Shown: one piece after another, positions 1 through 64,000 of the stretch | Layout: each line of letters opens with the position of its first letter | How positions within the stretch are numbered: the first letter of the stretch is position 1 | Source: Terriglobia bacterium | Lineage (GTDB): Bacteria > Acidobacteriota > Terriglobia > 20CM-2-55-15 | Direction: 5' to 3' | DNA: 64,000 bases | NCBI GenBank assembly: GCA_965198225.1 | Contig: CBDAOY010000007.1 | Span: 990,045-1,054,044 of the forward strand | Notes under the pieces: generated by a model | The model's database searches: none | What the model saw: only the letters and a program-made list of their open reading frames with translations | Told to the model about the DNA's origin: nothing | Program-made: the position numbers and the translations under genes

Positions 1-1669
1 CCCAGTAGTGATCCTCGACGACGACCAACCGGCCCCCTGTTTCCGCGGCTGCACGGATCAGGCCCTCGGCATCGATGGGCTTGACCGAGTATGCGTCGAT
101 GACCCGGATGGAGCAGCCTCGCTCCTTCAGGATGTCGTGTGCCTTCAAGCCTTCGTGGAGCGTGATCCCGGCGCCGACCACCGTGATGTTGTCATCATCG
201 GACTGTCTAAGAGTCTTCGAGCCGCCGATGTCAAAGACCTCGTCGGAGTCATAGATGACCGGTGCTTTCGGGCGGGTCGTGCGCAGATAGGAAATACCAT
301 CTTGATCCGCCAGTCTTGAGACCAGGCGTTCAGTCGAAACCGCGTCGCTCGGATACAGCACCACCGAGTCGGGAATGGCGCGAAACATCGCTATGTCTTC
401 CAAGCCCATCTGGGACGGTCCGTCCTGTCCTATCGAGACGCCGCAGTGGGAACCGACGAAGCGGATGTTCGCCCGGGAAATACGGGCCATCCGGATCTGG
501 TCGAAACTTCTGGTCAGAAAAGCTGCGAACGTCGAAACAAACGGGATCTTGCCGCAGGCGGACATGCCTGCAGCCACACCGACCATGTTCTGTTCCGCGA
601 TGAACATCTCGAAGAACTGATCGGCGTGATCGGCGAGGAGTTTCTGGGAGAATGTCGAGTTCTTCGTGTCGCCGTCGAGCGCAACGACACGCGGATCCTT
701 GTCGGCCAGCTTGACCAGGGCGTCACCGTAGGCCTCCCGCGTCGCGGCCTGATCTCCGCGGTTGCGGGTGACGTCGATGCGGTGTTCGACGTGGGCGGCT
801 TCGATCGGAATGCTCGGTCGCGGAGACGGTTTGTAGCCGTCTGAGCCGAGCGGGGTCGACAACTCCCGGAGTGCCGAGCTGAGTTCGGTCTTCGGTACGG
901 GCTTGCCGTGCCAGCCGTCCTTGTCTTCAAGAAGCGATACGCCTTTGCCCTTGAATGTGCGGGCGACGATCGCGCGGGGCCGATCGCCTCCCTCGGCCCG
1001 ACACTTCTCGAACGCGCCGGTGATCGCCTCGTAGTCGTGCCCGTCGATCGCGAGGGCGTACCATCCGAAAGCCCGGAATCGCTCTGCGTAACGGTCGACG
1101 TCGAAGCCGTACATCGTTCGCTGGCTCTGGCCCATGCCGTTGACATCGACGATGGCATAGAGGTTCTTCGTCTCGTAGAAACTCGCCAGCGCGGCCGCTT
1201 CCCACACCGAGCCCTCGGCGCACTCACCGTCTCCCAGCAGCACGTAAGTATCGTAGGGCGCGTCGTCCATGCGCGCGGCCAGCGCGAGGCCCAGCCCGGC
1301 CGACAGCCCCTGGCCCAGAGATCCCGTTGCCACGTCGACCCACGGGATTCGCGGGGTCGGGTGGCCCTCGAGGTCGCTGTCAAACTTGCGAAGGCTCAGC
1401 GTCGCGTTCTCATCCACAATTCCGGCTTCGGCGTACGCCGCGTACAAGAGCGGTGCCGCGTGGCCTTTCGACAACACGAACCGGTCGTTCGAAGGGTTGT
1501 TCGGCTCCTGCGGGTCGTAATGCATCTGCCGGAAGAATATGACCGAGGCCAGGTCTGCGGCCGACAGGCATGATGAAGGGTGTCCAGAGCCGGCCTCGGT
1601 CGTGGCCTTGATGGAGAGGACGCGCATTCGGCGCGCCTTTTCTTTGAGGACTTCGATGGGCGTGTCCAT
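1..1669 (-). CDS. tkt: transketolase (single polypeptide; the start codon is in the window and the 3' end runs off the window start)
   Basis: Manual minus-strand translation from the ATG at 1669 gives MDTPIEVLKEKARRMRVLSIKATTEAGSGHPSSCLSAADL...LLGDGECAEGSVWEAAALA...FIAEQNMVGVAAGMS...HCGVSIGQDGPSQMGLEDIAMFRAIP. These are transketolase TPP-binding and pyrimidine-binding motifs. The gene is absent from the ORF track because it has no stop inside the window. The listed ORFs here (514..1383 minus, 908..1573 plus) are off-frame or antisense shadows. Confidence 0.85.
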   Translation of the reverse strand, partial: MDTPIEVLKEKARRMRVLSIKATTEAGSGHPSSCLSAADLASVIFFRQMHYDPQEPNNPSNDRFVLSKGHAAPLLYAAYAEAGIVDENATLSLRKFDSDLEGHPTPRIPWVDVATGSLGQGLSAGLGLALAARMDDAPYDTYVLLGDGECAEGSVWEAAALASFYETKNLYAIVDVNGMGQSQRTMYGFDVDRYAERFRAFGWYALAIDGHDYEAITGAFEKCRAEGGDRPRAIVARTFKGKGVSLLEDKDGWHGKPVPKTELSSALRELSTPLGSDGYKPSPRPSIPIEAAHVEHRIDVTRNRGDQAATREAYGDALVKLADKDPRVVALDGDTKNSTFSQKLLADHADQFFEMFIAEQNMVGVAAGMSACGKIPFVSTFAAFLTRSFDQIRMARISRANIRFVGSHCGVSIGQDGPSQMGLEDIAMFRAIPDSVVLYPSDAVSTERLVSRLADQDGISYLRTTRPKAPVIYDSDEVFDIGGSKTLRQSDDDNITVVGAGITLHEGLKAHDILKERGCSIRVIDAYSVKPIDAEGLIRAAAETGGRLVVVEDHYW

Positions 1670-1925
1670 GATTTCGAACGCTGTTCCTTTTCGAACGGTT
1701 GACGACATGCTAAAGCAGCCCGAGGCCAGGCATCTCCGAGGGAACGCCGGACCGAAATTTGCCTGAGATGAAGTTGTGAATTATACGACACCTCTCGGGC
1801 CAGAAGCGGGGCCTAGAGGCAACGAAAACGGTTGGATGTTCGGCTTAGCCGTATCGCTGGTCCAATGTGATCCAGGTCTCTCCTGGCGGGCAGCCGATTC
1901 TTCTATAAAGACTGTAAAAAATGTA

Positions 1926-1954
1926 TTGACAACAAGATCACGAAAACAGATAAT
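1926..1954 (+). promoter_or_regulatory. sigma70-type promoter, TTGACA-17 nt-GATAAT, in an AT-rich island
   Basis: TTGACA lies at 1926-1931 and GATAAT at 1949-1954 with an exact 17-nt spacer. It points away from the divergent transketolase gene and toward the terminator at 1993-2021. Confidence 0.5.
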
Positions 1955-1960
1955 TCGCGT

Positions 1961-2021
1961 AATCTCATTAATTTGAGCGTTCCCCACACTCCGGGCCCTG
2001 CGCGATGCAGGGCCTTTTTTT
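1961..2021 (+). ncRNA. candidate small RNA (~60 nt) defined by the promoter and intrinsic terminator; no ORF
   Basis: The predicted TSS is ~1961, about 7 nt after the -10. The predicted 3' end is the U-tract at 2015-2021. There is no coding potential in between. Confidence 0.3.
1993..2021 (+). terminator. rho-independent terminator (GGCCCTGC-gcgat-GCAGGGCC followed by TTTTTTT)
   Basis: An 8-bp GC stem with a 5-nt loop is followed by a T7 run on the plus strand only. Confidence 0.6.
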
Positions 2022-2511
2022 CTGCAGAGACACCGATGATTCTTCACTCTCGGGGCAAACGGGGCGTGCAACCGGGCGTTACCATCTTGCGTGTGCTGTC
2101 GTCGGCGAACTGAGAAACTCGAACCAGCAGCGCCACCGAAACCTGCACGCAGTGGCCGCACTCCGGTTGGGGCTCAAGGTTCGACCAAACCTCGAGGTGA
2201 GCCGTCGCTCGAATCGACAGACGCCAGCACCGATCCGGACGCCGAGGATCGCGGCGTAAAGCACTCCAAGTGATGCCGGCCGTCCTGAGGGACCTACTCG
2301 GTACAGCGACCTTGTCACGAAAGACTTCCCGTTCTTTCTCCATTTCATGTTCCGTTGAGTCGAGTGATGAGCTGGTCTTTTCCCGTCGGTCATAGCATCC
2401 ACGGTATTGCAGCAGTCCAATCCGGTGGGCACGACGAGACCTCCCACCAACAGAATCCCGTCCGATTTTCGACCTGCTTCTCTAGAGCGGAAGTGTCCGC
2501 CAACCGTAATC

Positions 2512-3000
2512 CTAGGCGGTCTTGCCTACATCAAGCCATCTGCGAATCGCTCTGGAGGCGTCGCGCCGGATGATCTCTTCCAAGTACGGCACGAGGCAAG
2601 CATACGGACGCCTCAGCCAGGGCGTGCCCTTCGGATCATCCCCCGCGAAGCCAAAGTCGATCCAATCCTCGCATCCCGCGAAATGTCCGCCCCGGCAGAG
2701 CCGACATATTCGCCAGCGTAGCTTGCTTTTCGCGCCCTGTCCGAGGACTAGGAAAGTCTTTCGTTCGGCCTGCAGCTCCCGAATCTGCCTGAGTTCGTAG
2801 CGAAGAGATTCGGACATCATGTCAATCGTGACAATGACGTGGGACGACAGGCGAACGCACTCGCGGACCAGCTCGCGCCATTTGTCGTCCGGTGCGATTA
2901 GCTTCGGAATTGGCATGGGTCTGGCGGCCAAGTTCAAGGTTGACGAGCCCAAGCCGATAACGGAACACCCTTGACCTCCGGCCACGTAGTTGGGGCGCAC
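2512..3000 (-). CDS. hypothetical protein (162 aa, Cys-containing)
   Basis: The ORF is in the track. The protein is non-repetitive and has plausible codon usage. No family is recognised. Confidence 0.45.
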   Translation of the reverse strand: MRPNYVAGGQGCSVIGLGSSTLNLAARPMPIPKLIAPDDKWRELVRECVRLSSHVIVTIDMMSESLRYELRQIRELQAERKTFLVLGQGAKSKLRWRICRLCRGGHFAGCEDWIDFGFAGDDPKGTPWLRRPYACLVPYLEEIIRRDASRAIRRWLDVGKTA

Positions 3001-3161
3001 CCAACGTCTTGGGCTGGTTCCGTTGCTTGGCAGCGGTGCGAAGATCGAGAACCGGCTGGAGAATCGGGGTAGACCCGTCCAAACTGTGGGGTGAAATGCG
3101 GAGCACAGGACCGACCGTCAATGAATCAACTCTGTTATCAGCAGCTTACAGCTACGGGAAG

Positions 3162-3248
3162 CGGAGAGGGTGGGATTCGAACCCACGGTGGAGTCACCCC
3201 CACACCGGTTTTCGAGACCGGCCTGTTCAACCGCTCCAGCACCTCTCC
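3162..3248 (-). tRNA. tRNA-Ser (anticodon CGA)
   Basis: The reverse complement is GGAGAGGTGCTGGAGCGGTTGAACAGGCCGGTCTCGAAAACCGG...GGGTTCGAATCCCACCCTCTCCG. It has a 7-bp acceptor stem, the anticodon loop CTCGAAA, a long variable arm and the T-loop GGTTCGAATCC. Confidence 0.85.
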
Positions 3249-3322
3249 GTAGTTGATTTTACACCACTTAGCAAGGCCCACCACTTTTCATCGTCAGTCG
3301 ACAGTCCGCCTCCGTGGCAGCG

Positions 3323-3373
3323 CGGCAAGACAAACGAGGCCCCCCTCGAACATGAAGAAGGACTTGGGGGCCT
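3323..3373 (-). terminator. probable intrinsic terminator downstream of the giant SBBP/YVTN gene
   Basis: On the minus strand, AGGCCCCC...GGGGGCCT forms an 8-bp stem, followed by cgUUUGUCUU. Confidence 0.4.
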
Positions 3374-3402
3374 GGCCTATCGCTGCCCGGGAATCGTGGA
3401 TT

Positions 3403-6400
3403 TCAGTCTTCGCCGCCTTTCCCGGACTTCTTGGACTTATCTGACTTTTCGGATTTGTCCGATTTGCCGGACTTGCCCGACTCCTCAGACTTGTTCGATT
3501 TTCCGGACTTGTCGGACTTACCCGATTTGTCGTCATCGTCGCCTTCGATGTCAGCCTGGATGCGGATCTCTCCCGAGTCGTTGCCGATCGTTAGGTTGAC
3601 CTCGACTGGATTCGAGATACTGTCCAGATTCACGGCCTCCGCCTCGACTCGAAAGTCGAAGGCGTCCGGACCCAGCTCGCGAATCCTCAGCTCCAGCTCG
3701 ATCCCGGCGACCTCGCCTTCAAACTCAAAGATGTCCGCACCACCCTTACGGCGGAACTCCAGCGAACCTGCCGGCAGCGTCAGTTCGAAGACGCCGATGT
3801 TCAGGACAACATCTTCCTGTGACGGGTCGATACCGTCGGAAGCGACGCCCAGCGTGAAAGCTTCCCGGAGGTCGAACTCGCCGTCCGCGCCCGTTTCAAT
3901 CTCAGCGACGGCGGCGAAATCGGCAAATATCTCTGGCTGCGTGTCGCGGATGGTGATCTCCACAGTGTCGTCGACGCAGTCGGAGCGAGAGTTGCAGGCC
4001 CGGAAGGCCGCCGAAACAATGGTATCCGCTCCCACCGACGGTGCGAGGAACGTTGCGCTGGCTCCCGACGTCTCGAAGACGCCGTCGCTGTCTGTGTCCC
4101 ATTCAAGAGTCAGGAACGACACATCGCCCCCTTCCGCGTGGGTAACAGTCCCGTTGAGCGCAATCGACTCTCCTTCGTCGACCTCGTACGGCCCCCCGGC
4201 ATCCGCCGTGATACCGGCGAGATCCTCGTCGCCGAACGTGTCCCCGGGAGCTACTGCTGCTATTTCGTTGCCGTCGGAGTCAACCACCCGAAGTGCAACG
4301 TTGCCCAGATTCTCGACCAGGAACTGTCCCAGCGGGGACTCGGTGACCTTGCCGATCCCGCCCGTCGGGATCGACACGAAGGTGTCAGCGCCGAAGCCGA
4401 CCTCGACTGGCCCACGGAGGACCTCTAAGGTCAGGGACCCGCACAGGAACTTCACGGCATCGTTCTGGTCCAGGTCCACTCCCTGGCCGCACGCCACGAT
4501 GTGCGCCTTTTCGGTCCCGCCCCTGGCGTTGGCGAACAACCCGTTTCCGAACGCGTCCCAAACCGTCACGTGCTGGTCCGCCCGGATCATTATGAAACCG
4601 GAACTAATCCCGTCGCTGAAATCGTCAGAAAAGGTCTGATCGGTGTCCACCTGGTCGATGATCCCGTCGCCGTCCCGGTCTTGCGGACCGATGGCCGTGA
4701 CGCGGCCCCCCACCCCAACGATGGCGCCGACCACCTTGTTCGAAACCGTCCCGTTTTCGTCCACCACCTCGATGACCTGAACGACGGACTCACTGGCCAC
4801 GTAGACCTTCGTCCCGTCCGGACTCACTGTGACGTCACTACCGAACGCCCCCGGCACTGCCGGGACGACGACGTCCTTGACGTTCGTGTCGATAACCGCG
4901 ACTCCAAACGGTCCCATCGCAACGTAGACGAGATGGCCATGGCCGTCTACGGGCTGCGGTGTCACGGCCAGATCGGACGGTACACCTCCAACGCTGATGT
5001 CCTTGACCTTCATGCCGTACTCACTGGTGTTCCTGTCAGCGCCGATGACGGAGACGGTCTTCGCGTTGGCAAAGGTATTCCCCACATAGGCCCACTGACC
5101 GTCGGGCGTCACGAGTACAGGACTGGGCTGGGTACCGACAACGATGTCGAGGGCCTCGGAGGTCTCGGTGTCGATCCGCGTGACCTTTTTCTGTTCGCGC
5201 CGGGTGGCGTAGACCTGAGTGCCGTCCGGGTGCACCGCCACACCGTCGAAGTTTTCCGCTGCTTTACCGGAATGTAAGACGGTCAGACCATGGGTCTCAG
5301 TGTCCATCACGTAGATGTCCGACCTGTTGCCACCCTGGTTGTCATTTTTGTCCTCGTGGACCACGACGAAGAGCTTCGTTCCGTCGGGGCTCACGACCAG
5401 TGCTTCGGGACCTGGTCCAACGACGTCCTCAACGGGGATAGGGACCTTGTGCACCTGTTTGGTGGCCGTGTCGAAGACCACAACGTTTTGGAGGTTGTTA
5501 AGGGAGTCCCGCTCGAGCCCATAGACTTCTGCCCCGTCTGGACGGACTGCGACGGCACCTGGCGCGCGATCAGTCAGGCCCGGCACAAGAGCTCCCGGCA
5601 CCGTTTCGGTGAGCAGGCAGTCATTGGCGGTGTCGATGATGCGGCCGTCGCCGGTATAGGCAAGCGGCCCGCCACCGCCGGTGCACGAAAGGGTGATCTT
5701 CGCGACGAACGCGTCGTTTCCGATTCCAGCGTTTGGCTGCAGCGTATTCCCCTCCTGCGGGAAGTTGGCGGATCCCGTTGTGCCGGCGACATAGACCTCA
5801 CCGAACGGGTTGACCGCGATACCGGAGCCCCTGTCGGCTCCGCTTCCTCCAAGGTAGGTGGAATACACGAGGTCTGTCCCGGAAAGGTTGAACTTGCTGA
5901 TGAAGGCATCGCAGAGCGTGCCATCGTGCAAGTGGGCTACGGGGTCCTCGGGTAGAGGGTCGACGAGTGGGAAACCGGTCATCGGGGCAGTCGTCGAGCA
6001 GCCCTGCCCGGTCACGTAAACGCCCGAGGGGTCTGCCGCGACAGCGTATCCGTAGTCGTCTCCCACGCCGCCCAGGAACGTGGAATACGTGAGATCCGCA
6101 CAGTTGTTGTACTGGACCTGTCCGATCGGGCAGCTCACGAAGGAGGAGTTGCCCGCGGACAGTGCCGCCACAAACACATCGTAAGTCCCACCGCCATGTG
6201 TCTCCTGGTAGGTGCCCGGAAAGCCGAAATTGCTGGAGGAGACAGGGAAGTCCATCGAAATGGTCTCTCCTGTGACCACGATTCCCCACGGACTGAAGGA
6301 TATGCCTCGCGCCAGGTCCCAGCTGGAGCCGCCCAGGTAGGTGGCATACTCCAGACGAGCTATCCCCTGGTTGTTTGTGCCCAGTTCGGCCAGAAAGGCG

Positions 6401-8004
6401 TCGCATCCGCCGCCGTACTGGGTTGAGAAAGGAGTCGCCGAAGGAGGGGTGGGAAAGTCGTCTGAGCAGGTCTGTCCCGTCACGAAGGGGCCGGTCGACT
6501 CGGAGCCGACGATGATTCCCAGACCATCCTCGCTGGACTGGCCCCCAAGGTAGACACCGTAGTCGAAGTCGTGACAGTCGCTGTATTGGATTCCGTTGAT
6601 GTTGCAGGAACTCTCGTTGAAGGGAGTGCTGATATCGAGCTTGACCACGAAGGCGTCCCGGGCAAGCAGCGGATTGTTCACGTCGATGGAGAGCGTGGTC
6701 AGTGCGGATTGGGCGTTGTCGGCAGGGAAGTCCGCCGAGTGGGTTGTGCCGGTAACAAAGACGGAGTTCACGGTGTTCGGTAAGAGCGAGGGTGTCACAG
6801 CCACGCCGAGGGCGAGGTCGTCGCGGCTGCCGCCCAGATAGGTGGAGTACTGGAGTTGCCCGCTGAAGGGCGCGAGCGCAAGCACAAAGCCGTCCAGATC
6901 GGTGCCTCCTAACTTGTTGGGGTCCAATCCCCGGTCAAAGGCGTCGGGAGTCGTGGGGAAGTCCGATGACCTGGTGTGACCTACTACGTACACCGTGCCC
7001 GAGGGCGCCGGGACGATTCCCCTCGCGGACTCGTCGCCTGTCCCTCCGAAGTAGACGGAATAGGCCAGGGCGCCGGAGCTGTCTATCTTGACCACGAAGC
7101 CGTCGTCTCCTGCCGCCGGCGGCACCTGGGTTGCCGGACCGGGCAGTGTGGCGCCCGAGGTGGTCGACCCTGCTACATAAACGTTCCCCTCGCCGTCGAT
7201 GGCGATGCCACGGGCTGAATCCTCGCCCATCCCGCCAAGGTAGCTGGAGTAGCCTAGCTCCAGCACCGGATCGATGACCAGAGTTTTGCTGTCATCGTAT
7301 GCGGCCAGTTGAAAACCGACGACCTGGGATTCTGGATTCAAGAGGTATCCGCCGGGGACCGTTTGCCGCCGACCGTCGATTTCCTGGTAGATGACGGGTT
7401 TTCGAAGTCGAACCTCACCGGTGGAGGTGTCGAGGACGAGGTCCCCGTTCGTGTCGATTTCGACTCTATCCGGACCCTCCAAGGAAACCTTGATGGAGTC
7501 GGGATCAGCCCCGGGCGCAACTATGAAGTCGTGCTCCCAGCGCCGTTGGTTGCCATAGTGAACGAGGTCGATCCCTGGATAGACATTCTGGTATCGGACC
7601 CTTGCGTAGGTTGGGAGGTTGGTGCGCCACTTCTCGGGGTCGCTTCCGATGAAGTAACTGCTCTTGCCTGGCAGCTCCTGGAGGCCGATGATAGCCGATC
7701 CGGAGTCGGCGCCGACGAGCCGCATCCGCACCGCACTTGCCGGGGTTTTGCCGGCGTCGCGCTCACGGAGCAGAAGAACCGCTTCTTCGGAAGTCAGGAA
7801 GAGCGTATAGCCGCTGCCTCGGGAAATGAACCGGACCTCTTCGTCCGCCTGGCCCTGGTTGGGCTCGAAGGCCATCGGTAATTGCACGAAGGTCGCCGGC
7901 AGGCTCTGGTCGACCTTTCCTTCACCCTGGCTGTTGGCCCCCCCGGGGGAAACCACGATTCCGAACAAAAGGCAGACCAAGAAGGCTTTCATCGCCGATC
8001 GCAT
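3403..8004 (-). CDS. secreted giant beta-propeller repeat protein (1533 aa) with SBBP repeats, YVTN repeats, an Ig/PKD-like region and a C-terminal (KSGKSD)n low-complexity tail
   Basis: It has a signal peptide (MKAFLVCLLFGIVVSPGGANSQ). SBBP-type repeats are repeated (YSTYLGGSGxDxGxGIAV...GxVYVxGxTxSxxFP). YVTN-type repeats are present (VHPDGTQVYATRREQKKVTRIDTETSE...). The tail is DDDDKSGKSDKSGKSNKSEESGKSGKSDKSEKSDKSKKSGKGGED. Confidence 0.85.
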   Translation of the reverse strand: MRSAMKAFLVCLLFGIVVSPGGANSQGEGKVDQSLPATFVQLPMAFEPNQGQADEEVRFISRGSGYTLFLTSEEAVLLLRERDAGKTPASAVRMRLVGADSGSAIIGLQELPGKSSYFIGSDPEKWRTNLPTYARVRYQNVYPGIDLVHYGNQRRWEHDFIVAPGADPDSIKVSLEGPDRVEIDTNGDLVLDTSTGEVRLRKPVIYQEIDGRRQTVPGGYLLNPESQVVGFQLAAYDDSKTLVIDPVLELGYSSYLGGMGEDSARGIAIDGEGNVYVAGSTTSGATLPGPATQVPPAAGDDGFVVKIDSSGALAYSVYFGGTGDESARGIVPAPSGTVYVVGHTRSSDFPTTPDAFDRGLDPNKLGGTDLDGFVLALAPFSGQLQYSTYLGGSRDDLALGVAVTPSLLPNTVNSVFVTGTTHSADFPADNAQSALTTLSIDVNNPLLARDAFVVKLDISTPFNESSCNINGIQYSDCHDFDYGVYLGGQSSEDGLGIIVGSESTGPFVTGQTCSDDFPTPPSATPFSTQYGGGCDAFLAELGTNNQGIARLEYATYLGGSSWDLARGISFSPWGIVVTGETISMDFPVSSSNFGFPGTYQETHGGGTYDVFVAALSAGNSSFVSCPIGQVQYNNCADLTYSTFLGGVGDDYGYAVAADPSGVYVTGQGCSTTAPMTGFPLVDPLPEDPVAHLHDGTLCDAFISKFNLSGTDLVYSTYLGGSGADRGSGIAVNPFGEVYVAGTTGSANFPQEGNTLQPNAGIGNDAFVAKITLSCTGGGGPLAYTGDGRIIDTANDCLLTETVPGALVPGLTDRAPGAVAVRPDGAEVYGLERDSLNNLQNVVVFDTATKQVHKVPIPVEDVVGPGPEALVVSPDGTKLFVVVHEDKNDNQGGNRSDIYVMDTETHGLTVLHSGKAAENFDGVAVHPDGTQVYATRREQKKVTRIDTETSEALDIVVGTQPSPVLVTPDGQWAYVGNTFANAKTVSVIGADRNTSEYGMKVKDISVGGVPSDLAVTPQPVDGHGHLVYVAMGPFGVAVIDTNVKDVVVPAVPGAFGSDVTVSPDGTKVYVASESVVQVIEVVDENGTVSNKVVGAIVGVGGRVTAIGPQDRDGDGIIDQVDTDQTFSDDFSDGISSGFIMIRADQHVTVWDAFGNGLFANARGGTEKAHIVACGQGVDLDQNDAVKFLCGSLTLEVLRGPVEVGFGADTFVSIPTGGIGKVTESPLGQFLVENLGNVALRVVDSDGNEIAAVAPGDTFGDEDLAGITADAGGPYEVDEGESIALNGTVTHAEGGDVSFLTLEWDTDSDGVFETSGASATFLAPSVGADTIVSAAFRACNSRSDCVDDTVEITIRDTQPEIFADFAAVAEIETGADGEFDLREAFTLGVASDGIDPSQEDVVLNIGVFELTLPAGSLEFRRKGGADIFEFEGEVAGIELELRIRELGPDAFDFRVEAEAVNLDSISNPVEVNLTIGNDSGEIRIQADIEGDDDDKSGKSDKSGKSNKSEESGKSGKSDKSEKSDKSKKSGKGGED

Positions 8005-8082
8005 CTCTTCCCTCCGTTGCCCGGCAGATGTATGAACGCCGGGCTGATTCCATTTCTACGGGAGTGTCGGCGTTGACGGAAT

Positions 8083-8301
8083 CGCATGAACATGCGGTTT
8101 TCTCATCTAAGCCGATGGCCGAGACCGCGTATTGAGAACTCGGCAGGGGGACGGTTGCTGGAGCGGCGGTGAATTCTGATGGATGGAAGATGTAAGCCGA
8201 CGTCTCTGATCTATGGACTCAGGCGGCCGAGACCGCCCGTGTATCGCACGGCGCTACGAGCATTTGCAAGCGGGGGAGACTCGCATGAATATGCGGTTTT
8301 C
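8083..8301. promoter_or_regulatory. paired direct repeats (TCGCATGAAyATGCGGTTTTC twice, GGCCGAGACCGC twice) in the upstream region of the giant gene; possible enhancer-binding-protein sites
   Basis: The repeats were seen at 8083-8102 and 8282-8301. Each contains the imperfect palindrome CGCATG..CATGCG. They lie between the HK/NtrC operon and the giant gene. Confidence 0.25.
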
Positions 8302-8422
8302 GCTTCGTCCGTAAGAGATCAAATCTGAGAGCCTGGGAAGTGCTGTGATAGCCGCCAGCAAATCAGTAGTCAGTTGCTTTTGGCGCATCCCTAACTGACT
8401 ACCGACTCCTGACTACTAACCA

Positions 8423-9748
8423 TCAATTCTTCCAACTGTCGGCCCACAAAGGCAGGCGCAGCCTGGCCGCACAGCCTTGCCCCTCGCCCCGGTTCTCCAG
8501 TGTCAGGGTACCCTGATGCGCTTCTGCGATCTGTCGGCTCAAAACCAGCCCGATTCCCGAGCCGCCCTTCTTGGTGGTGAAGAAGGGGACGAACAGGTTG
8601 GAGGTGTTCGGCAGGCCCGGGCCTTCGTCTTCAACCCAGATGTGCAGGTGGCCGCCGGAGCGACTCCACCCCGTTCGCACATCACCTCCAGTTTCGAGAG
8701 ACGCGTCGACGGCATTCCGGACCAGGTTGATGAGGAGCTGCTCGATCTGTCCGCCGTCGGCTTCGATCGTGATCGGCGGACCTGGTATCAGGTTGACCGG
8801 CAGGCGCGTCTCCATTCCGACGACTCGACGTACCAGGGTGTCCACATCGACCTCTTCGGGTTTCGGTTGAGGTAGGCGTGCGAGCTTGGAATAGGACTCG
8901 ACGAACTGGATCAGGGAAGCGGATCGGGACGAGATCACCGAGAGACCGTGTTGGACGTCTTCCTCCCAGTCCGCCGGCCGCTGATCGCGCCCGAGCAGGC
9001 TCATGAGACTGCTCGCGATCGAGCTGATCGGTGTCAGGGAGTTGTTCAACTCGTGACCCAGAACGCGCACGATCCTCTGCCAGGTTCGCCTTTCCTCCTC
9101 GCGGAGCGTCCGGCTGAGATCGGACAGAACCAGCAGCTGGTGGGGAAGTCCACCCTGGCGAAAATTTGTCCGGCGGATCTCCCACCGGCCCCCGCCGCCC
9201 GGGAAACCGAACTCGACCAGCCGCGGCGTTTTGCCCTCCAGGCAATGTGCCAGACCCAGTTCGGCGGCGTTCGCGCCGAGCAGGCGTTCCCATGGTCTGT
9301 TCAGGAGGCGTTCGCCGGCACGGTTGACCAGCCGTAGCTTCTGGCCCTCGTCGAAGGAGAGTATCGCGACGTCGATCTCCTCCATGATCTTCTGCAAGAG
9401 CGCGGTTGCCTCGAGCGCGTCCATTCGCTGCCACCGGAGCGTGTCGGCGAGCGCGTTGATTTCTCGCGTCACATCTCCCAGCGCGTCGTCAATTCGGGCA
9501 CTGCTGCCACGGATCGAGTAGTCCCCCTCACGGAGCCCCGCGAGCAGGTTGGAAAGGGTCTGAAGGGGGAAGACCACTTTCTGCCTGGCGCCGAACGCCG
9601 CCCCTAACCAGACCACGAGGATCAACACCGACAGCGTCCACTGGACTTTCGCCGTGTAATCACTGCTCCAGAGGATAATCAGGGAGATGAGCGAGCCGGG
9701 GACCCCGGCGGTGAAGGCGATCCAGAATATGCGCTCTTCGTGTCGCAT
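8423..9748 (-). CDS. sensor histidine kinase (two N-terminal TM helices, HisKA, HATPase_c)
   Basis: The H-box is HELNNSLTPI and the G-boxes include GSGIGL. It is co-oriented with the NtrC-like gene. Confidence 0.85.
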   Translation of the reverse strand: MRHEERIFWIAFTAGVPGSLISLIILWSSDYTAKVQWTLSVLILVVWLGAAFGARQKVVFPLQTLSNLLAGLREGDYSIRGSSARIDDALGDVTREINALADTLRWQRMDALEATALLQKIMEEIDVAILSFDEGQKLRLVNRAGERLLNRPWERLLGANAAELGLAHCLEGKTPRLVEFGFPGGGGRWEIRRTNFRQGGLPHQLLVLSDLSRTLREEERRTWQRIVRVLGHELNNSLTPISSIASSLMSLLGRDQRPADWEEDVQHGLSVISSRSASLIQFVESYSKLARLPQPKPEEVDVDTLVRRVVGMETRLPVNLIPGPPITIEADGGQIEQLLINLVRNAVDASLETGGDVRTGWSRSGGHLHIWVEDEGPGLPNTSNLFVPFFTTKKGGSGIGLVLSRQIAEAHQGTLTLENRGEGQGCAARLRLPLWADSWKN

Positions 9749-10246
9749 GGCTCGTTTTAGTTACAAGTAGGCCGTTGTCCGTTATTGTGGCAAATGACTC
9801 GTAGCCGTAAGCTGATCGCTGATGGCCAACTGACCGCCGGCCGGCTGCAGGCCATAGCTATCACCGGCCGCATCGCCGCCACGTGCCACAACAACGGCCT
9901 ACGGATAACGACCTACATCACTCCCACCAACTCATCCTGGCCGGGGACCCGGCGGTGAAGGCAGTCCAGAATATGTAATCGTCGTGTCGCATGGTCCGTT
10001 TCGTTACAAGTAGGCCGTTATCCGTAGGCCGTTATTGTGGTAAATGACTCGTGGCCGGAAGCTGATCGCTGATGGCCGACTTACCCGCCGGCCGGCGGCA
10101 GTCTGGCCACGAGCTATCATCGACCGCTTAGCTGGGACGTGCCACAACAACGGCCTACGGATAACGGCCTACGGCCGCGTCAGCGGCCCAACGGCCTACG
10201 GATAACGACTCACGGCCGCGCCAGCGGCCCAACGGCCTACGCTCAA
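9749..10246. repeat. tandemly duplicated ~235-250 bp block. It carries REP/MITE-like inverted repeats of GTAGGCCGTTATCCGTAGGCCGTTATTGTGG and CCACAACAACGGCCTACGGATAACGGCCTAC, plus a degenerate second copy of the kinase 5' end.
   Basis: Block 9690-9920 aligns with 9941-10170 at about 85% identity. The second copy encodes a pseudo-start MRHDDYIFWTAFTAG.... The GGCCTACGGATAACG motif also occurs at 22297, 28721, 28782 and 28858. Confidence 0.7.
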
Positions 10247-11617
10247 TCACAACTCGTATCTTTGTATCCGCCTGTACAACGCGCTCCGGCTCAACCCCAG
10301 GGCCTTCGCCGCCTGGCTGACGTTGTTGTCGTACCGCGCGAGAGCCTTGCGGATCAGGAACGCTTCGACCTCCTCCAGGCTCATGTCTTCGACCCGGCCC
10401 GCGGTTTCACGGCCATCGTGCAGACCCAGATCGGCCGAGGTGATCATCTCTCCCTGCGCCATCAGGACGGCCCGCTCGATGGCATGGTCCAGTTCACGAA
10501 CGTTACCCGGCCACGGGTGGTCGACGAGGATCGGCAGTGCTGACGGATCGATACCACGAACCGGCTTGCGATACCGTTTTGCGTAGGTGTTCAAGAAGTG
10601 GATCGCCAGTGGCCGTATATCGTCGCGACGGTCTTTGAGGGAGGGCAGGCGAATCTCGATCGTATTCAGTCGAAACAGCAGGTCCGGGCGGAATCGTCCT
10701 TCGGCAGCTTCCTTGACCAGGTTCGCGTTCGTGGCCGACAGGACACGCACGTTCACGTTGCGTGTCTTGGACGAGCCGACGCGTTCCAACTCCCCGGATT
10801 CCAGGACGCGCAGCAGTTTGGCTTGCTGGGTCAGCGGAACGTTGGCGATCTCGTCGAGAAAGAGCGTTCCGCCGTTGGCCAGCTCAAAGCGCCCGACGCG
10901 GTCGGTCTTGGCATCGGTAAAAGCGCCTTTCACGTGTCCGAACAACTCGCTTTCGAAAACACCTTCCGCAAGTCCGCCGACGTTCACCGTGACCATGGTG
11001 TTCGACGCGCGTTCCGACAGCGCGTGGATGGTGCGTGCGACCACTTCCTTGCCGGTTCCGTGTTCACCTGTGATCAGCACGTTGGCGTCGGAGGGCGCAA
11101 TCCGTGTCATCAACTGGAGCACGGGTTGCATCGTAGCGGACTCGGCGATGAAGCTCGGCCGTCCCTCCGCGCGCAGCAATCGGTTCTCCGCTTCGAGTCG
11201 CTGCTCGTTCCGCAACGTTCGGCAGAGTTCGATCTGCGTGCGCACGATCGCCAGGAGGCGGGGGTTTTCCCACGGCTTCTGGATGAAATCCCGGGCCCCA
11301 CGACGCATTGCCTCGACGGCCAGCTCGATCGTACCCCAGGCCGTCATCACGACCACGGGCAGAGTGCTGTCGATGGTGCTGATTTTGGTCAGCAGGTCGA
11401 GTCCCTCCTGCCCGGAGGTGGTGTCCCTGGCGTAATTGAGATCCACGATCGCGACGTCGAAATCGCGCGCTTCGATCGCACTGAGGATACCCGACGGCGT
11501 CGTCGCGGCCTCGGTTCGATACCCTTCAGCCTTCAACAGAAGCCGCAGGGCCTCGAGGACGTCGGACTGATCATCCGCAATCAAGACCTGGGCCGGGGAA
11601 GCGCTTCGGTTTCTCAT
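10247..11617 (-). CDS. sigma54-dependent response regulator, NtrC/Fis family (REC + AAA+ sigma54 activator + HTH)
   Basis: It contains the REC aspartate pocket, GEHGTGKE, GAFTDA, ESELFGH and a C-terminal Fis-type HTH. Confidence 0.9.
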   Translation of the reverse strand: MRNRSASPAQVLIADDQSDVLEALRLLLKAEGYRTEAATTPSGILSAIEARDFDVAIVDLNYARDTTSGQEGLDLLTKISTIDSTLPVVVMTAWGTIELAVEAMRRGARDFIQKPWENPRLLAIVRTQIELCRTLRNEQRLEAENRLLRAEGRPSFIAESATMQPVLQLMTRIAPSDANVLITGEHGTGKEVVARTIHALSERASNTMVTVNVGGLAEGVFESELFGHVKGAFTDAKTDRVGRFELANGGTLFLDEIANVPLTQQAKLLRVLESGELERVGSSKTRNVNVRVLSATNANLVKEAAEGRFRPDLLFRLNTIEIRLPSLKDRRDDIRPLAIHFLNTYAKRYRKPVRGIDPSALPILVDHPWPGNVRELDHAIERAVLMAQGEMITSADLGLHDGRETAGRVEDMSLEEVEAFLIRKALARYDNNVSQAAKALGLSRSALYRRIQRYEL

Positions 11618-11763
11618 GGTGTCAATCAGGTGATCCTTAAGGTTTCCCGTTTCGGTCGTCGCACGGTGGCTTCCTTTTGTTTAGATTGTATCTCATTGAT
11701 AAGAATGTCCTTAAACTTTCCGGGAGGGAGGGTGCGTCGAGTGGGGTGTTCAGCGACGACAAC

Positions 11764-11817
11764 GGGTGTTCGAAAACGAACACCCGATCTCGCGTTCTCG
11801 TGTTCGAACCCGAACAC
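11764..11817. promoter_or_regulatory. two adjacent palindromic operator-like sites, GTGTTCG-N4-CGAACAC
   Basis: GGGTGTTCGAAAACGAACACCC lies at 11764-11785 and GTGTTCGAACCCGAACAC at 11800-11817. They sit in the AT-richer region upstream of the NtrC-like gene. Confidence 0.4.
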
Positions 11818-11873
11818 GCTTTGTCTTTAAGGTTGAGAGCCCAATGCAGCAAGATCGGACCGGGCCAGCAGCC

Positions 11874-12536
11874 CTAATCCCGGACCCACCCGTCGAAGAG
11901 CTGGATGATCCGATCGCCGCAGGCCGCGTTGGACTCGGAGTGAGTGACCTGTATGATAGTCGCCCCTTCGTCGTTCAGTTTCTTGAACAGCTCCATGATT
12001 TCGCGGCCCTGGCTGGAGTGCAGGTTGCCAGTTGGCTCGTCGGCGAGGATAACCTTCGGATCGGCGATCACGGCGCGCGCAACGGCGACGAGTTGCTGTT
12101 GACCGCCTGAGAGCTGGTTCGGGAAGAGGTCCTTCTTGCCGACCATCTGAAAACGGTCGAGCGCGTCGGCGACGATGGCCTGGCGTTCGCTACGTTTGAT
12201 GTTCCGGTAGGAGAGGGGAATGTCCAGGTTCTCGGCCACCGTCAGGCTGTCGAGCAGATGGTACTGCTGGAACACGAAGCCGATGTATTGCTTGTTCAGC
12301 TCGACTCGCTGCTTGGGTTTCATGCGGTGGACGGCGTTTTCCAGGAAGAAGAACTCTCCCTGCCAGGAACTGTCGAGCATGCCGAGTATCGCCAGGATCG
12401 TGGACTTGCCGGCCCCGGACGGTCCCATGACCGTCACGAACTCCCCTTGCTTGATGTCCAGATTGATCCGGCGCAGGACGTATGTTCGCCCGGCGCGCGT
12501 GTCGTAGAACTTTTCGAGATTTCGCAGTTGAATCAT
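11874..12536 (-). CDS. ABC transporter ATP-binding protein (MacB/LolD-type NBD, stand-alone)
   Basis: It has Walker A GPSGAGKST, the signature LSGGQQQ and Walker B ILADEPTGNL. Confidence 0.9.
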   Translation of the reverse strand: MIQLRNLEKFYDTRAGRTYVLRRINLDIKQGEFVTVMGPSGAGKSTILAILGMLDSSWQGEFFFLENAVHRMKPKQRVELNKQYIGFVFQQYHLLDSLTVAENLDIPLSYRNIKRSERQAIVADALDRFQMVGKKDLFPNQLSGGQQQLVAVARAVIADPKVILADEPTGNLHSSQGREIMELFKKLNDEGATIIQVTHSESNAACGDRIIQLFDGWVRD

Positions 12537-12549
12537 TCAGGGGGCGAAC

Positions 12550-13251
12550 CTACTCGCCCGCACCGATGCTTTCTTCGACGATGGCGCCGTCGAAGAGGTG
12601 GATTTCCCGTTCCGCGTAGCGCGCATACCGCGGGTCGTGCGTCACCATGCAGATCGTCGCGCCTTCCCGGTGGAGGCCGCGCATCAGATCCATGACCGCT
12701 TCACCGTTCTTGGAATCGAGGTTTCCAGTCGGCTCATCCGCCAGCAGGATCGAGGGTGTTCCACCCAAGGCGCGAGCCACCGCGACCCGCTGCTGCTGAC
12801 CACCCGACAACTGCGACGGGTAGTGCTTCATCCGGTGGGCCATCTCGACCTTGTCGAGCGCTTCCTGGACGGCCTTCTTCCGTTCGCTCGAGGGCATCCC
12901 GCGGTAGGTCAGAGGCAGTTCCACGTTTTCATAAACGGTGAGGTCGCCGATGAGGTTGAACGCCTGGAAGATGAAACCGACCTCCCGGTTTCGGATCCGC
13001 GCTCTCTCCGACAGAGACAGGTCAGCGACGGCTTTTCCGCTGAGCCAGTATTCGCCTTCTGTGGGCGAATCCAACAGACCCAGGATCGAAAGCAGCGTCG
13101 ATTTACCACAACCCGACGGGCCGGAAATCGACACGTACTCGCCCTTGTTGATGTTCAGGTGAATCCCCGCCAGCGCGTGAGTCTCCACTTCGTCGGTGTA
13201 GAAGATCTTTTTCACATCCTCCATCTGAATTACCGCTTGCTGCTCTGTCAT
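12550..13251 (-). CDS. ABC transporter ATP-binding protein (second stand-alone MacB/LolD-type NBD)
   Basis: It has [24 protein letters not shown] and LLADEPTGNLD. Confidence 0.9.
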   Translation of the reverse strand: MTEQQAVIQMEDVKKIFYTDEVETHALAGIHLNINKGEYVSISGPSGCGKSTLLSILGLLDSPTEGEYWLSGKAVADLSLSERARIRNREVGFIFQAFNLIGDLTVYENVELPLTYRGMPSSERKKAVQEALDKVEMAHRMKHYPSQLSGGQQQRVAVARALGGTPSILLADEPTGNLDSKNGEAVMDLMRGLHREGATICMVTHDPRYARYAEREIHLFDGAIVEESIGAGE

Positions 13252-13309
13252 TCTTCTCTCCTGCGCTCAATGATGATTTCGATTCTTGTGACGCAACCCT
13301 TTTCTCTGA

Positions 13310-14560
13310 TCAATTCAGTTGGACGCGATCGAACGCATCCCAGGCAGACATGTCGGAGAGGATCACTTCGTCTCCAACGTTGAGCCCCTGGACGATCTCC
13401 ATCGTGCTTACCGACGTCCGGCCCAGCCGGACCTGTGTCCGGACGGCTTCACCGTCAATGCCGAGCCTGAAGATCCCAACCAGGCTGTTTGCCTGTCCGT
13501 ACGCCGGCCGTCCGACGTAGAGGACATCTTCCAGGCGTTCGATCTCGACCGTGCCATCGACACTCAAGTCCGGGCGGGCTCCGCGGGGCAACTCCCCGTC
13601 GAGCCTGACGTCCACTTTGACCGTTCCGTTCAGCACCGCCGGGTCGATCCGGATCACCGTGCCGGGGATGACCCCGTTCCGGGTGTCGATGGAGGCAAAC
13701 TGCCCGACCTGGATGTCCTTGGCCTGAGTCTCTGCGATGTTCAGTTCGGCTTTGAGCTTTCCGGGTTCGGCCACTCGCGCGATCCGGCTGCCCGGCGAGA
13801 GGCGGTCACCGACCTCGATCGGAACCTGTTGCAGCACGCCGTGGATTCCGGCACGTACCCTCAGTTTTTCCAGCTCAGTCAGCCGGAGCTCGTATAGAGC
13901 ATTCAACTGTTCGATGCGGGCTTCCTGCGCTGCCAGCTGAGCTTCGGCGGCCTGCGAAGCGATTTCCAACCGCTGCCCCTCCAGCTTGAGCCGTTCGCTG
14001 AGCTGCTCGGCGTCGACGCGCGACTTGTTCAAGTTCAGTTCCGCGATCAAGCCCTCTTTTGCCAGCTCGGCATCGGCTTCATATTGCAGCCTGGCGCTGT
14101 TGGCCTGGCCTTCGATTGCAGCGGCCCCGGCCCGCTGGGTCAGCAGGTTGCTCTGAAGCTGGACCCGCAGGTTGGCCAGTTCGGCCTCAGCGACGCGGAT
14201 CTGGAGCGCGACGTCCAGCGTGGTCTGTTCCAGGTCGGGGTTGCTCAGCTCAACCACAACCGTCGCCGGGTCGACCGTGACGCCCGGCAGGACGACGATT
14301 CGTTCCACGAGTCCTTCCGTCGTGGCGGCGATCCACCGAATTTCCTCGGGCACGAGTTTGCCGAGTCCCCGAACCTGGCGGAGCATCTCACCTCGTTCCA
14401 CGGTGTCGATGTACACGGTCGCGCGATCGACCCGTGGCGCCGCCGGCTTCAATCGGGACAGACCCAGGGTGATGCCGGAACCGACAAGGATCACCAGCGT
14501 TCCATAGACGATGCGCTTGATCCGCTTCTTTCTGGCTTGAGATGGGCGGGGTTTATCCAT
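13310..14560 (-). CDS. HlyD/MacA-family periplasmic adaptor (membrane fusion protein)
   Basis: It has an N-terminal TM segment and a long coiled-coil hairpin, consistent with lipoyl/beta-barrel MFP architecture. Confidence 0.8.
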   Translation of the reverse strand: MDKPRPSQARKKRIKRIVYGTLVILVGSGITLGLSRLKPAAPRVDRATVYIDTVERGEMLRQVRGLGKLVPEEIRWIAATTEGLVERIVVLPGVTVDPATVVVELSNPDLEQTTLDVALQIRVAEAELANLRVQLQSNLLTQRAGAAAIEGQANSARLQYEADAELAKEGLIAELNLNKSRVDAEQLSERLKLEGQRLEIASQAAEAQLAAQEARIEQLNALYELRLTELEKLRVRAGIHGVLQQVPIEVGDRLSPGSRIARVAEPGKLKAELNIAETQAKDIQVGQFASIDTRNGVIPGTVIRIDPAVLNGTVKVDVRLDGELPRGARPDLSVDGTVEIERLEDVLYVGRPAYGQANSLVGIFRLGIDGEAVRTQVRLGRTSVSTMEIVQGLNVGDEVILSDMSAWDAFDRVQLN

Positions 14561-14723
14561 AAGTCCTCCGATGGTGGATATGCGAATCGCGTTCCAGTCT
14601 GCTGTTTCTGTTAAGTCTATCTGTTTTCATCACTTCCACTTCGTCGAATCCACTAAACCAGGACGCAAGGTGTTCGCTTCTGGGATTGCATTCAGCGAAA
14701 GCGAACGTGTTCACAACCTCGTC

Positions 14724-16436
14724 CTACTGCTGTCCAGCCACTCCCCGGGTTTGCACACTCGCCAGCGAGGGGCGTAACTGCTGCTCGATCTGGATATTGT
14801 TCCGTTCTAGCGTCCGACCCACGGCGCGGTCATAGGACACCACGGCCTTGACGTAATCGACGAGGGACCGGATTTCGGTCGTTTGCGCCTGGGTCAGGTT
14901 CCGCTGCTCCTGCAGCACGAAACGGATCGCCGATGCACCCAATCGGAATTTTCGCTGTTCGGCATCCAGGCGCCGCTCGGCCAGTTCCCTGGCGATCTGC
15001 GCCGCATCGATCCGGGCACGGTTCATCTCGATCTGGTTGTAGGCGTCCCGGACCTCGGTGGCGATCGCCTGCGCGGTTGCGGCCATACGCGATTCGTTGA
15101 GCCGCTTTTGGGTGGTCAACCGCGAATGGTTGGCCTTAGCCGACTTGTTGCTCAACGGAATCTGGAGCGAGAAGCCTACGGAGTAGCCAGTGAAGTCGAA
15201 GCCAAAGATGTCTTCGAACGCACCGCCGATTCCGCCGGGGACCTGTATCACCGAACCCGTGGGTTCTCCGAACACGTTGCCGCGAAGATTCCTCGTTCCG
15301 CCCAATCCGCTCTGAGTGTAGGATGCGCTGACATCCAACTGCGGCAGCAGCTGATTCTTAGCGAACGCGAGGTCGATATCGTTGTTCTGGACCTGCAGGT
15401 CGATCTGTCGCATTTCGGGCCGATTCAGCAGCGCCAGCCGAATCGCCTCCTCGACCGGCAGGATCTGGTCCTCGCGGCGTCCGCGGACATCTTCGATCGG
15501 ATTCAGCGACATCAGGACCAGAGCGGGATCGGGAACCCGGCTGACCATCTTCTTGATGCTGTCCTCGATCCGGGTTTTGGAGTAGTTCGCCAGAACCAGC
15601 CCCTCGCGACGGCTGGCCACCTCCGATTCCGCCTGAACGACTTCGATCGGTGCAAGGGTACCGATCTCGACCTGCTTGCGGTTGTCGTCGAGCGTACGCT
15701 GGGCCAGTTGCAGGGACTCTTGCTGGACCTTGATATCCTCCAGTGAGAAGACGAGGTCCCAGTAGAGGTTGTGAGCCTGGGTTACGAGGTCCATGACCTG
15801 CATTTCAAATTGAATCTCGGAAATATTCAGATTGTTCCGGGCGATCCGAATCTGGTTGGTGTTGTTGAGCCGGCCGAAGTTCCTCAACAGCGGCTGCGAG
15901 AACGAGTACTGCAGGCTGCCGAAGTAGGAGGGGTTTACCGAACTGAACAGGCTGTTGGTCGAACTTCGGTTCATCTGGAACCGCACCTGGTACGACGTTC
16001 CATGTTCGAGGAAGTGGTTGTACGTCACGGCGTAGTTTCCGCCCAGCCTCGAATTGGATGCCGCACCGTCCAGCGCGGATCCTGACGGCGTCGTGTTGCG
16101 GTTTATGTTGCCCGACAGCGTGAGCGTCGGATCAAACCGCCCGTAAAGCGTGTTGATCAGGTATTCCGTGGTCAACGGCGAAAAACGGTTCACACCGATG
16201 TCCATGTTGTTTTCCAGCATGAGCCGGATGACATCGTTCACCGAGAGAGGCAGGCCGCCATCCTGCTGGACCATTGCAACCAGCGATGCCGGTGGCGCGT
16301 CGGTTGTTTCCAGGGCAGCCAGACCGATTTGCGGCGGCCGGTACCGATCCAGGAAACCGGTCACCCAGTTCTGTGCGGAGGCGGTGGAACCCAGCAGCAG
16401 TACCCAGAGGGCGACCAAAGTCACATATTTTTTCAT
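14724..16436 (-). CDS. TolC-like outer membrane efflux protein (OEP family)
   Basis: The start was chosen at MKKYVTLVALWVLLLGSTASAQ, which has an AGGAG RBS 8 nt upstream. The track ORF starts 15 codons earlier. It has two OEP repeat halves. Confidence 0.8.
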   Translation of the reverse strand: MKKYVTLVALWVLLLGSTASAQNWVTGFLDRYRPPQIGLAALETTDAPPASLVAMVQQDGGLPLSVNDVIRLMLENNMDIGVNRFSPLTTEYLINTLYGRFDPTLTLSGNINRNTTPSGSALDGAASNSRLGGNYAVTYNHFLEHGTSYQVRFQMNRSSTNSLFSSVNPSYFGSLQYSFSQPLLRNFGRLNNTNQIRIARNNLNISEIQFEMQVMDLVTQAHNLYWDLVFSLEDIKVQQESLQLAQRTLDDNRKQVEIGTLAPIEVVQAESEVASRREGLVLANYSKTRIEDSIKKMVSRVPDPALVLMSLNPIEDVRGRREDQILPVEEAIRLALLNRPEMRQIDLQVQNNDIDLAFAKNQLLPQLDVSASYTQSGLGGTRNLRGNVFGEPTGSVIQVPGGIGGAFEDIFGFDFTGYSVGFSLQIPLSNKSAKANHSRLTTQKRLNESRMAATAQAIATEVRDAYNQIEMNRARIDAAQIARELAERRLDAEQRKFRLGASAIRFVLQEQRNLTQAQTTEIRSLVDYVKAVVSYDRAVGRTLERNNIQIEQQLRPSLASVQTRGVAGQQ

Positions 16437-16589
16437 TGAGATACTCCTAGGAACTCGTGCAATAAGGTGCGTCTTAATCAATCATCAAGCTCTTACGCCG
16501 CGGACGGGCGATCCGTTACGTCCGGAGGGCCTATTTAAAAGAAGTTAACAACATTCGCGACCGAATTCCACTGCCCCGGGGGTTTCTCC

Positions 16590-17387
16590 CTACAGGCCAC
16601 TGGACCGGCGCAGCCGGATCGCTCCGTTCACTGTCTTGAGGCGGAGATCCCGTCCGCCGTTTCCGATCGTCCCGTTCAGCCGTCGGCTTCCGAAGCGTCC
16701 CGACACGGTCATCGGGAAATCGCTGGAAATTCCGCCGTTCAGAGTTTCGGCCCGGACGTCTGCGTTGGTGTTGTCTGGGAGTTCAACCGTGATGCGACCG
16801 TTGACGGTTTCGAAAGTCAGGTCGTCCTGCCAGTCGCTCCGTCCCATCGAAACATCGATCGATCCGTTCACGGTCTTTGCCTGAACCAGCCCGGTGGCCG
16901 ATACCTCGACCTGGCCGTTTACGGTGTAGGCCTCGACGTCACCGTCGATCGAGTTGGCCTCGACACCGCCGTTCACGTTGCGTCCGATGAAACGTACACC
17001 CGCCGGAACCCGGACCGTGAAGTCCACTTCCACATCGTTGTCGTGCGTGTTCATGCGGCCGTCTGTGCCGGGTCTGCAATCGTTGGCTCGATCAGAGTTC
17101 CGACTCGGGTATACCGCGCAGATCGTGACGCCGTCGTCGTGCTCTATCGTCTCGATCTGGACAGAGTCGACGTCGCTACGGCGCGAGCTCTTGTTTGCGA
17201 CGACCTGCACCTGATTGCCCGATGCGGATGACGCTTCGACCTTACCGTTGATACCTTTGATTTCGATCGCTTTGCCGGCTGCGATCGTTCCTTCCCATTC
17301 GAAGCGTTCCTGTGCGAACGCGGATGGAATGCCGATGGTGGTGGCCATTCCCAGGACCAGGGCGGTTCGAGTCAGTGTCTGGTACAT
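16590..17387 (-). CDS. DUF4097-family secreted beta-helix (putative adhesin-like) protein
   Basis: It has a signal peptide (MYQTLTRTALVLGMATTIGIPSAFA) with an AAGGAG RBS. VNGxIxV beta-helix repeats are present. Confidence 0.75.
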   Translation of the reverse strand: MYQTLTRTALVLGMATTIGIPSAFAQERFEWEGTIAAGKAIEIKGINGKVEASSASGNQVQVVANKSSRRSDVDSVQIETIEHDDGVTICAVYPSRNSDRANDCRPGTDGRMNTHDNDVEVDFTVRVPAGVRFIGRNVNGGVEANSIDGDVEAYTVNGQVEVSATGLVQAKTVNGSIDVSMGRSDWQDDLTFETVNGRITVELPDNTNADVRAETLNGGISSDFPMTVSGRFGSRRLNGTIGNGGRDLRLKTVNGAIRLRRSSGL

Positions 17388-17705
17388 TTCTCTCTCCTTC
17401 ACGATATTGAGTGCACTTACGGGCAGGGTTACCCGAATGTTCAATACCGTCCACCAGTCCATCGGTTACGCCCGGTTCGGGATTCGCGAGTGCGATCGGT
17501 CGCAAATCGTCGTCCGGTCGCCTGCATGCTCGCATGCGCATCTCCCGTTCCATCGTTCCGATTCACGTAATTCGTTGAAAGCAATACGGCAATGGTTCAC
17601 CCGCGGGTGATGCCCCGCTGTCCCCGTGCCCGTCTGTGGGACGGCCGGTCCGAAAACGAACAGTGGAGTCGAGCAGGGCTGAATTCAGTCTGACGGACGC
17701 GGCGT

Positions 17706-18170
17706 TTACCGGCGCTCGCGAAAAAAGCGCTGCAGGAGATCCCTACATTCGACCCCGCGGACCCCTCCGAGCACTTCAATGCGGTGGTTCAGTCTCGCGT
17801 CGCGGGGCAGGTCGTAGAGCGATCCTGCCGCCCCCGCCTTGGGGTCGGACGCCCCGAACACGAGGCGATCGATCCGGGCGTGCGTCATCGCTCCGGCGCA
17901 CATCGGGCAGGGCTCCAACGTCACATAAAGGATCGTGCGTGCGAGCCGATAGTTGTCCAGCCGGTCGGACGCTTCGCGTATGGCGTTGATTTCGGCATGA
18001 GCCGTAGGATCTTTCAAACCTATCGGACAGTTGCGACCGCGTCCGACGACCTCTCCATCACGAACCACGATGGCGCCGATCGGGACTTCCCCGGCGTTCC
18101 CGGCTTCTTCGGCGAGCCCGAGTGCCAGTCCCATGAAATAGGGGTCATCGGATTGTCGGTCTGGAGGCAT
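17706..18170 (-). CDS. tadA: tRNA-specific adenosine deaminase
   Basis: It has the zinc-binding motifs HAEINAI and PCPMCAGA. Confidence 0.9.
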   Translation of the reverse strand: MPPDRQSDDPYFMGLALGLAEEAGNAGEVPIGAIVVRDGEVVGRGRNCPIGLKDPTAHAEINAIREASDRLDNYRLARTILYVTLEPCPMCAGAMTHARIDRLVFGASDPKAGAAGSLYDLPRDARLNHRIEVLGGVRGVECRDLLQRFFRERR

Positions 18171-18191
18171 GATTGCAGTAGAATCTAATCA

Positions 18192-19139
18192 ATGCGTCGT
18201 TTTGTGCTGATGGTAACACTCCTGGTCTTTGCCGCTCCGCTTTCGGCCCAGGGCATCCGGATGACTCCGGATTTTCTGCCCCTGGAAGTCGGAAACGTCT
18301 GGCGCTATGCCGTGACCGACCCGGATGGAGCGACGCTTGACGAGTTCACGATGGAGATCCGACAGCACACCATCGTGGAGGGGAAGAGCCTCTATGTCTT
18401 CACCCAGTTCCCGCTCGCACCCGGAATCGACGGGGGTGTCCCCGTGGGAGTGCGTCACGATCGAAACCTGCGCCAGTACAAGCGTTTTGACGGGGAGCTC
18501 GAAGAAGATCTGTTCCCCTCGGCCGGCGCTTCGACCGAGGTCCTCGAAAGAGACGCAAACGGGTTGCCCTTGAGGGTTGTGTTCGACTTCAGCCCGGGCC
18601 GGCTGACACTGGAGCGGGGCGTCGGCATCGTCGGGGCGGAGGCCGGGCTTCAGGTGATCAAGCTGGTCGGAGCTCGCGTAGGCGCGGTCGCGATCGGCGA
18701 GGTCGTTACGCGATCCCCGGGTCCGCAGGAGACCGCGCGGCCCGATTACCGGGACAACGTCGTCCCGATCACCGAGGAAAACCCGATGCTGGAGGTCGAA
18801 ACCGTCCAGGACGGAGACGGCCATCGCTTTCTGCTCCGGGTCCGGAACACGTCAGACAAGTTGTTGCCTTTTGATTTTTCTTCGAGCCAGAGCTTCGATT
18901 TCGTCGTGGTCGACCCAACCCACGGGCAGGAGATCTGGCGTTGGTCGCGCCGGATGTTCTTTTCCAAGGTCATCCGCAGCGAGGCGATTCGGGCACGTGG
19001 CGAGTGGGTGTTCGAAGCCGTATGGAATCATCGCGACGACAGCATGAACGAAGTCGAGCCCGGTACTTATCAGGTCTTCGCCGTCCTGACTGCTGAAACC
19101 CCTATCGAATCGGAAGCCTTCGACATCGAGGTCCCGTAG
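18192..19139 (+). CDS. secreted protein with a C-terminal BsuPI-like (intracellular proteinase inhibitor) domain
   Basis: It has a signal peptide. The C-terminal ...FDFSSSQSFDFVVVDPTHGQEIWRWSRRMFF...PGTYQVFAVL resembles the BsuPI fold signature. Confidence 0.6.
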   Translation: MRRFVLMVTLLVFAAPLSAQGIRMTPDFLPLEVGNVWRYAVTDPDGATLDEFTMEIRQHTIVEGKSLYVFTQFPLAPGIDGGVPVGVRHDRNLRQYKRFDGELEEDLFPSAGASTEVLERDANGLPLRVVFDFSPGRLTLERGVGIVGAEAGLQVIKLVGARVGAVAIGEVVTRSPGPQETARPDYRDNVVPITEENPMLEVETVQDGDGHRFLLRVRNTSDKLLPFDFSSSQSFDFVVVDPTHGQEIWRWSRRMFFSKVIRSEAIRARGEWVFEAVWNHRDDSMNEVEPGTYQVFAVLTAETPIESEAFDIEVP

Positions 19140-19167
19140 CCCGGACTCCCAGACAATTGGGACAATT

Positions 19168-19242
19168 CGGGGACGGAGACCGAATTCGTGGGGTCCGTAA
19201 CCGAACGGTTTAATGGTCCGGGTAATTCGGTCTCCGTCCCCG
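19168..19242. other. perfect 19-bp inverted repeat (CGGGGACGGAGACCGAATT / AATTCGGTCTCCGTCCCCG) with a 37-nt structured loop
   Basis: Seen directly in the sequence, it lies between the BsuPI-like gene and the M20 peptidase gene. No T-tract follows it. Confidence 0.6.
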
Positions 19243-19314
19243 ATCTCAACGCTTCGATCGTGGCCTTGGCGTATTCGGGTGAGAAATGCGCGGCAGCGTC
19301 TATACTGATCGCCG

Positions 19315-20523
19315 ATGAGATCGCCGGATTCGATCGTCACCTCCACCACTGTTCGGTTGCGGCTGCAGCGTCTGCGGTTGGACCCCCGTGTCCAGGCCGC
19401 CATCGAGTTCTTTCGCCGGAACGTTGAGGAGATCGAAGAGGAGCAGGTCCGGATCACCAGGATTCCTGCACCACCGTTCGAGGAAGCCGAGCGGGCTGAC
19501 CACTTCCTCCGACGTCTGACCGATTCCGGCTTTGACGCCACGAGGGACGCCATCGGCAACGTGATTGCGATCTTTGAGGAGTCCGGGTCGGACCCCCTGG
19601 TCGTCGGTGCCCATCTGGACACGGTTTTTCCCCGCGACACCCCCCTGGAACTCGACCGCCGTCCGCCCGTGTTGAGGCTTCCCGGCATCACCGACAACGG
19701 GACGGGTCTGGTGGCGGGAATCTGGCTGTTCCGGGCTGCTCGTGAAGCGGGAATGGAGTTCGAACGGCCTTTGCTGCTCGTCGGTAACGTCGGCGAGGAA
19801 GGGGTCGGCAACCTGAGGGGGATCCGCCATCTGTTTGAGAATCCTCCCTGGTCGGGTGATAGCTGCGAGTTCGTCGCACTCGACGGTGCCGGCCTTCAAC
19901 GCATCACCGTCTGTGGTCTGGGGAGTCGAAGGTTTCGCGTCCGAATGACGGGGCCCGGAGGTCACAGTTGGGCGGACTTCCCCAGGCCGAACCCCATCGA
20001 CGCGCTGGCGGTCGCAATCCAGGATCTGAATCTGGCGCTCCGGGACCCGCCGCCCGGAACCACCCATAATGTCGGCGTCATACACGGTGGCATCTCCGTC
20101 AACGCGATACCGTCAGAGGCGTACATGGAAGTCGATCTCCGTGCAACTTCCGAGACGAACCTCGACGATATGGAGCGTTGCTTCCGCTCTGCTGCGACGC
20201 GCGCCGCCGAGCGGGTCGGCGTAACGTGTGACATCGAGGTGATCGGCAGGCGCCCTTCCGGCGAAACTTCACCGGGAGCGGGCCTGGTACAGACGGCGGT
20301 CGAAGCGACGCGGCTGTGCGGCGTCGAGCCCATCCTGGATATCGGCTCGACCGATGCCAATGTCCCGATGTCTCTGGGTATTCCGGCGTTATCCATCGGA
20401 GGTGGTGGGAGCGGCGGCAACATCCACAGCCTTGAGGAGTGGTTCGACCCGACGGGTCGGCACGTCGGGTTGGAACGCCTTCTGCTGCTGGTCGCTGTCC
20501 TGGCTGGCCTGAAGGCGGCATGA
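19315..20523 (+). CDS. M20-family metallopeptidase (ArgE/DapE/CPG2-like)
   Basis: It has the ...GAHLDTV..., ...DNGTG..., ...GEEG... metal-ligand motifs. The start is uncertain. Confidence 0.8.
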   Translation: MRSPDSIVTSTTVRLRLQRLRLDPRVQAAIEFFRRNVEEIEEEQVRITRIPAPPFEEAERADHFLRRLTDSGFDATRDAIGNVIAIFEESGSDPLVVGAHLDTVFPRDTPLELDRRPPVLRLPGITDNGTGLVAGIWLFRAAREAGMEFERPLLLVGNVGEEGVGNLRGIRHLFENPPWSGDSCEFVALDGAGLQRITVCGLGSRRFRVRMTGPGGHSWADFPRPNPIDALAVAIQDLNLALRDPPPGTTHNVGVIHGGISVNAIPSEAYMEVDLRATSETNLDDMERCFRSAATRAAERVGVTCDIEVIGRRPSGETSPGAGLVQTAVEATRLCGVEPILDIGSTDANVPMSLGIPALSIGGGGSGGNIHSLEEWFDPTGRHVGLERLLLLVAVLAGLKAA

Positions 20524-20713
20524 CCGACGTTTCGGAAAGACGAAGCGATTGTGCAACCTCCAGGGCGCGGAGATGCCCGTGACCTTCCCGCCCTGGATCG
20601 GAAAGCGCCCAATCTGAAATCTCAAATCTGCTATTTCGAACTTCCAATATTCCTGGACCGCTCCGTCCTGCCTCGCCATAATCTCAGTTCACCAACTACC
20701 CCAAGGAGACCGA

Positions 20714-22300
20714 ATGATGAAGCGTTCATGGCAAGTACCGTCGCCGCGAGTGTATTTGCCGATCCTGCTTGTCCTCCTGCTGACGTTTCCCATCGCAGCC
20801 CAGATGCAGGAAACCGTGGACCTCGACGCCATTTACCGCATCAAGGACGAAGGGTTCAACCGATCCCAGGTAATGGACATCATGAGTTACCTGACCGACG
20901 TCCACGGGCCGCGGCTGACCGGGTCCCCCAACATCAGGGAAGCGGCAGAGTATGCCAGGAGCAAGCTCATCGAGTGGGAACTGGTCAACGTAGACCTGGA
21001 GAAGTGGGGTCCGTTCGGCCGCGGCTGGACCAACGATCGCTTCTCGGCCCACATGATGACCGGGGGACACGCTTACCCGATCATCGGATACACGAAGGCA
21101 TGGACTCCAGGAACGGACGGGGCCGTCAGTGGTGAAGTCGTGATCGCCGACATCGGGTCGGCCGCGGACTTCGACGAATACCGTGGCCAATTGCGCGGCA
21201 AGTTCGTTCTCATCTCTCCGATGCCGGCCGTTCCGGCGCTTTTTGACCCTCCTGCAGTTCGGCTGACCGACGAAATGCTGACCCAGCGTGCGATGCAGCG
21301 GCAGGCGCGGGGGCGCCGGGGCGGTCGCGGCCGAGGCGGTCGGGGTGGAGCCAGTTTCCGGCAGGAGCGGACACAGTACTTCGTCGATGAAGGCGTGGCG
21401 GCGCTTCTAGAGCCGGGTCGCGGGTCGGGAGGAACCGTGTTTGTCGGCGGCGGCGGTTCGCGCGATCCAGAAGCGGATCCGGTGCCCGTCCAGATCGTGC
21501 TGGCGGTGGAGCATTACGGCCGCATGTACCGGACGCTGCAGAGAAATGTCCCGGTCACGATGCAGATGGATGTCGCCAATACGTTCTACGACGACGACCT
21601 GGATGCCTTCAACGTGATCGGTGAGATACGTGGGGACGACAGGGCCGACGAGGTCGTCATGCTCGGTGCGCACTTCGATTCGTGGCACTCCGGCACCGGC
21701 GCGACCGACAACGCCGCCGGCTCGGCGGTCATGATGGAGGCCGTTCGGATCCTGAAGGAAACAGGACTGCGCATGCGTCGAACTGTCCGGATCGGACTCT
21801 GGACTGGGGAGGAACAGGGGTTGCTCGGTTCCCGGGCCTACGTCGGCGACCACTTCGGGGATCGAAGGACGATGGAGTTGAAGCCCGACCATGAGAAGTT
21901 CTCGGGGTATTTCAATGTCGACAACGGTACCGGCGCCATCCGCGGGGTGTACCTGCAGGGCAACGAGGCGATCGCTCCCGTTTTCGAGGCCTGGATGAAA
22001 CCCTTCGAGAACCTCGGCATGACGACGCTGGCGATTCGCAACACGGGAGGAACCGATCACCTTTCCTTCGACGCGATCGGCCTGCCGGGCTTTCAGTTTA
22101 TCCAGGATCCGGTGGAATACGGCAGCAGGACCCATCATTCCAGCATGGACGTATACGAGCGGATTCAACCCATGGATATGATGAAGAACGCTGTCATCGT
22201 TGCATCGTTCGTCTACCACACGGCCAATCGCGAGGAGCTCCTCCCGCGCAAGCCGCTGCCGCGGCCCCGGGACCGGGGAGGAAGGGGGCGGGGGCAGTAG
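20714..22300 (+). CDS. secreted M28-family aminopeptidase with a PA domain
   Basis: It has a signal peptide, the motifs GAHFDSW, DNAAGSA and GEEQGLLGS, and an RGG-rich linker. Confidence 0.85.
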   Translation: MMKRSWQVPSPRVYLPILLVLLLTFPIAAQMQETVDLDAIYRIKDEGFNRSQVMDIMSYLTDVHGPRLTGSPNIREAAEYARSKLIEWELVNVDLEKWGPFGRGWTNDRFSAHMMTGGHAYPIIGYTKAWTPGTDGAVSGEVVIADIGSAADFDEYRGQLRGKFVLISPMPAVPALFDPPAVRLTDEMLTQRAMQRQARGRRGGRGRGGRGGASFRQERTQYFVDEGVAALLEPGRGSGGTVFVGGGGSRDPEADPVPVQIVLAVEHYGRMYRTLQRNVPVTMQMDVANTFYDDDLDAFNVIGEIRGDDRADEVVMLGAHFDSWHSGTGATDNAAGSAVMMEAVRILKETGLRMRRTVRIGLWTGEEQGLLGSRAYVGDHFGDRRTMELKPDHEKFSGYFNVDNGTGAIRGVYLQGNEAIAPVFEAWMKPFENLGMTTLAIRNTGGTDHLSFDAIGLPGFQFIQDPVEYGSRTHHSSMDVYERIQPMDMMKNAVIVASFVYHTANREELLPRKPLPRPRDRGGRGRGQ

Positions 22301-22372
22301 GTCGTAGGCCGTAGGCAGTTGTGCGCGGGGGTCCGTTCAGCTTAACGGTCCGCGAGAGAGCCATCGTGAGGG

Positions 22373-22394
22373 GACAGGGCTAGCCCTGTCCCAG
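22373..22394. repeat. palindrome GGGGACAGGGCTAGCCCTGTCCC (member of the GGGACAGGG-N-CCCTGTCCC family)
   Basis: It is a perfect inverted repeat. Related copies are at 32163, 32301 and 40389. Confidence 0.6.
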
Positions 22395-22494
22395 GGTGTT
22401 CGCTGAGCAGAAAAGTCGGCAAACGACGGAACGCTCTCACGGACAGTTCCGTTATACTGTGATGATAGGCGCCATCTAGAACGGGGAGAAGATC

Positions 22495-23055
22495 ATGAGT
22501 GGTAATCAGGTTGAGGTCACGCGCGATTGTGAGGTAGTCGAAATTCCCGGCGGACAGACGCACCACTTGACGAAGGGAACCGCCGTCGCCATCACGCAGG
22601 CGCTCGGCGGATCCTACACGTTGATGGTGCCTTCACACGGGGGCCTGTTCCGACTGGCAGGGCGCGATGCCGACGCGATCGGCAAGGATCCGACTGAAGA
22701 GTCGACCGAAAGCGGCGCCGCGGCAGAACCTCTGGATTCCGAGCAGCTCGAAACGGAAATCTGGGCGCAGCTCAAAACGTGTTTCGACCCCGAAATCCCG
22801 GTCAACATCGTCGACCTCGGGCTGATCTACGGCATGACAGTGTCTCCTCTCGAAGATGGAGGAAACCACGTTGCGGTTCAGATGACGCTCACGGCTCAAG
22901 GTTGTGGGATGGGTGATTCGATTGCCGCCGACGCCCAGCACAAAATCCGACGCATCCCCCAGGTTGCCACCGCGGACGTGCAGGTGGTATGGGATCCTCC
23001 CTGGACGCCCGATAAGATGTCCTCTGAAGGCAAGGCGATGCTCGGGATCGGCTAG
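22495..23055 (+). CDS. DUF59 (MIP18/SufT-like) Fe-S cluster assembly protein, long form with an N-terminal extension
   Basis: The C-terminal IPVNIVDLGLIY...MTLTAQGCGMG...VVWDPPWTPDKMS matches the DUF59 core. Confidence 0.7.
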   Translation: MSGNQVEVTRDCEVVEIPGGQTHHLTKGTAVAITQALGGSYTLMVPSHGGLFRLAGRDADAIGKDPTEESTESGAAAEPLDSEQLETEIWAQLKTCFDPEIPVNIVDLGLIYGMTVSPLEDGGNHVAVQMTLTAQGCGMGDSIAADAQHKIRRIPQVATADVQVVWDPPWTPDKMSSEGKAMLGIG

Positions 23056-23301
23056 CCAGGCCAGCTTCCAACCCAAGAAGGGGGCGGGCGTGACGCGCCC
23101 GCTTCTCCATCAAAGTTTTTGGGATCTTTCGGCAACATAGCGGTCTAATTGCAAACCGCGATATTGACTAATCCGCATTGCATGTTGTTCATTGGAGATT
23201 GCTTCACTTCAAATTTTCGGGAACAAATCTCCCGGGAGTTACCGGCCTTAGCGCTGATCCCGGAACTCCAAGTTTTTCGCTTCACTGGTACAGGCCACTA
23301 G

Positions 23302-25374
23302 ATGACTCGACGAGAGCACGTTGACCTGAACTATCCCGAGTCGAGACGTGTCGATCAGGTCGACGACTATCACGGGCACCCCGTGGCCGATCCCTACCGG
23401 TGGCTCGAAGACATGGATTCGGATGAAACACGCAGCTGGATCGCGGCGCAGAACGAAATCACCGAACAGTTTCTTGATCGGGTGCCCGGAAGGAGCGAGA
23501 TCCTCCAACGCGTGACGGAGCTGTGGAACTTCGAGCGATTCGGGGTTCCGATCAGAGAGGGAGGACGCTACTTCTACTTCCGTAACAGCGGCCTGGAGAA
23601 TCAGGCCGTCCTGTACACGATGGAACAACTGGATGGCGAACCGCGCGTCCTTTTGGATCCGAACACGATGTCGGTGGATGGCACGCTCGCACTTGTGGCA
23701 TACGCGCCCAGCCGTGATGGAAGGTTCCTGGCCTACAGCGTGTCCACCAGCGGGTCCGACTGGCAGCATATACTCGTCCGCGACGTGGCCGGCGGAGCCG
23801 ATCTTGAGGACCGTCTCGATTGGGTCAAATTCTCGGACATTTCATGGACCGCGGACCACGAAGGCTTCTTCTACAGTTGCTACGACGCCCCTTCCGGCGA
23901 CGAATTCGCCGGCGAAAATTATTTCCAGAAGCTCTACTATCACCAGCTTGGAACTTCCCAGTCCGCAGATCGTCTCGTTTACGACAATCCCGACGAGCAG
24001 GAGTGGGGGTTCCTGGGTCACGTGACCGAGGACGGCCGTTACCTGGTCATTCACATCCGCAAAGGCTCGGGACCCAAACACTGCGTCTATTTCAAAGATC
24101 TCGACGAATCCGACGCCATGGACGATTGCGGGATCGTCAAACTGATGGACGGATTCGATGCGCGCTATGAGTTTGTCGGCAACGCTCGAGACGAGTTCTG
24201 GTTCCTTACCGATCGTGACGCTCCCCGTGCGCGGCTCGTGGGGGTCGACCTGGGACGAAGCGATCCGTCCCAGTGGCGGGAGATCATCCCGGAGGGTGAT
24301 GCCACGCTCGAGGCGGTCGTCGCGGCCGGCGAAGGCTTCGTCGCCCGCTTTCTCGAACACGCTCGCAGTCGAGTGGAGCTGTACGGTAGGGACGGCGGGC
24401 ATGTCCGGGAGTTGGAACTCCCCGGCATCGGGTCCGTAGTGGGTTTCTTCGGTAAAGCCGGCGGCACCGAAGCGTTCTACGCGTTTACGGATTTCACCAG
24501 TGCGCCAACCATTTACCGGTACGATGTCGCGACGGGTAAGAACGAGGTTTTCCGGAGTCCTCAGATCGACGTCGTGGGGAGCCGGTTCGAAACCCGACAG
24601 GTCTTCTACCAGAGCAGCGACGGAACGACGGTTCCGATGTTTCTCGTCCACCGGACCGACCTGGAGCTGGACGGGAACAACCCGACCCTGCTCTACGGTT
24701 ACGGCGGCTTCAACATATCGATGACCCCGGCGTTCTCCGTGCGCAACCTTGCCTGGCTCGAGATGGGCGGGGTTTATGCGGTCGCAAACATCCGGGGTGG
24801 CGGCGAATACGGTGAGGAGTGGCACCAGGCCGGAATCCGCCGCAACAAGCAGAACGGGATCGATGATTTCATCGCCGCGGCCGAATGGCTGACATCGAAC
24901 CGCTACACGAGCCCCAACCGCCTCGCGATCCACGGTGGGAGCAACGGCGGAATGCTCGTCGGGGCGTGCATGACGCAGCGACCCGACCTTTTCGCGGCTG
25001 TCGTGTCGGCGGTCGGTGTGATGGACCTGCTGCGTTTCGACAAGTTCACGATCGGATGGGCATGGCGCTCTGATTACGGGTCGCCGGACGATCCGGACGA
25101 CTTCAACATCCTCCGTGCCTGTTCGCCGTACCACAATCTACGAGAAGGAACAGAATACCCGGCGACGATGATCACCACCGGCGACCACGACGACCGTGTC
25201 GTCCCCTGTCACAGTTTCAAGTTCGCGGCAGCACTGCAGTCGGCGCAAGCCGCCAGGAGCGCTGCGGTGATACGGATCGGGGTCTCCGCGGGCCACGGCA
25301 TGGGTAAGCCGACTTCGATGCAGATCGAGGAGGCCGCCGACGTCCTGACCTTCCTCAAGCACTCGGTCATGTGA
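23302..25374 (+). CDS. prolyl oligopeptidase (S9A family)
   Basis: It has the N-terminal beta-propeller and C-terminal GGSNGGML nucleophile elbow, D and H. Confidence 0.9.
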   Translation: MTRREHVDLNYPESRRVDQVDDYHGHPVADPYRWLEDMDSDETRSWIAAQNEITEQFLDRVPGRSEILQRVTELWNFERFGVPIREGGRYFYFRNSGLENQAVLYTMEQLDGEPRVLLDPNTMSVDGTLALVAYAPSRDGRFLAYSVSTSGSDWQHILVRDVAGGADLEDRLDWVKFSDISWTADHEGFFYSCYDAPSGDEFAGENYFQKLYYHQLGTSQSADRLVYDNPDEQEWGFLGHVTEDGRYLVIHIRKGSGPKHCVYFKDLDESDAMDDCGIVKLMDGFDARYEFVGNARDEFWFLTDRDAPRARLVGVDLGRSDPSQWREIIPEGDATLEAVVAAGEGFVARFLEHARSRVELYGRDGGHVRELELPGIGSVVGFFGKAGGTEAFYAFTDFTSAPTIYRYDVATGKNEVFRSPQIDVVGSRFETRQVFYQSSDGTTVPMFLVHRTDLELDGNNPTLLYGYGGFNISMTPAFSVRNLAWLEMGGVYAVANIRGGGEYGEEWHQAGIRRNKQNGIDDFIAAAEWLTSNRYTSPNRLAIHGGSNGGMLVGACMTQRPDLFAAVVSAVGVMDLLRFDKFTIGWAWRSDYGSPDDPDDFNILRACSPYHNLREGTEYPATMITTGDHDDRVVPCHSFKFAAALQSAQAARSAAVIRIGVSAGHGMGKPTSMQIEEAADVLTFLKHSVM

Positions 25375-25413
25375 CGCTCACGTAGTGGGTCAGCTTGAAT
25401 TCAAACTGAACCA

Positions 25414-25688
25414 CTAGTGACCTGTAACAGTGCTATCGGTACCAGCGTTCGGCGGAACGGCGTCGGATTCTAGGAGTGACGCCCGAGCCAATGCTGTTTC
25501 ATTGCGAGGGCGTTACGACACCGAAGACGGCGCCGTTCCGACGAACCCTTCGGGCCGATGGGGGTTGCGGGCGATCTCTTTGTCGGAAGCCGTCACCGAT
25601 GAAAGAGCATCGCTTTCCGTCTCCCTCCTCGACCTCGCCCGCAAGACCCATCGGCGATGGTGCCGATAGCACTGTTACAGGCCACTAG
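25414..25688. mobile_element. 275-bp MITE-like element, copy 1, with ~33-bp terminal inverted repeats CTAGTGRCCTGTAACAGTGCTATCGG
   Basis: The left TIR is at 25414-25447 and the right TIR at 25656-25688. The interior is highly self-complementary. A near-identical copy is at 34705-34979. Confidence 0.7.
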
Positions 25689-25760
25689 CACGCTGCCGGC
25701 TGCCTTGATCGAAAGCGTGCTGCGTGATAGTTTTCATCCCGTACGTTACGGAGAATTCCC

Positions 25761-27671
25761 ATGAAAAAGAACCGTCTTCCGGTGCGTTTGCTTACCGTTG
25801 CCGCAGCCACGCTGGCGGTGATCTCTTGCAGCGGCGTTTCAGCCGACAACGAGTTTTTCGGTCGCGTGACACCGCCTGAAGGACAGGTGATGCGCTACAT
25901 TTCGGGATCCGAGCCGGAATCGCTGGATCCGCCGGTATCTTCCGGGCAGCCCGAGGCTCGCCTCTACATGGCGCTGTTCGAGGGGTTGACCGACTACAAC
26001 CCGAAGACCGCCGGTCCGATCCCGGGTGTTGCGGAGAGCTGGGAAGCCAATGCGGACAACTCCGAGTTTGTCTTCCACCTCCGTGAAGATGCCCGTTGGA
26101 GCAATGGCGAACCGGTCAGAGCCGGGGATTTCGTCTACTCCTGGCGTCGTGCGCTATCGCCGGAGCTGGCGTCCAGAAATGCCTACCTCGCCTACGACAT
26201 CAAGTACGCGCAGGCCTACAACGAGGGCGGCGTGTTCGTCCTCGATCCTGAGACCGGGGAATTTCTCCGCGCGGTGGAGACGGCCCAGGGACCGTCCGAT
26301 TCGGAAGAGAACGATGAGTCCACCGGGGACACAGCCTTTCATGTCTTCATCCAGGGACCCACCCGTCTGACGCTCCCCGGGGACGAGGAGAGTCGTCAGG
26401 CGATGTTCGACGAAGATACTGAACTGGCGGGCCGGATGGCTGGGAAGGAATTCGTTCCCGTCCAGGCCGAGAGCATCGGCATCGAAGCCGTCGACGACCA
26501 TACCTTCCGCGCGACTCTGGCTCGACCGGCGCCGTACTTTGTCGGCCTCGTGGCGCACCAGACCTTCATGCCGGTCCTCCAGTGGGTCGTCGAACAGTAC
26601 GGTGAGGCCTGGACAAAGCCGGAAAACATCGTCACGAACGGCGCTTTCAAGCTGGAATCCCGGAAGCCGTACAACGAGATCGTCATGGTTCGGGACCCGA
26701 TGTACTGGGACGCGGACGCAGTGCGTCTCGACAAGCTCATCTTCTACCCGATGGAAGACGCAACGACGATGATGAATCTCTACAAGGCCGGAGAGGTCGA
26801 TGCTGTCTTCAATCATGTCGTTCCGGTGGCCTGGCTGGATCTGATCCGCCCCCTCGCCGACTACATGGATGCGCCCGAGAACGCGGTCGGGTACTACATG
26901 TTCAACGTGACGCGACCTCCTATGGACGACATCCGGGTGCGAAAGGCCTTCAACGCGTCCATCGACAAAGAGGCCCTGGCCCAGTACCGCCGGGTGACCA
27001 AGCCGCTGACTGCCTTCAGCCCCGAGGGAATCTACCCGGGTTACCCCCAGCCGAAGGGAGACCCGTTCGATCGGGAGCGGGCACGGAAGTGGCTCGCCGA
27101 GGCGGGCTACGTCGATGCGGCGGGCAACTACGATCCTTCCACCTTTCCGATTGAAGAGGTCGAACTGACATACAACACTTCGGAAAGCAACCGGCAGGTG
27201 GCGGAGTTCATCCAGGCGCAATGGAAGCAGAACCTGGGCTTGACGGTTCCGCTCAAGAACATGGAATGGAAGACATTCCTGGTTGTACGGGCGGCGCTGG
27301 ACTACAAGGGCATCGGGCGTGCCGGCTGGGTCGGCGACTACATGGATCCGTTTACTTTCCTCAATATCTTCTACACCGCCGGAGGGGACAACGGCACTGG
27401 CTGGTGGGACCCGGAATACGTGCGTTTGCTCGACGAGGCGAACACGACGCTGGATCCGGCGCGACGTTACGAACTGCTCGCTGAAGCCGAAGCATACATG
27501 CTCGCGGCACAGCCGATCATCCCGTTCGAGACCAACGCGACAAACTGGATGAAGAAGCCCTACGTGAAAGGTATGTATCCGAACCCGGGGACCCTCCATG
27601 CCTGGAAGTTCGTCTACATCGAACATGATCCGGCGAAATGGGACAGCGGCGTGCCGGATATGAGTCAGTAG
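25761..27671 (+). CDS. ABC peptide transporter substrate-binding lipoprotein (family 5, OppA/DppA-like)
   Basis: It has the lipobox LAVISC and an SBP_bac_5 signature region. Confidence 0.85.
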   Translation: MKKNRLPVRLLTVAAATLAVISCSGVSADNEFFGRVTPPEGQVMRYISGSEPESLDPPVSSGQPEARLYMALFEGLTDYNPKTAGPIPGVAESWEANADNSEFVFHLREDARWSNGEPVRAGDFVYSWRRALSPELASRNAYLAYDIKYAQAYNEGGVFVLDPETGEFLRAVETAQGPSDSEENDESTGDTAFHVFIQGPTRLTLPGDEESRQAMFDEDTELAGRMAGKEFVPVQAESIGIEAVDDHTFRATLARPAPYFVGLVAHQTFMPVLQWVVEQYGEAWTKPENIVTNGAFKLESRKPYNEIVMVRDPMYWDADAVRLDKLIFYPMEDATTMMNLYKAGEVDAVFNHVVPVAWLDLIRPLADYMDAPENAVGYYMFNVTRPPMDDIRVRKAFNASIDKEALAQYRRVTKPLTAFSPEGIYPGYPQPKGDPFDRERARKWLAEAGYVDAAGNYDPSTFPIEEVELTYNTSESNRQVAEFIQAQWKQNLGLTVPLKNMEWKTFLVVRAALDYKGIGRAGWVGDYMDPFTFLNIFYTAGGDNGTGWWDPEYVRLLDEANTTLDPARRYELLAEAEAYMLAAQPIIPFETNATNWMKKPYVKGMYPNPGTLHAWKFVYIEHDPAKWDSGVPDMSQ

Positions 27672-27683
27672 CGTGAGGCCCAA

Positions 27684-27735
27684 TGTCCAAAGTCCGAGGT
27701 TCAAAGTCCGAGGTCCAAAGTCCAAGGTCGAATGT
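27684..27735. repeat. tandem ~15-bp repeat (GTCCAAAGTCCGAGG, 3.5 copies) between oppA and oppB
   Basis: Seen directly in the sequence. Confidence 0.6.
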
Positions 27736-27791
27736 CTGGAGATCAGTTAATGACGTCGGACAGTGGACTTCGGACCGTGGACTGATTCCCG

Positions 27792-28712
27792 ATGTTGCAT
27801 TTCATAATCCGCCGACTGATGGTGACGCTGCCGATGGTCCTGGTTGTCGTGTCGCTGACCTGGGCTTTGATCCGGCTGGCTCCCGGCAACTTCTACACGG
27901 GCGAGAAGCCGATTCCCCCAGCGATCGAAGCAAACCTCCGCGCCAAGTACGGGCTCGACCAGCCTTGGTACGTCCAGTACGGGAAGATGATCAGCAACAC
28001 GCTGAGGGGGGACTTCGGAAACTCGTTGCGATACCAGGGACAGTCGGTGAACGAGATCCTGGCTGCCTCGCTGCCGGTGTCGGCGGGGATTGGCTTCGCG
28101 GCATACCTGCTGGCCCTTCTCATCGGCGTGCTCGTCGGCACGGTCTCGGCGGTCAAACAGAATTCCAGCATGGACTACACGTCGATGGGCTTTGCCATGG
28201 TCGGCATCTCTGTGCCCAACTTCGTTCTCGGACCGATTCTGGTGCTGGCGTTCGCACTGACGCTGTTCTGGCTGCCTCCGGCCCGGTGGGAAGGCTTTTT
28301 CAGTGTCCATACCATTCTGCCCGTGATCACGCTGTCCGCAGTCTACATGGCCTACATCGCCCGGCTTGCGAGATCGGGAATGCTCGAGGTACTCCGATCC
28401 AACTACATCCGAACCGCGCGGGCCAAGGGTTTGGATGAGAAAACCGTCGTTGTGCGGCATGGCCTGAGGGGTGGACTGCTGCCCGTCGTTTCGTTCTCGG
28501 GTCCGGCTCTGGCCCTGCTCATATCGGGCACCGTAGTCGTCGAGCGCATTTTCGCGCTGCCGGGATTGGGAAACTATTTCATCAACGCCAACCTCAACCG
28601 CGATGAACCGTTGATCATCGGAATCGTCGCGTTTATGTCGATCTCGATCCTGATCTTCAATCTGCTGGTCGACATCGCGTATGGATTCCTGGACCCCAGG
28701 GTGAGGTATTGA
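27792..28712 (+). CDS. ABC peptide transporter permease (OppB/DppB-like)
   Basis: It has a BPD_transp_1 membrane domain. Confidence 0.85.
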   Translation: MLHFIIRRLMVTLPMVLVVVSLTWALIRLAPGNFYTGEKPIPPAIEANLRAKYGLDQPWYVQYGKMISNTLRGDFGNSLRYQGQSVNEILAASLPVSAGIGFAAYLLALLIGVLVGTVSAVKQNSSMDYTSMGFAMVGISVPNFVLGPILVLAFALTLFWLPPARWEGFFSVHTILPVITLSAVYMAYIARLARSGMLEVLRSNYIRTARAKGLDEKTVVVRHGLRGGLLPVVSFSGPALALLISGTVVVERIFALPGLGNYFINANLNRDEPLIIGIVAFMSISILIFNLLVDIAYGFLDPRVRY

Positions 28713-28898
28713 AGAAGTTATGCGTAGGCCGTTATCCGTTGTCGGAAGAGGAGCTACCAACTCACAACGACGTACCAACGGCCTACGGCCTACTGAACCG
28801 AGGAAGTTATGAGTAGTCAGCTGTCAGTAGTCAGTTTTGGGAAAGGGATGGCGTACCGCCCAACGGCCTACGGACAACGGCTTACGACTTATTGACGA
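28713..28898. repeat. intergenic REP/MITE-like repeats inside the opp operon (GTAGGCCGTTATCCG / CAACGGCCTACGG family plus two AGTAGTCAG units)
   Basis: The motifs are shared with 9749-10246 and 8365-8421. Confidence 0.6.
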
Positions 28899-29837
28899 AT
28901 GTCCCAGGTTACCGAAACCGAAGTTGTGGCCGGAACGTCCTTGTGGCGCGACGCATGGCGCCGCCTGCTTCGCAACAGGTTGGCCGTCATCGGCATGACT
29001 TTCGTCGCCTTGATCGTTCTCGCGTCGATCGTCGGCCCACCGATCATCGAGGCGACAACCGGTTTCACGTACGACTACATACCGGCTGATTCCTCGCAGA
29101 TTCGATCGTTCCCGCCATTCACGGCGCCTGACGGTTCCTTTTCCCTGACTCACCCGATGGGAACCGACGAGGCGGGGCGGGACATCCTCGCGAGAGTTCT
29201 GTTGGGCGGGCGAATCTCTCTCATGGTCGGAAGCATTTCGACGATCGTGTCCCTGCTCATCGGTGTGACATACGGGGCGACGGCCGGTTACGTGGGCGGC
29301 CGGGTCGATGACGGGATGATGCGCATCGTCGACGTGCTCTACGCGATTCCATACATGATGGTTGTGATCGTCCTGCTGGCTTTCTTCGGAGGTCAGTCGC
29401 CGCTGGGTCAGTTGTTTCTGTTGTTCTTCGCTCTCGGCGCCGTGTCGTGGCTGACGATGGCCCGAATCGTGCGGGGACAGGTGATCTCGTTGAAGAACCA
29501 GGAATTCGTCCTCGCCGCGCGCGCCGGGGGCGTGTCGACTCCAAAGATCATCTTCAGGCATCTCGTTCCGAACACGCTCGGACCGGTCGTCGTCTACGCG
29601 ACGTTAACGATCCCGTCCGTCATGCTGCTCGAGGCGTTCCTGTCTTTCCTGGGTCTCGGTGTCCAGGCTCCGCTCGCCTCGTGGGGGAGTCTCGCCGCGG
29701 ACGGCATCCGAAACATCGCCGTCTTCCCGTGGCAGCTGATCTTTCCCGGAGTGACGATGGCCGCGACGCTGTTCTCGTTGAACTTCATGGGTGACGGGCT
29801 CCGGGACGCCTTGGATCCGCAGATGCGAAAGATGTAA
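28899..29837 (+). CDS. ABC peptide transporter permease (OppC/DppC-like)
   Basis: It has a BPD_transp_1 membrane domain and an N-terminal OppC-type extension. Confidence 0.85.
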   Translation: MSQVTETEVVAGTSLWRDAWRRLLRNRLAVIGMTFVALIVLASIVGPPIIEATTGFTYDYIPADSSQIRSFPPFTAPDGSFSLTHPMGTDEAGRDILARVLLGGRISLMVGSISTIVSLLIGVTYGATAGYVGGRVDDGMMRIVDVLYAIPYMMVVIVLLAFFGGQSPLGQLFLLFFALGAVSWLTMARIVRGQVISLKNQEFVLAARAGGVSTPKIIFRHLVPNTLGPVVVYATLTIPSVMLLEAFLSFLGLGVQAPLASWGSLAADGIRNIAVFPWQLIFPGVTMAATLFSLNFMGDGLRDALDPQMRKM

Positions 29838-29978
29838 GCACGGATTACACGGATGGACTTACACATACAGGAGGAAGACAAGCCACGGATTGCACGGATT
29901 ACACGGACAGGAAGAAGCCCGTGGTCTGCATTCCGAAAAGACTACTCCTAATCCGTTAAATCCGTGTAATCCGTGGCT
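29838..29978. repeat. CACGGATTACACGGA repeat cluster (direct and inverted copies) between oppC and oppD
   Basis: Copies are at 29839-29855, 29884-29909 and 29951-29976. The flanking inverted repeats are GCCACGGATT / AATCCGTGGC. Confidence 0.6.
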
Positions 29979-29999
29979 TAGCAGTCTGAACATCAACGT

Positions 30000-31034
30000 A
30001 TGAACGAGGCTACGCTACTTTCGGTCCGATCACTAAGGACCTACTTCGAAACCGAGGACGGTACCGTCAGGGCGGTCGACGGTATCGATTTCGACCTCGC
30101 CTGCGGACGGACGCTCGGTATCGTCGGAGAATCCGGGTCCGGGAAGTCGGTCACCAACCTTTCGATCATGCGCCTGATCCCGTCGCCACCAGGTCGCATC
30201 GCTTCGGGCGAGATCGACTTCGACGGCCGGGATCTCCTGTCCCTGTCTGAGGAGGACATGCGCGGCGTTCGCGGCGATCGCATCGCGATGATCTTCCAGG
30301 ACCCTATGACTTCGTTGAACCCGTTCATGCGGATCTCGGACCAGCTCATGGAAGTGACCCGCCTCCACCTCGGGCACGGCAGGGCCGAGGCGCTCGAACA
30401 CGCGGTCGGAATGTTGGAGCTGGTCGGTATTCCGGATGCGCGCGAACGCGCGGGGAACTATCCACACGAGTTTTCCGGAGGAATGCGCCAACGCGTGATG
30501 ATAGCGATGGCATTATCGTGCGAGCCGAAACTGCTCATCGCCGACGAGCCAACGACGGCTCTGGACGTCACGATTCAGGCGCAGATTCTCGAACTGATCC
30601 GAAAACTGAAACGGGAGACAGGCACGAGCGTCATCCTGATCACCCACGACCTCGGCGTTGTAGCCGGTATGACCGACGACATCGTGGTCATGTACGCCGG
30701 CAAGGTCTTTGAACAGGCGCCGACACGCAGGCTGTTTGCCAATCCGGCCAATCCGTACACCGAAGGGTTGTTGCGCTCGGTCCCTGGACCGTCGTCGAAC
30801 GGCGGGGAGCTGTACCAGATTCCTGGTCTGCCTCCCGACCTCACGCGGCTCGGACCCGGCTGTCCGTTCGCGCCCCGATGCGACAGGGCGCAAGAGATCT
30901 GCAACAGCGAATTCCCGCCCTTCGTGGAACTCGGGCCCGACCATCACTCGCTGTGTCACTTCGCCGCCGAGGTTTACGCCGCGAACGGCGGGAGACAATA
31001 TGACGCCGGCTCGCCGTCCGAAACCGGTGATTGA
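30000..31034 (+). CDS. ABC peptide transporter ATP-binding protein (OppD/DppD-like)
   Basis: It has Walker A/B, the LSGGQ-like FSGGMRQR and a C-terminal oligopeptide-transporter domain. Confidence 0.9.
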
Positions 31035-32122
31035 GAGACATGGCTGAAAGCGCAACAGGACCGGACGTGGCCCACAACGGAACGCTTCTCTCGATCCGGG
31101 ATCTCAAGGTGCATTTCGATCTGGGCGGCGGAACCCTGTGGGATAGGGCCACAGGGGGGAGTCCGGTCCGGCGCGTCGTCAAGGCTGTCGACGGTGTGAC
31201 CATCGACATCCGCGCCGGCGAGACCCTGGGCCTGGTCGGAGAATCCGGATGCGGCAAGTCCACCCTCGGGCGTGCGCTGCTACGTTTGGAAGAGCCGACT
31301 GCCGGCGCGGTCGTTTTTCGCGGAGTGGACCTCCGCGGCCTGGCGCCGGCCGCGATGCGCGAGCAGCGGCGTCATCTGCAGATGATTTTCCAGGATCCGT
31401 ACGCGTCCCTGAACCCGCGCATGACGGTCGGGCAGATCGTCTCGGAGCCGATCGAGACCTTCGGACTGGCATCCGGCGCGGAAAAGGCCGGCCGGGTGAA
31501 TGAGCTGATGGAAACGGTCGGGCTCAGCCAGAGGTTCGTCAAGCGGTACCCGCACGAGTTCTCCGGCGGACAGCAACAGCGCATCGGCATCGCGCGCGCA
31601 CTGGCGGCCAATCCTGATTTCATTGTCGCCGACGAGCCCATATCGGCCCTGGACGTGTCGATCCAGGCGCAGATCATCAACTTGATCGAGCGGTTGCGCC
31701 GGGAACGAAACCTGACATACCTGTTCATCTCACACGATCTCCGCGCTATCCGGCACACTGCCGATCGCGTCGCGGTGATGTATCTGGGAAAGCTCGTCGA
31801 GCTGGGTGACGCCGAGACTCTCTACAACGACCCGCTCATGCCGTACACGAAGGCGCTGATCTCGGCGGTTCCCATTCCCGACCCCGAACGGGAGTTGGCG
31901 CGCGAGCGTGTCGTGCTGGAAGGTGACGTTCCGTCCCCCATCAACCCGCCCTCTGGCTGTCGCTTCCACACCCGCTGTCCTTATGCCATCCACGCTTGCA
32001 GGGAGAACGTGCCTGAGCTCGTCGAAATCAAGCCGGACCACATGGCCGCGTGCATCCGGATCAGTTCCGAGCAGCCCGACATCGACGGGGTTGCGCCTGA
32101 TTCGGCCCCGGGACTTGGTTGA
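31031..32122 (+). CDS. ABC peptide transporter ATP-binding protein (OppF/DppF-like)
   Basis: It has [17 protein letters not shown] and the C-terminal Cys cluster C..C...C. Confidence 0.9.
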
Positions 32123-32143
32123 GAAATTCCTGTCTGAAAAGTT

Positions 32144-32400
32144 TTGGGTAAGTAGACACCCGAGGACAGGGCTATACCCCTGTCCCCCTCACATTGGCTC
32201 TTTCACGGACTTTTCGCGTAGCGACCGGAAAACCCTCTGTGCCTCCGCGCCTTTGCGGTGAGATCGCCGCTCTGAAGAGTTCTGCGTAAGCAGACACCCG
32301 GGGACAGGGCTATACCCCTGTCCCCCTCACATTGGCTCTCTCACGGACATCCCGCGTAACGACAGGAAAACCCTCCGTGCCTCCGCGCCTCCGTGGTTAG
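32144..32400. repeat. two tandem ~139-bp repeat units in the convergent intergenic region. Each contains the palindrome GGGACAGGGCTATACCCCTGTCCCC.
   Basis: Unit A (32144-32282) aligns with unit B (32283-32400) at about 88% identity. Confidence 0.7.
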
Positions 32401-33713
32401 TCTTCTTTCATCACCAGTGTTTTTGCGTGTTTCGAGCGGAACAGGTAGGCCACGTAGCCGAGGGTGAGCGTGGCGATTCCGGTCAGAGTCGAGATCGGTT
32501 GGGACTGGATGCTCCACACGGTGATCCAGAGGGCAAAGATCGTGAAGATCAGCGGCGGGATGGGGTAGCCGATACAGATGCGGTGAGTGGAGCGGCCGGA
32601 TCGGCGGAGGCGGAACAGGCTGATCACCGTCAGCGCCGCAAAAATGTTCAGAGTGAAACCGATGTAGATCAGCAACGCGGTGAACGACGACGTCAGCGCA
32701 ATCAGCACCGCAAGGGTTGCCTGGAAGAACACGGCGAAACTGGGGACATTCCGATGATTGAGTCTGCCGAAACGCTCGGGAAGAAACCCGTCCCGGGCCA
32801 TGGCCTCGGCGACGCGCGGGCCGGTCAGGAGCATGGCGCTGATCGGAGCGATCAGGGTCACGGCGATCAAGGTCGACACGAGCCGCCCGCCCTCGGGTCC
32901 CCAGACGGTCCTCGCGACGAGGTAGCCGACTTCTTCGACGCCGGAGAGTTCCTCGAGTCCTACGGATCGCAAAAAGGAAAGGTTGACGAGAAAATACAGG
33001 AGCGTGACGCCGCCCGCGCCCCATAGCAAAGAGCGAGGCAGGTTGCGCTCCGGCCGATCGATCTCCGTCCCGATGTATGCCGCAGCATTCCAACCGCTGT
33101 AGGCGAACGAGATGAACACAAGAACGACCGCGAACGACGACGAGGTCCAGAATCCGGGATTGAACGTCAGGGGGGACCCCGACCTGACGTCCGGTCCGGC
33201 GAAGAGGATGCCGAACACGAACGCCAGGAGCAGGAGCACCTTGATGGCGATCATGATGGTCTGTACCCGGCTTCCGAGTTTCAGATCATATGCGTGGAGC
33301 AGGGCGAGCAACAGAATCGTTCCCGCCGCCATCCCCCGGACGGGCCAGTTCGGCAAAATGGTGCCGACGTAGAGATGCATGGCCATGGCCGATGCTGCGA
33401 TCGGGGCGGCAAACCCGACGATCAGGGAAACCCAGCCGGAAATGAAACCTGCGGCCGGGTGGAGAAGCCGGCTCAGATAATGGTATTCGCCGCCCGAGGC
33501 CGGGAAGTGTGCACCGATCTCCCCGTAACAGAGGGCGCCGCACAGGGCGATTGCGCCGCCGACCAGCCACCCGAGGAGAATGTCGCCGCCTTCGGCACCC
33601 ATGGACACCATCAACCCGGTCGTCGTGAAGATGCCGGTGCCGATCATGCTCGAGACGACGATCGCCGAAGCCGGTATCGCGCCCAGAACACGGCGGTTTT
33701 CGGTGTCTCTCAC
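32397..33713 (-). CDS. APC-family amino acid permease
   Basis: It has 12 TM helices and the N-terminal motif SSMIGTGIF. Confidence 0.85.
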   Translation of the reverse strand: MRDTENRRVLGAIPASAIVVSSMIGTGIFTTTGLMVSMGAEGGDILLGWLVGGAIALCGALCYGEIGAHFPASGGEYHYLSRLLHPAAGFISGWVSLIVGFAAPIAASAMAMHLYVGTILPNWPVRGMAAGTILLLALLHAYDLKLGSRVQTIMIAIKVLLLLAFVFGILFAGPDVRSGSPLTFNPGFWTSSSFAVVLVFISFAYSGWNAAAYIGTEIDRPERNLPRSLLWGAGGVTLLYFLVNLSFLRSVGLEELSGVEEVGYLVARTVWGPEGGRLVSTLIAVTLIAPISAMLLTGPRVAEAMARDGFLPERFGRLNHRNVPSFAVFFQATLAVLIALTSSFTALLIYIGFTLNIFAALTVISLFRLRRSGRSTHRICIGYPIPPLIFTIFALWITVWSIQSQPISTLTGIATLTLGYVAYLFRSKHAKTLVMKED

Positions 33714-33783
33714 GTCCAGGGAATCCTACCAGACTTGCCACGCGGGCCAGATGAAATGATGTAATACGAGTGAGGTCTGTTCG

Positions 33784-34683
33784 ATGCGTGTCTGTTACGG
33801 TCCCGGCTACACCATCCCTCTGCCGCACACCCATCCGTTTCCGATGGGCAAGTACGAGGCGCTCTACCGGATTCTGATCGAAGAGGGCTTGATCGTTCCC
33901 GCCGACGCGCACGATCCCGGCGAAGCGGATTGGAGCGACCTGGCCTTGGTGCATACCTACCAGTACCTCGATACGCTCCGCCGAGGCAGTCTCGACAGGG
34001 ATGCTGAACGGCGTCTGGGTCTGCCGTTTTCCGAAGTTCTTCTACGCCGCTCGCGCCTGGCCGTCCAGGGTACGATCGACGCCGGACAGTTTGCCCTCGA
34101 GGAAGGAATCGCAGCCAACCTGGCCGGCGGCACCCACCACGCGTTTCCGGGCCACGGTGAAGGCTACTGCCTGCTGAACGACGTCGCCGTCGCCGTGCGG
34201 GTCTTGAAACGCTCGAAGGCAATCGAGAACACCCTGGTGGTGGATCTGGACGTACATCACGGGAACGGCAGTGCCAGCATCTTTGCCGAGGACCCATCGA
34301 CCTTCACGTTGTCGATCCACGGCGCGAAGAATTACCCGTGGGTGAAACCTCCCTCCTCGATCGATGTGGCGCTTCCGGACGGGACCGGAGACGAAGAATA
34401 TGTCACAGCGCTCGTCAGCCACCTGGATACCGCGGTATCAGAGTCCTGCCCGGACCTGATCTTCTACCTGGCCGGCGTTGACGCCGCGGCCGGAGATCGT
34501 TTCGGCCGGCTCTCGCTCAGTCCGGAAGGCCTGCGTCGGAGGGACCGCTACGTTCTGGATGCTGCGAGACGTCACGGCATTCCGATCACGCTCCTGCTCT
34601 CGGGGGGGTATGCGAAAACGCCGCAGATGACTGCCGAGTTGCATGCCATCGTTCATCGTGAACGGTGCGCCGTCTACGGGTGA
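33784..34683 (+). CDS. histone deacetylase-superfamily protein (acetoin utilization/acetylpolyamine amidohydrolase-like)
   Basis: It has the HDAC motifs GGTHHAFPGHGEGYC and VVDLDVHHGNG. Confidence 0.8.
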   Translation: MRVCYGPGYTIPLPHTHPFPMGKYEALYRILIEEGLIVPADAHDPGEADWSDLALVHTYQYLDTLRRGSLDRDAERRLGLPFSEVLLRRSRLAVQGTIDAGQFALEEGIAANLAGGTHHAFPGHGEGYCLLNDVAVAVRVLKRSKAIENTLVVDLDVHHGNGSASIFAEDPSTFTLSIHGAKNYPWVKPPSSIDVALPDGTGDEEYVTALVSHLDTAVSESCPDLIFYLAGVDAAAGDRFGRLSLSPEGLRRRDRYVLDAARRHGIPITLLLSGGYAKTPQMTAELHAIVHRERCAVYG

Positions 34684-34704
34684 CCCAGACCGCTGCGGAG
34701 CATC

Positions 34705-34979
34705 CTAGTGACCTGTAACAGTGCTATCGGTACCAGCGTTCGGCGGAACGGCGTCGGATTCTAGGAGTGACGCTCGAGCCAATGCTGTTTCATTGCGAGG
34801 GCGTTGCGACACCGAAGACGGCGCCGTTCCGCCGAACCCTTCGGGCCGATGGGGGTTGCGGGCGATCTCTTTGTCGGAAGCCGTCACCGATGAAAGAGCA
34901 TCGCTTTCCGTCTCCCTCCTCGACCTCGCCCGCAAGACCCATCGGCGATGGTGCCGATAGCACTGCTACAGGCCACTAG
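34705..34979. mobile_element. 275-bp MITE-like element, copy 2
   Basis: It is about 97% identical to 25414-25688, with the same TIRs. Confidence 0.7.
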
Positions 34980-35073
34980 GGTCCTTCTGGTTGTGGTACC
35001 TCGCCGTCCGCTTGCTATAATTGCGACTCTCCAGTCACCCAGAGAAGCGTATGCCGTTCGGCAGGTTGTCAGG

Positions 35074-36888
35074 ATGGAAGAAGAGAAGCTCGACGAAATC
35101 TTGAAAGGACAGGACGAAGCGCCCGTCGTCGAAGAGAAGCTGCGCACGCCGATGACGATTCTCTTCAGCGACATCAAGGGGTCGACCGCGTACTTCGAAC
35201 GGTATGGCGACGTCGAAGGGCTCGCGATGGTCCAGCGCCACAACGATCTCCTGTTTCCCTGCGTCGAGAACAACCACGGTCGGATCATCAAAACGATCGG
35301 CGATGCGATCATGGCGCTTTTCAACAATCCTGTTGATGCCATGAAGGCGGCAGCCGCCATGCAGCGCTCACTGTTCGACGACCGGAGCAACCGGTCGGAA
35401 TCGCAACGGGTCCACATCCGCATCGGCCTTCACACCGGCTTGGGATTGATGCAGGACAACGACGTGTTCGGCGACGTCGTCAACGCCTCGGCCAGGGTAC
35501 AGAGCCAGTCCGAACCCGACCAGATACTGATCACCGACAGCCTGCTGCATGCCGCCGAGACGGCCGGCATGCAGGTGGGTAAGCTCGGGCGGGCCCGGAT
35601 GAAGGGTAAGGATGAGCCGATCGACATCTACGCGGTGGCCTGGTCCGGGTGGGCGACCCAGCAGTTGATCGACGAGCTGCAGAGGAAGTTCGACGGTGCG
35701 TTGAGGGGGGCGAAAGAGAGACACAAGGCCCTGGAGGAAGAATTCGACGCCGCCCGCGACGGGTGGCGTGATGAACGGCGCCGTCTAAACGCCGAAGTCG
35801 AGCGCCTCGAGGAAGGTGCTCTCGACGCGATGGAAACGGCGCGAAACCAGGTATCCGAAGAGTTCCAGAAACAGCACCAGTTCAAGCAGGAAGCGACCGA
35901 CAAGGCCCGCGGGCAGGCCGAGGAGGATCTCAAAGGCACTCAGGAACGATTCGAGGCCGAGCGCGTCTCACTGAAGGCTCAGATCGCCAACCTGGAGGGG
36001 CGCCTCGTCGAAGCGATGGAGCGGAGCAACAACCCTGCGCGGGCTGCGACCCAGATTCGAGAACAGGTTCAAACGCGGTTGGACCAGGCCAAGAAGGAAT
36101 GGCAAGCCCAGTGGGAAGTCGAGCGGAAAAGGCTGGAAGCCGAGATCGAGAATGCAAAGACTGCCGGTCAGCCCAAGGATCCGATGGCCGAGGCGCGCCG
36201 GTTGATGATGGAGAAAATCAAGGCCAAACAGGAGGGCCGGGAGCCGGGCACACCGGGCGCCGAACTGGCCGCTGCGAAGGAAAAAGCGGAGAAAGAGCGT
36301 GACGAACTGCAGGCTCGCGTCGCGGGTCTCGAAAAAGAGGTCCAGAATGCCGAGGAAATAATCCGCCAGGAGGTTTACAACGACCTGCGTCACAAGTACG
36401 ACCAGAAGCTCGAGGCCGCGGATCGGATCAAGAAGCAACTTCAGCACGAAGTCCAGTCGCTCTCCGAGCAGCTCCAGGGCGAACGGGAGTCGCTTTCAGC
36501 GAGAATCAATCAGCTCGAAGCGGATGTGTCCGAGGCTGAGAACGCAGCCCGCGTCCAGGCGTCGGCTGAGGTCCGTTCCGACTACGAAAGCAAACTCGAC
36601 GACGCGGAGCGCGCGCGCTCCCGGCTGGAACGCCGCCGTCAGGAAGCCGTCGAAGAGATGGAACTGGAACGTTCCCGCCTGGAGAAACAGGTGAAGACCC
36701 TCGAGGCCGGCGTGCAGGAGGCCCGTGAAATGGCCTTCAAACGATCAAGCGATCCGACGATCGAGGAGCTCAACCGGTTGAGGCATCACCTGGAAGAAGA
36801 ATTTCGCGAGAAGACCGCTGCGTGGGAAGACGAGAAGCGCCACCTGCTGGAAAAGATTGCCCGCCTCGAAAACCCTGAAGGCGATTGA
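35074..36888 (+). CDS. class III adenylate/guanylate cyclase catalytic domain fused to a ~430-aa coiled-coil region
   Basis: It has the CHD motifs ILFSDIKGSTAY, GDAIMALF and GLHTG...GDVVN. The C-terminal region is heptad-rich (E/R/K/A/L). The start was moved to MEEEKL because the track start lies inside the MITE. Confidence 0.75.
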   Translation: MEEEKLDEILKGQDEAPVVEEKLRTPMTILFSDIKGSTAYFERYGDVEGLAMVQRHNDLLFPCVENNHGRIIKTIGDAIMALFNNPVDAMKAAAAMQRSLFDDRSNRSESQRVHIRIGLHTGLGLMQDNDVFGDVVNASARVQSQSEPDQILITDSLLHAAETAGMQVGKLGRARMKGKDEPIDIYAVAWSGWATQQLIDELQRKFDGALRGAKERHKALEEEFDAARDGWRDERRRLNAEVERLEEGALDAMETARNQVSEEFQKQHQFKQEATDKARGQAEEDLKGTQERFEAERVSLKAQIANLEGRLVEAMERSNNPARAATQIREQVQTRLDQAKKEWQAQWEVERKRLEAEIENAKTAGQPKDPMAEARRLMMEKIKAKQEGREPGTPGAELAAAKEKAEKERDELQARVAGLEKEVQNAEEIIRQEVYNDLRHKYDQKLEAADRIKKQLQHEVQSLSEQLQGERESLSARINQLEADVSEAENAARVQASAEVRSDYESKLDDAERARSRLERRRQEAVEEMELERSRLEKQVKTLEAGVQEAREMAFKRSSDPTIEELNRLRHHLEEEFREKTAAWEDEKRHLLEKIARLENPEGD

Positions 36889-36927
36889 ATACGACCATCC
36901 GAATCCCTCCTTCGCGCGTCTAACCAG

Positions 36928-37194
36928 TTGACGCACCAGAAACGGTCAGCCACGGTGAGAGATATGGTCAAGAATTTCATCCCGAACTGCGACCTGTGCG
37001 GTCGAGAGATTCCCGAAGGGAAGTACCCGCAACGAAGGGTGCCGACGAACGGGATCGAACTGTTGATCGTGCTCCTGGAGAATTCCGATCCGGAACTGGA
37101 ACTGCGGGAAAACGAAGACGGGACCGTCGACCTGGACACGTGTCTGGACTGCTACACGCGGATGGCTTTTTCGCATAGCCACGCGGTGAATTAA
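36928..37194 (+). CDS. small zinc-ribbon-like protein (CxxC...CxxC)
   Basis: It has CDLCGREIP and CLDCYTRM. The alternative start is MVKNF. Confidence 0.4.
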   Translation: MTHQKRSATVRDMVKNFIPNCDLCGREIPEGKYPQRRVPTNGIELLIVLLENSDPELELRENEDGTVDLDTCLDCYTRMAFSHSHAVN

Positions 37195-37489
37195 GTGTGG
37201 GTGCGCTCTATATGAGCGCACATCGTTTCGGCTCAAAGAATGTGCGGTCATAGACCGCAGCTACACCTATCGCAAATTGCGATATTTGAAAGAATCCACA
37301 TTGCAGGTTGCTCATTGGAGATTGTTTCATTTTAGATTTCCGACCAATAAGAAATCGAGCAATTTGCAATCTCCAAATTTCCAATGCGGAATCGTCCAAT
37401 GACCAATCTGCAATAGCTGTCAGACGAGGTCCCAGCCACCTCCCTCGATCGAGTAGAATGTGCGGTCATAGAGCGCACCTACACTTCCA
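37195..37489. repeat. AT-rich repeat element with internal palindromes (GTGCGCTCTATATGAGCGCAC) and direct repeats (AGAATGTGCGGTCATAGAsCGCA)
   Basis: The core TTGCAGGTTGCTCATTGGAGATTGTTTCA has a ~75%-identical copy at 23160-23225. Confidence 0.55.
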
Positions 37490-38305
37490 CTAATTTCCCC
37501 TCCGAATATAAATATTTCCGTTGAACGTGGTGAGCTGGAACTCCGGTCCGCCGCCGTTGATGTTGCCCGTGATCGTCTTGTCGATTCGGATTCGGCTACG
37601 GTCGCCGCGCGATTCGTCGATGACTTCCTGCGTTCCGCCGGACTGCCGCTCGATCTCGAAGTCGCTGTAGATCTCTCCGTTGTCGGTCTTCATCTTGATC
37701 GTGGCGTTGACGTTGCCGGGGAGCGTGACGTCGATTTCACCGTTGAGGGTACTGAAAGACATCGGTGTGTCGGGGGTGACGCTCGTGAACGTGACCACGA
37801 CCTCGCCGTTCAAAGCGTTCGCGATGGCCGATCCGCCGATGTTCGTCAGCCGTACTGCGCCGTTGGTGTTGTCGACCTCGATCTCGCCGCGAACATCGGA
37901 CACCACGATATCGCCTCCGCTGACCGTGTCCAGCTCCAACGAGGTGTCGAAGGGAACCCGGAGCCTCACGTTCGTGACACGGGACATCGCGCTGCTTTCG
38001 ATCGTCATCACGTTGTTCCGTTCTTCTACTTCCAGCCCGGTCGACAGGTTCGGAATTCGTCGCAGGCCGCGTGCCCTGGGAGGTGCCTCTCGCCGCGATT
38101 CAGAATCCTGCCCGGCGGCCTCGATCACGACGTCGGAACCGTCGTAGCCCTCGACGGTGATCCCTCCCATGAGGATATCGGCGACGACGCGTCCCGGACG
38201 TGATGGGTCGGAAAACGGAAGCGTGATCTGTTCCTGCGCCGCTACGGGCAGCGCCGTGGCGAGGAGCAACGGGATGATCACAGTTGCGAGATTGGCTTTG
38301 TTCAT
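37490..38305 (-). CDS. DUF4097-family secreted beta-helix protein (last gene of the ECF sigma operon)
   Basis: It has a signal peptide and VNGxIxV repeats. Confidence 0.75.
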   Translation of the reverse strand: MNKANLATVIIPLLLATALPVAAQEQITLPFSDPSRPGRVVADILMGGITVEGYDGSDVVIEAAGQDSESRREAPPRARGLRRIPNLSTGLEVEERNNVMTIESSAMSRVTNVRLRVPFDTSLELDTVSGGDIVVSDVRGEIEVDNTNGAVRLTNIGGSAIANALNGEVVVTFTSVTPDTPMSFSTLNGEIDVTLPGNVNATIKMKTDNGEIYSDFEIERQSGGTQEVIDESRGDRSRIRIDKTITGNINGGGPEFQLTTFNGNIYIRRGN

Positions 38306-38360
38306 GGTCTTCTTCCTTCGAGGCAGAATCGCCGCATTCTCCTCTAATCGTGACGAGTGA

Positions 38361-39179
38361 TCACAAGTTCAGTTGATCGAGCCCCCACGCGGCGCGTTCG
38401 CGCACGCTTTCATGGACGGCTCCGTTCTGCCTCAGTTGTTCGAAAACCCCGATAGACCGCTGCTCCCGGATGTCGACCAGAAAATTGATCAATGAGATCT
38501 GGACCAGTGGCGACTCCTGCCGGGCCAGGGAATTCAAAACCCCCTCCCGAACGGAGGGCGTGTCGCTGAATTCCACGAGAGCATCGATGACGGCGAGCCT
38601 CACGTTCACGTTGGGGTCGTAGTTCAGCGTGCTCAACAGGGAAGTCAGGATCTCTTGGTTCGGTCGAGCGATTTGCGAAGTCCAGTTCACGCCACGCAGG
38701 CGCTGGCTGGCCGATTGCTGTTCGAGAAGGGAGAGGGCGACGAGCTGTCTGAGGCTCTGGACTTCTCCCTCCAGAGTGCGCAGGTCCCCGTTCGGAGCCT
38801 CTGTCACCATGAACTGCGTACCAACGACGAGTCCGACGACGAGAAGCGTCAGTGCCGAACCGAGCTGAACCAGCGGTTGGCTGGGCCACCATCCCGCTAT
38901 CCACTCATTGAGAGATTCGTGCCATCGCGGTCCTGGATGGGCGTTGGCCAGGCCTTCCTCGTAAGCCTCCAACATGGCTTCGAAACGGGCTCGAACTTTG
39001 GGTGAAGGTTCCTCCGTCGGGATCGAACCGAGCTTCGTCCAGATGCCCCTGAGGCTATCCGCCTCCTGCTGGCATGCCGAGCAGGTGTTCCAGTGAGTCT
39101 GGAGGGCTGTCTTGGAGAGCTCATCCAGACTATCGGTCAGATAATCGGGGAGTTTTTCTCTTACTTTTGCGCATTCCAT
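38361..39179 (-). CDS. anti-sigma factor (N-terminal zinc-finger HxxxCxxC, one TM helix, HEAT-like periplasmic domain)
   Basis: It has HWNTCSACQ and overlaps the ECF sigma gene by 19 nt. Confidence 0.75.
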   Translation of the reverse strand: MECAKVREKLPDYLTDSLDELSKTALQTHWNTCSACQQEADSLRGIWTKLGSIPTEEPSPKVRARFEAMLEAYEEGLANAHPGPRWHESLNEWIAGWWPSQPLVQLGSALTLLVVGLVVGTQFMVTEAPNGDLRTLEGEVQSLRQLVALSLLEQQSASQRLRGVNWTSQIARPNQEILTSLLSTLNYDPNVNVRLAVIDALVEFSDTPSVREGVLNSLARQESPLVQISLINFLVDIREQRSIGVFEQLRQNGAVHESVRERAAWGLDQLNL

Positions 39180-39745
39180 GACTTTTTCTCACCTGCAATC
39201 CTGAAATAGACCTTCCTCAGTTCCTGCGTTGCCCGGAAGACTCGAACCTTGACGGTTCCGGTGTCGCAGCCCATGACCTCGCCGATCTGATCGTATTTCA
39301 TGTTCTGAAACCGGCTCAGAATCAACACCTCGCGCTTCTCGTCGGGAAGATCCGCCAGAGCCCGTCGCAACAGCGCGGCCTCCTGCTTTTTCCCAAGGTC
39401 CTCGGGCGCGACCGACGGGCTCATCACCTCCAGCAGCGTGTCTTCGAAGTAGTACTCCCGCTTGTGCTTGTTGAGGTGGTCGATCCGGGCGTTCCGCGCG
39501 ATGTGGTACATCCACGTCGTGAACCGGCTGCTGGCTCGAAACGTAGCACGGTACTTCAGAATCCGGAAGAAGACGTCTTGAACGAGATCCTCGCTCACTT
39601 CGCGGCTGCCGGTCATCCGGATGAAGAAGTCGAACAGCTTCCTGTGATTCCGGTCAAACAGCACCCCCAGCTTGGCCACCTGCCCCTTGCTCACGTCGAG
39701 CATCAGGGCATCATCGCTGACGGAACTGACTTCCTGCGCCTTCAT
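39161..39745 (-). CDS. ECF (sigma-70 family group 4) RNA polymerase sigma factor
   Basis: It has region 2 (...DLVQDVF...) and the region 4 HTH. Confidence 0.85.
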   Translation of the reverse strand: MKAQEVSSVSDDALMLDVSKGQVAKLGVLFDRNHRKLFDFFIRMTGSREVSEDLVQDVFFRILKYRATFRASSRFTTWMYHIARNARIDHLNKHKREYYFEDTLLEVMSPSVAPEDLGKKQEAALLRRALADLPDEKREVLILSRFQNMKYDQIGEVMGCDTGTVKVRVFRATQELRKVYFRIAGEKKSWNAQK

Positions 39746-39899
39746 TCTTCCGATTCCAATCCTGAAAACCGATCGATTGTCAAAAGGTTACAGAAAACCG
39801 CAACCAAAAGGGGCGATGATTTCAGAGTCGGTTTCAGAAGTTGGAGACCAGGGCTTAAAGGATTGATCACAAGCGTCTTATCGCCTGCCGACAGGCAAG

Positions 39900-40340
39900 A
39901 TTGCGACGACGTGGACGATGTGCCGAATGGAAAGGGACTTCGCAGTTGTGCAGGGAACGGCTCCAGGCCATAACCGACTTCGATCCAGATCCGGCGTTCC
40001 TCGATCGACGTCAGTATCAGGACACCGTTGTCTTCACCCCGCTGCCCGATGCCCCAGCGTTCGAAAAGACGGTTGGCGAAGTCCGCAATCTCCCCGCCCT
40101 GGAGCGACGGCAGCGTGACGACGGCCACCTGCGGACCGGTCTTCTGCTCGAGCTACGCCAGAAACGGTTCCACCTGACCCCGCTCGGCACTCATCACATT
40201 CGCGAAGTCATTGACGTATCCGCCGGGCTCCAGCTGATTGTGGAGCGCATCGCCCGTCTTGGGCCGAGAGCGGGGTCTGGCCGACGCAGACGGTCAGTGA
40301 CAGGAGCAGGGGCAGGAACAGCTTTGTCGTCGGGCGAAGC
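39900..40340 (-). pseudogene. TPM-domain (YgcG-like) secreted protein, disrupted
   Basis: It has a signal peptide (MLRPTTKLFLPLLLSLTVCVGQ). The TPM motifs GYVNDFANVMSAERGQVEPFLA-[TAG at 40153-40155]-LEQKTGPQVAVVTLPSLQGGEIADFANRLFERWGIGQRGEDNGVLILTSIEERRIWIEVGYGLE are followed by loss of frame. Manual translation needs at least two frameshifts plus the in-frame stop. Confidence 0.4.
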
Positions 40341-40388
40341 ATCGCTCTTCCTATTGTATGCGACAGGGGAGGATGTTGTGATTTCTGG

Positions 40389-40424
40389 ATAAAATAGGGA
40401 CAGACTCCTGTGTCCCTATTTTAT
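40389..40424. repeat. inverted repeat ATAAAATAGGGACAG-N-CTGTGTCCCTATTTTAT
   Basis: It shares the GGGACAG...CTGTCCC core with the palindrome family. It sits at the promoter of the glycosyltransferase pair. Confidence 0.5.
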
Positions 40425-40448
40425 CGGCAACATTTTGAACCACTTAAA

Positions 40449-41150
40449 ATGCCGGCTATGAAGATCTCTGTCATCATCCCAGCCTACAACGAAGCGGACC
40501 AGATCGGGCTGACACTGGACGCCGTCCACGCCGCAGGCCTTGATGACGTTCTGGTGGTCGACGGCGGCAGTGCCGACGAAACGGTTCTGCACGCACAGGC
40601 CGCCCGGGTGACGACGATGGAGGGTCCCCGGGGAAGGGCGAGCCAGATGAACGCCGGCGCGCGAGTCAGCAGCGGGGAGGTCCTGCTGTTTCTCCACGCC
40701 GACACGCGCCTGCCGCCGGACGCGGGCCGGCTTGTCGAGAACGCCCTCGCGGACGATCGCGTCCTCGGTGGTGCCTTCCACCTGCGATTCGACTCCGGCG
40801 GCTGGCTCATGCGTCTGGTGAGCTTCCAGACCAACGTGCGTTCCTACATTCTCGCCCCCTGGGGGGATCAAGCTCTTTTCGTCCGCCGCACCTTCTTCCT
40901 CGAAACCGAAGGCTACCGGCAATGGCGCTTGATGGAGGACGTCGAAATGGCTCATCGCATCAAGAAGAACGGACGATTCACAATGATCCGGACCCCGGTG
41001 GTGACTTCCGGTCGACGATTTCGCGAGCAAGGCTTCATCCGAAACGGAGTCCGCAACCAGATGCTGATGGCGGCATACTATGCAGGCATTGCGCCGGACC
41101 GCCTGGCTCGATTCTATTCCTATGACCGGCGAACAAGAGAGGAACGCTGA
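40449..41150 (+). CDS. GT2-family glycosyltransferase, TIGR04283-like (rSAM/selenodomain-associated 'transferase 2')
   Basis: It has ISVIIPAYNEA and VLVVDGGSADET. It is paired with a DUF2064 gene with a 1-nt overlap. Confidence 0.75.
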   Translation: MPAMKISVIIPAYNEADQIGLTLDAVHAAGLDDVLVVDGGSADETVLHAQAARVTTMEGPRGRASQMNAGARVSSGEVLLFLHADTRLPPDAGRLVENALADDRVLGGAFHLRFDSGGWLMRLVSFQTNVRSYILAPWGDQALFVRRTFFLETEGYRQWRLMEDVEMAHRIKKNGRFTMIRTPVVTSGRRFREQGFIRNGVRNQMLMAAYYAGIAPDRLARFYSYDRRTREER

Positions 41151-41830
41151 TGAAGGCGCCGCTGGCGACCTCGCTTGTCATCATGGCCAAGGCGCCACGT
41201 GCCGGCCGCACGAAAACGCGCCTGTTTCCCGCTTTGACCCCTGATGAAGCCGCCGGTTTGTATCGGTCGATGTTGCTGGACACGATCGAGCGGCTCCGTT
41301 CGCTGTCCGGGTTCGAGCTCTGGCTGGCATTCACGCCGGAGGACGAACGGGCCTGGTTCGAGACGAACATCGATCCGCCGATCCCGTTGATGCCTCAGCG
41401 GGGCGACGATCTGGGCCAGCGTATGCACCACATCGTCGAAGACAGGTGCTCCGATGGAGCTGAAGCTGTGCTGCTCGTCGGAACCGACCTGCCCACGCTT
41501 CCCGCCGACTATGTGCGTCAGGCGGCGGATTTACTGCACGAGGACGACAGGGTCGTCCTCGGCCCGACCGAAGACGGGGGCTACTACCTGATCGGATTGT
41601 GCGAGCCGGACATCCGTCTGTTCGAACGAATCGAATGGAGCACGGATTCGGTCTTCCAGCAGACCGTCTGTCAGGCCGAGGCGGCAGGAAAGTCCGTCTC
41701 GACGGTTCCGTCCTGGTTCGACATCGACGAGCCTGCCGACCTCGAACGTCTCCGGAGCGCGCTCGAACACAGCGACGAGCAAACCCATCCCCCGCACACC
41801 GCGAACTTTCTGGCGTGTCTCGGAGGCTAG
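41150..41830 (+). CDS. DUF2064 / TIGR04282-like glycosyltransferase-like protein ('transferase 1')
   Basis: The N-terminal LVIMAKAPRAGRTKTRL...LYRSMLLDT is the DUF2064 signature. Confidence 0.75.
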   Translation: MKAPLATSLVIMAKAPRAGRTKTRLFPALTPDEAAGLYRSMLLDTIERLRSLSGFELWLAFTPEDERAWFETNIDPPIPLMPQRGDDLGQRMHHIVEDRCSDGAEAVLLVGTDLPTLPADYVRQAADLLHEDDRVVLGPTEDGGYYLIGLCEPDIRLFERIEWSTDSVFQQTVCQAEAAGKSVSTVPSWFDIDEPADLERLRSALEHSDEQTHPPHTANFLACLGG

Positions 41831-41869
41831 ACCATTTCGGGCCGTTCGATCGCGCCATAGCTGGCTCGA

Positions 41870-42511
41870 TCACTCCTCCGCTCCCGAATCTCCTTCAGTT
41901 GCGTCCTCCGTGAACTCCGCCAGCGAACGTCGCGCCATCTGTGTCAGCAGCACGGCGACGATCACGGTAGCACCGAGCCCGAACCAATAGAGGACGGTTT
42001 CTCCGGTCGTGGCCTCGCGTTGACCCGACAACATTTCCGCAATGTTGAAAGCGACGGACCCGATGTAGACGTACATCGCGGTGGCAGGGAACATTCCCAG
42101 AAAAGACGCCAATACATAGTCACGCAGGCGGACCCGCGTCAGGCCCAGCGAATAGTTCAGGAAGACGAAAGGAAAGACGGGCGACAGGCGGAGGAGTGTG
42201 ATCAGCTTGAATCCCGATTCTTCCGCGGCCTGGTTCAGCCGGTCGAGGAACGGCTGATTGCGGATCCGCCGCTCTATCCGGTGGCGGAACGCGGTACGAA
42301 CGAGTAGAAACGCGATCGTCGCGGCCAGGACGCTCACGGGAGAAACCAGAGCCGTTCCGAGAATCGGCCCGTATATGAATCCGGCGATCAGCGTCATCGC
42401 AGAGCCTGGAATCAGGGCGATGGTTGCAACTACGTATATAAGTGCGAAAGCGAGGGGACCGATCCAGCCCAGACCCCGGATCGTTTCGACAGCGATTATG
42501 ATCCAGTCGTC
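41870..42511 (-). CDS. DedA/TVP38/TMEM64-family membrane protein
   Basis: It has the SNARE-associated motif GFIYGP. Confidence 0.7.
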   Translation of the reverse strand, partial: DDWIIIAVETIRGLGWIGPLAFALIYVVATIALIPGSAMTLIAGFIYGPILGTALVSPVSVLAATIAFLLVRTAFRHRIERRIRNQPFLDRLNQAAEESGFKLITLLRLSPVFPFVFLNYSLGLTRVRLRDYVLASFLGMFPATAMYVYIGSVAFNIAEMLSGQREATTGETVLYWFGLGATVIVAVLLTQMARRSLAEFTEDATEGDSGAEE

Positions 42512-42623
42512 CATGAGTAAGTGGCCACCAGGCCATATCGCGCATGGCTTGCGCACGAACTCGACGTGGGCCATCGGCGTGAAGAAAGCGCCCGGCTCCA
42601 CAAATGTCGCCGGGTGCGGCCTA

Positions 42624-45077
42624 TCAGCAGCACTCGCCGGGTTCGCAACACTCAACGCTGGACAGCGCCGCGTCAGCATCCTTGGCCATCACCAGGAAAG
42701 ATCCCGCGTAAGGCTCTCGCGACAGTTTCGCAGCGGTATCGGTGCACACCTGGACGGGTTCGTTTCGGGGAAAGAGGTGGCCTTCCTCGTCGACGACCGC
42801 CTTCAGCGGGCCCAGATAGACGGCGCGCTGGCCTTCGAAGTTGCACACTCCGTTCTTCCCGAACTTGAAGCCCTGGATGATCAGCGAGTAGAAACGGTAG
42901 CCTTCGATCTCTTTCCAGAAGGTTTTCTCGACGAGCGACAGGCCGTAGAAACCCACCTGCTCGAGCATGGCGAAGTATTCATCTTCGGTCAGTGCTCCCG
43001 AGACGCACTCTCCCCACAGCCGGGGGTTGGCTTTCATGTGGTGGGGAATCTTCGATTCGGACACCGTGTCGGAGATGATCGCGCGGCCGTGATTCTTCAG
43101 AACCCGCCACATCTGCGAAAGTACGCGGCGTTTATCGGGCGAAAGGTTGATCACGCAGTTGGACGTCACGATATCGGCCTTCTGATCCTCCAGCGGAAGC
43201 TGTTCGAGGTATCCGCGCCGGAATTCGACGACGTCGTACCCGAGGGATTCGGCGACGATGCCCCGATTCCGTTCGGCCCGCTCGATCATTTCCGTCGTCA
43301 TGTCGATGCCGATCACACGACCGCTGGACCCGACGCGCTGTGCCGCGATAAAGCAGTCGATACCGCCTCCCGAACCGAGATCGACGTATGTTTCGCCCGG
43401 CTTGATGTCGGCGAACCGAATCGGGCTGCCGCAGCCGTAGGACACCTCGACGACTTCCTTCGGCAGTGCCCGAAGCTCGGCGGGGTCGTAGGCGGTCGGA
43501 CAGCACAGCGCTTCCTGAGGCTCGACGGCCGCCTGGGCGTAGAACTGGCGGACTTTCTCACGCGATCGTTCCAAGTCGACGGAGAGGACGCACGTGGAAC
43601 GGGATGTGGCGATCTCGAACCCCTCCGCTTCAATGGTTTCCATCTCAGAAAGCGATTCACCCATCGCGGCCACGACGGTCGGGGAATCGTATCCGGATGG
43701 GCCCTCATGGCTCTTGTTCTCAGAGGCGATCTGCTCGATCGCTCGGAGCAGCAGCCATTCGTGAACCTTCGAAAACGGGTCTTTTCCAAGGACGGTGCCG
43801 GAGTAGAAGAATGAATGTTCGACGTCACCGCCGCCGCACACGTAGCGCAGGTAGCATTCCTGACAGTCTTCTTTCGCGATGACGCTGGCTCGGCGCAGCG
43901 CGCGCGCGCGCGCGGATGTTTTCCAGATTTCCGCCAGCGGCTGTTCCTCGACGTTGCCCATAAGCAGTTCGGGGACACCGGCCAGCGCCGCGGAAGGATA
44001 GACGGTGCCGTCCGCGTAGACGCAGCAGCTGCTCGTGGCCGCGACCGACAGGTCCATCTTGACCCCGCGTCGGCCCTGAGCCCTTTCCCGGGCGACCTCG
44101 TAGTTGTCGAGCTCGATTCCCTTCGAAGATGCGTTTTCCAGGTATCGTTCCAGCATCTCGATGATGTCGGCGGTGAACGGACTCTGCATCTGGTCGTCTT
44201 CCAGAGCCCTGCCCTGTTTGTGGTCCCACAGCAGGTGATGACGCCGGACGCCGAGTTTGTCCAGGAACTCCGGGAATCGAGGAAGCGTGTCGAGGTTCGA
44301 GCGAGTCACGACAGTGGACACGGTCGGTTCAAACGCGGCGTCCAGCAGGGCGCCGATGCCTTCGACGGTTCGCTCGAACCCGGATCCGCGGATCGCGTGG
44401 TGGGTCTCGCGGTCGGGTCCGTCGATGCTGACCTGTAGGGCCACGTTGCCGTTCGCGGCGGCTTTGAGATTGGCCAGGGTATCGCCCCGGAAGAACATGG
44501 CGTTGGTCAGGATGACGAGTTCGCTGTCGGTGCAGATGGCCCGAACGATGTCGATCAGGTCGCGCCGTAAGAACGGCTCTCCACCGGTGATGTAAAATTG
44601 CCGAACACCCATCTGTTTCGCGTCGTCGACGATCTTCAGCCATCGATCAGTTGGAAGTCCCTCGATCCCTTTCGGGGAAGAATCCACGAGGCAGTGGGCG
44701 CAAGTCAGGTTGCAGCGGTTCGTCAGGTGCAGCCACATCTCTTGCGGCTCGTGGCGCTCGATCAACGCCCCGCGACCCGGATAGGTCGGGTGCTGGAACG
44801 GCTCGCTTCTCAGGAAGTCGGTCCGCAGTGCATGGTTGAGCAGCGTGCTGACGTCGAGCCAGGCTTCGGCCCAGTCCTTGCCCGCGTGGGACCGGTAGCG
44901 GCCCACAAGGTCCGAGACCCTCCGCTGTCCGTCGATCCAGCCGAGTATTTCGACGCCCGCTCGGTTCGTCACGATCCAGTTTGGCGCCTCGGGGTCGAAC
45001 ATCAGTCCGAATTCTCCGATCAGCCGCTCTTCGTAACGTGGGGGCGCGTGAAGTACCTGTTCAGGCAAGATAGTCAT
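42624..45077 (-). CDS. fusion protein: PqqD/RRE-like N-terminus + radical SAM (CxxxCxxC) + Cys-rich/SPASM-like domain (ArsS-like) + complete ArsM-type arsenite S-adenosylmethyltransferase
   Basis: The rSAM motif is TNRCNLTCAHC. The Cys-rich region is SSCCVYADGTVYPS...CQECYLRYVCGGGD. The ArsM half has LCCPTAY, YGCGSPI, VDLGSGGGIDCF, SNCVINLSPDK and LWGECVSGAL, with all four conserved ArsM cysteines present. The start has an AGGAGA RBS. Confidence 0.8.
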   Translation of the reverse strand: MTILPEQVLHAPPRYEERLIGEFGLMFDPEAPNWIVTNRAGVEILGWIDGQRRVSDLVGRYRSHAGKDWAEAWLDVSTLLNHALRTDFLRSEPFQHPTYPGRGALIERHEPQEMWLHLTNRCNLTCAHCLVDSSPKGIEGLPTDRWLKIVDDAKQMGVRQFYITGGEPFLRRDLIDIVRAICTDSELVILTNAMFFRGDTLANLKAAANGNVALQVSIDGPDRETHHAIRGSGFERTVEGIGALLDAAFEPTVSTVVTRSNLDTLPRFPEFLDKLGVRRHHLLWDHKQGRALEDDQMQSPFTADIIEMLERYLENASSKGIELDNYEVARERAQGRRGVKMDLSVAATSSCCVYADGTVYPSAALAGVPELLMGNVEEQPLAEIWKTSARARALRRASVIAKEDCQECYLRYVCGGGDVEHSFFYSGTVLGKDPFSKVHEWLLLRAIEQIASENKSHEGPSGYDSPTVVAAMGESLSEMETIEAEGFEIATSRSTCVLSVDLERSREKVRQFYAQAAVEPQEALCCPTAYDPAELRALPKEVVEVSYGCGSPIRFADIKPGETYVDLGSGGGIDCFIAAQRVGSSGRVIGIDMTTEMIERAERNRGIVAESLGYDVVEFRRGYLEQLPLEDQKADIVTSNCVINLSPDKRRVLSQMWRVLKNHGRAIISDTVSESKIPHHMKANPRLWGECVSGALTEDEYFAMLEQVGFYGLSLVEKTFWKEIEGYRFYSLIIQGFKFGKNGVCNFEGQRAVYLGPLKAVVDEEGHLFPRNEPVQVCTDTAAKLSREPYAGSFLVMAKDADAALSSVECCEPGECC

Positions 45078-45254
45078 GGGGTGTCTCCTGATTCAATGCG
45101 AAGGGCAAGTTCTCCGAACGAATCATTTGATCGACTTTTCTTCAGCCGATATTGTAAGCGAAGTCACCGAGATGGGAAGGGTAGCGTGGATGTCAAAGAC
45201 GAGAGAGGTGAGGGGCGCCGGCAGACGATGACGCGACCTGCCGGCGTCTGCGCC

Positions 45255-45588
45255 TTATCCCGGGCGTCGACGCATCTCTTCCCGGGTGATGAATCCATCA
45301 TCGTCCGCGTCGAGGCGGTCGAAGGCCTCAGTCGGTCGGGTCCACTCGTCACGAGAAACCTTGCCGTCGCCGTCTTCATCCATCTGGAGCATCGCGGCTC
45401 CCCGGCCACGTCCGCCTCTGCCCGGGCGGGAGTTCTGCATCTCTTCGAGAGTGATGAAGCCGTCGCCATCGGCGTCCATGGTCTCGAACATCTGCGCGGG
45501 ACCCGGAAACTCCTGCTGCGACACGCGTCCATCGCCATCGCTGTCGAGCCCCTGGAAACGGGCTTGAGGGTCTGCGCCTCTTCCGCCT
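45255..45588 (-). repeat. downstream copy of an exact ~310-bp tandem duplication. It encodes a now out-of-phase extra EF-hand segment (...DADDDGFITREEMRRRPG*).
   Basis: Region 45301-45590 is 100% identical to 45611-45900. At the junction the upstream copy carries 2-bp and 7-bp deletions, which create a TAG stop at 45589-45591. Confidence 0.7.
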
Positions 45589-46746
45589 CTATCCCGGGCG
45601 TCGCCATCTCTTCCCGAATCCATCATCGTCCGCGTCGAGGCGGTCGAAGGCCTCAGTCGGTCGGGTCCACTCGTCACGAGAAACCTTGCCGTCGCCGTCT
45701 TCATCCATCTGGAGCATCGCGGCTCCCCGGCCACGTCCGCCTCTGCCCGGGCGGGAGTTCTGCATCTCTTCGAGAGTGATGAAGCCGTCGCCATCGGCGT
45801 CCATGGTCTCGAACATCTGCGCGGGACCCGGAAACTCCTGCTGCGACACGCGTCCATCGCCATCGCTGTCGAGCCCCTGGAAACGGGCTTGAGGGTCTGC
45901 GCCTCTTCCGCCTCTGCCGCGGCCGCCCCCGAATTGCCGCTGGATTTCGTCACGAGCGAGGAGACCATCATCGTTTCGATCGAGCCGGTCGAACGTCTCG
46001 CCGTCGCCCGTCCACTCTTCCCGTGAGATTGTACCGTCCTCGTTCGTGTCCATGACGCCCATACCGCCCGCAGTCCCGGGCCTCTGCCCCGGCCGAGGGC
46101 GCATACCACGCATGCCGCGGCCGCGACGCTGTCCCTGTTCCTGTCCGTAGGCGGTGATCTCCCCTCTGAGAGCGACCTCGAGCGCTGCCCTGGCTTCGGG
46201 GACATCGAACCCGGCCGGCCCGGGGCGTCCCTTGAAGGCGATGGTGCCGTCGGAGCCCACGACATAGATCCGGTCGGGAAACGCGGCGTACGCATTCGCC
46301 GTCCGGTCGTCGATCTTGTCCAGAATGGTCGGCATCGAGATGTCCAAGGCGGTCGTACAGATGTTGGCTGCTTCCTGGCGCTGCTCGTCGGTTTTGGCTT
46401 GTTCGATCAGGATGCCGTCGATAACATTCGCCGCTCCGAGGTTGCCGTCGGTGGGATGCGCTTCTCGAATGTAGACGAAGAAGAAATTGGCGCGGTCCTT
46501 GTAAGCCTGGTACCAGTTTTCGATGTCCACGACATCGCGGCGGAACGGGCCTCAGGTATAGCTGGCGAAGATCAGCGCGGTCGGTCTGCCCGTCATCTCA
46601 GAAAGCGTAATCTTTTGCTTTCCGTCTTTTGTACTGAGCGTGAAATCAGGCGCCGTATCTCCAGGCGTGGGGCCGCCGCCTCGCCGCTGGGCCGTGGCAG
46701 GGCTCACCAGGACGAGGACCAATAACGCAGACGCGAATGTTCTCAT
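45589..46746 (-). CDS. selenoprotein: iodothyronine-deiodinase-like thioredoxin-fold domain (Sec encoded by UGA at 46552-46554) fused to a C-terminal EF-hand repeat array; secreted
   Basis: It has a signal peptide (MRTFASALLVLVLVSPATAQ) with a GGAGGA RBS. APDFTL...RPTALIFASYT-[TGA]-GPFRRD...FFFVYIREAHPTDG matches the deiodinase motifs FGSxT-U-PPF and FLxVYIxEAHPSDGW. The hairpin GAUGUC-GUGG-GACAUC lies 15 nt after the UGA. There are at least six DxDxDG EF-hand loops. Confidence 0.7.
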
Positions 46747-46843
46747 GGGTTTACTCCTCCGTCGACTATAGACAGGGCGGAGCGGCACGGGTTTAAGAGC
46801 GTTTTCAAATCGAATGAGGACCGCGTCCAGCGGTACGAGCTAG

Positions 46844-47016
46844 CTTCAGCCCCCTCCGCCAAGGAGGAAGCCTCCTGCGGCGCCGCGCGCTGTTCCCGAC
46901 GCCAGGTCTCCCAGGAGCAGACCGCCTATTGCGCCGACAACGGCAAACACCGCGATCGTGCCCATCTTGGCTGCTGCGGACTTCTTAGCGCAGCTTTGTT
47001 CTTCGTTCTCTGTCAC
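46844..47016 (-). CDS. small glycine-zipper membrane protein (~57 aa, GTG start); not in the ORF track
   Basis: Manual translation gives ...MGTIAVFAVVGAIGGLLLGDLASGTARGAAGGFLLGGGG*. Confidence 0.3.
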
Positions 47017-47152
47017 GAAAGAGCCTCAGTTTCCCCGTTCAGTCGATGATACCGGTGTTGTAACGGGATTTCTTCAAAAAAGCCGGGGTCTGCCGGGGCG
47101 TCGCCCGGATGCGGTAACATTAGGCTGACTTGAGTGTGATGGAGGCAGGTTC

Positions 47153-47431
47153 ATGAAAGCAATATGGCAGGGCGCGGTCTTGGCCGAAAGCGAAGATACC
47201 ATCGTCGTGGAAGGGAACCACTACTTCCCACCGGAGTCGACCGACACCTCCCACTTTCGGCAGAGCCGGACCCACACGGTCTGCCCGTGGAAAGGACAGG
47301 CCAGCTACTACGACATCGTCGTCGACGGCGACACCAATAAGGACGCCGCCTGGTTCTACCCCGAGACGAAGGAAGCCGCCGACCAGATTCGCGGTTATGT
47401 CGCGTTCTGGCACGGAGTCGAAATCACCTAA
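47153..47431 (+). CDS. DUF427-domain protein
   Basis: It has GNHYFP...HTVCPWKGQASYYD and a GGAGG RBS. Confidence 0.7.
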   Translation: MKAIWQGAVLAESEDTIVVEGNHYFPPESTDTSHFRQSRTHTVCPWKGQASYYDIVVDGDTNKDAAWFYPETKEAADQIRGYVAFWHGVEIT

Positions 47432-47558
47432 AACGGGGGCAGAGCCCCCATTTCCCTCTTTCGTTCTCAACTTATTTCTGTTTTGGGCAGCGTCCGACGA
47501 CGCTTCAAAACGATCTTGAGCTTGACAGAAAGCCACCCTATGTAGAAATCTACATTCG

Positions 47559-47864
47559 ATGCCTCGAAACTACATGACATATCCGTCCGGTCTGGTCCTG
47601 CAGGCAATCGCTTCGGGGCATCGGTATGGTTTCGATGTGATGGATGTGACGGGATTGCCGAGTGGTACGGTTTACCCGGCACTTCGGAAGCTGGAACGAG
47701 AGGGCTATGTCCGTTCCAGGTGGGAAGGCGAAGATGTGGCCCGCCAGGCAGGGCGTCCACCGCGGCGTTACTACGAGGTTAGCGGCCCTGGCTCGGCGGC
47801 CTTGACCCAGCTGCTGAAACGGTTTCCAGGACTGGCCCGGGCCCTTGCCGCGGAGGTCTTGTGA
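47559..47864 (+). CDS. PadR-family transcriptional regulator
   Basis: It has the winged-helix motif GYDV...GTVYPALRKLEREGYV. Confidence 0.85.
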   Translation: MPRNYMTYPSGLVLQAIASGHRYGFDVMDVTGLPSGTVYPALRKLEREGYVRSRWEGEDVARQAGRPPRRYYEVSGPGSAALTQLLKRFPGLARALAAEVL

Positions 47865-48452
47865 GGTGGGCAGGCGGCGAGCGGTCTCTCCGCGTCTGCC
47901 TGTTGTGGATTCGCGCTCTGTCGTTCCTCGTCCCGCCCCCGGGCCGGGACGAATGGATGCGGGAGTGGCGTGGCGAGCTTCTGCATCACTGGAGTGAGTT
48001 CGAGACAGGAGTTCAAAAGTCCCGTGCTGCAAGATTCGATTTGTTCCTACATTCGATGGGCGCCTTGCCTGATGCACTGTGTCTGCTGCGTCAGGAGTGG
48101 AGACTGGACATGCTGATGCAGGATCTGACCTATGCGGTACGGACGCTCGGCGCTCGACCGGGCTTCACCTTCGTAGTGATTTTCATTCTGGCGCTGGGTA
48201 TCGGGGCCAACACCGTCGTGTTCAGCGTCGTCGATGCCGTCCTGTTTCGACCCCTACCGTTTCCCGAGCCGGAGAGGCTGGTTGCGATCTGGGACGAAAA
48301 CACCCAAAAGTCGATGCTTCGTCAGGGTCCGGCGCCCGGCAATCTGCTGGACTGGCGTGACCAGTCACGGGTGTTCGATGGTATCGGAGCCTGGTACGCG
48401 GGCGAGCCCAGGACTGTGCGCGACGAGTCCAGTGCGGAGAAAGTGTCCGCCA
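47861..48452 (+). pseudogene. ADOP-type (MacB-like/FtsX) permease, N-terminal ~195 aa only; interrupted by a mobile element
   Basis: DLTYAVRTLGARPGFTFVVIFILALGIGANTVVFSVVDAVLFRPLPFPEPERLVAIWDE is the classic ADOP N-terminus. At ~48450 the reading frame runs into AT-rich foreign DNA and stops (..SATIGFYYV*). Confidence 0.7.
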
Positions 48453-48613
48453 CTATAGGATTTTATTATGTCTAATAATATCCATAAGTCTTATTTATAT
48501 CAACAGTATATCGTCCTAGACAATCCAGCGCCGTCTGGTATAATCCAAGCCTGTTGGGGGATATATTGGGGGAGTGCTGGAGTGCCTCTGCCCCATCGGT
48601 CGAGGGCTCTGCA

Positions 48614-49792
48614 ATGGCCATTCACAAACTCTCCCAACGCAAGGTAGACACCGCCGGTCCCGGCAAATACGAAGACGGCGGCGGGCTCCGCTTGGTGGTG
48701 TCCAATTCAGGCGCCAGGAGATGGGTCCTGCGTTACACCGTCCACGGCAAACGCCGGGAAATGGGTCTGGGCCGTTATCCCGATGTCGGGTTGGCCGATG
48801 CCCGCACGCAAGCGCTACGGCACCGGAGGCAGTTGGCGACGGGCGTAGATCCCATCGCAGCCCGCCGGGCGGCCCCGGAGACGCTACCCACCTTCACCAT
48901 CTGCGCCGCCCGGTATATCCGGGCCCATCGACGGAGTTGGCACAATGCCAAGCACGCGCGGCAATGGGTCCGGAGCCTGAAGACCTATGCCCGGCCCGTC
49001 ATCGGGGCCAAACGGGTCGACGCCATTGAGACTGAAGACATTGTAAAGATACTCTCTTCGATCTGGAACACCAAGACCGAAACGGCCAAGCGCGTGCAGG
49101 GGCGCATCGAAAATGTCCTGGACTTCGCCGCCGCGCACCAATACTGCGGTCCCCTGAACCCGGCCCGCTGGCGGGGCCATCTGGACAAGTTGCTCCCGAA
49201 GCCCTCCCGGGTGAAGCAAGTCACCCACCACCCGGCCATGCCGTATCCCGAGGTGGCGGACTTCCTGCAGGAGCTGTCCGGACACCGGAGTGTATCGGCG
49301 CAGGCGCTGCGGTTTTTGATCCTGACCGCCACGCGCACCAGTGAAGTCTTAGAGGCGCAGTGGCCGGAAATCGATCGGACCGCCGGTATATGGATCCTTC
49401 CCGCCTCCCGGATGAAAGCCCGACGGGAACATCGAGTTCCCTTATCGGATGCGACCCTGGCGGTTCTGGAAGACCTACCCCGCATGGCAGGCCACCCGTA
49501 TGTCTTCGCCGGATCTCGCCACGGACGCCCTCTGTCGAACATGGCCCTACTGAAATTGATGCGAGACATGGGATATTGCGTTGAGGGTTCCCGGGCTCAC
49601 TACGTGCCGCATGGATTTCGCTCCAGTTTTCGGGATTGGTCCGGCGAGGTGTCGAGCTTCCCGCGAGAAGTTGCGGAAATGGCCTTGGCCCACGTGGTGG
49701 AGAACAAGGTGGAAGCGGCCTACCGGCGGGGGGATCTGTTCGCCAAACGGCGCAGCATGATGCAGGCCTGGGCCGACTACCTCAAGAAGTAG
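48614..49792 (+). CDS. tyrosine-type site-specific integrase, phage P4-like (DUF4102 arm-binding N-terminus)
   Basis: It has KLSQRKVDTAGPGKYEDGGGLRLVV and the catalytic R...HGFRSSF...Y motifs. Confidence 0.85.
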   Translation: MAIHKLSQRKVDTAGPGKYEDGGGLRLVVSNSGARRWVLRYTVHGKRREMGLGRYPDVGLADARTQALRHRRQLATGVDPIAARRAAPETLPTFTICAARYIRAHRRSWHNAKHARQWVRSLKTYARPVIGAKRVDAIETEDIVKILSSIWNTKTETAKRVQGRIENVLDFAAAHQYCGPLNPARWRGHLDKLLPKPSRVKQVTHHPAMPYPEVADFLQELSGHRSVSAQALRFLILTATRTSEVLEAQWPEIDRTAGIWILPASRMKARREHRVPLSDATLAVLEDLPRMAGHPYVFAGSRHGRPLSNMALLKLMRDMGYCVEGSRAHYVPHGFRSSFRDWSGEVSSFPREVAEMALAHVVENKVEAAYRRGDLFAKRRSMMQAWADYLKK

Positions 49793-50066
49793 AAGGGCGG
49801 GTGCGCAAGGTCGACGGGCGGCCAACAATTCATGCATTCCGATGATTCCTTGAAGGAGCCCACTGCTTCCGAGGTGTGAAAGAATTCAGGCTGGTGCGGA
49901 TTCGACGCGGAAGTGGTCGGCGGAGTGAAAGGAGATGCGACAGAATCTGAGGATCTACGATTCCCGACCGAACCCCAGTGGGGCTAGTGTAGGCCGTCAC
50001 CAAAGGGCACCGCGGACTCGGTCGATGTGACTTTGATCAGGGAAAATCATGGACGGAACGGGTCCC

Positions 50067-50708
50067 TCAATGGATCGTCGGCTTCTCCACGCCGATGGTG
50101 GACAGTGCGTGTTGGCGGGCTCGCGTGCAGGCAACCACAACGGCATGAAGCTCTTTCTCCGCGATCCGTGAGAGTTCCCGCACGTTCTTGAGGCTCCGCG
50201 CCAGATCCATCTCCGAGCGCGACGATGTTCTCTCCAGACACTCCACCATGCTGTGCATCATGGCGTTGATCTCCCCGAGATTGTCCATGGCTTCGTGAGC
50301 CCGTTCGGGGAGATCCAGCACCTCCTCGGCACCGAACAGGCCGTCGATGAAACCTTCCAGCTCTTCCATGCGGGTGCGGCAGAGGCGACTCAGATCATCG
50401 AGCTCCGCCTTGGCGGCCATCGGTGTCAAACGGAACGGCCGGGTTCCCGATTGATGCTTTGCCAATTCGTTCCAGAGGCCCATGAGAGCCTCAAACAGCT
50501 CGTTGGCGGCAGCGACATCGTCAAACTTCGGCAGTTCTCCTCCCCAGAAAGCTGCTACGGTCGGGAGGGGCGACGCATCAAGATTGGGACTGGCGATGTT
50601 GCCGAGGAAGCGTGTGCGCACGACATGGAATGGAGTCGGACAGGCATAACCGTCCAATAGCCCGCGGACTCGTTCGTCGCCCTGATATCTGTGGGAACGT
50701 TTCTTCAT
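50067..50708 (-). CDS. YecA-like (UPF0149) family protein
   Basis: AAFWGGELPKFDDVAAANELFEALMGLWNELA resembles the UPF0149 N-terminal domain. Confidence 0.4.
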   Translation of the reverse strand: MKKRSHRYQGDERVRGLLDGYACPTPFHVVRTRFLGNIASPNLDASPLPTVAAFWGGELPKFDDVAAANELFEALMGLWNELAKHQSGTRPFRLTPMAAKAELDDLSRLCRTRMEELEGFIDGLFGAEEVLDLPERAHEAMDNLGEINAMMHSMVECLERTSSRSEMDLARSLKNVRELSRIAEKELHAVVVACTRARQHALSTIGVEKPTIH

Positions 50709-50795
50709 GCCCGATTAACTTCCGGCCGGCGTTGTGCCATTTCACCTTGTCCCTGCGGAAGCAGATTAGTCCGAAGAAGTTCGAGAATTTCCCGT

Positions 50796-51380
50796 TTACG
50801 TCCCACAGTTCTGGTAGTCCGAGGCCATACACGTGCGCGCCCACTCAATGGCGCGGCTGATCTGGGCACGGGTCATTTCACGTTCAAGGTTGCCCCGCGA
50901 CTCCTCGGGCCCAACGCCGGCGACGCTGACCCTCCCATTGGCGCTGGCGATATTGAACCACATGTGCGCGAGCACGTCGTCCTCGATGCCGCCCAAGCCG
51001 TTGTAGTACATCAACCCGAGGTTGAACTGCGCGCTCGCGTGCCCCTGCTCGGCCGCCATGCGGTACCATCGCGCCGCTTCCGCATCGTCTTCGATGACAC
51101 CCTCGCCGTGGGCATACATGGTTCCGAGATTGAATTGCGCACGCGCGTCCCCCTGCTCGGCCGCTATGCGGAACCACCGCATTGCTTCACGGTCATCCTC
51201 CATGGCGGCCTCGTCATCGTCGTAGGTGCTCCCGAGGCTGTCCGGCGTATCCGCGTTCCCCTGCTCGTCTTCGGCCTGAAAGCGTCCTGGTTCGTCCTGC
51301 GCCGGAACACATGCCGCGGCCAGCAGCCAGGAGCCGCAGAGCAGTGTCATCGCGATCCATCGGTTACGGTGTTTCTTCAC
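50796..51380 (-). CDS. Sel1-repeat (SLR) lipoprotein
   Basis: The lipobox is LLAAAC. There are three repeats of AxxWYRxAAEQGxAxAQFNLGxMY. Confidence 0.8.
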   Translation of the reverse strand: MKKHRNRWIAMTLLCGSWLLAAACVPAQDEPGRFQAEDEQGNADTPDSLGSTYDDDEAAMEDDREAMRWFRIAAEQGDARAQFNLGTMYAHGEGVIEDDAEAARWYRMAAEQGHASAQFNLGLMYYNGLGGIEDDVLAHMWFNIASANGRVSVAGVGPEESRGNLEREMTRAQISRAIEWARTCMASDYQNCGT

Positions 51381-51620
51381 GGCAGCCTCCCATGTCCTGG
51401 TGATCTTATGCCTTGAGACTGGATCGTCGATTGTAGGCGATCCAGGACGCGACCCTACAAGTACTTGGCGACTCTAGTGTAATGGGATCCGCAGGTTACG
51501 TTGCGTGCCGAACACGGATCACCGCTGGAGTGTGGACACAGCGGAAGGTTCACCGTGCCGACGGACGGGTAAGCCAGCCACCTTGAGCAGGATCATCTTG
51601 GGACGCCATCGGCGGCACAC

Positions 51621-51971
51621 CTAACGTCGGCGGCCGCAGGACACGAATATCTCCACGTCGGCCCTCAGCGCGCGCTCCGTGTTGTGGCTGAAGGCACCCC
51701 GGGCCGCTTTGAAGTAGGCGGCCAGTTGGTCCCCTGCCTCCGCAGCGTATTCAACACGGAACGAGAGCGTTCTCGAGCGGGTTGGTCTGCCCGATCGCCT
51801 TGTGCAGCGTGGCGATGCTGGAGACGTAGCGGCGCACCGTCGCCGGGGCCTTGACGCGCGCCATGTCGTCGATGAAGGCGACCAGGGTGGGGGCGTTGGC
51901 GGGCAACGCCGGCACGACCTGCTGCCGGCAGCCAGGATCTCCATCTCGCATGTCATCTCTGAAATCAGCAT
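51621..51971 (-). pseudogene. tyrosine recombinase N-terminal (SAM-like domain) fragment, frameshifted
   Basis: There are two overlapping frames (...LVAFIDDMARVKAPATVRRYVSSIATLHKAIG... and ...AAYFKAARGAFSHNTERALRADVEIF...). No catalytic domain follows. Confidence 0.3.
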
Positions 51972-52007
51972 CGGGCGGCCTCCGGTTCAGTCGAAAAAGG
52001 CCGCGAA

Positions 52008-52042
52008 TTTTACTCGCGATAATTCCAGTTATCGCGAGTAAA
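52008..52042. other. perfect inverted repeat TTTACTCGCGATAA-ttccag-TTATCGCGAGTAAA
   Basis: Seen directly. It lies next to the recombinase fragment. Confidence 0.6.
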
Positions 52043-52611
52043 GCCCCGAGATAACGCTTTCCTCGCCGTTGATCACACGGCGCGGCGGATTTTTTTCGAT
52101 CCGGCGCCTGCTGCCCATCAGCTCAGGGGGGGCGGGACGCAACGAGGTCTGTCTACCGAACGGGGGAGTTGTGGTGCCTTCTACGGCCCGAATGAGCGCG
52201 ACCAGATATCGCCAGCGAACCGGAGAAAGGGACATCGACTTGGCAGAACACCGTGAAATCGCGGCGTCACGCGTCACAGGGATAGACACGAAAGCGGTGG
52301 CGAAGGACTGAGGTGGCCGTATCGATACGGTCGTGGCGGCGCGCTCACCCGCAGCCGTGGCTGCGCCGATGATTTGTCCATGGGGCGATCCGCCGCGTGA
52401 CCGCAAGCCGCTGGCGATGAGTGCCTGCCCGGTTCACGGAAATCGGGCTATGGGCTCTGCCGTGCAGCGCCGCCCGCCTGTTCCGTGCCGAGCCCGTTGG
52501 CAGGACATGAGCAGTTTCGCCGCCGATACCGTCGATCAACGTGCGACCGTCATCACCGGTCCCCGGGTGTCGGTCCGCGGACGTCAATTCACAAGGGCGA
52601 CGCGCTACCGC

Positions 52612-53751
52612 ATGCGCGTGCTCTCTTTTTCGCTGCAAGGCCTTAAAACCGGGTTATTTCTGCTATTCGCATCACTGCTGGCCGTGTCGGCGCCGATTCA
52701 GGCCAGCGCGCAGGCGAACAGCCCTCCGGCGGTGACGGGGCCAACCAGCGTCGACTACGCCGAGAACAGCGAGGAGACGGTGGCCACGTATATCGCTACG
52801 GACCCGGAGGCCGAAGCAATCGCGTGGAGCGTGTCCGGGACGGACCATGCGCTGTTTTCCATCACTGCGGGTGTCCTGGAGTTCCTGAGCCCGCCGAACT
52901 ACGAGAGGCCTATCGACGAGGGCGAAGACAACGCGTATGAGGTGGGCGTCACGGCCACGGATTCCTCCGGGGCGGCCGCCACCGTTGCGGTCACCGTGAC
53001 GGTAACAGACGTCAACGACCCGAACATCGTCCTCATCATGGCGGACGATGTCGGTTATGAGGCCTTTGGGGCATACGGTAGCGCACAGTACAGAACGCCG
53101 CGAATTGATGAGCTTGCAGCCGCGGGAGTTCGCTTCACGAACGCTTACTCAAACCCGGTATGCACCCCGAGCAGAGTTGCCTTGATGACGGGTAAGAGCA
53201 GTGTCAGGAACTATGTGGATTTCGGAGTTCTACTCCCCGGAGAATACACGATTACTGATCTCTTTAGTGGGGCCGGATACGCAACGGCCATCGCCGGAAA
53301 GTGGCAGCTTCACGGTAGTGTCGTAGGTAGTGACGTAGTGGCTGGTGTCCCTGCCGGAACCGGATTCGACACGTATTCCTTGTGGAATACAGCCAACACG
53401 GGTCGTAGTCGCTACTGGAATCCTTCCATCGAACGCGACGGTGAAATCATCGATCTGGGCAGCGAGGATTACGGGCCCGACATATTCACGAATTTCCTGC
53501 TGGAATTCATAGAGTCCAACAGAGATAAACCGTTTTTCGCCTACTACCCGATGGTGCTTCCTCATGATCCGTTCGGCTCGCCGCCGCAAGCCCAATGCGT
53601 CGATACCGCTGACGGACAGTGCAATTTCGAGGACATGGTCGCGTATCTCGATTACAACGTCGGCCGCATACGCGACAAGCTGGCGGACCTGGAGCTACTC
53701 GACAACACAATCCTCATATTCACCTCCGACAACGGAACTCACGCACGCTGA
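52612..53751 (+). CDS. giant surface protein, segment 1: signal peptide + cadherin-like domain + sulfatase N-terminal half
   Basis: It has a signal peptide (LFLLFASLLAVSAPIQASA) and a cadherin repeat ending VTDVNDP. The sulfatase motifs are IVLIMADDVGYE and the formylglycine site CTPSRVALMTGK. The frame ends in TGA at 53749-53751, inside a cacgcacgc repeat. Confidence 0.75.
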   Translation: MRVLSFSLQGLKTGLFLLFASLLAVSAPIQASAQANSPPAVTGPTSVDYAENSEETVATYIATDPEAEAIAWSVSGTDHALFSITAGVLEFLSPPNYERPIDEGEDNAYEVGVTATDSSGAAATVAVTVTVTDVNDPNIVLIMADDVGYEAFGAYGSAQYRTPRIDELAAAGVRFTNAYSNPVCTPSRVALMTGKSSVRNYVDFGVLLPGEYTITDLFSGAGYATAIAGKWQLHGSVVGSDVVAGVPAGTGFDTYSLWNTANTGRSRYWNPSIERDGEIIDLGSEDYGPDIFTNFLLEFIESNRDKPFFAYYPMVLPHDPFGSPPQAQCVDTADGQCNFEDMVAYLDYNVGRIRDKLADLELLDNTILIFTSDNGTHAR

Positions 53752-56700
53752 TCTGATTTCAGAACTCGGGGGAGAAATGATCCATGGGGATAAGAACATG
53801 CCCAACAATGGCGGCACGCGGGTACCGCTGATAGTCAGCGTTCCAGGAGGTGAGGGGGGACGGGTGTTCGACGACCTGATCGACTTCACCGACTTTCTCC
53901 CGACTCTGGCTGATGCGGCAGGTCTTACGATTCCTGACGTCAATATGCTGGACGGCGTGAGTTTTTGGGACAGGCTTCAAGGCCGAACCGGCCAACCGCG
54001 GGAATGGATATATACCTATTACTTCCCACGTCCGTTCGCCGATAGGTTCGACAATCCGCAACGTCATCCAGAGGCGTCGTATGTCCGAGACAAGCGGTAC
54101 CAGCTCTACGGAACAGGAGAGTTCTTCGACATTTCCGTAGACCCTCACCAAGTGCATCCGTTGCCGAGTGACGATGAAGAGTCCAGCGCCGCCCGTACCA
54201 AGCTGCAAGCGGTTCTCGACTCGATGCCGGGGAGAGGTGAGGAGATTTACCCATATTTGATAGGAACTGTCCCGGACTCTGAGCCGCGCCCGCGATGGCG
54301 GCCCGTCCTGTCGAAAGCAACTGTGAACGGCGGCCAATTGACGCTCACTTACGCCGGAATTCTGGACTCAAGAGAAGCGCCTCCCGCAGATTCCTTCATT
54401 GTGAACGTTGATGGTTCCGAGCGTGCGGTCTCCACAGTTTCGATAAGCAAAACAGCGGTTACGCTTACACTCGCTTCGGCGGTTACAGTTGGCCAGACGG
54501 TGACGTTGAATTACACGCCGGGAACGAATGCGATTCAGCACGCGAACAGGCCATTCGGGCACAAAGCGGCACCCCTGGTTCGCCAAGGGGTGACGAACAA
54601 CACTGTGGACACGACGGCGCCGGCGGTGTTGTCGATCACGAGCGACGCGACGCACCCGACGAAGAACGCTTTCACGGTGACGATAACCTTTTCGGAGGAG
54701 GTGAGGGGACTCACGGCGGGGGAGATCGCGGTCACCAATGGCACGGGCTCGAACTTTGCGGGCACAGGCGCGAGCTACATGCTCGACATCGAACCCAGCG
54801 ACGATATCGAAGCCGACGTGACGGTCCGGGTTCCGGCCGATGCGGCGATGGACGCCGCGAACCTCGGCAACATCGAGGGGATCGAGACCTTCGCGGTGGA
54901 CACCCAGGCGCCGGCGGTGTTGTCGATCACGAGCGACGCGACACACCCGACGAAGGATGCTTTCAGGGTGACGATCACCTTTTCGGAGGCGGTGACGGAG
55001 CTCACGTCGCAGGATATCGCGGTCATGAACGGAGTGGGCTCGAACTTCGCGGGCACGGACGCGCGCTACACGCTCGACATCGAGCCCAGCGCCAATACCG
55101 AAGACGATGTGACGGTCCGGGTTCGGGCCAACGCGGCGGTGGACGGCGTGAACATCGGCAACGTCGAGGGGATCGAAACCTTTGCGGTGGACACCCAGGT
55201 GCCGAGGGTGTTGTCGATCACAAGCGACGCGGCGCACCCGACGAAGGATACTTTCACGGTAACGATCACCTTTTCGGAAGAGGTGACGGGGCTGACGGCG
55301 AGTGAGATCGTGGTCAGCAATGGCCGTGGCTCGAACTTCGCGGGCACGGGCGCACGCTACACGCTCGACATCGCTCCGAACGCCAACCTTGAAGCCGATG
55401 TGACGGTCCGGGTTCGAGCCAACGCGGCGGTGGACGGCGCGAACAACAGCCACGTCGACGAGGGCGAGACCTTCGCTGTGGACACGCGGGCACCGGTGTT
55501 GATGAGCGCTGCGGTGGATGGCGACACGCTGACGCTGAGCTATGGGGAGGCGCTGGGCAACCCGACACCGGAGCCGGGCGATTTCACGATGAATGTGGAG
55601 AGCGCTGGGCGGAGCGTTTCCAGGGTGGCGGTGAGCGGAAGAGCGGTGACTTTGACGCTTGCCTCGGCCGTGGCGCATGGCGAGACGGTGAGAGTGAGCT
55701 ACAGCCCGGGGACGAACCCGATCCAGGACGCGGTGGGCAACCAGGCTCTGGGACTGAGCAACGCGTCGGCCACCAACACTACGGATGCACCCAACACGGA
55801 TCCGATGATCACGAGTCCGGGGCCGTTCAATGTCACTGAGAATCAAGCGCGGGTGACCCGGCTGATGGCGGCCGACGCCGACCCGGGGGACGAGGTCACC
55901 GGCTATACGCTTGTCGGCGGAGCCGATCGGGCCCAGTTCACGGTCGGTGAGGATACCGGAGATCTGGGCTTCCGGGCGGTTCCGAACTTTGAAGCGCCCA
56001 CGGATGCCTTCAGTAACGATCCGCCAAGTGGGGCAGGAGACAACGAGTACATCGTGGTGGTCCAGGTCAGCAGCGGGGCAGGAACGCGGGTGCGGACGGC
56101 GGAACAGACGATTCGCGTGCGGGTGAGTGACGTGGAGGAGCTTCCAGCGGCGCCGGAGGAGCCGACTTTTCCGAGGGCGACGCCGGACAGCCTGACGGTG
56201 GCGTGGACGGAGCCGGACAACACCGGGCCGCCCATCACCGGCTATGACGTGCAATACCGGGAAGGCGTCAGCGGCGGCTTCACGGATGCGCCGCACTCCG
56301 GGACGGCCCAAACCACAACGCTCATGGGGTTGAGCGAGGGCACGGCCTACCAGGTGCAGGTGCGGGCGAGGAACGCGGAAGGAACAGGTGACTGGTCGGA
56401 GCCGGGCGAAGGACGGACCGTGGCCCCGCTGAGGGTTCGGATGACGCCGGAGCTGGAGCCGCCGGTGGAGGGCCCGTTCTCGGTGAGGTTCAGCTTTTCG
56501 GAGACGGTGACGGGTTTCAGCGGAAGCGACATCGAGACGGGTCAGGACCTTGCCTGCATGGACGATCAGAACAACCCGGTGTTCTGCAACCCCGGCTTTG
56601 CGGCATTCGAGACCACGGATAGCCGGGTCTTCACCACCCGCGTGACCCCGAGGACCGGCGGGGTGGCCAATAACTACAAGCTCACGCTCACGGTGCGTGC

Positions 56701-58837
56701 CGGCGGAGTGAGATCGTCTGTCGGCAATAAGCCTAACGAGGAGGCGACGCTTGAGGTGCCGGTGGCGCCGCCGGGGGTGACGGTGCCGATCGGGCCGCTG
56801 GGGCTGACGGCGAGCGGGGGAAACGGCCAGGTGGCGCTCCGGTGGAATGCCCCGGGGGACACCGGGGGCGCCGCGATGGTCCGCTACGAATACCGGGTGG
56901 CGGATGGCGTCGGCGGGGAGTTCGGCGCCTGGATGCGGGTGGATGCGGCGGCGAGGTCCGCGCCGGTCCCCGATCTGACGAACGGCCGGGAATACGTCTT
57001 CGAGCTGAGGGGGGTGAACGCCCTGGGCTACGGCGGGGTGGAGACCGTGCGAGCCACCCCGGTGCGCACCACCACCGGGGACGGAGGAGGCAGAGGAGGC
57101 GGCGGGGGTGGGGGCGCCCTCCGCGGGACAGTGCCGGGCGCGCCGACGAACCTGACGGCTGAGGGCGGGGACGGCCAGGTCGTACTGAGTTGGGACGCCC
57201 CGGAAAGCGACGGCGGGGCGGCGATCACCGATTACGAGTATTGGAACGGCGGGAGTCGGACCTGGACCTCCATCGGTTCCACGAACACCACCCATACGGT
57301 CACCGGCCTCGACAACGGAACGGAATACACCTTCCAGGTGCGGGCGGTCAACCGAAGGGGCCGGAGCCGGGCTTCCAACCGGGCTACGGCGACGCCGGAC
57401 GTGTTTATCCTGGACTTTGCGCATTTCGCCAATGGCGCGTCCATTACCTCCGATCTGGTGCTGGTGAACCCGGGAAGCATCCCGATCCGGCCCGTCGTTT
57501 ATTTCTACGACACCGGGGGCAATCCAATTAACGCCGAATCGGTGGTGGACGTCACCGGTGATCTGACGGTCGCCGAGGACGGTGCCTTGACGGTCCTGGC
57601 GGATATGGAGCCACTCAGAGAACTCACGATTGCGACCCACGGTCGGGGAGCGCTCGTGAGTGGATCGGTGAAGGTTGTCTCTTACGGTCCTGTCGGCGGG
57701 TTCCTGCGCTATAACGTCCCGGATGTCGGCGTGGCCGGTGTGGGAGCGAGCCCGCCCACACGGGATGTCCTTTTCCCGGCCCGCCGCGAGGCGGGAGGCA
57801 TCAATACGGCGGCGGCGATCCAGAACCTGGGAGAGGCACCGCTGGAGGTGAGCTGCCGATTGATGCGCGCGGGCGCGGTGCTGGAAGAGGCGGAGATCGC
57901 TCTTGCGCCCAACGGGCAGTCGAGTGTCTTTATCGACGAACAATTCCCCGCCACCGATACGTCCGACTTCGCGGGGTCGATGCACTGCGACGCCCCAGCG
58001 ACGTTCACCGGTGTGGCGGTCGAGATGGATGCTGTCCACCGCATCTTTACGGCACTGCCGGTGGTTTCCGCGGATCGGCTCAGCGGCGGCAGTGCGACGG
58101 TCCTGGACTTTGCGCATTTCGCCAATGGAGGTTCCATCACCTCCGATCTGGTGTTCGTGAATCTGAAGACCCGTCCGAGCGGGCCCGCGCCCACTCCCTT
58201 TCAGATGGCCATCCCTCCGAGCCGCCCTGCCATCCATTTCTACGACACGGAGGGCAATCCGATGGCGACCGAATCGGTGGTGGACATCACCGGCGATCTG
58301 GAAGTCACCGAAGACGGCGCCCTGACGGTCCGGACGGAGATGGAGCCCTTGGGCGTGCTCACGATTTCGACTCACAGCCGGGGCGATCTGGTGACCGGAT
58401 CGGTGAAGGTGGTCTCGGAGGGTCCCATCGGCGGGATGCTCCGCTTTGACCTCCCCGGCATCGGCGAGGCCGTGGTGGGGGCCAGCGAGCCCCTCAGCGA
58501 CTTCCTCTTCCCGGTGCGCCGCCAGGAGGGAGGCATCAACACGGGGGTCGCGATCCACAACCTGGAATCGAGTCCGGAGTTGGTGCGCTGCGAACTGCTG
58601 CGCGAGGGCGTGCTGCTCGATACCGTGAGCATCCCTCTTGAGGCCAACGGGCAGACCTCCGGGTTCATCGACGGGCGATTCCCCAGCGTCGATACGTCCG
58701 ACTTCGTGGGGTTGGTACGCTGCAATGCAGTCGGTGAGGGGCTCTTCAGTGCCGTCGCCCTGGAACTGGATGCCGCCAACCGCATCTTTACCACACTGCC
58801 AGTGATCCCGCTGCAAGAGACGATGTCTCAGGAATAG
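53738..58837 (+). CDS. giant surface protein, segment 2 (frameshift continuation of segment 1)
   Basis: It continues in the -1 frame as ...THADLISELGGEMIHGDKNMPNNGGTRVPLIVSVPG... (the sulfatase C-terminal half). This is followed by Ig-like repeats (TQAPAVLSITSDATHPTKDAFTVTITFSEEV...), three fibronectin type III domains, and two ~230-aa C-terminal repeats (LDFAHFANGxSITSDLV...). The intact gene product would be ~2070 aa. Confidence 0.7.
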   Translation, partial: LTHADLISELGGEMIHGDKNMPNNGGTRVPLIVSVPGGEGGRVFDDLIDFTDFLPTLADAAGLTIPDVNMLDGVSFWDRLQGRTGQPREWIYTYYFPRPFADRFDNPQRHPEASYVRDKRYQLYGTGEFFDISVDPHQVHPLPSDDEESSAARTKLQAVLDSMPGRGEEIYPYLIGTVPDSEPRPRWRPVLSKATVNGGQLTLTYAGILDSREAPPADSFIVNVDGSERAVSTVSISKTAVTLTLASAVTVGQTVTLNYTPGTNAIQHANRPFGHKAAPLVRQGVTNNTVDTTAPAVLSITSDATHPTKNAFTVTITFSEEVRGLTAGEIAVTNGTGSNFAGTGASYMLDIEPSDDIEADVTVRVPADAAMDAANLGNIEGIETFAVDTQAPAVLSITSDATHPTKDAFRVTITFSEAVTELTSQDIAVMNGVGSNFAGTDARYTLDIEPSANTEDDVTVRVRANAAVDGVNIGNVEGIETFAVDTQVPRVLSITSDAAHPTKDTFTVTITFSEEVTGLTASEIVVSNGRGSNFAGTGARYTLDIAPNANLEADVTVRVRANAAVDGANNSHVDEGETFAVDTRAPVLMSAAVDGDTLTLSYGEALGNPTPEPGDFTMNVESAGRSVSRVAVSGRAVTLTLASAVAHGETVRVSYSPGTNPIQDAVGNQALGLSNASATNTTDAPNTDPMITSPGPFNVTENQARVTRLMAADADPGDEVTGYTLVGGADRAQFTVGEDTGDLGFRAVPNFEAPTDAFSNDPPSGAGDNEYIVVVQVSSGAGTRVRTAEQTIRVRVSDVEELPAAPEEPTFPRATPDSLTVAWTEPDNTGPPITGYDVQYREGVSGGFTDAPHSGTAQTTTLMGLSEGTAYQVQVRARNAEGTGDWSEPGEGRTVAPLRVRMTPELEPPVEGPFSVRFSFSETVTGFSGSDIETGQDLACMDDQNNPVFCNPGFAAFETTDSRVFTTRVTPRTGGVANNYKLTLTVRAGGVRSSVGNKPNEEATLEVPVAPPGVTVPIGPLGLTASGGNGQVALRWNAPGDTGGAAMVRYEYRVADGVGGEFGAWMRVDAAARSAPVPDLTNGREYVFELRGVNALGYGGVETVRATPVRTTTGDGGGRGGGGGGGALRGTVPGAPTNLTAEGGDGQVVLSWDAPESDGGAAITDYEYWNGGSRTWTSIGSTNTTHTVTGLDNGTEYTFQVRAVNRRGRSRASNRATATPDVFILDFAHFANGASITSDLVLVNPGSIPIRPVVYFYDTGGNPINAESVVDVTGDLTVAEDGALTVLADMEPLRELTIATHGRGALVSGSVKVVSYGPVGGFLRYNVPDVGVAGVGASPPTRDVLFPARREAGGINTAAAIQNLGEAPLEVSCRLMRAGAVLEEAEIALAPNGQSSVFIDEQFPATDTSDFAGSMHCDAPATFTGVAVEMDAVHRIFTALPVVSADRLSGGSATVLDFAHFANGGSITSDLVFVNLKTRPSGPAPTPFQMAIPPSRPAIHFYDTEGNPMATESVVDITGDLEVTEDGALTVRTEMEPLGVLTISTHSRGDLVTGSVKVVSEGPIGGMLRFDLPGIGEAVVGASEPLSDFLFPVRRQEGGINTGVAIHNLESSPELVRCELLREGVLLDTVSIPLEANGQTSGFIDGRFPSVDTSDFVGLVRCNAVGEGLFSAVALELDAANRIFTTLPVIPLQETMSQE

Positions 58838-58873
58838 ACGGACGCGCCTGACAGGCTAGGCGACGGCGTCGCC

Positions 58874-59803
58874 ATGAGCTTCGAACCGGGCGTCGACGCC
58901 CAACGCGGGAGAGCCCGAGTCAGGGGGGCACGGACCACGGCATGCCTGGACGGTTCACGGCGCGCCGGCGGTAGACATCCGATCCGTGGACACCGTGGGC
59001 CGGGGGCGCCCCCGGATGCATACCGGAGGCCGGCGGGGGTCCATCATGCCTGGGATGACTGTGATGTCGATGTTGCCGTGCTCGGTCGCGTGCCTCGTCG
59101 CAGCCGGCATCCGCGGTGTTGCGGAATGGCTCCACGCGTTGAGGCTCGACGACAGCTCGCGCTGGCTGGGCCCATCCTCCGAAAACCTCTGCTATCCGTA
59201 TCGCGAAAGGCGCTGGCCTCCGGCGAGCCGGAAGATCCCCCCGGCTGGGAACGGATCTATGAAGGCTCGTTCCTGGAAGCAGCGCTGGTCACACAGCTTT
59301 CCGGCGACTTTCCCGGCCCGGTGCTGGCCGTGGTTTCGGTGCCCTTTTACTCGGCAGACCGGCAGCGGATTTTAGTCCCGCGAGGGGCGCGAGTCGTGGG
59401 CACGGCTCAGGCCGTGGCGAATCAGGACCAATCGCGCCTTGCCGTCAGTTTCCACCGTTTGATCTATCCGGACGGGCGTTGGGTGTCGCTGGAATTCAAC
59501 GGCCTCAATCAGGTCGGCGAGGGAGCCTTGAAAGATCAGGTCAACCGCCATTACCTATCCACGTTCGCCGCAGTCGGCGCGGTCGGCATCCTGAGCGGGC
59601 TGACCTTGCGCGGCTCCAATCCCTATGGCGGCGGGCAGCAGAGCCTTCAGGCTGGGGCCGGACAAGGGCTCGGCCAGGCCGCGACGCGCATCCTGGATCG
59701 TTTCCTGAATCGTTTGCCCACCCTCACCATTCGGGCCGGGCATCGGCTTCGCGTTTGGTTCACTTCCGACGTGCTGGTTCCCCGGCCCCAACAAGGAGAT
59801 TGA
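58874..59803 (+). CDS. VirB10/TrbI-family protein, C-terminal core domain only (possibly truncated)
   Basis: The C-terminal ~190 aa is LAVVSVPFYSADRQRILVPRGARVVGTAQ...RLIYPDGRWVSLEFNGLNQVGEGALKDQVNRHY...PTLTIRAGHRLRVWFTSDVLV. The upstream ~100 codons are Arg-rich and not protein-like, so the true start is uncertain. Confidence 0.55.
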   Translation: MSFEPGVDAQRGRARVRGARTTACLDGSRRAGGRHPIRGHRGPGAPPDAYRRPAGVHHAWDDCDVDVAVLGRVPRRSRHPRCCGMAPRVEARRQLALAGPILRKPLLSVSRKALASGEPEDPPGWERIYEGSFLEAALVTQLSGDFPGPVLAVVSVPFYSADRQRILVPRGARVVGTAQAVANQDQSRLAVSFHRLIYPDGRWVSLEFNGLNQVGEGALKDQVNRHYLSTFAAVGAVGILSGLTLRGSNPYGGGQQSLQAGAGQGLGQAATRILDRFLNRLPTLTIRAGHRLRVWFTSDVLVPRPQQGD

Positions 59804-59804
59804 A

Positions 59805-60722
59805 ATGAAAATGTACCGAAAAGCCTTCACCGTTGTTGTCATGGTTCCGATCCTCATCATGCTCACCACCACGCCCGCGCATGCCCTCTTCGGCTCGATC
59901 CTTGCGGGCATCCAACGCGCCCAGATGATCGCCAATCAGGGGATCCAGATCTACAAGGACACAATGGCGAAGATCACCCTGGACGGCCAATTGACCCAGA
60001 TGACGGATCAGTTCAACCACCTGCAAGAACAGGCGCTCGGAAGTGTCGGGGCGCTCACCGATCCGTTTACGCAGTTGGCTTCGGTGCCGACGCAGTTCAT
60101 CGGCGTGGGTCTCGCGTGGAAGAACGATTTTACCGGCGTTGCCGCGGAGCTTGTCTCGTCGGTGGAACAGATGGGCGAAACCGGCACGAGCTTTACCGAG
60201 TCGTGGCGTGATCGGCTCACCGCCGCCGACACGGTGACTGAGAGCGACATCATTGGTCTGTACAACTCTCAGCGGCCCGAAATGGCCCAGAGAGCGGCAC
60301 GGGGCTACCTTGCGGCGCGAGAGGAAGGCGAGAAACGCCTGGTCCTCGATCACGCCACGAGCGATGCGGCGGCGAATCTCATGATTGCGGCGCGTGAGGC
60401 TGTGGCCTCCTACGAAGGACTGCGAAACAACACCAATACTTCCAACACCGCGCTCGCTCAATCGCAGGTGGCCGGGACCCTGACCCAGGGGAACCTCACC
60501 GCGGCCATGGCGCAGTTGATGGCGTTCGATACAGCAAAGGCGGCAGCGGAAGATTACGAACGCGAGATCGCCCGGCGCGACGCGCTGGCGGAATGGGTCG
60601 AGGCCCAGCGCCGCGCGCGCGTCACCTTCGACGCGCAACAGGCCGGGCTCGATGCCCGGCGCGATGCGATGCGGGAAGGGTTGCTCTTCCAGATTCATCC
60701 GTTCTATCGCGGCGGGAACTAA
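59805..60722 (+). CDS. TrbJ/VirB5-like secreted conjugal transfer protein
   Basis: It has a signal peptide, is helical and Q/A-rich, and sits in the position before the trbL-like gene. Confidence 0.5.
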   Translation: MKMYRKAFTVVVMVPILIMLTTTPAHALFGSILAGIQRAQMIANQGIQIYKDTMAKITLDGQLTQMTDQFNHLQEQALGSVGALTDPFTQLASVPTQFIGVGLAWKNDFTGVAAELVSSVEQMGETGTSFTESWRDRLTAADTVTESDIIGLYNSQRPEMAQRAARGYLAAREEGEKRLVLDHATSDAAANLMIAAREAVASYEGLRNNTNTSNTALAQSQVAGTLTQGNLTAAMAQLMAFDTAKAAAEDYEREIARRDALAEWVEAQRRARVTFDAQQAGLDARRDAMREGLLFQIHPFYRGGN

Positions 60723-60734
60723 CCCGGTACGCCG

Positions 60735-61736
60735 ATGCAAATCCAACTCGACCCGGCGATCCCGGCCCAGGTCCCCCCGGAGCAGCTTCGGGATTTCAAG
60801 TCGTTTCTCGATACCGTTCTCGAGGGAATCATCGGCCCGGCGGCCAACCCTCTGCTGGAGACCGGAAACCTGCTGTGGACAGGGTTAGCCGCAATCGTGG
60901 TGGTGTTGACCGGCGCGAAGATCGCGTACAGCGGGAACATTCAGCCGTGGGACATCGTCCGGCTCGTCATCGGTCTGTGGGTGCCGTGGGTCATGTTGCA
61001 GTTCTACTCGACGCCCATCCCGGGGCTGGTCTTCACGTTCCCGGGGGTCATCACGGCGGGCGGGAATTGGTTGCACAATTTCTTGCTTGCGGACACGGCC
61101 TGGTCCATGCATAGCGAACTCGGAAACCTCGTCACCAACCTCGCGGAGGATCTTCAGGTGCAAGCGAATCAGGGGAGTATTCTCGGCGTGCTCACCGGCG
61201 GCGCTCACGCCGTGCTGACGCTCGTTGCCGGAGCCGTCATCATGCTGTTCGTCGTGACCTGTCTCGTCGTTTTGTTCGCGGTTACCTACGCTCAGGTGAT
61301 CTGGGCCCAGATCGCCCTGGCGATCCTCACGCTCCTGGGTCCGATCTTCATTCCCTGGCTGGTGTTTGAGCCGATGAGCTTCATGTTCTGGGGATGGTTC
61401 CGGGCGATGCTGACGTATTCGCTCTACGCCGTGATCGCCGGGGCCGTCATGCGCGTGTTTTCCGGCGTGGGCCTCGCCTACGTCACGACCCTGGGCACCG
61501 CCCAACTCAACTGGCAGTCCATTGGCGATCTCGGTTTGTGGCTCCTGGCGGTCCTGCCCCTGTTCGTGGCCGGGATCCTGTCATCGCTCAAGTGCGGGGA
61601 GCTCGCCTCGATGCTCGTCACCGGTGCCGGTGCATCGGGAAGCGGGCTCATGGGCATGGCGGGGATGGCGGGAACGGTTGCCACCGGCGCCAGCGTGCGC
61701 GCGGCCGCGAAAGCGGGGGCGGGAGGTCTGAAATGA
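60735..61736 (+). CDS. TrbL/VirB6-like polytopic membrane protein with a Gly-rich C-terminus
   Basis: It has multiple TM helices and the C-terminal tail GAGASGSGLMGMAGMAG. Confidence 0.55.
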   Translation: MQIQLDPAIPAQVPPEQLRDFKSFLDTVLEGIIGPAANPLLETGNLLWTGLAAIVVVLTGAKIAYSGNIQPWDIVRLVIGLWVPWVMLQFYSTPIPGLVFTFPGVITAGGNWLHNFLLADTAWSMHSELGNLVTNLAEDLQVQANQGSILGVLTGGAHAVLTLVAGAVIMLFVVTCLVVLFAVTYAQVIWAQIALAILTLLGPIFIPWLVFEPMSFMFWGWFRAMLTYSLYAVIAGAVMRVFSGVGLAYVTTLGTAQLNWQSIGDLGLWLLAVLPLFVAGILSSLKCGELASMLVTGAGASGSGLMGMAGMAGTVATGASVRAAAKAGAGGLK

Positions 61737-62404
61737 GCAAGAAGGAAACCCAAGACGCCGGGGTCGAATACGCCGAAATCTGGGGCGAGGCCATCCACGC
61801 GAACCACCACCTGCGGGTGCTCTCTGTCGGGCTGGGGGCGTTGTGCCTGTTGCTCGTCATCGTCGTCATCCGCATCGTGTCGGTCGCTCCCCCGCGCCCC
61901 ATCGTCGTGCGGGTGGATGAAGTCGGCCGCGCCGAGGCCGTCGCCTATGAAGCGATGGAGGCCCAGGCGGACCCCCTCGACCCCACCACCAAATACTTTC
62001 TCAATCGCTTTATCTATGACTTCTACTCCCGGCGGCGGGCCACGGTCGAAGAGAACTGGTCCCGGAGTCTGCGCTTCCTAACGACGGAACTTGCCGGTGC
62101 CTCGTTCCGGGCCGAGAGCCAGAACATCGCCCTTCTCGCGGCGGGCGCGGCGCGGGATGAACTGCAAGTGGATCGCGTCGTTTTGCGGATTCAAGCCAAC
62201 CCCCGGGAGCCCCACAGCGCGACGGCCGATTTCGATCTGGTGCGGCTGGTGGCGCAGAACGAAGTGGGCCGGGAACGCTGGACCCTCTCGCTTCAATTTC
62301 TGTTCCTCGATGAGATCCCGCCGGACCTGATCGTCCACAACCCGATGGGGATCGTGATCACCTATCTGCAAGGAGATCGGGCGATAGTCAGCGGCGAACC
62401 ATGA
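61732..62404 (+). CDS. TrbF/VirB8-like protein (N-terminal TM helix + NTF2-like periplasmic domain)
   Basis: It has an ATGA overlap with trbL-like. The matching motifs are PIVVRVDEVGRAEAV, FIYDFYSRRR and NPMGIVITYLQ. Confidence 0.55.
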
Positions 62405-63345
62405 TGATCGAGCATTTGCGGGGGAGGGAGCAAAAACTGGAACCGCTCGGTTGGACAGGGCGCGATGCGGAATGGATCGCGCTGGTGTGTTTGCATAGTG
62501 GCGTTTTCACCCGCGCACAATTCTGTTTCTACTTTGATACCCGCCGCGACCGCGCCCATCGGTTTGTACAGGCATTGGTGAAGCGGAGGTCGGCGGTCGA
62601 AACCGATGCCCTCACCTTCAATGGAGGAGGGAAGACGTGCCGGATATCGAGCAAACCGATCTACCGGGCGCTGGGGGTCGAGAACATCCGCCACCGCCGA
62701 AAAGCCCAACCGCCGGTGGTGATGCGGCGGCTCCTATCGCTGGATTTCGTTCTGGAACATCCGGGCATGAACTGGCTTCCCGCCGAGATGGAAAAGGTCG
62801 AGTTTTTTGACGGGCTCGGCCTCTCGCGGCGGTTGATTCCCCGCCGGATTTATTACGGGGCCGTGGGGGCCCAGAAACGCTACTTTGCGCTCAAACTTCC
62901 CCTTGCCGTGGACGCTCGAACCGTCACCTTCGCCTACGTCGATCCGGGGCACAGTACCGCTTCGGAATTGCACTCCTGGGGAGCCGCGCATGGGCCGCTT
63001 TGGGATGCGCTGCGGAAGACGGGGCGGCAGGTCCGGGTGATCGCCATTGCCGCCGAAAACAAGACGGTCGAGCGGGCGGAGCGGGTGTTGCGCGCATGGG
63101 CGGCGGCGGTCCCAGGGGAGCCCAGCGAGGAGCTGACGGTGAAGCGGGAAATCAAGGCGATTGACGAAGCGATGACCCACAAAGACCGGGAATTTCTGGC
63201 CCGGTACGGGGGATTCGGTGGAGCCATGAAACGGTCCGCGGCGCTCCAAAGTCTGCCCGAAGCGAAGGTGACGGAAGGGGTCTCGATTGACGACTACGGG
63301 ACGTGGTTTGCGGAGCGTTTTGCCGGTCCCGAAGGAATACTGTAA
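62401..63345 (+). CDS. hypothetical protein (314 aa, basic), last gene of the T4SS-like cluster
   Basis: The ORF is in the track and no family is recognised. It has an ATGA overlap with the upstream gene. Confidence 0.4.
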   Translation: MMIEHLRGREQKLEPLGWTGRDAEWIALVCLHSGVFTRAQFCFYFDTRRDRAHRFVQALVKRRSAVETDALTFNGGGKTCRISSKPIYRALGVENIRHRRKAQPPVVMRRLLSLDFVLEHPGMNWLPAEMEKVEFFDGLGLSRRLIPRRIYYGAVGAQKRYFALKLPLAVDARTVTFAYVDPGHSTASELHSWGAAHGPLWDALRKTGRQVRVIAIAAENKTVERAERVLRAWAAAVPGEPSEELTVKREIKAIDEAMTHKDREFLARYGGFGGAMKRSAALQSLPEAKVTEGVSIDDYGTWFAERFAGPEGIL

Positions 63346-63370
63346 TGGGGTTCAAAAGCAATGGGAAATG

Positions 63371-63656
63371 TGGCAGGATTCGAGGGATTTTTTCTTGCAA
63401 CACCTTCCGATCCAGGATGCAACACCCTCAGAGAGGGGGGTGTTGCAGGATTCGGACAAAAGGTGTTGCAATGCCACATCCTCCTATCTCCTTAATTCTT
63501 TTTTGGTTATCCCATACCAATCGGCCTCCACCGTGCCGATCCAGCGAAATCGGGGAGGACGATAGCGACCCCCCTAAAAAGCGCGGGGTCATGTGGCCCG
63601 GATAGAGGCGAGGTGTTGCACGCCTCTATCCGGCCCCATGAGGGTCGCTATCGTCC
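63371..63656. promoter_or_regulatory. iteron cluster (five copies of GGTGTTGCA / TGCAACACC, two GCAGGATTCG) plus a nested inverted repeat (outer 15-bp arms, inner 16-bp arms); candidate oriT or replication/regulatory origin
   Basis: The iterons are at 63395, 63417, 63439, 63461 and 63612. The outer IR GGACGATAGCGACCC (63558-63572) pairs with GGGTCGCTATCGTCC (63642-63656). The inner IR GGCCCGGATAGAGGCG (63595-63610) pairs with CGCCTCTATCCGGCC (63621-63635). Confidence 0.5.
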
Positions 63657-64000
63657 TTAATTGATCCCTGCGGGAAGGCTCGGAAAACGCCCCCAACGGG
63701 GGCCTTGACGGAAGGGAGACAGACCTATGAAATGGCGTCGATTCATCCCTCATATCCTTCTGTTTTTCGGCGGTCTCGGCTACGCCGTGTGGAGCTTTGT
63801 CCGGCGTCCCTTCCCCATGCTTGGCCGGGCGCATGAGAAGCGCCTGGAGCCAGGCGTTCTTGAGCATGACGCCCACGGCGCGGGCCAGCGCCGGATTGAT
63901 ACCGGCGGGCATGTTCAACGCCAGCACCTTGCCCCCCTCGATCAGTTCATAGAGTGGGGGCAGATGGCGCGGCCCCTCGATTCGTTCCTCTTCGACCGGC

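Follow-up and report, generated by a model that had tools for sequence, protein, structure and literature searches.

Here we describe a locus in an acidobacterial genome whose architecture, judged from its sequence, is that of a textbook bacterial small RNA (sRNA) gene of the ordinary regulatory-RNA kind. It lies on the plus strand of a 64-kb stretch of DNA (64,000 nucleotides, hereafter the window), divergent from a transketolase gene (tkt), and we somewhat favour the view that it is a stand-alone sRNA gene whose product, of ~60 nt, acts in trans by base pairing with mRNAs through a C-rich seed. The first-pass annotation had likewise proposed a stand-alone sRNA at this position, and comparative evidence from 16 related loci supports that candidate. 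With no match in Rfam 15 and nothing relevant in the searchable literature, the sRNA represents a previously undescribed family, which, based on the loci compared, appears to be single-copy and confined to a Bryobacterales/Solibacteraceae-like clade of uncultured soil Acidobacteria.

The predicted promoter consists of a -35 hexamer TTGACA (1926-1931), a spacer of 17 bp (1932-1948) and a -10 hexamer GATAAT (1949-1954), all on the plus strand. It matches the consensus at 11 of 12 positions and is probably of the housekeeping sigma-70 type. The -35 hexamer is the same in 15 of the 16 homologues, the remaining one (L088) having TTGACT, and the -10 hexamer retains the pattern nAnAAT in the relatives, where the variants GAGAAT, CAGAAT, CACAAT, CAAAAT and GAAACT are found. 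The length of the spacer is 17 in all homologues, but its letters drift: relatives whose transketolases are ~76% identical match the spacer of the window at 3-7 of the 17 positions. Directly abutting the -35 hexamer is an AT-rich, UP-element-like block (1903-1925, plus strand) composed of ~9-bp repeats (CTATAAAGA / CTGTAAAAA / ATGTA), which is shared as CTRTAAAAACTRTAAMAAATGTA in all homologues; its motif occurs in two overlapping copies at 1903-1925 and practically nowhere else in the window. This block may be an UP element or an activator site, and the sRNA is probably strongly expressed. The exact TTGACA-17-GATAAT promoter and the unusually AT-rich island around it, both reported in the first-pass annotation, are borne out, the GC content being 0.39-0.44 over 1851-2000 versus ~0.6 in the flanks.

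That a promoter of this quality faces a strong terminator at short distance is unlikely to be coincidental. Within the 60 kb scanned there is one other promoter-like site at 11/12, located at 48517 in front of an integrase gene, and there is no second terminator with equal stem length and T run. In 300 simulated first-order Markov sequences with the composition of the window, sites matching at least 11 of 12 positions occurred on average 0.07 times per sequence, versus two observed, and none of the 300 contained a promoter with a strong terminator no more than 130 nt further on, versus one such pair observed. The absence of such pairs from the simulations, together with their rarity in the 60 kb, argues that the pairing of promoter and terminator is real and not due to chance.

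The predicted transcript extends from 1961 to 2021 on the plus strand. Its 5' end is placed at A1961/A1962 on account of the position of the -10 hexamer, 7-8 nt upstream, and of the onset of conservation, and its 3' end probably falls within the U tract. From 5' to 3', the RNA would start with a small hairpin of 4 bp (1964-1977), in which CUCA pairs with UGAG around a UUAAUU loop in both the minimum free energy (MFE) and the centroid predictions. It is followed by an unpaired C-rich stretch of 15 nt, CGUUCCCCACACUCC (1978-1992), which is single-stranded in all predicted folds and constitutes the proposed seed, and by an intrinsic terminator (1993-2021) with a stem formed by 1993-2001 and 2007-2015, a loop at 2002-2006 and a U tract at 2015-2021. 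The terminator hairpin (1993-2015) comprises ten pairs according to the terminator scanner, seven of which are G-C, and nine pairs according to RNAfold, and the run of T residues that follows is T7 (2015-2021), in agreement with the earlier description of a strong GC hairpin plus T7 ~60 nt downstream of the promoter. Folding of 1961-2022 gave -21.8 kcal/mol (z = -3.4 versus shuffles). The close homologues share one predicted fold, with z-scores of -3.4 to -4.3. Extending the folded region to 1900-2120 gave z = +0.54, which is no better than shuffles, and the centroid then keeps only the two hairpins. It should be noted that the pairs of the small 5' hairpin never vary among the close homologues and hence provide no covariation support for it.

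To place the locus in a comparative context, we assembled loci from three sources: the GTDB species representatives provided 80 tkt loci, exact-protein look-ups of 12 tkt homologues added 17 more, and a metagenome-wide DNA pattern scan retrieved two contigs, one of the L002 type and one of the L012 type that lacks a terminator. Locus L001 is on contig CBDAPB010000038.1 of a Terriglobia metagenome-assembled genome, L004 on CBDHGK010000041.1 and L012 on OZ253536.1. Judged by tkt, the window belongs to the class Terriglobia of the Acidobacteriota, and the nearest genome is a Terriglobia metagenome-assembled genome with 97% identity, followed by relatives with 68-78% identity that are labelled Solibacteraceae, Bryobacterales-like or Candidatus Sulfopaludibacter. 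The sRNA module is present at 16 loci besides the window, and the number of distinct sequences, that of the window included, is 13; the carriers according to an nhmmer profile are L001, L002 (identical to L081), L003, L007, L010, L012, L082, L083, L084, L086, L087, L088, L089, L090 (identical to L091) and L092. In every homologous locus, the module is on the strand opposite to tkt and ~80-260 bp upstream of it, and the test for conservation of the island next to tkt, which the first-pass annotation had put forward as a check, is strongly positive. The module is absent upstream of tkt in the equally close relatives L004, L005, L006, L085, L093/L094 and L118. It is also missing at tkt in a clade with ~70% tkt identity (L008, L009 and L114-L117), where a gene of the FAH family abuts tkt with a gap of 10 nt; a wider family that spans this clade was rejected for these reasons. 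Among the tkt loci collected, those of all other phyla lack the module as well. A covariance model built for the family (R1) scored 76-91 bits in all close homologues and found one copy in the window, without detecting a second copy either there or in the other loci. Nineteen matches of viral contigs to the 16-mer core all scored below 19 bits and are attributed to chance.

The pattern of conservation among these relatives is the main reason to consider the module an RNA gene. In relatives with ~76% amino-acid identity in transketolase, 31-45% of the four-fold degenerate sites of tkt are identical, and this value, together with the 3-7 of 17 positions retained in the promoter spacer, indicates that both classes of sites are effectively saturated. 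Those same relatives are identical to the window at 27-29 of the 29 positions of the near-invariant body AUCUCAUUAAUUUGAGCGUUCCCCACACU (1962-1990, plus strand). Conservation of the body begins at A1962, 7-8 nt past the -10 hexamer, which is where transcription is expected to start. The only recurrent change within the body is C1987 to U, a substitution that would still allow pairing with G. The terminator stem behaves differently: its letters vary but pairing holds, with 98.1% of cells paired across 12 distinct sequences versus 17-58% in slid controls, and three pairs are changed on both sides; none of 500 shuffles attained the covariation score of the real alignment. The U tract comprises T5-T8 in all homologues except L082, being T6 in L003, L010 and L087-L090 and T5 in L092. 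Both flanks of the module are randomised among the relatives. The footprint of selection, which covers the -35 and -10 hexamers, the body, the paired arms and the U tract, is that of an RNA gene.

Two of the homologues deserve comment. In L007 (z = -5.1), the most divergent homologue, the terminator is kept and the small 5' hairpin is out of register; a 13-nt insertion pairs with UUGAGC such that GUUCCCCACA is presented in a hairpin loop. The C-rich motif hence remains exposed in L007, where a loop takes the place of the linear stretch. Every predicted fold leaves the invariant sequence GAGCGUUCCCCAYACU unpaired (within the loop in the case of L007), and this combination of invariance and exposure, even in L007, suggests that it is the lasting core motif. 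As to L082 (metagenome contig Ga0310120_10030387, positions 2980-3070), its promoter and body are near-identical to the L012 type, the differences (two substitutions and a deletion of 2 nt) being confined to the promoter. It diverges inside the 5' arm of the terminator and has no hairpin or U tract thereafter. Either this copy has been rearranged or is decaying, or the assembly is chimeric. A divergent-promoter remnant without terminator, the alternative considered in the first-pass annotation, was not seen among the relatives, this short contig being the only one in which the terminator is lacking.

Searches for known RNA families did not identify the sRNA. Rfam 15 was searched with a 2-kb region up to E <= 10, and with the whole window at gathering score; at the latter threshold no family matched the sRNA, and the tRNA-Ser discussed below was the only hit. 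The best match in the 2-kb search was isrD (RF01388), with 21.1 bits versus a gathering score of 37 (E = 0.33); this family did not appear in the whole-window scan. The suhB/mmgR family (RF00519) followed with 19.7 bits versus a gathering score of 41 (E = 0.46). Both were rejected, their sub-threshold scores deriving mainly from the terminator. No other Rfam 15 family scored above ~15 bits over 1961-2021 at E <= 10, including 6S RNA, SRP RNA, tmRNA, RNase P, RsaE and the acidobacterial motifs. Literature searches for sRNAs of Acidobacteria or Solibacter, and for the distribution of Hfq in the phylum, returned nothing relevant.

Regarding its genomic context, the divergent neighbour is, as originally described, a transketolase gene on the minus strand; it is fused, starts with the ATG at 1669 and is cut off by the left edge of the window (1-1669). 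A CGTATAAT(CC) box at 1778-1783 on the minus strand is also found upstream of tkt in L002, L003, L004, L005, L008, L010 and L012; across these loci and the window it precedes the tkt start codon by ~55-110 nt, and it is probably the -10 element of tkt. This box implies that canonical -10 boxes of the sigma-70 type are in use in the clade and are retained there. It further implies a tkt promoter distinct from the sRNA module; only in L007 do the two overlap. On the other side, a tRNA-Ser(CGA) gene (3161-3248, minus strand), the only feature in the window detected by Rfam or ARAGORN, is convergent with the sRNA, and the 1.14 kb between them (2022-3160) hold no Pfam-recognisable ORF. The tRNA-Ser(CGA) gene is near the module in the window and in L001, L007, L012, L087, L088, L089 and L090, at distances that vary from 57 nt (L089 and L090), 96 nt (L087) and ~0.5 kb (L088) to ~0.8-1 kb (L001 and L012) and ~1.14 kb in the window. 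In the relatives, the gap between sRNA and tRNA-Ser often lies beside integrase or transposase genes, and the region looks like a tRNA-linked insertion hot spot. Across the relatives, the next downstream feature is a convergent FAH gene (L002 and L007), a convergent cytochrome c gene (L084), the convergent tRNA-Ser gene at 57-96 nt (L087, L089 and L090), or a transposase or integrase gene. The idea that the 3' end of the sRNA itself is an integration hot spot was rejected, as homology among the relatives runs on past the terminator; the mobile genes downstream are explained by the convergent tRNA-Ser(CGA) gene.

Some other features of the window are worth recording. At 48445-49792 there is an AT-rich junction in which promoter-like sites stand back to back, one matching at 11/12 with an extended TG and the other at 10/12. 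The junction adjoins a downstream gene for a 412-aa tyrosine integrase (Arm-DNA-bind_3, Phage_int_M and Phage_integrase domains); upstream are a PadR regulator gene (47559-47864) and a 204-aa ORF, without a Pfam hit, whose end falls within the junction. An integrated mobile element probably has its edge here. A perfect (100%) tandem duplication at 45291-45915, with a 325-bp unit in 1.9 copies, reflects either a very recent event or an assembly artefact. The product of the minus-strand gene at 3403-8004 (1533 aa) contains DUF7948 and SBBP beta-propeller repeats and has a low-complexity C-terminal tail rich in Lys, Ser, Asp and Gly (KSGKSDKSGKS...). The alternating (GC)8 run at 43898-43914 is a terminator-like artefact only.

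Under the reading that we favour, a sigma-70-type promoter would start transcription at about A1961/A1962 and the intrinsic terminator at 1993-2021 would end the RNA at ~60 nt, resulting in a molecule that consists of a very small 5' hairpin, 15 unpaired nucleotides rich in C, and a terminator hairpin with a U tail. The invariant C-rich stretch, of which GCGUUCCCCAYACU is most likely the base-pairing seed, would pair with G-rich sites, for instance ribosome-binding regions of the GGGGAAC type, in mRNAs encoded elsewhere, and the translation or stability of these mRNAs would be altered. The U tail and the AU-rich stretch are, by analogy, suggestive of Hfq dependence; no Hfq-like Sm2 motif is encoded within the 64-kb window. 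The adjacent tkt gene is not supported as a direct target, given that the duplex energies of the seed with the tkt initiation region do not favour the 15 carriers over 32 tkt loci of non-carriers, and the best score belongs to L085, which is without the sRNA. Similarly, a 10-nt match in tkt of L002 merely reflects conserved Leu-Lys codons. Complementarity to the seed within the 64-kb window and 3-10-kb flanks is at background level, with no enrichment: the best non-self duplexes in the window, of ~-29 kcal/mol, are within the tail expected for a GC-rich genome. One duplex site, at 37171-37240, appears to be an intergenic terminator region.

These observations have to be weighed against readings in which the RNA does not act on mRNAs. 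Seeds of base-pairing sRNAs typically have 7-15 nt. The invariant block of 29 nt exceeds this length and may be under some further or other constraint, exerted for example by a protein partner or by more than one partner. It is possible, albeit rather unlikely in our view, that the locus encodes a genuine small RNA whose partner is a protein or a stable RNA, with a role as a sponge, a decoy or a component of a ribonucleoprotein. The invariance of the whole body and not just of a short seed, a promoter that looks constitutive and very strong (UP-like element and consensus -35 hexamer), and the fact that no mRNA target emerged from the tkt initiation region, the window or the flanks are in line with such a role. 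However, the RNA has no motifs known from protein titration, such as the repeated GGA loops of CsrB-type RNAs, no Rfam family matches it, those of housekeeping RNAs included, and the unpaired C-rich stretch followed by a U-tailed terminator is the classic layout of a base-pairing sRNA. A more specific version, which we regard as improbable, holds that this is a clade-specific, constitutively very highly expressed RNA whose entire 5' 30 nt are read by one conserved macromolecular partner, either a protein or a stable RNA such as tRNA-Ser(CGA); a single partner would explain the 29 frozen nucleotides. In this respect, CCCCACAC (1982-1989 of the window) is an exact 8-nt complement of GUGUGGGG in the variable arm of tRNA-Ser(CGA) (~3200-3207), whose gene is a recurrent convergent neighbour; allowing a 2-nt bulge lengthens the match. 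If true, such pairing would mean that the sRNA controls the maturation or availability of one tRNA. Both pairing with tRNA-Ser and an origin from it were nevertheless set aside, since the 8-nt match is of low complexity and a U to A change in the tRNA of L007 is not accompanied by a compensating change in the sRNA, so that the complementarity is probably due to chance.

Other explanations do without a functional sRNA. The act of transcription might be what matters, with the module serving as an insulator or interference cassette, or as one half of a divergent tkt region, and the RNA itself being irrelevant. The cassette is always directly upstream of tkt and often convergent with tRNA-Ser, its hairpin has no U tract on the opposite strand, so that read-through from the tRNA side towards tkt is conceivable, and the likely tkt promoter of L007 overlaps with the AT-rich element. 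We nonetheless judge this to be quite improbable: an insulator needs no invariant body of 29 nt while its own spacer drifts, the distances vary (~80-260 bp to the tkt start and 57 nt to more than 1 kb to the tRNA), and the close relatives L004, L085, L093 and L118 are without the cassette at tkt. Even lower is the probability that we assign to an element functioning at the DNA level, that is, a protein operator or an att-like recombination site tied to the tRNA-Ser hot spot. The inverted repeat CTCA-N6-TGAG at about +4 to +17, the frequency of integrase and transposase genes in the downstream flank and short similarities to segments of tRNA-Ser could be taken as indications of such an element, but homology continues past the terminator and the mobile genes lie beyond or beside the tRNA, which therefore accounts for them; the similarity to the tRNA is short, of low complexity and not compensated in L007; and the order of promoter, body and terminator, the covariation in the terminator and the U tract are signatures of selection on an RNA. 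Hardly credible, finally, is a 5' leader or attenuator, or a gene for a micro-protein. There is no ATG-initiated ORF between promoter and terminator, consistent with the original description, and no ORF is conserved among the relatives. The window does contain a TTG-initiated frame of 46 codons (1973-2113) and, after the terminator, an ATG-initiated frame of 25 codons, but the former, which crosses the terminator, lacks conservation, a Shine-Dalgarno sequence is absent, and all three codon positions are equally invariant. Moreover, the sequence past the terminator is unalignable and the next gene is usually convergent. A riboswitch or attenuator was rejected because there is neither a conserved co-directional downstream gene nor an alternative (anti-terminator) fold, and 60 nt with a constitutive-looking terminator leave no room for one.

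Several groups of known sRNAs come close to the locus. It shares with RybB, MicA and OmrA/B of the enterobacterial Hfq class a stand-alone intergenic gene with its own promoter and no ORF, and a conserved unpaired region that is 5'-proximal and has a GC hairpin and a tract of 6-8 U residues behind it, with conservation concentrated in the seed. It differs from them in that there is no similarity at the level of sequence or covariance model, in belonging to the phylum Acidobacteria, in being shorter (~60 nt) and in having an unusually long invariant block (29 nt). C-rich seeds that pair with G-rich ribosome-binding sites are found in RsaE/RoxS of Firmicutes and in the AbcR- and mmgR-type RNAs of Alphaproteobacteria. 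Similarly to these, the sRNA has an exposed C-rich motif, UUCCCCAC, which could mask G-rich sequences resembling Shine-Dalgarno sites, and the presentation of the motif in a hairpin loop in L007 is as in RNAs of these types; unlike them, it has a single C-run instead of two or more UCCC/CUCCC motifs, and the corresponding Rfam models do not detect it. The Hfq-binding sRNA isrD of Salmonella has a similar length and the same arrangement of a small 5' hairpin and a terminator, but the aligned identities are essentially those of the terminator and the U tract, and the sRNA is not a member of that family. Two acidobacterial RNA motifs, Acido-1 and Acido-Lenti-1, were reportedly found by earlier comparative genomics; they have in common with the sRNA the phylum and a prediction that stems from comparative analysis only, whereas no Rfam family matches the sRNA, even at E <= 10. 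One study gives seven or more T residues for the terminators of Hfq-binding sRNA genes (PMC5558911). The T7 run of the window has this length, while L003, L010 and L087-L090 (T6) and L092 (T5) fall short of it.

In summary, the locus is a well-delimited predicted sRNA gene, with a promoter, a predicted +1 position, a proposed seed, a terminator and comparative support. It does not represent a new kind of system. As a by-product, our analysis shows selection in this clade on a canonical consensus promoter of the sigma-70 type with an UP-like element. Although Acidobacteria rank among the most abundant bacteria in soil, their RNA regulators are, to our knowledge, almost entirely uncharacterised. 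In a review from 2022, only four annotated sRNA families are counted for the phylum as a whole (PMC9029176). The predicted sRNA gene may offer an entry point for the prediction of targets and for work on post-transcriptional control in the Bryobacterales/Solibacteraceae, which are abundant but little-studied soil bacteria.

Follow-up and report, generated by a model that had tools for sequence, protein, structure and literature searches.

The DNA analysed here is a 64-kb window from a Terriglobia bacterium, in which two genes of a two-component system lie in tandem on the minus strand. The response regulator (RR) gene occupies 11617-10247 and the histidine kinase (HK) gene 9748-8423, leaving a spacer of 498 nt (10246-9749) between them. 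RR is a sigma-54-dependent regulator of the NtrC type (Pfam Response_reg, Sigma54_activat, AAA_lid_14 and HTH_8; 10247-11617), ending with a TGA stop at 10249-10247, and its last ~15-17 nt are found again, copied, at the internal junction of the spacer. The HK gene (8423-9748, Pfam HATPase_c) begins with the segment 9748-9695, corresponding to codons 1-18, which is the source of a duplicated 5' segment in the spacer. It is preceded on the minus strand by an A-rich leader of 18 nt (TTGTAACTAAAACGAGCC, 9749-9766) located outside the hairpins described below; no Shine-Dalgarno match was found in this leader, neither in the window nor in any of the orthologues compared. The N-terminus of the kinase, MRHE(E/Q)RI.W, is conserved in all orthologues, indicating that the duplicated kinase start is native rather than borne by the repeat element. 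Its being part of a mobile element was ruled out, as the same N-terminus is present in orthologues with other spacers or with none.

Structure of the intercistronic array

The original prediction viewed the spacer as two diverged tandem units, and this was confirmed. Repeat finding returned direct repeats that recur every 243-256 nt and are 83-93% identical, and a gapped alignment of units A and B gave 87.2% identity over 219 aligned columns, with 15 additional gap columns. Read along the coding strand, the spacer is made of a 6-nt linker, a 41-nt sub-repeat, hairpin element A, a copy of the HK leader, decayed HK codons 1-18, a copy of the RR 3' end, hairpin element B and finally the 18-nt leader of the functional kinase.

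The 41-nt sub-repeat adjoins the RR stop (10148-10241, minus strand; 2.3 copies, TRF period 41, 92% matches) and is a feature that the original prediction lacked. Its sense units, at 10240-10200 and 10199-10159, each consist of GTAGGCCGTT, a GC stem-loop and a tail ending in GTTATCC; the stem-loop, GGGCCGCTG[G/A]CGCGGCC, at 10214-10230 and 10173-10189, has a 6-bp GC stem and a 4-nt loop. This is the most REP-like part of the array.

Element A (163 nt, 10010-10172, minus strand) is bounded by two 31-nt arms (10142-10172 and 10010-10040), 97% complementary to each other and separated by 101 nt, and its interior is also mostly self-pairing. Element B (150 nt, 9767-9916, minus strand) has a 31-nt left arm (9886-9916) and a right arm of 24 nt (9767-9790). 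Inverted repeats had been proposed to bound each unit; arms do occur in both, but one arm of the second is shortened by the loss of a 7-mer. The arms are runs of 7-nt repeats (GTAGGCC, GTTATCC, GTAGGCC and GTTGTTG, followed by TGG), with a complementarity of 94-97% across elements. In the alignment, the right arm is 31 nt long in unit A, 24 nt in B and 17 nt in C, the latter being a third unit found in related contigs (see below), thus arm length changes in 7-nt steps.

The region between the two elements retains the traces of both neighbouring genes. A copy of the HK leader (TTGTAACGAAACGGACC, 9993-10009, minus strand, identified by alignment) is followed by a degenerate kinase 5' end, as had been noticed earlier: the segment 9943-10001 matches 9699-9757 at 83%, covering the leader and HK codons 1-18 and including a 1-nt deletion. 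A decoy ORF of 24 codons, encoding MRHDDYIFWTAFTAGSPARMSWWE (9918-9992, minus strand), starts there; its portion 9992-9940 corresponds to the decayed HK codons 1-18 (82% identical, with the 1-nt deletion) and its stop abuts the left arm of element B. The 23-nt internal junction (9917-9939, minus strand) is revealed by alignment as a diverged copy of the RR 3' end (CAGGATGAGTTGG... vs GATACGAGTTGTGA in the real RR). The structure is therefore a genuine tandem duplication carrying the 5' end of HK, as proposed, and also ~15-17 nt of the 3' end of RR, which had been overlooked. Small proteins encoded by each unit (ORFs 10150-10004 and 9894-9757, and plus-strand ORFs) were considered and rejected: inter-unit indels of 1, 4 and 7 nt break every frame and, since they are not multiples of 3, the elements are non-coding.

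Origin and copy-number variation of the array

We searched for HK homologues, retrieved the contigs encoding them and read the distance between RR and HK at each locus. In four contigs (L027-L030, HK 73% and 65% identical at the amino acid level) the two genes overlap, with a distance of -4 nt and nothing between them, and in L013 (74%) they are 2 nt apart, again with nothing in between. The distance is 24 nt, with no element, in L014 (92%), and 111 nt of unrelated sequence in L012 (83%). Other relatives carry different repeats at this place: GTGGTCA and GCTAACA 7-mers in 96 nt (L007-L010, 86%), GTCCAAA-type 7-mers in 131 nt (L024-L026, 87%) and a GTAGTCA-type hairpin in 136 nt (L003/L004, 98%). 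Finally, the 206-nt spacer of L005/L006 (HK 93% identical) contains one GTAGGCC-type unit, with intact inverted arms and no gene-end copies. The predicted repeat structure thus withstood the comparison of orthologous loci, with one relative having a single unit with inverted arms and deeper relatives having no spacer. As RR and HK overlap or abut in these deeper relatives, tight coupling of the two genes is ancestral. The element is a lineage-specific insertion that was amplified later, the two-unit structure being derived.

A look-up of the exact HK and RR proteins led to independent metagenome contigs. A spacer of 776 nt with three units was found in L001/L020 (ERZ25072076) and in L022 (ERZ25069191, a 2.78-Mb contig at 18x); these two samples have identical three-unit spacers except for one SNP. 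The identity between L001 and the window is 99.96% across 2777 nt, after which the additional unit C (278 nt) begins in L001. In L021 (ERZ25072670) the spacer measures 457 nt, with units A and B but a single copy of the 41-nt sub-repeat; one 41-nt copy is also seen in L023, a short-read contig ending inside an arm. L002 begins within the array, and its unit C presents a 70-nt deletion between ACGG microhomologies. Genomes encoding an identical RR or HK protein thus harbour at least four length alleles: 457, 498 and 776 nt and the variant with the 70-nt deletion.

The junction in which CCCCGGC (HK codon 18) is followed by YAGGATGAGTTGG (the RR 3' end copy) is the same between A and B and between B and C. 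All internal junctions having a common breakpoint, the units descend from one illegitimate founding duplication, which reached from a point ~15-17 nt ahead of the RR stop as far as HK codon 18. Units B and C are 94% identical and unit A is 86-87% identical to either, a divergence indicating that the unit gains are old. The ends of units B and C, made of the end of the arm, the leader and the HK start, are near-identical over ~100 nt, and the two-unit form of the window is best read as the loss of unit C by recombination between these ends. The arms differ between units by 7 and 14 nt. Since the founding duplication, the array has changed in length on three scales, by gain and loss of entire units (~245-280 nt), of copies of the 41-nt sub-repeat and of 7-mers in the arms. 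In sum, the spacer contains a REP/MITE-like hairpin repeat whose tandem duplication included both gene ends and whose copy number varies between near-identical genomes.

Dispersed copies and known repeat systems

The original prediction also assigned the spacer repeats to a dispersed REP/MITE-like family, an assignment upheld by GTAG-headed inverted arms, by a second-site copy in a relative and by a divergent copy between oppB and oppC. The 15-mer on which it was built has six matches in total in the window (at most two mismatches) vs 0.1 expected, and the 10-mer GTAGGCCGTT (at most one mismatch) 21 vs 2.8 expected, among them 22304-22320, 28724, 28777-28793 and 28862-28885. Outside the spacer, the 15-mer was recovered with up to two mismatches at 28716-28730 and 28865-28879, but at fewer sites than had been claimed. 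Recurrence inside or next to the opp operon, whose identity was confirmed, holds for the sites at 287xx-288xx, between oppB and oppC, but not for that at 223xx, which follows a peptidase M28 gene. Altogether, motif-level copies occur at four intergenic sites of the 64-kb window.

A profile built from four units was searched with nhmmer against the window and ~190 kb of related loci. In the oppB-oppC spacer, one or more divergent family members (28716-28890, plus strand) have arms GTAGGCCGTTATCC... and ...GGCCTACGGACAACGGCTTAC at the two ends, with an inner pair and a GTAGTCA-type tract between them; the segment 28716-28884 matched profile positions 48-198 with E = 1.4e-3. After the peptidase M28 gene, a short tract of GTAGGCC/GTAGGCA 7-mers followed by a GC hairpin (22301-22320, plus strand) starts 1-3 nt from the stop. 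The strongest match outside the spacers was the second-site copy of L003/L004 (4328-4454, E = 2.6e-9), located immediately downstream of the HK stop. It agrees with the spacer element over ~50 nt on the left, where GTTGTTGTGGCAGGTGAYKGCTAAGCGG is found, and in the right arm, but has a different interior. Copies elsewhere share with the spacer element its ends and ~20-25 nt of adjacent interior, not the full body. In the window, the site just after the HK stop is occupied by a GTAGTCA/GTTGTCA hairpin (8375-8422), so that between the window and L003 the repeat families are swapped between the two sites flanking HK.

A weaker profile match was found in L011, a Terriglobia MAG, which also gave the one match to an exact 21-mer in a scan of the genome collection; the same 21-mer had no match in JGI metagenomes and a 19-mer none in viral contigs. 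A scan with an interior motif matched five contigs. Four of them carry unrelated 7-mer tracts of the GCCATCA/GCTTTCG type, with a complementary tract nearby in three and a start right after a stop codon in two, and the fifth match is apparently in coding sequence. The 7-mer hairpins of these unrelated JGI contigs show that hairpins of such style are widespread. Runs of 7-mers are also a common trait of the genome under study. Within the window, all eight tandem arrays of period 7 or 14 detected by TRF fall in the 14% that is non-coding, and most co-directional intergenic gaps of at least 100 nt carry a hairpin starting within ~30 nt of the upstream stop. Further examples are the GTCCAAA/GTCCGAG repeats that lie between oppB and the gene of the opp binding protein (27680-27783) and the 9-mers between oppC and oppD (29838-29979).

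GTAG-tagged REPs, and REP dimers with GTAG on the outside, have been described in several phyla, among which Acidobacteriota was not listed (Di Nocera et al. 2013, PMC3733652). The array resembles these REP, BIME and REPIN sequences (Di Nocera et al. 2013; Bertels & Rainey 2011, PMC3116915) in that GTAG stands at the outer end of the arms and inverted pairs form a hairpin. It is likewise extragenic, a few nt after stop codons and often inside operons. Its tandem reiteration drags flanking DNA along, as in BIMEs and REP clusters, and, as with REPs, the sequence family found at a given intergenic site differs among related genomes. It departs from REPs in that the 31-nt arms are runs of 7-nt repeats that pair only with the opposite arm, not short palindromes. 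GTAG heads every 7-mer tract and every 41-nt unit; within the long hairpin it pairs with the opposite CTAC, and only the 41-nt sub-repeat has the GTAG plus stem-loop layout, with the tag 6-7 nt from the stem. Compared with REPINs, the 95-101 nt between the arms are a difference, and replication as a unit is documented by a single second-site copy with a different interior.

Likeness to MITEs that fold in mRNA, such as Correia/NEMIS, ERIC, RUP and Nezha (PMC3733652), lies in a size of 150-170 nt, terminal inverted repeats of 24-31 nt and the lack of coding capacity. Elements A and B, of 150-163 nt and with arms of 24-31 nt, agree with the size and structure of MITEs (70-300 bp, non-coding, terminal inverted repeats of ~15-30 bp). 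By analogy, copies dispersed beside genes would be co-transcribed and expected to act via RNA secondary structure. Two hallmarks of MITEs were not found: no direct repeat flanks the element as a target-site duplication, and the profile had no match in the insertion sequences of L003, L004, L007 and L014 that could designate a parent with matching ends. Tyrosine transposases flanked by long inverted repeats (TIR) have been reported in Acidobacteria (PMC3733652); a Pfam scan of 36 of the ~50 genes of the window detected no RAYT/TIRYT, Y1 or other mobilising transposase.

The array also shares features with heptameric repeats: its 7-nt units are in tandem and intergenic, and their length polymorphism proceeds in 7-nt steps, as in STRR-like SSRs. 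STRR is the name of the heptanucleotide repeats of Calothrix. These are cited in a study in which heptameric intergenic repeats, inverted pairs included, were over-represented in Xanthomonas (GGGAATC) and Nostoc (PMC4692102), and TAACTGA repeats are known from Beggiatoaceae, Cyanobacteria and Bacteroidetes (PMC4679880). Several 7-mer families coexist here as well, and that of GTAGTCA/GTTGTCA, in reverse complement CTACTGA/CAACTGA, comes near TAACTGA (PMC4679880). The differences are that the tracts are short (2-4 units) and their unit sequences are not the same. Being arranged in complementary pairs around a structured interior, they behave as hairpin arms and not as long direct arrays.

The array combines these known features, and its behaviour resembles that of a BIME-type REP cluster. 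It cannot strictly be classed as a REP or REPIN, because the arms are not palindromes, nor as a MITE, because neither a target-site duplication nor a parent insertion sequence was found. We regard it as an ordinary kind of bacterial repeat cluster (REP/BIME/MITE), unusually well resolved.

RNA folding, conservation and proposed effect on the operon

The RNA of the spacer has a minimum free energy (MFE) of -261.7 kcal/mol vs -202.5 +/- 6.5 for shuffled sequences (z = -9.1), and the single unit of L005 also folds strongly (z = -7.7). In the MFE structure of the two-unit form, A's right arm and B's left arm close around the decoy start, and the outermost arms (left of A, right of B) pair with each other beyond this stem; an alternative fold has each unit hairpinned separately. 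The sense fold was at least as stable as the antisense fold for all four copies, while across 15 hairpins the sense strand was favoured in 10 and the antisense in 4, with 1 tie, which is not significant. The spacer contains no sigma-70 promoter-like site or intrinsic terminator in a consensus scan, the consensus being one that may not fit this phylum. In Rfam, a tRNA was the one match of the window that reached the gathering threshold, and 9600-10400 had none up to E = 1. None of the 58 pairs of the consensus alignment fold shows a compensatory change among the four sequences available, so that conservation is the sole support for the consensus structure.

Between the window and L005, 143 of 164 positions of the element are identical (87%), 70 of 77 in its interior (91%), vs 322 of the 460 fourfold-degenerate sites of the flanking genes (70%; Fisher p = 1e-5 overall and 5e-5 for the interior). 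The coding flanks adjoining the element show no unusual similarity between the two loci. Selective constraint would explain this excess conservation, but so would gene conversion between copies of the family, or a conserved member inserted independently. Recent recombination importing an L005-type spacer found no support, the flanking 40-90 nt being no more similar than the gene averages.

We propose that the spacer is a non-coding hairpin array, duplicated in tandem and co-transcribed with RR and HK, which uncouples the kinase from the regulator, a reading to which we assign a probability of roughly 0.65. In this scenario the RNA of the array would fold into very stable long hairpins, and the presumed ancestral translational coupling of RR and HK through a 4-nt overlap would be abolished by a structured spacer of 0.5-0.8 kb. 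The kinase would then initiate independently at its A-rich leader, and since this leader has no Shine-Dalgarno, HK output probably falls relative to RR. The decoy starts would yield only short, functionless peptides. The array thus plausibly uncouples HK translation from that of RR and lowers HK. The original prediction suggested that the repeats may affect expression through transcript processing or attenuation; what bears on this is indirect, namely the very stable predicted fold, the lack of a promoter or terminator consensus, the lost overlap of the two genes and a conservation exceeding that of synonymous sites. REP hairpins are responsible for differential expression within E. coli operons, e.g. 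malE-malF. The present locus is similar in having a stable predicted hairpin between cistrons with unequal need (RR over HK, as well as opp binding protein over permeases); it differs by the much greater length of the array relative to a REP pair and by the decoy translation starts within it. By analogy with the REPs of E. coli operons, the hairpins may in addition shield the RR part of the transcript, upstream of them, from 3'-5' decay. We consider the account of structure and evolution to be solid and the step to function to be an inference.

A less probable but serious alternative is that the array is neutral or selfish repeat DNA, tolerated with no effect on the operon, with length variation as the noise of slippage and unequal crossing-over. 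Orthologous operons have no spacer or wholly different ones, and those without any function nonetheless, meaning that the element is dispensable. The units also decay, the decoy start being 82% identical with a frameshift and the arms losing 7-mers; covariation is absent in the four sequences, and many other intergenic sites of the window carry similar hairpins. Against neutrality, the element is significantly more conserved between the window and L005 than fourfold sites (87-91% vs 70%), and 0.5-0.8 kb of strongly folding RNA between once-overlapping genes would hardly leave HK translation unchanged.

One could go further and see in the 7-mer-armed hairpins after stop codons a broad, undescribed and selectively maintained class of modules that act between cistrons at the RNA level in soil bacteria resembling Acidobacteriota, the unit number acting here as a heritable, mutable dial of RR:HK stoichiometry. 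This idea would fit conservation above the synonymous rate, the replacement of several 7-mer families by each other at the RR-HK junction in sister lineages, and hairpins of the same style just downstream of stop codons in unrelated contigs of JGI metagenomes; we nonetheless deem it unlikely.

Instability at three nested repeat scales, together with at least four length alleles among genomes with an identical RR or HK protein, also recalls a contingency locus, where high-frequency changes in unit number would be selected and would tune or switch HK relative to RR, creating heterogeneity of signalling sensitivity within the population. Alternative pairings between the arms of neighbouring units, as in the MFE structure joining A right to B left around the decoy start, would suit such a switch. 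Any tandem array is expected to vary likewise, however, and units diverged by 6-13% imply that most changes in unit number are old and do not reflect rapid switching, so we attach little weight to this explanation.

An outward sigma-54 promoter seems more doubtful still. It would consist of the motif TGGCA[C/G]GT-N4-GC directed toward HK, from which the adjacent sigma-54 activator would drive the kinase, with the element spreading promoters. The motif is kept in units A, B and C, in the L005 unit and in the second-site copy of L003 (TGGCAGGTGATTGCT), and the operon itself encodes a sigma-54 activator; yet a GG-N10-GC spacing is known to be strictly required in sigma-54 promoters and every copy has GG-N9-GC, one nt short of it. 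Candidate sites of canonical spacing do occur in other parts of the window, but they are unlike this motif (TGGAACG-N4-NNGC). The fact that TGGCA belongs to the stem of the inverted repeat explains its conservation.

Lastly, an assembly artefact, i.e. spurious duplication or collapse in a repeat-rich region, might be suspected from the two contigs that break inside the array (L002 starts and L023 ends there) and from the ~100 nt of near-identical sequence flanking the segment by which the two- and three-unit forms differ, but it is very unlikely, as the units are 6-13% diverged and assemblers do not invent diverged copies, and as both forms were independently recovered, the two-unit form in the window and L021, and the three-unit form in two samples one SNP apart, one of them at 18x on a 2.8-Mb contig.

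The hairpin array thus offers a stepwise record of how a repeat can break a coupled two-component operon, from overlapping genes through a single element to arrays of two or three, accompanied by slippage nested at the 7-, 41- and ~250-nt levels and by alleles that coexist in natural populations. There is also a practical side, as the array breaks contigs and leads gene callers to mis-start the kinase or to call decoy ORFs. The lineage is rich in 7-mer-armed intergenic hairpins, and our search of the accessible literature found no description of such repeats in Acidobacteria. If unit number alters HK output, this series of alleles would show how regulator-to-kinase ratios are set and how they drift.

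Promoter-like motifs and repeats around the two-component genes

The hairpin element with GTAGGCC/GTTATCC arms, present as units A and B in the spacer between the NtrC-type response regulator (RR) and histidine kinase (HK) genes, carries a downstream-facing sigma-54-like motif (TGGCA[C/G]GT-N4-GC) that is kept in all of its copies, namely at 10131-10144 and 9875-9888 (minus strand) in the window, in the third unit (C) of contig L001, and in the orthologous RR-HK loci L005 and L003 (4350-4370 in the latter). Its GG-N9-GC spacing is 1 nt below the canonical one. Sigma-54 promoter-like sites with the canonical GG-N10-GC spacing are found at two intergenic positions (14582-14596 and 17538-17552, both minus strand); TGGAACGCGATTCGC lies upstream of an HlyD-like gene (efflux operon preceding RR) and TGGAACGGGAGATGC upstream of a DUF4097 gene. 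In total, the sigma-54 promoter-like motif was no more frequent than expected by chance.

HK is flanked by repeats of two families, with the GTAGGCC-type array preceding the gene and a GTAGTCA-type hairpin (8375-8422) located directly past its stop codon. In the close relative represented by L003/L004 the arrangement of these families around HK is reversed relative to the window (the site after HK being L003 4328-4454). The orthologous locus L014 (1635-3000) has its RR split into three ORFs and DDE transposases on its flanks, and therefore this operon appears to be decaying. At L021 (4829-6152), a contig sharing an identical RR or HK protein with the window, HK is called as a 193-aa fragment only, which may reflect a sequencing error at 5x coverage.

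Other repeats and an integrase gene in the window

A MITE-like element of 275 nt occurs as two copies (25414-25688 and 34705-34979) that are 98.5% identical, each with terminal inverted repeats of 34-40 nt and an inner hairpin. The stop codon of a prolyl-oligopeptidase gene lies about 40 nt before the start of one copy, and that of a histone-deacetylase-family gene about 22 nt before the start of the other. The second copy (34705-34979) overlaps the called start of a cyclase gene at 34948. At 32133-32390, within a convergent intergenic gap, lies a tandem repeat of 138-nt units (1.9 copies, 90%), each of which contains the palindrome GGACAGGGCTATACCCCTGTCC. The related palindrome GGACAGGGCTAGCCCTGTCC is located at 22372-22391, downstream of a peptidase M28 gene, and together these palindromes constitute another small REP-like family.

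A perfect tandem duplication at 45291-45915 (325 nt, 1.9 copies, 100% identity), with a unit length not divisible by 3, splits an EF-hand/T4-deiodinase-like gene into two overlapping ORFs on the minus strand (45255-46295 and 45589-46530). Either the duplication arose very recently or it is an artefact of the assembly.

The gene at 48554-49792 encodes a phage-type tyrosine integrase with the Pfam domains Arm-DNA-bind_3, Phage_int_M and Phage_integrase, and is followed by ORFs without Pfam matches, an arrangement suggestive of an integrated element in the window's right half. Two additional repeats, one of 291 nt (3.1 copies, 84%, 54605-55496) within a 1757-aa ORF and one of 18 nt (4.6 copies, 3434-3531) at the 3' end of a 1533-aa DUF7948/SBBP gene, probably correspond to protein repeat domains.

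Hairpins with short tandem arms in the opp operon and in metagenomes

Within the opp operon, every non-overlapping junction contains a hairpin with tandem 7-mer or 9-mer arms. The arm units are GTCCAAA/GTCCGAG between the binding-protein gene and oppB (27680-27783), GTAGGCC plus GTAGTCA between oppB and oppC (28716-28890), and CACGGATTA between oppC and oppD (29838-29979).

The interior motif of the RR-HK element, GGCCATCAGCNATCAGCTTNCGGC, was matched in five other contigs, all from JGI metagenomes (L015-L019). The match in L016 resembles coding sequence; in the other four the motif lies within a 7-mer tract (GCCATCA/GCTTTCG/GCCGTCA), which begins directly past a stop codon in two of them and in three has a complementary counterpart at a distance of a few tens of nucleotides. 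Hairpins built from such 7-mers thus seem to be common in metagenomes.

Follow-up and report, generated by a model that had tools for sequence, protein, structure and literature searches.

A multicopy MITE family of Terriglobia genomes with IS630-family termini

The DNA analysed here (the window, a stretch of 64 kb from a Terriglobia genome) was found by a repeat search to carry a two-copy direct repeat, with both copies (A and B) in the same orientation and 9.3 kb apart. Copy A starts 40 bp past the stop of a prolyl-oligopeptidase (POP) gene (23302-25374) and is followed downstream by a family-5 solute-binding protein gene. Copy B, which begins 22 bp past the stop of a histone-deacetylase-family gene (33784-34683), is followed by an adenylate/guanylate cyclase gene; the ORF of the latter has its first ATG (34948) within the right-hand repeat of copy B. 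The first-pass annotation had placed both copies immediately downstream of the POP and HDAC genes and the second across the annotated cyclase start, as we also find. The parts of the two copies are the following.

25414-25688, plus strand: MITE copy A, with the element proper at 25417-25685 (269 bp, GTGACC...GGCCAC)
25415-25416 and 25686-25687: TA target duplication of copy A; the outer C25414 and G25688 complete the CTAG target
25414-25447, no strand assigned: left terminal inverted repeat of copy A, partner of 25655-25688
25655-25688, plus strand: right terminal inverted repeat of copy A
25446-25546 (element positions 33-133), no strand assigned: inner hairpin H1, in which GTTCGGCGGAACGGCGTCG pairs with GACGGCGCCGTTCCGACGAAC
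25554-25649 (element positions 141-236), no strand assigned: inner hairpin H2, the best conserved part between sister families with different ends
34705-34979, plus strand: MITE copy B, with the element proper at 34708-34976
34706-34707 and 34977-34978: TA duplication of copy B, which is inserted in CTAG (GCATC-CTAG-GGTCC)
34705-34738 and 34946-34979: terminal inverted repeat arms of copy B

When the two 275-bp units were aligned, 271 of the 275 positions were identical (98.5%) with four mismatches and no gaps, and the similarity stopped sharply at the outer CTAG on both sides. Two copies of this length at these positions had been described before, at an identity of ~97% that is superseded by the measured value; likewise, the terminal inverted repeats reported at ~33 bp are present and were measured by the repeat search at 34 nt with 88 to 91% complementarity. 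The element termini read TA-GTGRCCTGTAAC..., and a 26-mer of the ends, CTAGTGRCCTGTARCAGTGCTATCGG, occurred exactly four times in the window, once per element end, compared with no occurrence in 100 shuffles. The strong self-complementarity that had been noticed in the interior was borne out by folding: the 275-bp unit reached −167.7 kcal/mol as RNA versus −100.2 ± 5.2 kcal/mol in shuffled sequences (z-score −12.9), and similar values were obtained for the opposite strand and with DNA parameters. In the predicted fold the two ends pair into one long stem that encloses the hairpins H1 and H2, forming a three-way junction.

Several other repeats were observed in the window. A tandem duplication of ~325 to 334 bp at 45256-45915, 100% identical over 300 nt, lies in a repetitive coding region; the syntenic locus of a relative (L012) has a single copy of this unit, and carries a MITE of a sister family (family B, below) at the position that corresponds to the left edge of the duplication. 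Another repeat family, with ~250-bp units and 31-nt inverted repeats (GTAGGCCGTTATCCGTAGGCCGTTATTGTGG / CCACAACAACGGCCTACGGATAACGGCCTAC), was found at 9699-10229 and 28713-28901, the related motif being 18.7 kb away. Diverged tandem or dispersed direct repeats of 108 to 300 nt (71 to 88% identity) at 54605-55504, 57408-58804, 50977-51192, and 32133-32400 are probably repeated protein domains. In addition, a 14-bp tandem repeat (CCGAGGTCCAAAGT-like) follows directly after the solute-binding protein gene (27680-27735), and a 28-nt inverted repeat (AAGCCACGGATTGCACGGATTACACGGA) is located upstream of ABC ATPase genes (29880-29979).

The target site was deduced from the bases that border the copies. 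Element ends abutted a TA at 132 of 149 ends, and a C lay outside the TA in 118 of these 132. The outermost bases were found to vary independently on the two sides (GTA/.../TAA, TTA/.../TAG, and CTA/.../TAT), and for this reason the duplication is TA alone and a duplication of 3 or 4 bp is excluded. It follows that the element begins with the G next to the left TA and ends with the C next to the right TA, that the element proper is 269 bp in length, and that the outer C-TA...TA-G consists of target DNA and its duplication. The tetranucleotide CTAG occurs at 24 sites in the window, compared with 82 expected from dinucleotides (first-order Markov) or 226 expected from base composition, and the MITE copies and the relic described below account for 7 of the 24; given this scarcity, the preference for CTAG is a strong one. 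IS630 prefers TA inside CTAG (PMC2170065 and references therein), and for ISY100 the inverted repeats are the sole requirement in cis and the TA is duplicated (PMC2170065). A TA duplication combined with a CTAG preference is characteristic of IS630. The REP, BIME, and REPIN class of repeats (palindromes of 20 to 40 bp that have a GTAG/CGTC head and lack a target duplication) was considered and ruled out by the 269-bp unit, the 34-nt repeats, and the TA duplication.

A species-representative genome collection was scanned with a 19-mer from the repeat arm, and at least 76 loci were detected. Among the matches listed, all except one were in three Terriglobia MAGs, overwhelmingly CBDAPB01; the remaining match, labeled 'Bacteroidetes' (L025), was rejected as a chance 19-mer within a low-GC coding region. 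By BLAST, the related Terriglobia MAGs contain at least 58 full copies that are 96 to 99.6% identical to copy A of the window, and the same loci also hold shortened copies and diverged relatives at 72 to 85% identity to copy A. A scan of viral and phage contigs returned no copies. In an alignment of 60 copies (the two of the window and 58 from the MAGs) the mean pairwise identity was 96.9%, and the window copies were 99.3% and 98.5% identical to the consensus, with a single difference from it that both share. Thus, the first-pass proposal of a mobile MITE family stands, with its copy number, its TA duplication, and the empty and filled orthologous sites described below. The same proposal had named the finding of just two copies without target duplications as the sign of a segmental duplication, and what was found is at least 76 loci with TA at 132 of 149 ends. 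That the two copies arose by a segmental duplication, or are an artefact of assembly, would fit the presence of just two full copies in the window, which share their orientation and are 9.3 kb apart; however, their similarity ends exactly at CTAG on both sides, dozens of copies occupy unrelated contexts in other assemblies, and both TA duplications and empty sites are present, such that we regard this explanation as already refuted.

Comparison with the relatives also located the window genome with respect to its neighbors. Three of the fetched loci were syntenic with the window at 87 to 96% nucleotide identity, and the host DNA therefore differs by 4 to 13% (~9%); the window comes from a relative of the MAG CBDAPB01 and not from this MAG itself. 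The consensus of the element differs at 1 of 275 positions between the genome of the window and the MAG. Together with insertion sites that differ between the genomes, this suggests that the family spread recently in both lineages from a nearly identical master; the simplest route for this would be transfer among related Terriglobia. In these uncultured soil Acidobacteria the family is unnamed, and it seems to be new to the literature, a search of which found no description of it; 'novel' here denotes an unnamed family of a familiar kind and not a new kind of element.

Synteny further allowed empty and filled sites to be compared, and the insertion polymorphism between the window and the syntenic relative was found to run in both directions. 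The site of copy A is empty in the relative locus L049, where the sequence ...CCGC-TA-CCACGC... has a single TA, versus ...CCAC-TA-[269 bp]-TA-GCACGC... in the window. Conversely, two sites that are filled in the relative are empty in the window, as listed here.

38355-38356, no strand assigned: empty site, GAC-GA-GTGATCAC; L021:6849-7123 has a MITE of a second sister family (family C) and one extra dinucleotide
45255-45258, no strand assigned: empty site TTAT; L012:7358-7631 carries a family-B MITE there

The filled site in L021 reads GAC-TA-[element]-TA-GTGATCAC, and the junction at 45255-45258 is less clean, its flanks having diverged. The filled sites exceeded the empty ones in length by one element and 2 bp. 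Each empty site is one substitution off the expected sequence, in host DNA that is 6 to 13% diverged at these places.

A short remnant of the ends, and a possible second one, were found elsewhere in the window.

23285-23301, plus strand: MITE relic, C-TG-G-TACAGGCCAC-TA-G, directly before the POP start codon
16590-16603, plus strand: candidate for a further relic, CTACAGGCCACTGG, which overlaps the stop codon of the DUF4097 gene on the minus strand

The first of these contains the 12-mer ACAGGCCACTAG alone and exact at 23290-23301, where it abuts the ATG of POP at 23302. The first-pass annotation had pointed to a solo terminal motif at this start codon, and comparison with the relative explains it: an intact copy of 274 bp occupies the POP site in L049 (5395-5668), with flanks TTGCTTCAC-TA...TA-GATGACTCG that are the same as in the window. 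Since the relative has a full copy at the same site, the motif at 23285-23301 (a 15-nt relic) is the deletion relic of a complete copy. A second solo motif had been reported at the DUF4097 stop. Its position is corrected here to 16592-16603 (ACAGGCCACTGG, with one mismatch and with TACAGGCCAC as the core it has in common with the first relic), and 0.09 such hits are expected per window; this motif is possibly a second relic, though taken alone it is within reach of chance. Collapsed palindromes of 19 to 21 bp, TA-GTGACCTGTAACAGGTCAC-TA, were observed in the relatives, and their structure fits a deletion between the short CTGT(A/T)ACAG repeats of both arms, a mechanism that we infer from the sequences. 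Perfect or near-perfect palindromes of 19 to 43 bp, made of two element termini head to head and flanked by TA, were also seen at L013:4876-4898, L010:2806-2828, L011:~1279-1303, and L176:139-181; these are probably MITEs collapsed by deletion between the arms. Separately, MITE copies were repeatedly seen adjoining the ends of IS427-group and IS5/IS1182-like ISs and of other MITEs (L011:6270-7202, L054:4618-5689, L062:499-1200, L001:5205-6859, L043:5410-7061, L065, and L034), presumably because CTAG is regenerated at the borders of these other elements.

Both copies contain an ORF.

25430-25669 (copy A) and 34721-34960 (copy B), plus strand: 79-codon ORF, non-coding

This ORF was broken in 22 of the 60 copies, and across them substitutions numbered 84, 99, and 54 at codon positions 1, 2, and 3, respectively. 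A third position that is the least variable is the opposite of coding constraint, and the ORF is therefore non-coding, in agreement with the initial judgement; it was without a Pfam match. At 269 bp and with no coding capacity, the element falls within the usual bounds of a MITE (less than ~600 bp, non-coding). With genes called on the basis of GC3, a procedure that reproduces the genes of the window, 54 of the 60 copies were intergenic. The gene pairs around the copies (32 tandem, 10 convergent, and 10 divergent) followed the background distribution (236, 71, and 63, respectively), and the orientation relative to flanking genes was unbiased (19 versus 13). Searches for known functional signals gave (i) no match in Rfam 15 at E ≤ 1 over 15 kb, and for the element alone just chance matches of 13 to 15 bits versus thresholds of 40 to 168; and (ii) no sigma-70 consensus and no intrinsic-terminator consensus in promoter and terminator scans of the element. 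Intergenic placement of this kind, with no bias in orientation or context, is the behavior of selfish DNA tolerated between genes. For the cyclase gene downstream of copy B, the in-frame ATG at 35074 (MEEEKLDE...) appears more plausible as the true start than the ATG at 34948, and ~42 codons of the listed ORF (34948-35074) are probably untranslated.

To find autonomous elements with the same ends, a metagenome collection was scanned for the terminal 15 nt with the next bases chosen such that the MITE of the window was excluded, and at least 120 loci were detected. Among the matches listed, 15 loci were inverted end pairs 1,098 to 1,130 bp apart, of which 13 enclose a single intact ORF of 351 to 360 codons; these ISs of ~1,100 bp share the termini CTAGTG(G/A)CCTGTAAC. 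The loci of this clade include L077, L085, L088, L092, L098, L115, L142, L164, L166, L172, L174, L188, and L192, as well as L198, a Caballeronia plasmid; the ends of this cultured example are CTAGTGGACTGTAAC... and ...GTTACGGCCCACTAG. NCBIfam and Pfam were run on two of the transposases (L077 and L142), and both matched NF033545 'IS630 family transposase' at 242 to 260 bits (cut-off 100) as well as the Pfam domains DDE_3 and HTH_23/28/29/32. In the protein database at least 8,000 clusters matched the transposases of the clade at E ≤ 1e-60; 81 of the best 120 of these end in VTGH, and the two organism-named clusters among the matches listed, from an Opitutaceae MAG and a Burkholderiaceae MAG, are both designated 'IS630 family transposase'.

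The ends of these ISs were found to be part of the gene that they carry. In every intact IS of this set the transposase ORF reaches the very end of the element: the final 12 nt of the right repeat are its last four codons (V-T-G-H), and the duplicated TA together with the G of the CTAG target gives its TAG stop codon. Encoding of the ORF end in the right repeat accounts for the strong conservation of these 12 nt in thousands of elements. The TAG stop arises from the CTAG target in the way reported for IS870, in which CTAG likewise supplies the stop codon (Fournier et al. 1993, as cited in PMC13630536). In the reading frame of the parental transposase, the MITE encodes G-D-G-A-D-S-T-V-T-G-H-stop at its right end and GTDSTVTGH at its left end, and by blastx the MITE sequence GADSTVTGH aligned with the C-terminus GADSVVTGH of the L077 transposase. 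The closest IS ends among the matches listed agree with the MITE at 18 of 18 terminal nt (L197) and at 32 of 40 (L166), and the best candidate by C-terminus among the matches listed (P0083) has the first 18 nt alone in common with it. The MITE shares its terminal repeats with autonomous IS630-family elements, and, read from these alignments, its ends are the tail of an IS630-family transposase gene, of which ~9 C-terminal codons survive inside the repeat. The interior of the MITE had no detectable similarity to the ISs of the clade, as blastx against the transposases returned nothing beyond the terminal nine codons; simple internal deletion of such an IS is therefore at most a possible origin of the element.

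The partner IS was sought in several ways. A tblastn search of the 64-kb window and of 608 kb from relatives detected no transposase of the clade, the lone IS630-like gene in the sequence of the relatives (L009:6031-7061) being 40% identical, frameshifted, and of different ends; the IS630-like element around it in the Terriglobia MAG (L009:5978-7128) has the ends CTAGTGTAGTCCGCC / CTAGTGGTCCCCGTC and a transposase frame split near 6591-6615. Among the metagenome and protein matches listed, none was an autonomous element carrying the full 34-bp repeat, and the at least 76 loci scanned had no inverted end pairs 0.3 to 4 kb apart that enclose a transposase. Two other sources of candidates were set aside: clustering of multicopy ORFs in the Terriglobia loci yielded just IS5/IS1182-, IS427-, IS256-, and IS4-type ISs with unrelated ends, and the ORFs beside solo ends proved to be housekeeping genes. 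One of these IS types was weighed as the mobilizing partner. The relative has a multicopy IS of ~850 bp of the IS427 group, with an A8 frameshift site, which is also inserted in CTAG, has an end (GGACGTGTTAACACTA) that loosely resembles GTGACCTGTAACAGTG, and is adjoined by MITE copies, and a transposase of this IS5-family group (PIF/Harbinger-like) could have taken the place of an IS630-family enzyme. Its resemblance to the MITE, however, needs two gaps (~12 of 16), as opposed to IS630-family ISs that match 15 to 18 terminal nt exactly and 32 of 40 overall; the MITE end encodes the C-terminus of the IS630 clade; and CTAG sites regenerated at IS ends account for the adjacency. We consider mobilization by the IS427 group to be very improbable, and IS630-family transposases to be the far better match for the MITE ends.

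The related MAG was found to contain two sister families of MITEs (B and C) that are homologous to the family of the window (A) over the whole length. Family B, of which the sample contains at least 11 full copies, has the ends CTAGCAGCCCGTGGCAGAAG and a length of ~274 bp; family C has the ends GTGGCCTGTAACGGAGA. Their loci are as follows.

L013:2135-2408, L010:2167-2437, L012:7358-7631, and at least eight more: family B
L001:5205-5482, L021:6849-7123, and L033:5992-6269: family C

Families A and B were 45 to 48% identical in the ends, 61% in H1, and 70% in H2; B and C were 81% identical in H2 and 42 to 48% in the ends; and A and C were 85 to 88% identical in the ends. These differing identities of ends and H2 indicate that the families exchanged modules, with H2 the best kept. 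In an RNAalifold analysis of the three related lineages the three-way architecture was retained, and double compensatory changes were seen in 45 of the 90 consensus pairs, some of them in H1 and some in H2. As a separate observation, the family-B MITE at L020:5087-6794 and L068:65-1772 is interrupted by an insertion of ~1.4 kb with ORFs of 318 and 247 codons.

Such changes could reflect a functional interior or, equally, DNA-level maintenance of a palindrome together with few independent lineages. According to the first possibility, the element would be more than neutral selfish DNA: its structured interior (the three-way junction, and chiefly the ~100-nt H2) would be a functional cargo that, as an RNA or DNA signal, affects neighboring genes or transposition. 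Homology of the sister families over their whole length, the 70 to 81% identity of H2 between families whose ends are just 42 to 48% identical, the 45 of 90 compensated pairs with both inner hairpins included, and window copies that are 98.5 to 99.3% identical to the consensus of a genome otherwise ~9% diverged are all consistent with it. On the other side, the copies are unbiased in orientation and context relative to genes, and they lack an Rfam match as well as a promoter or terminator consensus; DNA-level processes can preserve the symmetry of palindromes, such that compensatory changes are no proof of selection; and the covariation rests on three related lineages only. We therefore hold a cargo function to be unlikely. 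If it were true, the H2 module would be a signal carried around Terriglobia genomes, and between species, by several IS630-type MITE lineages, which would explain the ~99.6% identity of the consensus between genomes ~9% apart. The reading of the element as a MITE derived from, and mobilized in trans by, an IS630-family IS is the one that we prefer.

Elements of this kind have been known since RUP and IS630-Spn1 in bacteria and Stowaway in plants (PMC2229807, PMC2170065). RUP of pneumococcus, which is mobilized by IS630-Spn1, is likewise a bacterial MITE whose repeats match an IS630-family IS and which inserts at TA (PMC2229807); it too is intergenic and multicopy, with highly similar copies that are often in or next to other ISs (PMC2229807), and it has stop codons in all frames (PMC2229807). 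RUP differs in its length of 107 bp, its 9-bp repeats, and its Firmicute host, whereas the element of the window is 269 bp with 32- to 34-nt repeats and two conserved inner hairpins, resides in Terriglobia, and has a partner IS that was not found within the 64-kb window or 608 kb of relatives. Unlike IS630, ISY100, and IS870, the window element is without a transposase gene. The Stowaway MITEs of plants, which are derived from Tc1/mariner, are likewise short and non-autonomous with a TA duplication, and are cross-mobilized by mariner-like transposases via common terminal repeats (Feschotte et al. 2005, cited in PMC2170065); they differ in being eukaryotic and in having an unrelated sequence and unrelated partner transposases. 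The Correia/NEMIS elements of Neisseria are also MITEs with TA at their termini, and their transcripts form long hairpins (PMC2229807); they are ~100 to 150 bp in length with repeats of 24 to 26 bp (PMC2229807). No partner IS is known for Correia elements, however, and they carry IHF sites and promoters, none of which were found in the window element.

A family of elements, its copy number, the TA duplication and CTAG preference, the empty and filled sites, the IS630-family termini, and the lack of coding capacity are all demonstrated here, and from these sequence features we estimate a probability of about 0.9 that both repeats are MITE copies derived from, and mobilized in trans by, an IS of the IS630/Tc1-mariner family (IS870-like). 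By analogy with this family, a transposase would bind the 24- to 34-bp terminal inverted repeats via its N-terminal helix-turn-helix domains and would excise the 269-bp element by double-strand cuts, as expected for cut-and-paste transposition. Insertion would then occur at a TA dinucleotide, with strong preference for 5′-CTAG-3′, and would duplicate the TA. Copies survive almost solely between genes, and deletion between the repeat arms probably reduces them to short remnants of their ends, as at the POP start codon.

For the annotation of these genomes the consequences are practical. The MITE copies create spurious ORFs of 70 to 79 codons and lengthen neighboring ORFs, as with the cyclase start at 34948 in copy B, and element ends sit directly on start and stop codons; genes in Terriglobia MAGs are therefore called better once the elements are recognized. 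Assemblies also break at the near-identical 275-bp copies, of which there are dozens, and the copies are usable as markers of insertion polymorphism among closely related uncultured Acidobacteria. The exchange of modules between MITE families and the transfer of elements between species are testable but modest questions. Overall, the family adds a clean bacterial example of the relationship that leads from IS630/IS870 elements to MITEs, one in which the end of the MITE is the literal tail of a transposase gene.

What the first reader, a model, noticed from the sequence alone, without database searches (positions are those of the whole stretch)
32144..32400. 139-bp tandem repeat pair carrying the GGGACAGGG-N-CCCTGTCCC palindrome; family also present at 22373 and 40389
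The repeats lie in the convergent gap between oppF and the APC permease. Each unit contains the perfect palindrome GGGACAGGGCTATACCCCTGTCCCC plus a second GC-rich stem (CCTCCGCGCCT...). A shorter perfect palindrome of the same family (GGGGACAGGGCTAGCCCTGTCCC) lies upstream of the sufT-like gene. A related inverted repeat (AAAATAGGGACAG...CTGTGTCCCTATTTT) lies at the promoter of the arsenosugar-like glycosyltransferase pair. The motif could be a dimeric-regulator operator, a REP element, or a small structured RNA gene present in tandem.
Basis: seen in the sequence. Interest (0 to 1): 0.5.

Follow-up and report, generated by a model that had tools for sequence, protein, structure and literature searches.

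The report
REP-like hairpin repeat, tandemly duplicated
The tandem repeat is two copies of a roughly 75-base intergenic hairpin element, one member of a small dispersed repeat family in an uncultured Terriglobia (Acidobacteriota) lineage; it is best read as a REP-type repeat, an ordinary kind of bacterial genome furniture, not an operator or a small-RNA gene.

Summary
Window 32123-32398 holds two head-to-tail 138-bp units (90% identical) in the convergent gap between oppF and an APC permease. Each unit carries the GGACAGGG/CCCTGTCC hairpin.

A third copy lies at 22349-22420 on the minus strand, and its homology runs about 25 nt beyond the palindrome on each side. The 40389 palindrome is unrelated. 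The 'second GC stem' is a CCTCCGYG octamer microsatellite whose copy number varies between strains.

The conserved unit is about 75 nt: TTCTGCTCAGC-AACACCC-GGGGACAGGG-loop-CCCTGTCCCC-CTCACA-TGGCTCTCTCACGGAC.
- It recurs in intergenic DNA of related Terriglobia MAGs and a few marine contigs.
- It lies in either orientation relative to genes.
- The stem sequence is invariant, the loop is 4-8 nt, and there is no covariation or second helix.
- There is no Rfam match.

At the oppF gap, relatives with 87-94% identical permease have one copy. Its core is 66/68 identical although 4-fold sites are about 68% identical. More distant relatives lack it. At the sufT site the unit is inverted between relatives.

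Best reading: a REP/BIME-like repeat with a GTGAG rather than GTAG tag, probably mobilised by a RAYT-like Y1 transposase and kept as a 3' hairpin. No such transposase was found in the DNA I could reach.

The parts
32123..32260 (+). Tandem unit 1 (138 bp): about 77-nt family core (32133-32209) plus a 51-nt tail ending in GCGCCTTTGCGGTGAG
   Evidence: TRF; nhmmer E=1.5e-20; alignment
32164..32185 (+). Hairpin of unit 1: GGACAGGG / CTATAC / CCCTGTCC, an 8-bp perfect stem. The 5' arm reads GAGGACAGGG, so the outer pairs are weakened.
   Evidence: RNA -15 kcal/mol
32261..32398 (+). Tandem unit 2 (138 bp): family core (32271-32347) plus a tail that runs into the permease stop codon
   Evidence: It is orthologous to the single unit in L113, L115 and L116.
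32300..32325 (+). Hairpin of unit 2: GGGGACAGGG / CTATAC / CCCTGTCCCC, a perfect 10-bp stem
   Evidence: RNA -21.7 kcal/mol on +, -23.7 on -; DNA -11.4/-12.2
32372..32395 (+). CCTCCGYG octamer microsatellite (x3). Copy number varies between strains.
   Evidence: TRF; 5, 3 and 2 copies in L109, L110 and L111
22349..22420 (-). Third family copy (core only) between the M28 peptidase stop and the sufT-like (FeS_assembly_P) start. It is antisense to both genes. Hairpin GGGACAGGG/CTAG/CCCTGTCCC at 22371-22392.
   Evidence: nhmmer E=1.3e-17. It is inverted relative to the copy at the same site in L115 and L116.
22433..22453 (+). Remnant of the 3' block (GCTCTCACGGACAGTTCCGTT) of a forward-oriented unit. 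It forms a short inverted repeat with the 3' block of the inverted unit at about 22340-22357.
   Evidence: Comparison with L113, L115 and L116
31031..32122 (+). oppF-like ABC ATPase gene, left flank (the source called it as 351 aa)
32397..33713 (-). APC-family amino-acid permease gene, right flank

Best explanation
The repeat is a local tandem duplication of one member of a lineage-specific, dispersed, non-coding hairpin repeat family of the REP/BIME kind.

The family unit is about 75 nt. It has a 9-10-bp GC-rich stem of fixed sequence (GGGGACAGGG/CCCTGTCCCC), a free loop of 4-8 nt, and conserved unpaired flanks. These are AACACCC on the 5' side and CTCACA..GGCTCTCTCACGGAC on the 3' side. Read on the other strand, the stem is preceded by GTGAG.

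Proposed mechanism, with the status of each step:
1. Shown: copies sit in intergenic DNA at unrelated loci, in both orientations, and differ in presence, number and orientation between relatives.
2. Inferred: new copies arise when the hairpin forms in single-stranded DNA and is cut and joined in trans by a RAYT-like HUH/Y1 transposase. This is how GTAG-tagged REPs behave, and acidobacterial RAYT-like genes carry their own hairpin repeats.
3. Inferred: established copies are kept by the host because the transcribed hairpin (-22 to -24 kcal/mol on either strand) sits 40-140 nt after stop codons. There it can block 3' exonucleases and readthrough between neighbouring genes. That would explain why the oppF-gap copy is far better conserved than neutral sites.
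4. Shown: in the window's lineage a 138-bp segment (core plus octamer tail) was duplicated head-to-tail, and the CCTCCGYG octamers keep slipping.
For: Family and dispersal:
- Three copies lie in the window, and homologous copies in Terriglobia MAG loci L005 (x2), L039, L058 (x2), L102 and L113-L116. Weaker core-only matches occur in marine contigs L104-L108.
- All copies lie outside called genes.
- Contexts: 3 convergent, 3 tandem (2 sense, 1 antisense), 1 divergent.

Hairpin, not operator or RNA fold:
- The stem is invariant in 21 copies while the loop varies (CTATAC, CTAG, CCAGG, CCAAGGGA, CCAGGGCG, CAAG).
- RNAalifold finds only this helix on either strand, with 0 compensatory pairs.

Turnover:
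- The oppF gap holds 2 units in the window, L109, L110 and L111, and 1 unit in L113, L115 and L116.
- It holds none in L121 (permease 80% identical) or L122 (74%).
- The sufT-site unit is inverted in the window relative to L115 and L116, although the flanks are 86% identical. It is half-deleted in L113, with the breakpoint inside the hairpin.

Constraint:
- The core is 66/68 identical between the window and L115/L116, while 4-fold sites of the flanking genes are 67-70% identical.
- Other intergenic gaps do not align by blastn.
- Copies cluster by locus, not by genome.

RAYT link (indirect):
- Hairpins with the same GGACAGGG/CCCTGTCC stem and a GTAG tag directly flank Y1_Tnp genes in L081 and L101 (Pfam E=4e-10 and 2e-15), and in L071 (tblastn only).
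- The RAYT-like gene of Acidobacterium capsulatum is preceded by a 72-bp x3.6 tandem array of hairpin units.
- The RAYT-like gene of Terriglobus saanensis is flanked by perfect 35-nt hairpin-bearing inverted repeats.
- Di Nocera et al. 2013 (PMC3733652) describe such RAYT-like 'TIRYT' genes as a sharply defined acidobacterial group, with a GGGGWSAS motif in some of the flanking repeats. GGGGACAG fits that motif.
Against: - No Y1/RAYT-like gene was found in the roughly 200 kb of DNA held from this lineage. The only nearby IS200-like remnant (L003) has different hairpins.
- The canonical unpaired GTAG or CGTC tag is absent.
- Copies in the window and in L005 are head-to-tail. REP dimers are typically head-to-head or tail-to-tail (PMC3733652).
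- There is no clean empty site, so insertion has not been shown directly.
- The strong conservation of flanks and of orthologous copies would also fit a purely host-encoded protein-binding element.
- Most copies were found with patterns that require the stem sequence, so the invariance of the stem is partly an ascertainment effect. However, L113o, L115s, L116s and L005b were found without that requirement, and all but L005b keep the stem.
Confidence: 0.62

Rival explanations
1. A host-encoded cis element with no mobility of its own. The hairpin and its conserved flanks would be a binding site on RNA or DNA for a host protein (an RNase or RNA chaperone, a nucleoid or gyrase-type protein), or a U-tract-independent terminator. 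It would spread only by occasional segmental duplication and be kept by purifying selection.
For: - The orthologous oppF-gap copy is 66/68 identical against about 68% at neutral sites.
- Copies cluster by locus rather than by genome.
- The stem sequence and the single-stranded flanks are conserved, not just the pairing.
- Copies lie 40-140 nt after stop codons in 6 of 7 contexts.
- No transposase was found.
Against: - The same 75-nt unit occurs at unrelated loci, in both orientations, including one divergent promoter region (L058).
- The unit is inverted in place at the sufT site, and is absent from the oppF gap in the 80% relative.
- There is no T-run after the hairpin on either strand.
- This reading does not exclude the best explanation. 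It mainly denies the transposase step.
Confidence: 0.22
2. Two tandem genes for a small structured regulatory RNA of about 130 nt.
For: - The 278-nt region folds better than shuffles (z = -4.0 on + and -4.9 on -).
- The tail carries three CCUCC motifs (GGAGG on the other strand) that could mimic or sequester Shine-Dalgarno sequences. This is sequence reading only.
Against: - There is no Rfam family at the gathering threshold. The only hit at E<=10 is RT-13, at 15 bits against a cutoff of 69.
- The consensus fold of 12 copies is the single hairpin, with zero covariation.
- There is no promoter-like site or terminator-like tail.
- Relatives have a single unit with a different, shorter tail. The CCTCC octamers are a length-variable microsatellite absent from L115 and L116.
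- Other family copies lie antisense to neighbouring genes.
Confidence: 0.06
3. An operator for a dimeric transcription factor that recognises the GGGACAGGG half-sites.
For: The palindrome is perfect and the half-site sequence is invariant. One copy lies upstream of sufT and one lies in a divergent region.
Against: - Half-site spacing varies from 4 to 8 nt between copies, and even between orthologous sites. That is incompatible with a fixed dimer geometry.
- Most copies lie between convergent genes or just after stop codons.
- Neighbouring genes have unrelated functions (opp, permease, M28 peptidase, lexA, E1 dehydrogenase, thyX, LMW phosphatase).
- The conserved flanks are asymmetric.
Confidence: 0.03
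4. A MITE derived from a DDE-transposase insertion sequence, like the 277-bp element seen elsewhere in the window.
For: The lineage is rich in IS elements and holds a genuine MITE with 30-bp terminal inverted repeats.
Against: The 75-nt unit has no terminal inverted repeats beyond a weak 6-nt match and no recognisable target-site duplication. The only inverted repeat is the central hairpin.
Confidence: 0.05

Closest known systems
REP / BIME elements (GTAG-tagged repetitive extragenic palindromes of Proteobacteria and other phyla) with their RAYT (TnpA-REP) transposases
   Same: - A short GC-rich palindrome in intergenic DNA, mostly after genes and between convergent genes.
- Many dispersed copies in either orientation.
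- Clusters and tandem copies whose number varies between strains.
- A conserved unpaired motif next to the stem foot.
- Hairpins with the identical GGACAGGG/CCCTGTCC stem flank Y1_Tnp genes in other phyla.
   Different: - The tag is GTGAG, not GTAG.
- About 25 nt of conserved sequence lie on each side, giving a 75-nt unit.
- Copies are head-to-tail rather than REP/iREP pairs.
- No cognate RAYT has been located.
- Copy number is unknown.
Hairpin/TIR repeats flanking RAYT-like 'TIRYT' genes of Acidobacteria (Di Nocera et al. 2013, PMC3733652)
   Same: - Same class (Terriglobia).
- Repeats lack GTAG.
- The A. capsulatum gene is preceded by a 72-bp x3.6 head-to-tail array of hairpin units, and the family here forms a 70-bp x2 array in L005.
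- GGGGACAG fits the published GGGGWSAS motif.
   Different: - There is no sequence homology between those units (CCCACATCTC.., CCCATGTCCG.. stems next to GGGGCACCC) and this one.
- Here the repeat is seen away from any transposase gene.
Untagged stem-loop repeat families and intergenic VNTRs (for example MIRU of mycobacteria, SNR/SRE of Deinococcus, BOX/RUP/Correia-type elements). This comparison rests on general knowledge; only the first two are mentioned as 'untagged' in PMC3733652.
   Same: Lineage-specific intergenic units of 40-150 bp, with hairpins and variable tandem copy number.
   Different: Sequences are unrelated. Several of those families have terminal inverted repeats or coding potential, which this one lacks.

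Membership tests
REP (repetitive extragenic palindrome) | Small palindrome of 20-50 nt able to form a stem-loop | tested here: met
   A 9-10-bp perfect stem with a 4-8-nt loop, 22-30 nt in total. DNA -10 to -12 kcal/mol, RNA -21 to -24 kcal/mol. Definition from PMC8266576.
REP (repetitive extragenic palindrome) | Conserved unpaired tetranucleotide GTAG (or CGTC) at one end of the palindrome | tested here: not met
   The stem is followed by CTCAC (GTGAG on the other strand) in 16 of 21 aligned copies. There is no GTAG or CGTC. GTGAG may be a variant tag, but that has not been shown.
REP (repetitive extragenic palindrome) | Extragenic, mostly downstream of genes or between convergent genes | tested here: met
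   All copies lie outside called genes. Contexts are 3 convergent, 3 tandem and 1 divergent.
REP (repetitive extragenic palindrome) | High copy number per genome (hundreds) | tested here: inconclusive
   There are 2 loci (3 units) in the 64-kb window. At least 5 loci of MAG CBDAPB01 carry the exact stem, and 4 of them (L005, L039, L058, L102) align with the family beyond the hairpin. Only 5 hits came from the metagenome contigs and 0 from viral contigs.
REP (repetitive extragenic palindrome) | Cognate RAYT/TnpA-REP gene flanked by the repeats (REPtron) | not testable with these tools
   There was no Y1_Tnp hit in the roughly 200 kb of lineage DNA held. The rest of the genome could not be fetched. 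Same-stem GTAG REPs do flank Y1_Tnp genes in three other phyla.
BIME | REP and inverted REP pairs separated by a linker, repeated in tandem | tested here: not met
   The window units, and those of L005, are head-to-tail. No inverted partner lies in the gap.
MITE | Terminal inverted repeats and target-site duplication | tested here: not met
   There are no terminal inverted repeats in the 8- and 21-copy alignments. No empty site is available for judging a duplication.
Any Rfam RNA family | Covariance-model score at or above the gathering threshold | tested here: not met
Intrinsic (Rho-independent) terminator | GC-rich hairpin followed by a T-run | tested here: not met
   There is no T-run after the hairpin on either strand. 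The consensus scan does not list it.
Dimeric transcription-factor operator | Inverted half-sites at fixed spacing, near promoters of a coherent regulon | tested here: not met
   Spacing is 4-8 nt, most copies are at 3' ends, and the neighbouring genes are unrelated.

The most novel reading that the evidence does not exclude
The 75-nt unit is not just selfish DNA but a host-selected functional module. One form of this reading is a sequence-specific protein-binding 3'-UTR or DNA element. Another is a short invertible segment: at the sufT site the unit lies between short inverted copies of its own 3' block and is found in opposite orientations in relatives. In either form its orientation or copy number would tune expression of neighbouring genes in this uncultured Terriglobia lineage.
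Probability: 0.12. Interest if true: 0.55.

Novelty: new member of a known kind. Interest (0 to 1): 0.3.

Why it matters
Mostly for annotation and housekeeping. It explains a conspicuous repeat, and it removes a false operator and small-RNA lead.

It also adds an acidobacterial family that lacks the GTAG tag to the catalogue of REP-like repeats, and that phylum is poorly covered there.

Two points have modest wider interest:
- The same GGACAGGG stem serves as a RAYT-flanking REP in several distant phyla.
- The copy at the oppF gap is much better conserved than neutral sites, which argues that some copies have been put to use by the host.

Tried and rejected
- Rfam at gathering and at E<=10: nothing usable.
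- Multi-helix RNA structure: RNAalifold on both strands gives only the hairpin, with 0 covariation.
- DNA-uptake-sequence idea: single arms (GGGACAGG) occur only 4 times in 64 kb, about the chance level, so there is no enrichment outside the pairs.
- Search for a Y1/RAYT gene near the copies: tblastn used IS200 TnpA (sequence recalled from memory) and eight RAYT/TIRYT sequences taken from the supplement of PMC3733652. Hits came only in non-Terriglobia loci, plus one unrelated IS200-like remnant in L003.
- Profile search with acidobacterial TIRYTs: 8000 or more homologues. None of the 120 listed came from the contigs of this lineage.
- Flanks of three acidobacterial RAYT-like genes: they show analogous but not homologous hairpin repeats.
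- Metagenome scan for the family-specific pattern gave only 5 contigs. The viral scan gave none.
- Clean empty site in the 80% and 74% relatives: the gap is too diverged or is disrupted by an IS.
- A single inversion to explain the sufT-site rearrangement: no single event fits.

Full report
**What is there**

Window 32123-32398 is the whole 274-bp gap between a + strand ABC ATPase gene (ABC_tran + oligo_HPY, oppF-like, stop at 32120-32122) and a - strand APC-family permease gene (stop at 32397-32399). Tandem Repeats Finder reports a 138-bp period, 1.9 copies and 90% matches.

Each unit carries GGACAGGG-CTATAC-CCCTGTCC. The pattern with a 1-14-nt loop occurs three times in the window against 0.00 expected. 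Unit 2 has a perfect 10-bp stem. Unit 1 has a G-to-A change, which leaves 8 perfect pairs. The hairpin is stable as RNA on either strand (-21.7 and -23.7 kcal/mol) and as DNA (-11.4 and -12.2 kcal/mol).

**Family membership inside the window**

A profile built from the two units finds a third copy at 22346-22420 on the minus strand. It aligns from about 25 nt before the hairpin to about 25 nt after it. This copy lies between an M28 peptidase gene and a FeS_assembly_P (sufT-like) gene, both on the + strand, so it is antisense to both.

The palindrome at 40388-40425 is a perfect 15-bp AT-rich stem in a divergent promoter region. It shares only GGGACA with the family, the profile does not detect it, and it is degenerate in the closest relative. 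It is not a member.

**Origin of the window**

The permease protein is 100% identical to one on a 2.78-Mb ENA long-read metagenome contig (L110). The window is 99.99% identical to that locus over 14.9 kb. Its first 1.8 kb is 96% identical to a Terriglobia MAG, CBDAPB01. More distant relatives come from marine samples, including a TARA scaffold.

**The family elsewhere**

Most of these belong to a different, widespread class, GTAG-GGACAGGGCTAAAGCCCTGTCC-CTAC. It occurs in Brocadiales, Zixibacteria, Chloroflexota, Omnitrophota, Planctomycetota and others.

Homology to the window's unit beyond the hairpin was found only in Terriglobia MAG loci: L005 (two tandem copies, 70-bp period), L039, L058 (one full and one partial copy) and L102. 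A family-specific pattern found five marine metagenome contigs that share ACACCCGG-stem-CCCTCAC, and no viral contig.

The consensus unit is TCNCGAAC-TTT-CTGCT-A-C-AACACCC-GGGGACAGGG-loop-CCCTGTCCCC-CTCACATTGGCTCTCTC-CGG.

**Structure**

Across 21 copies the ten stem pairs are 96% paired, with no compensatory change. The loop differs in sequence and in length, from 4 to 8 nt. RNAalifold on 12 full-length copies predicts only this helix on either strand. Rfam has no match.

A fixed stem sequence with a free loop length points to a hairpin in single-stranded nucleic acid that is read in a sequence-specific way. It does not point to a duplex operator for a dimer, nor to a multi-helix RNA.

One caveat applies. 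Most copies were found with patterns that require the stem. The copies found only by profile or by synteny (L113o, L115s, L116s) also keep it, and L005b is a decayed copy.

**Context**

The seven sites I could classify are as follows:
- Three convergent gaps: oppF/permease, L058b and L102.
- Three same-direction gaps: L005 (smr to lexA, sense), L039 (sense) and window 22349 (antisense).
- One divergent gap: L058a.

Where a gene ends nearby, the hairpin lies 40-140 nt past the stop codon. No T-run follows the hairpin.

**Comparison of orthologous sites**

The oppF/permease gap was recovered from seven relatives:
- Near-identical strains (L109, L110, L111) have the two units but 5, 3 and 2 octamers.
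- The 94% relative (L113, L114) has one unit next to the permease. It also has an unrelated insert of about 215 bp built from inverted arrays of GCGCAAAG octamers.
- The 90% and 87% relatives (L115, L116) have one unit with a short tail.

So the single unit is ancestral. The 138-bp duplication is specific to the window's lineage.

The core (32280-32347) is 66/68 identical to L115 and L116, whereas 4-fold degenerate sites of oppF and the permease are 67-70% identical. Other intergenic gaps in the block fail to align by blastn. Flank identities group copies by locus, not by genome. This argues for constraint on the individual copy rather than family-wide homogenisation.

In the 80% relative (L121) and the 74% relative (L122) the gap has no family copy.

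At the sufT site, L115 and L116 carry the unit in the opposite orientation to the window, although the flanks are 86% identical. The window also keeps a remnant of the 3' block of a forward-oriented unit. L113 has lost the left half of the unit, through a deletion that ends inside the hairpin and truncates the peptidase gene.

**Link to Y1 transposases**

REPs are defined as 20-50-nt palindromes preceded by a conserved tetranucleotide, usually GTAG. They are mostly intergenic, are often clustered, and are associated with a single-copy RAYT gene (PMC8266576; PMC3733652).

Among the loci fetched by the stem pattern, three carry a RAYT-like gene directly flanked by GTAG-tagged hairpins with the same GGACAGGG/CCCTGTCC stem. 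They are L081 and L101 (Pfam Y1_Tnp) and L071 (tblastn only).

Di Nocera et al. describe a sharply defined acidobacterial group of RAYT-like 'TIRYT' genes, flanked by non-GTAG repeats. Some of those repeats share GGGGWSAS, which GGGGACAG fits. I fetched two of these genes:
- In A. capsulatum the gene is preceded by a 72-bp x3.6 head-to-tail array of hairpin units.
- In T. saanensis the gene is flanked by perfect 35-nt hairpin-bearing inverted repeats.

The architecture matches the family here, but the sequences are not homologous. No Y1 gene was found in the roughly 200 kb of this lineage's DNA that I could reach. The transposase step therefore remains an inference.

**Verdict**

I file it as working like a REP/BIME element, but not as a proven member of the GTAG or CGTC superfamilies. 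The defining tag is not met, and the cognate RAYT could not be tested.

The most likely history has three steps:
1. A hairpin unit was inserted in the ancestor of the clade with at least 87% permease identity.
2. It was retained under constraint as a 3' hairpin between convergent genes.
3. It was then duplicated in tandem together with part of an octamer array.

This is a new member of a known kind and is of modest interest.

Noticed in passing
window 25412-25688 and 34702-34979: A 277-bp MITE with about 30-bp terminal inverted repeats (CTAGTGACCTGTAACAGTGCTATCGG...) bounded by CTAG. The two copies are about 98% identical. Three more copies lie in L113. The element is absent from the same sites in L115 and L116, so it is recently mobile.
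   Followed up: partly
window 29881-29977 and 27685-27783; L113 11460-11676; L122 4436-4560: Intergenic 'array hairpins': inverted arrays of short tandem repeats, for example (CACGGATT)n ... (AATCCGTG)n and (GCGCAAAG)n/(GCGCAGAG)n with their complements. They form long imperfect hairpins in several gaps of the opp operon. The CCTCCGYG tail of the 138-bp unit looks like half of one.
   Followed up: partly
window 40388-40425: A perfect 15-bp stem GATAAAATAGGGACA / 8 nt / TGTCCCTATTTTATC (RNA -22.5 kcal/mol, z = -5.5). It sits in a divergent region between a small signal-peptide ORF (start near 40343, - strand) and a GT2 glycosyltransferase gene. It is unrelated to the family and is degenerate in L113, where the MITE sits beside it.
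   Followed up: partly
L007, L010, L011, L015-L020, L023-L027, L029, L032, L034, L036 and many other loci: A near-identical REP pair (GTAGGGACAGACCTTCAGGTCTGTCC ... GGACAGGGCTAAAGCCCTGTCCCTAC) recurs in MAGs of many phyla: Brocadiales, Zixibacteria, Chloroflexota, Gemmatimonadota, Planctomycetota and Omnitrophota. RAYT-like Y1_Tnp genes are flanked by such hairpins in L081, L101 and L071. The breadth suggests horizontally spread REPtrons.
   Followed up: partly
L113 21038-21317: In the 94% relative a deletion joins the middle of the M28 peptidase gene to the right arm of the sufT-site hairpin, so the breakpoint lies inside the palindrome.
   Followed up: no
L109, L110, L111 against window 27400-29000 and 37300: Near-identical strains (over 99.8% identical) differ by IS insertions (DDE_Tnp_1/DUF4372, IS3-type) in and around the opp operon. 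The population is rich in IS elements.
   Followed up: no
L117 2731-2987; L119 2853-2887 and 3484-3518: The Acidobacterium capsulatum RAYT-like gene is preceded by a 72-bp x3.6 tandem array of hairpin units (CCCACATCTCG.CGAGATGTGGG). The Terriglobus saanensis gene is flanked by perfect 35-nt inverted repeats, each holding a hairpin. All share GGGGCACCC next to the stem.
   Followed up: partly
window 45291-45915 and 54605-55496: Long tandem repeats: 325 bp x1.9 at 100% identity, and 291 bp x3.1 at 84%. They probably lie inside coding sequence (a repeat-domain protein). Not examined.
   Followed up: no
window 37196-37267: A further short dispersed repeat: blastn matches to two places in L058 at 87-92% identity.
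   Followed up: no
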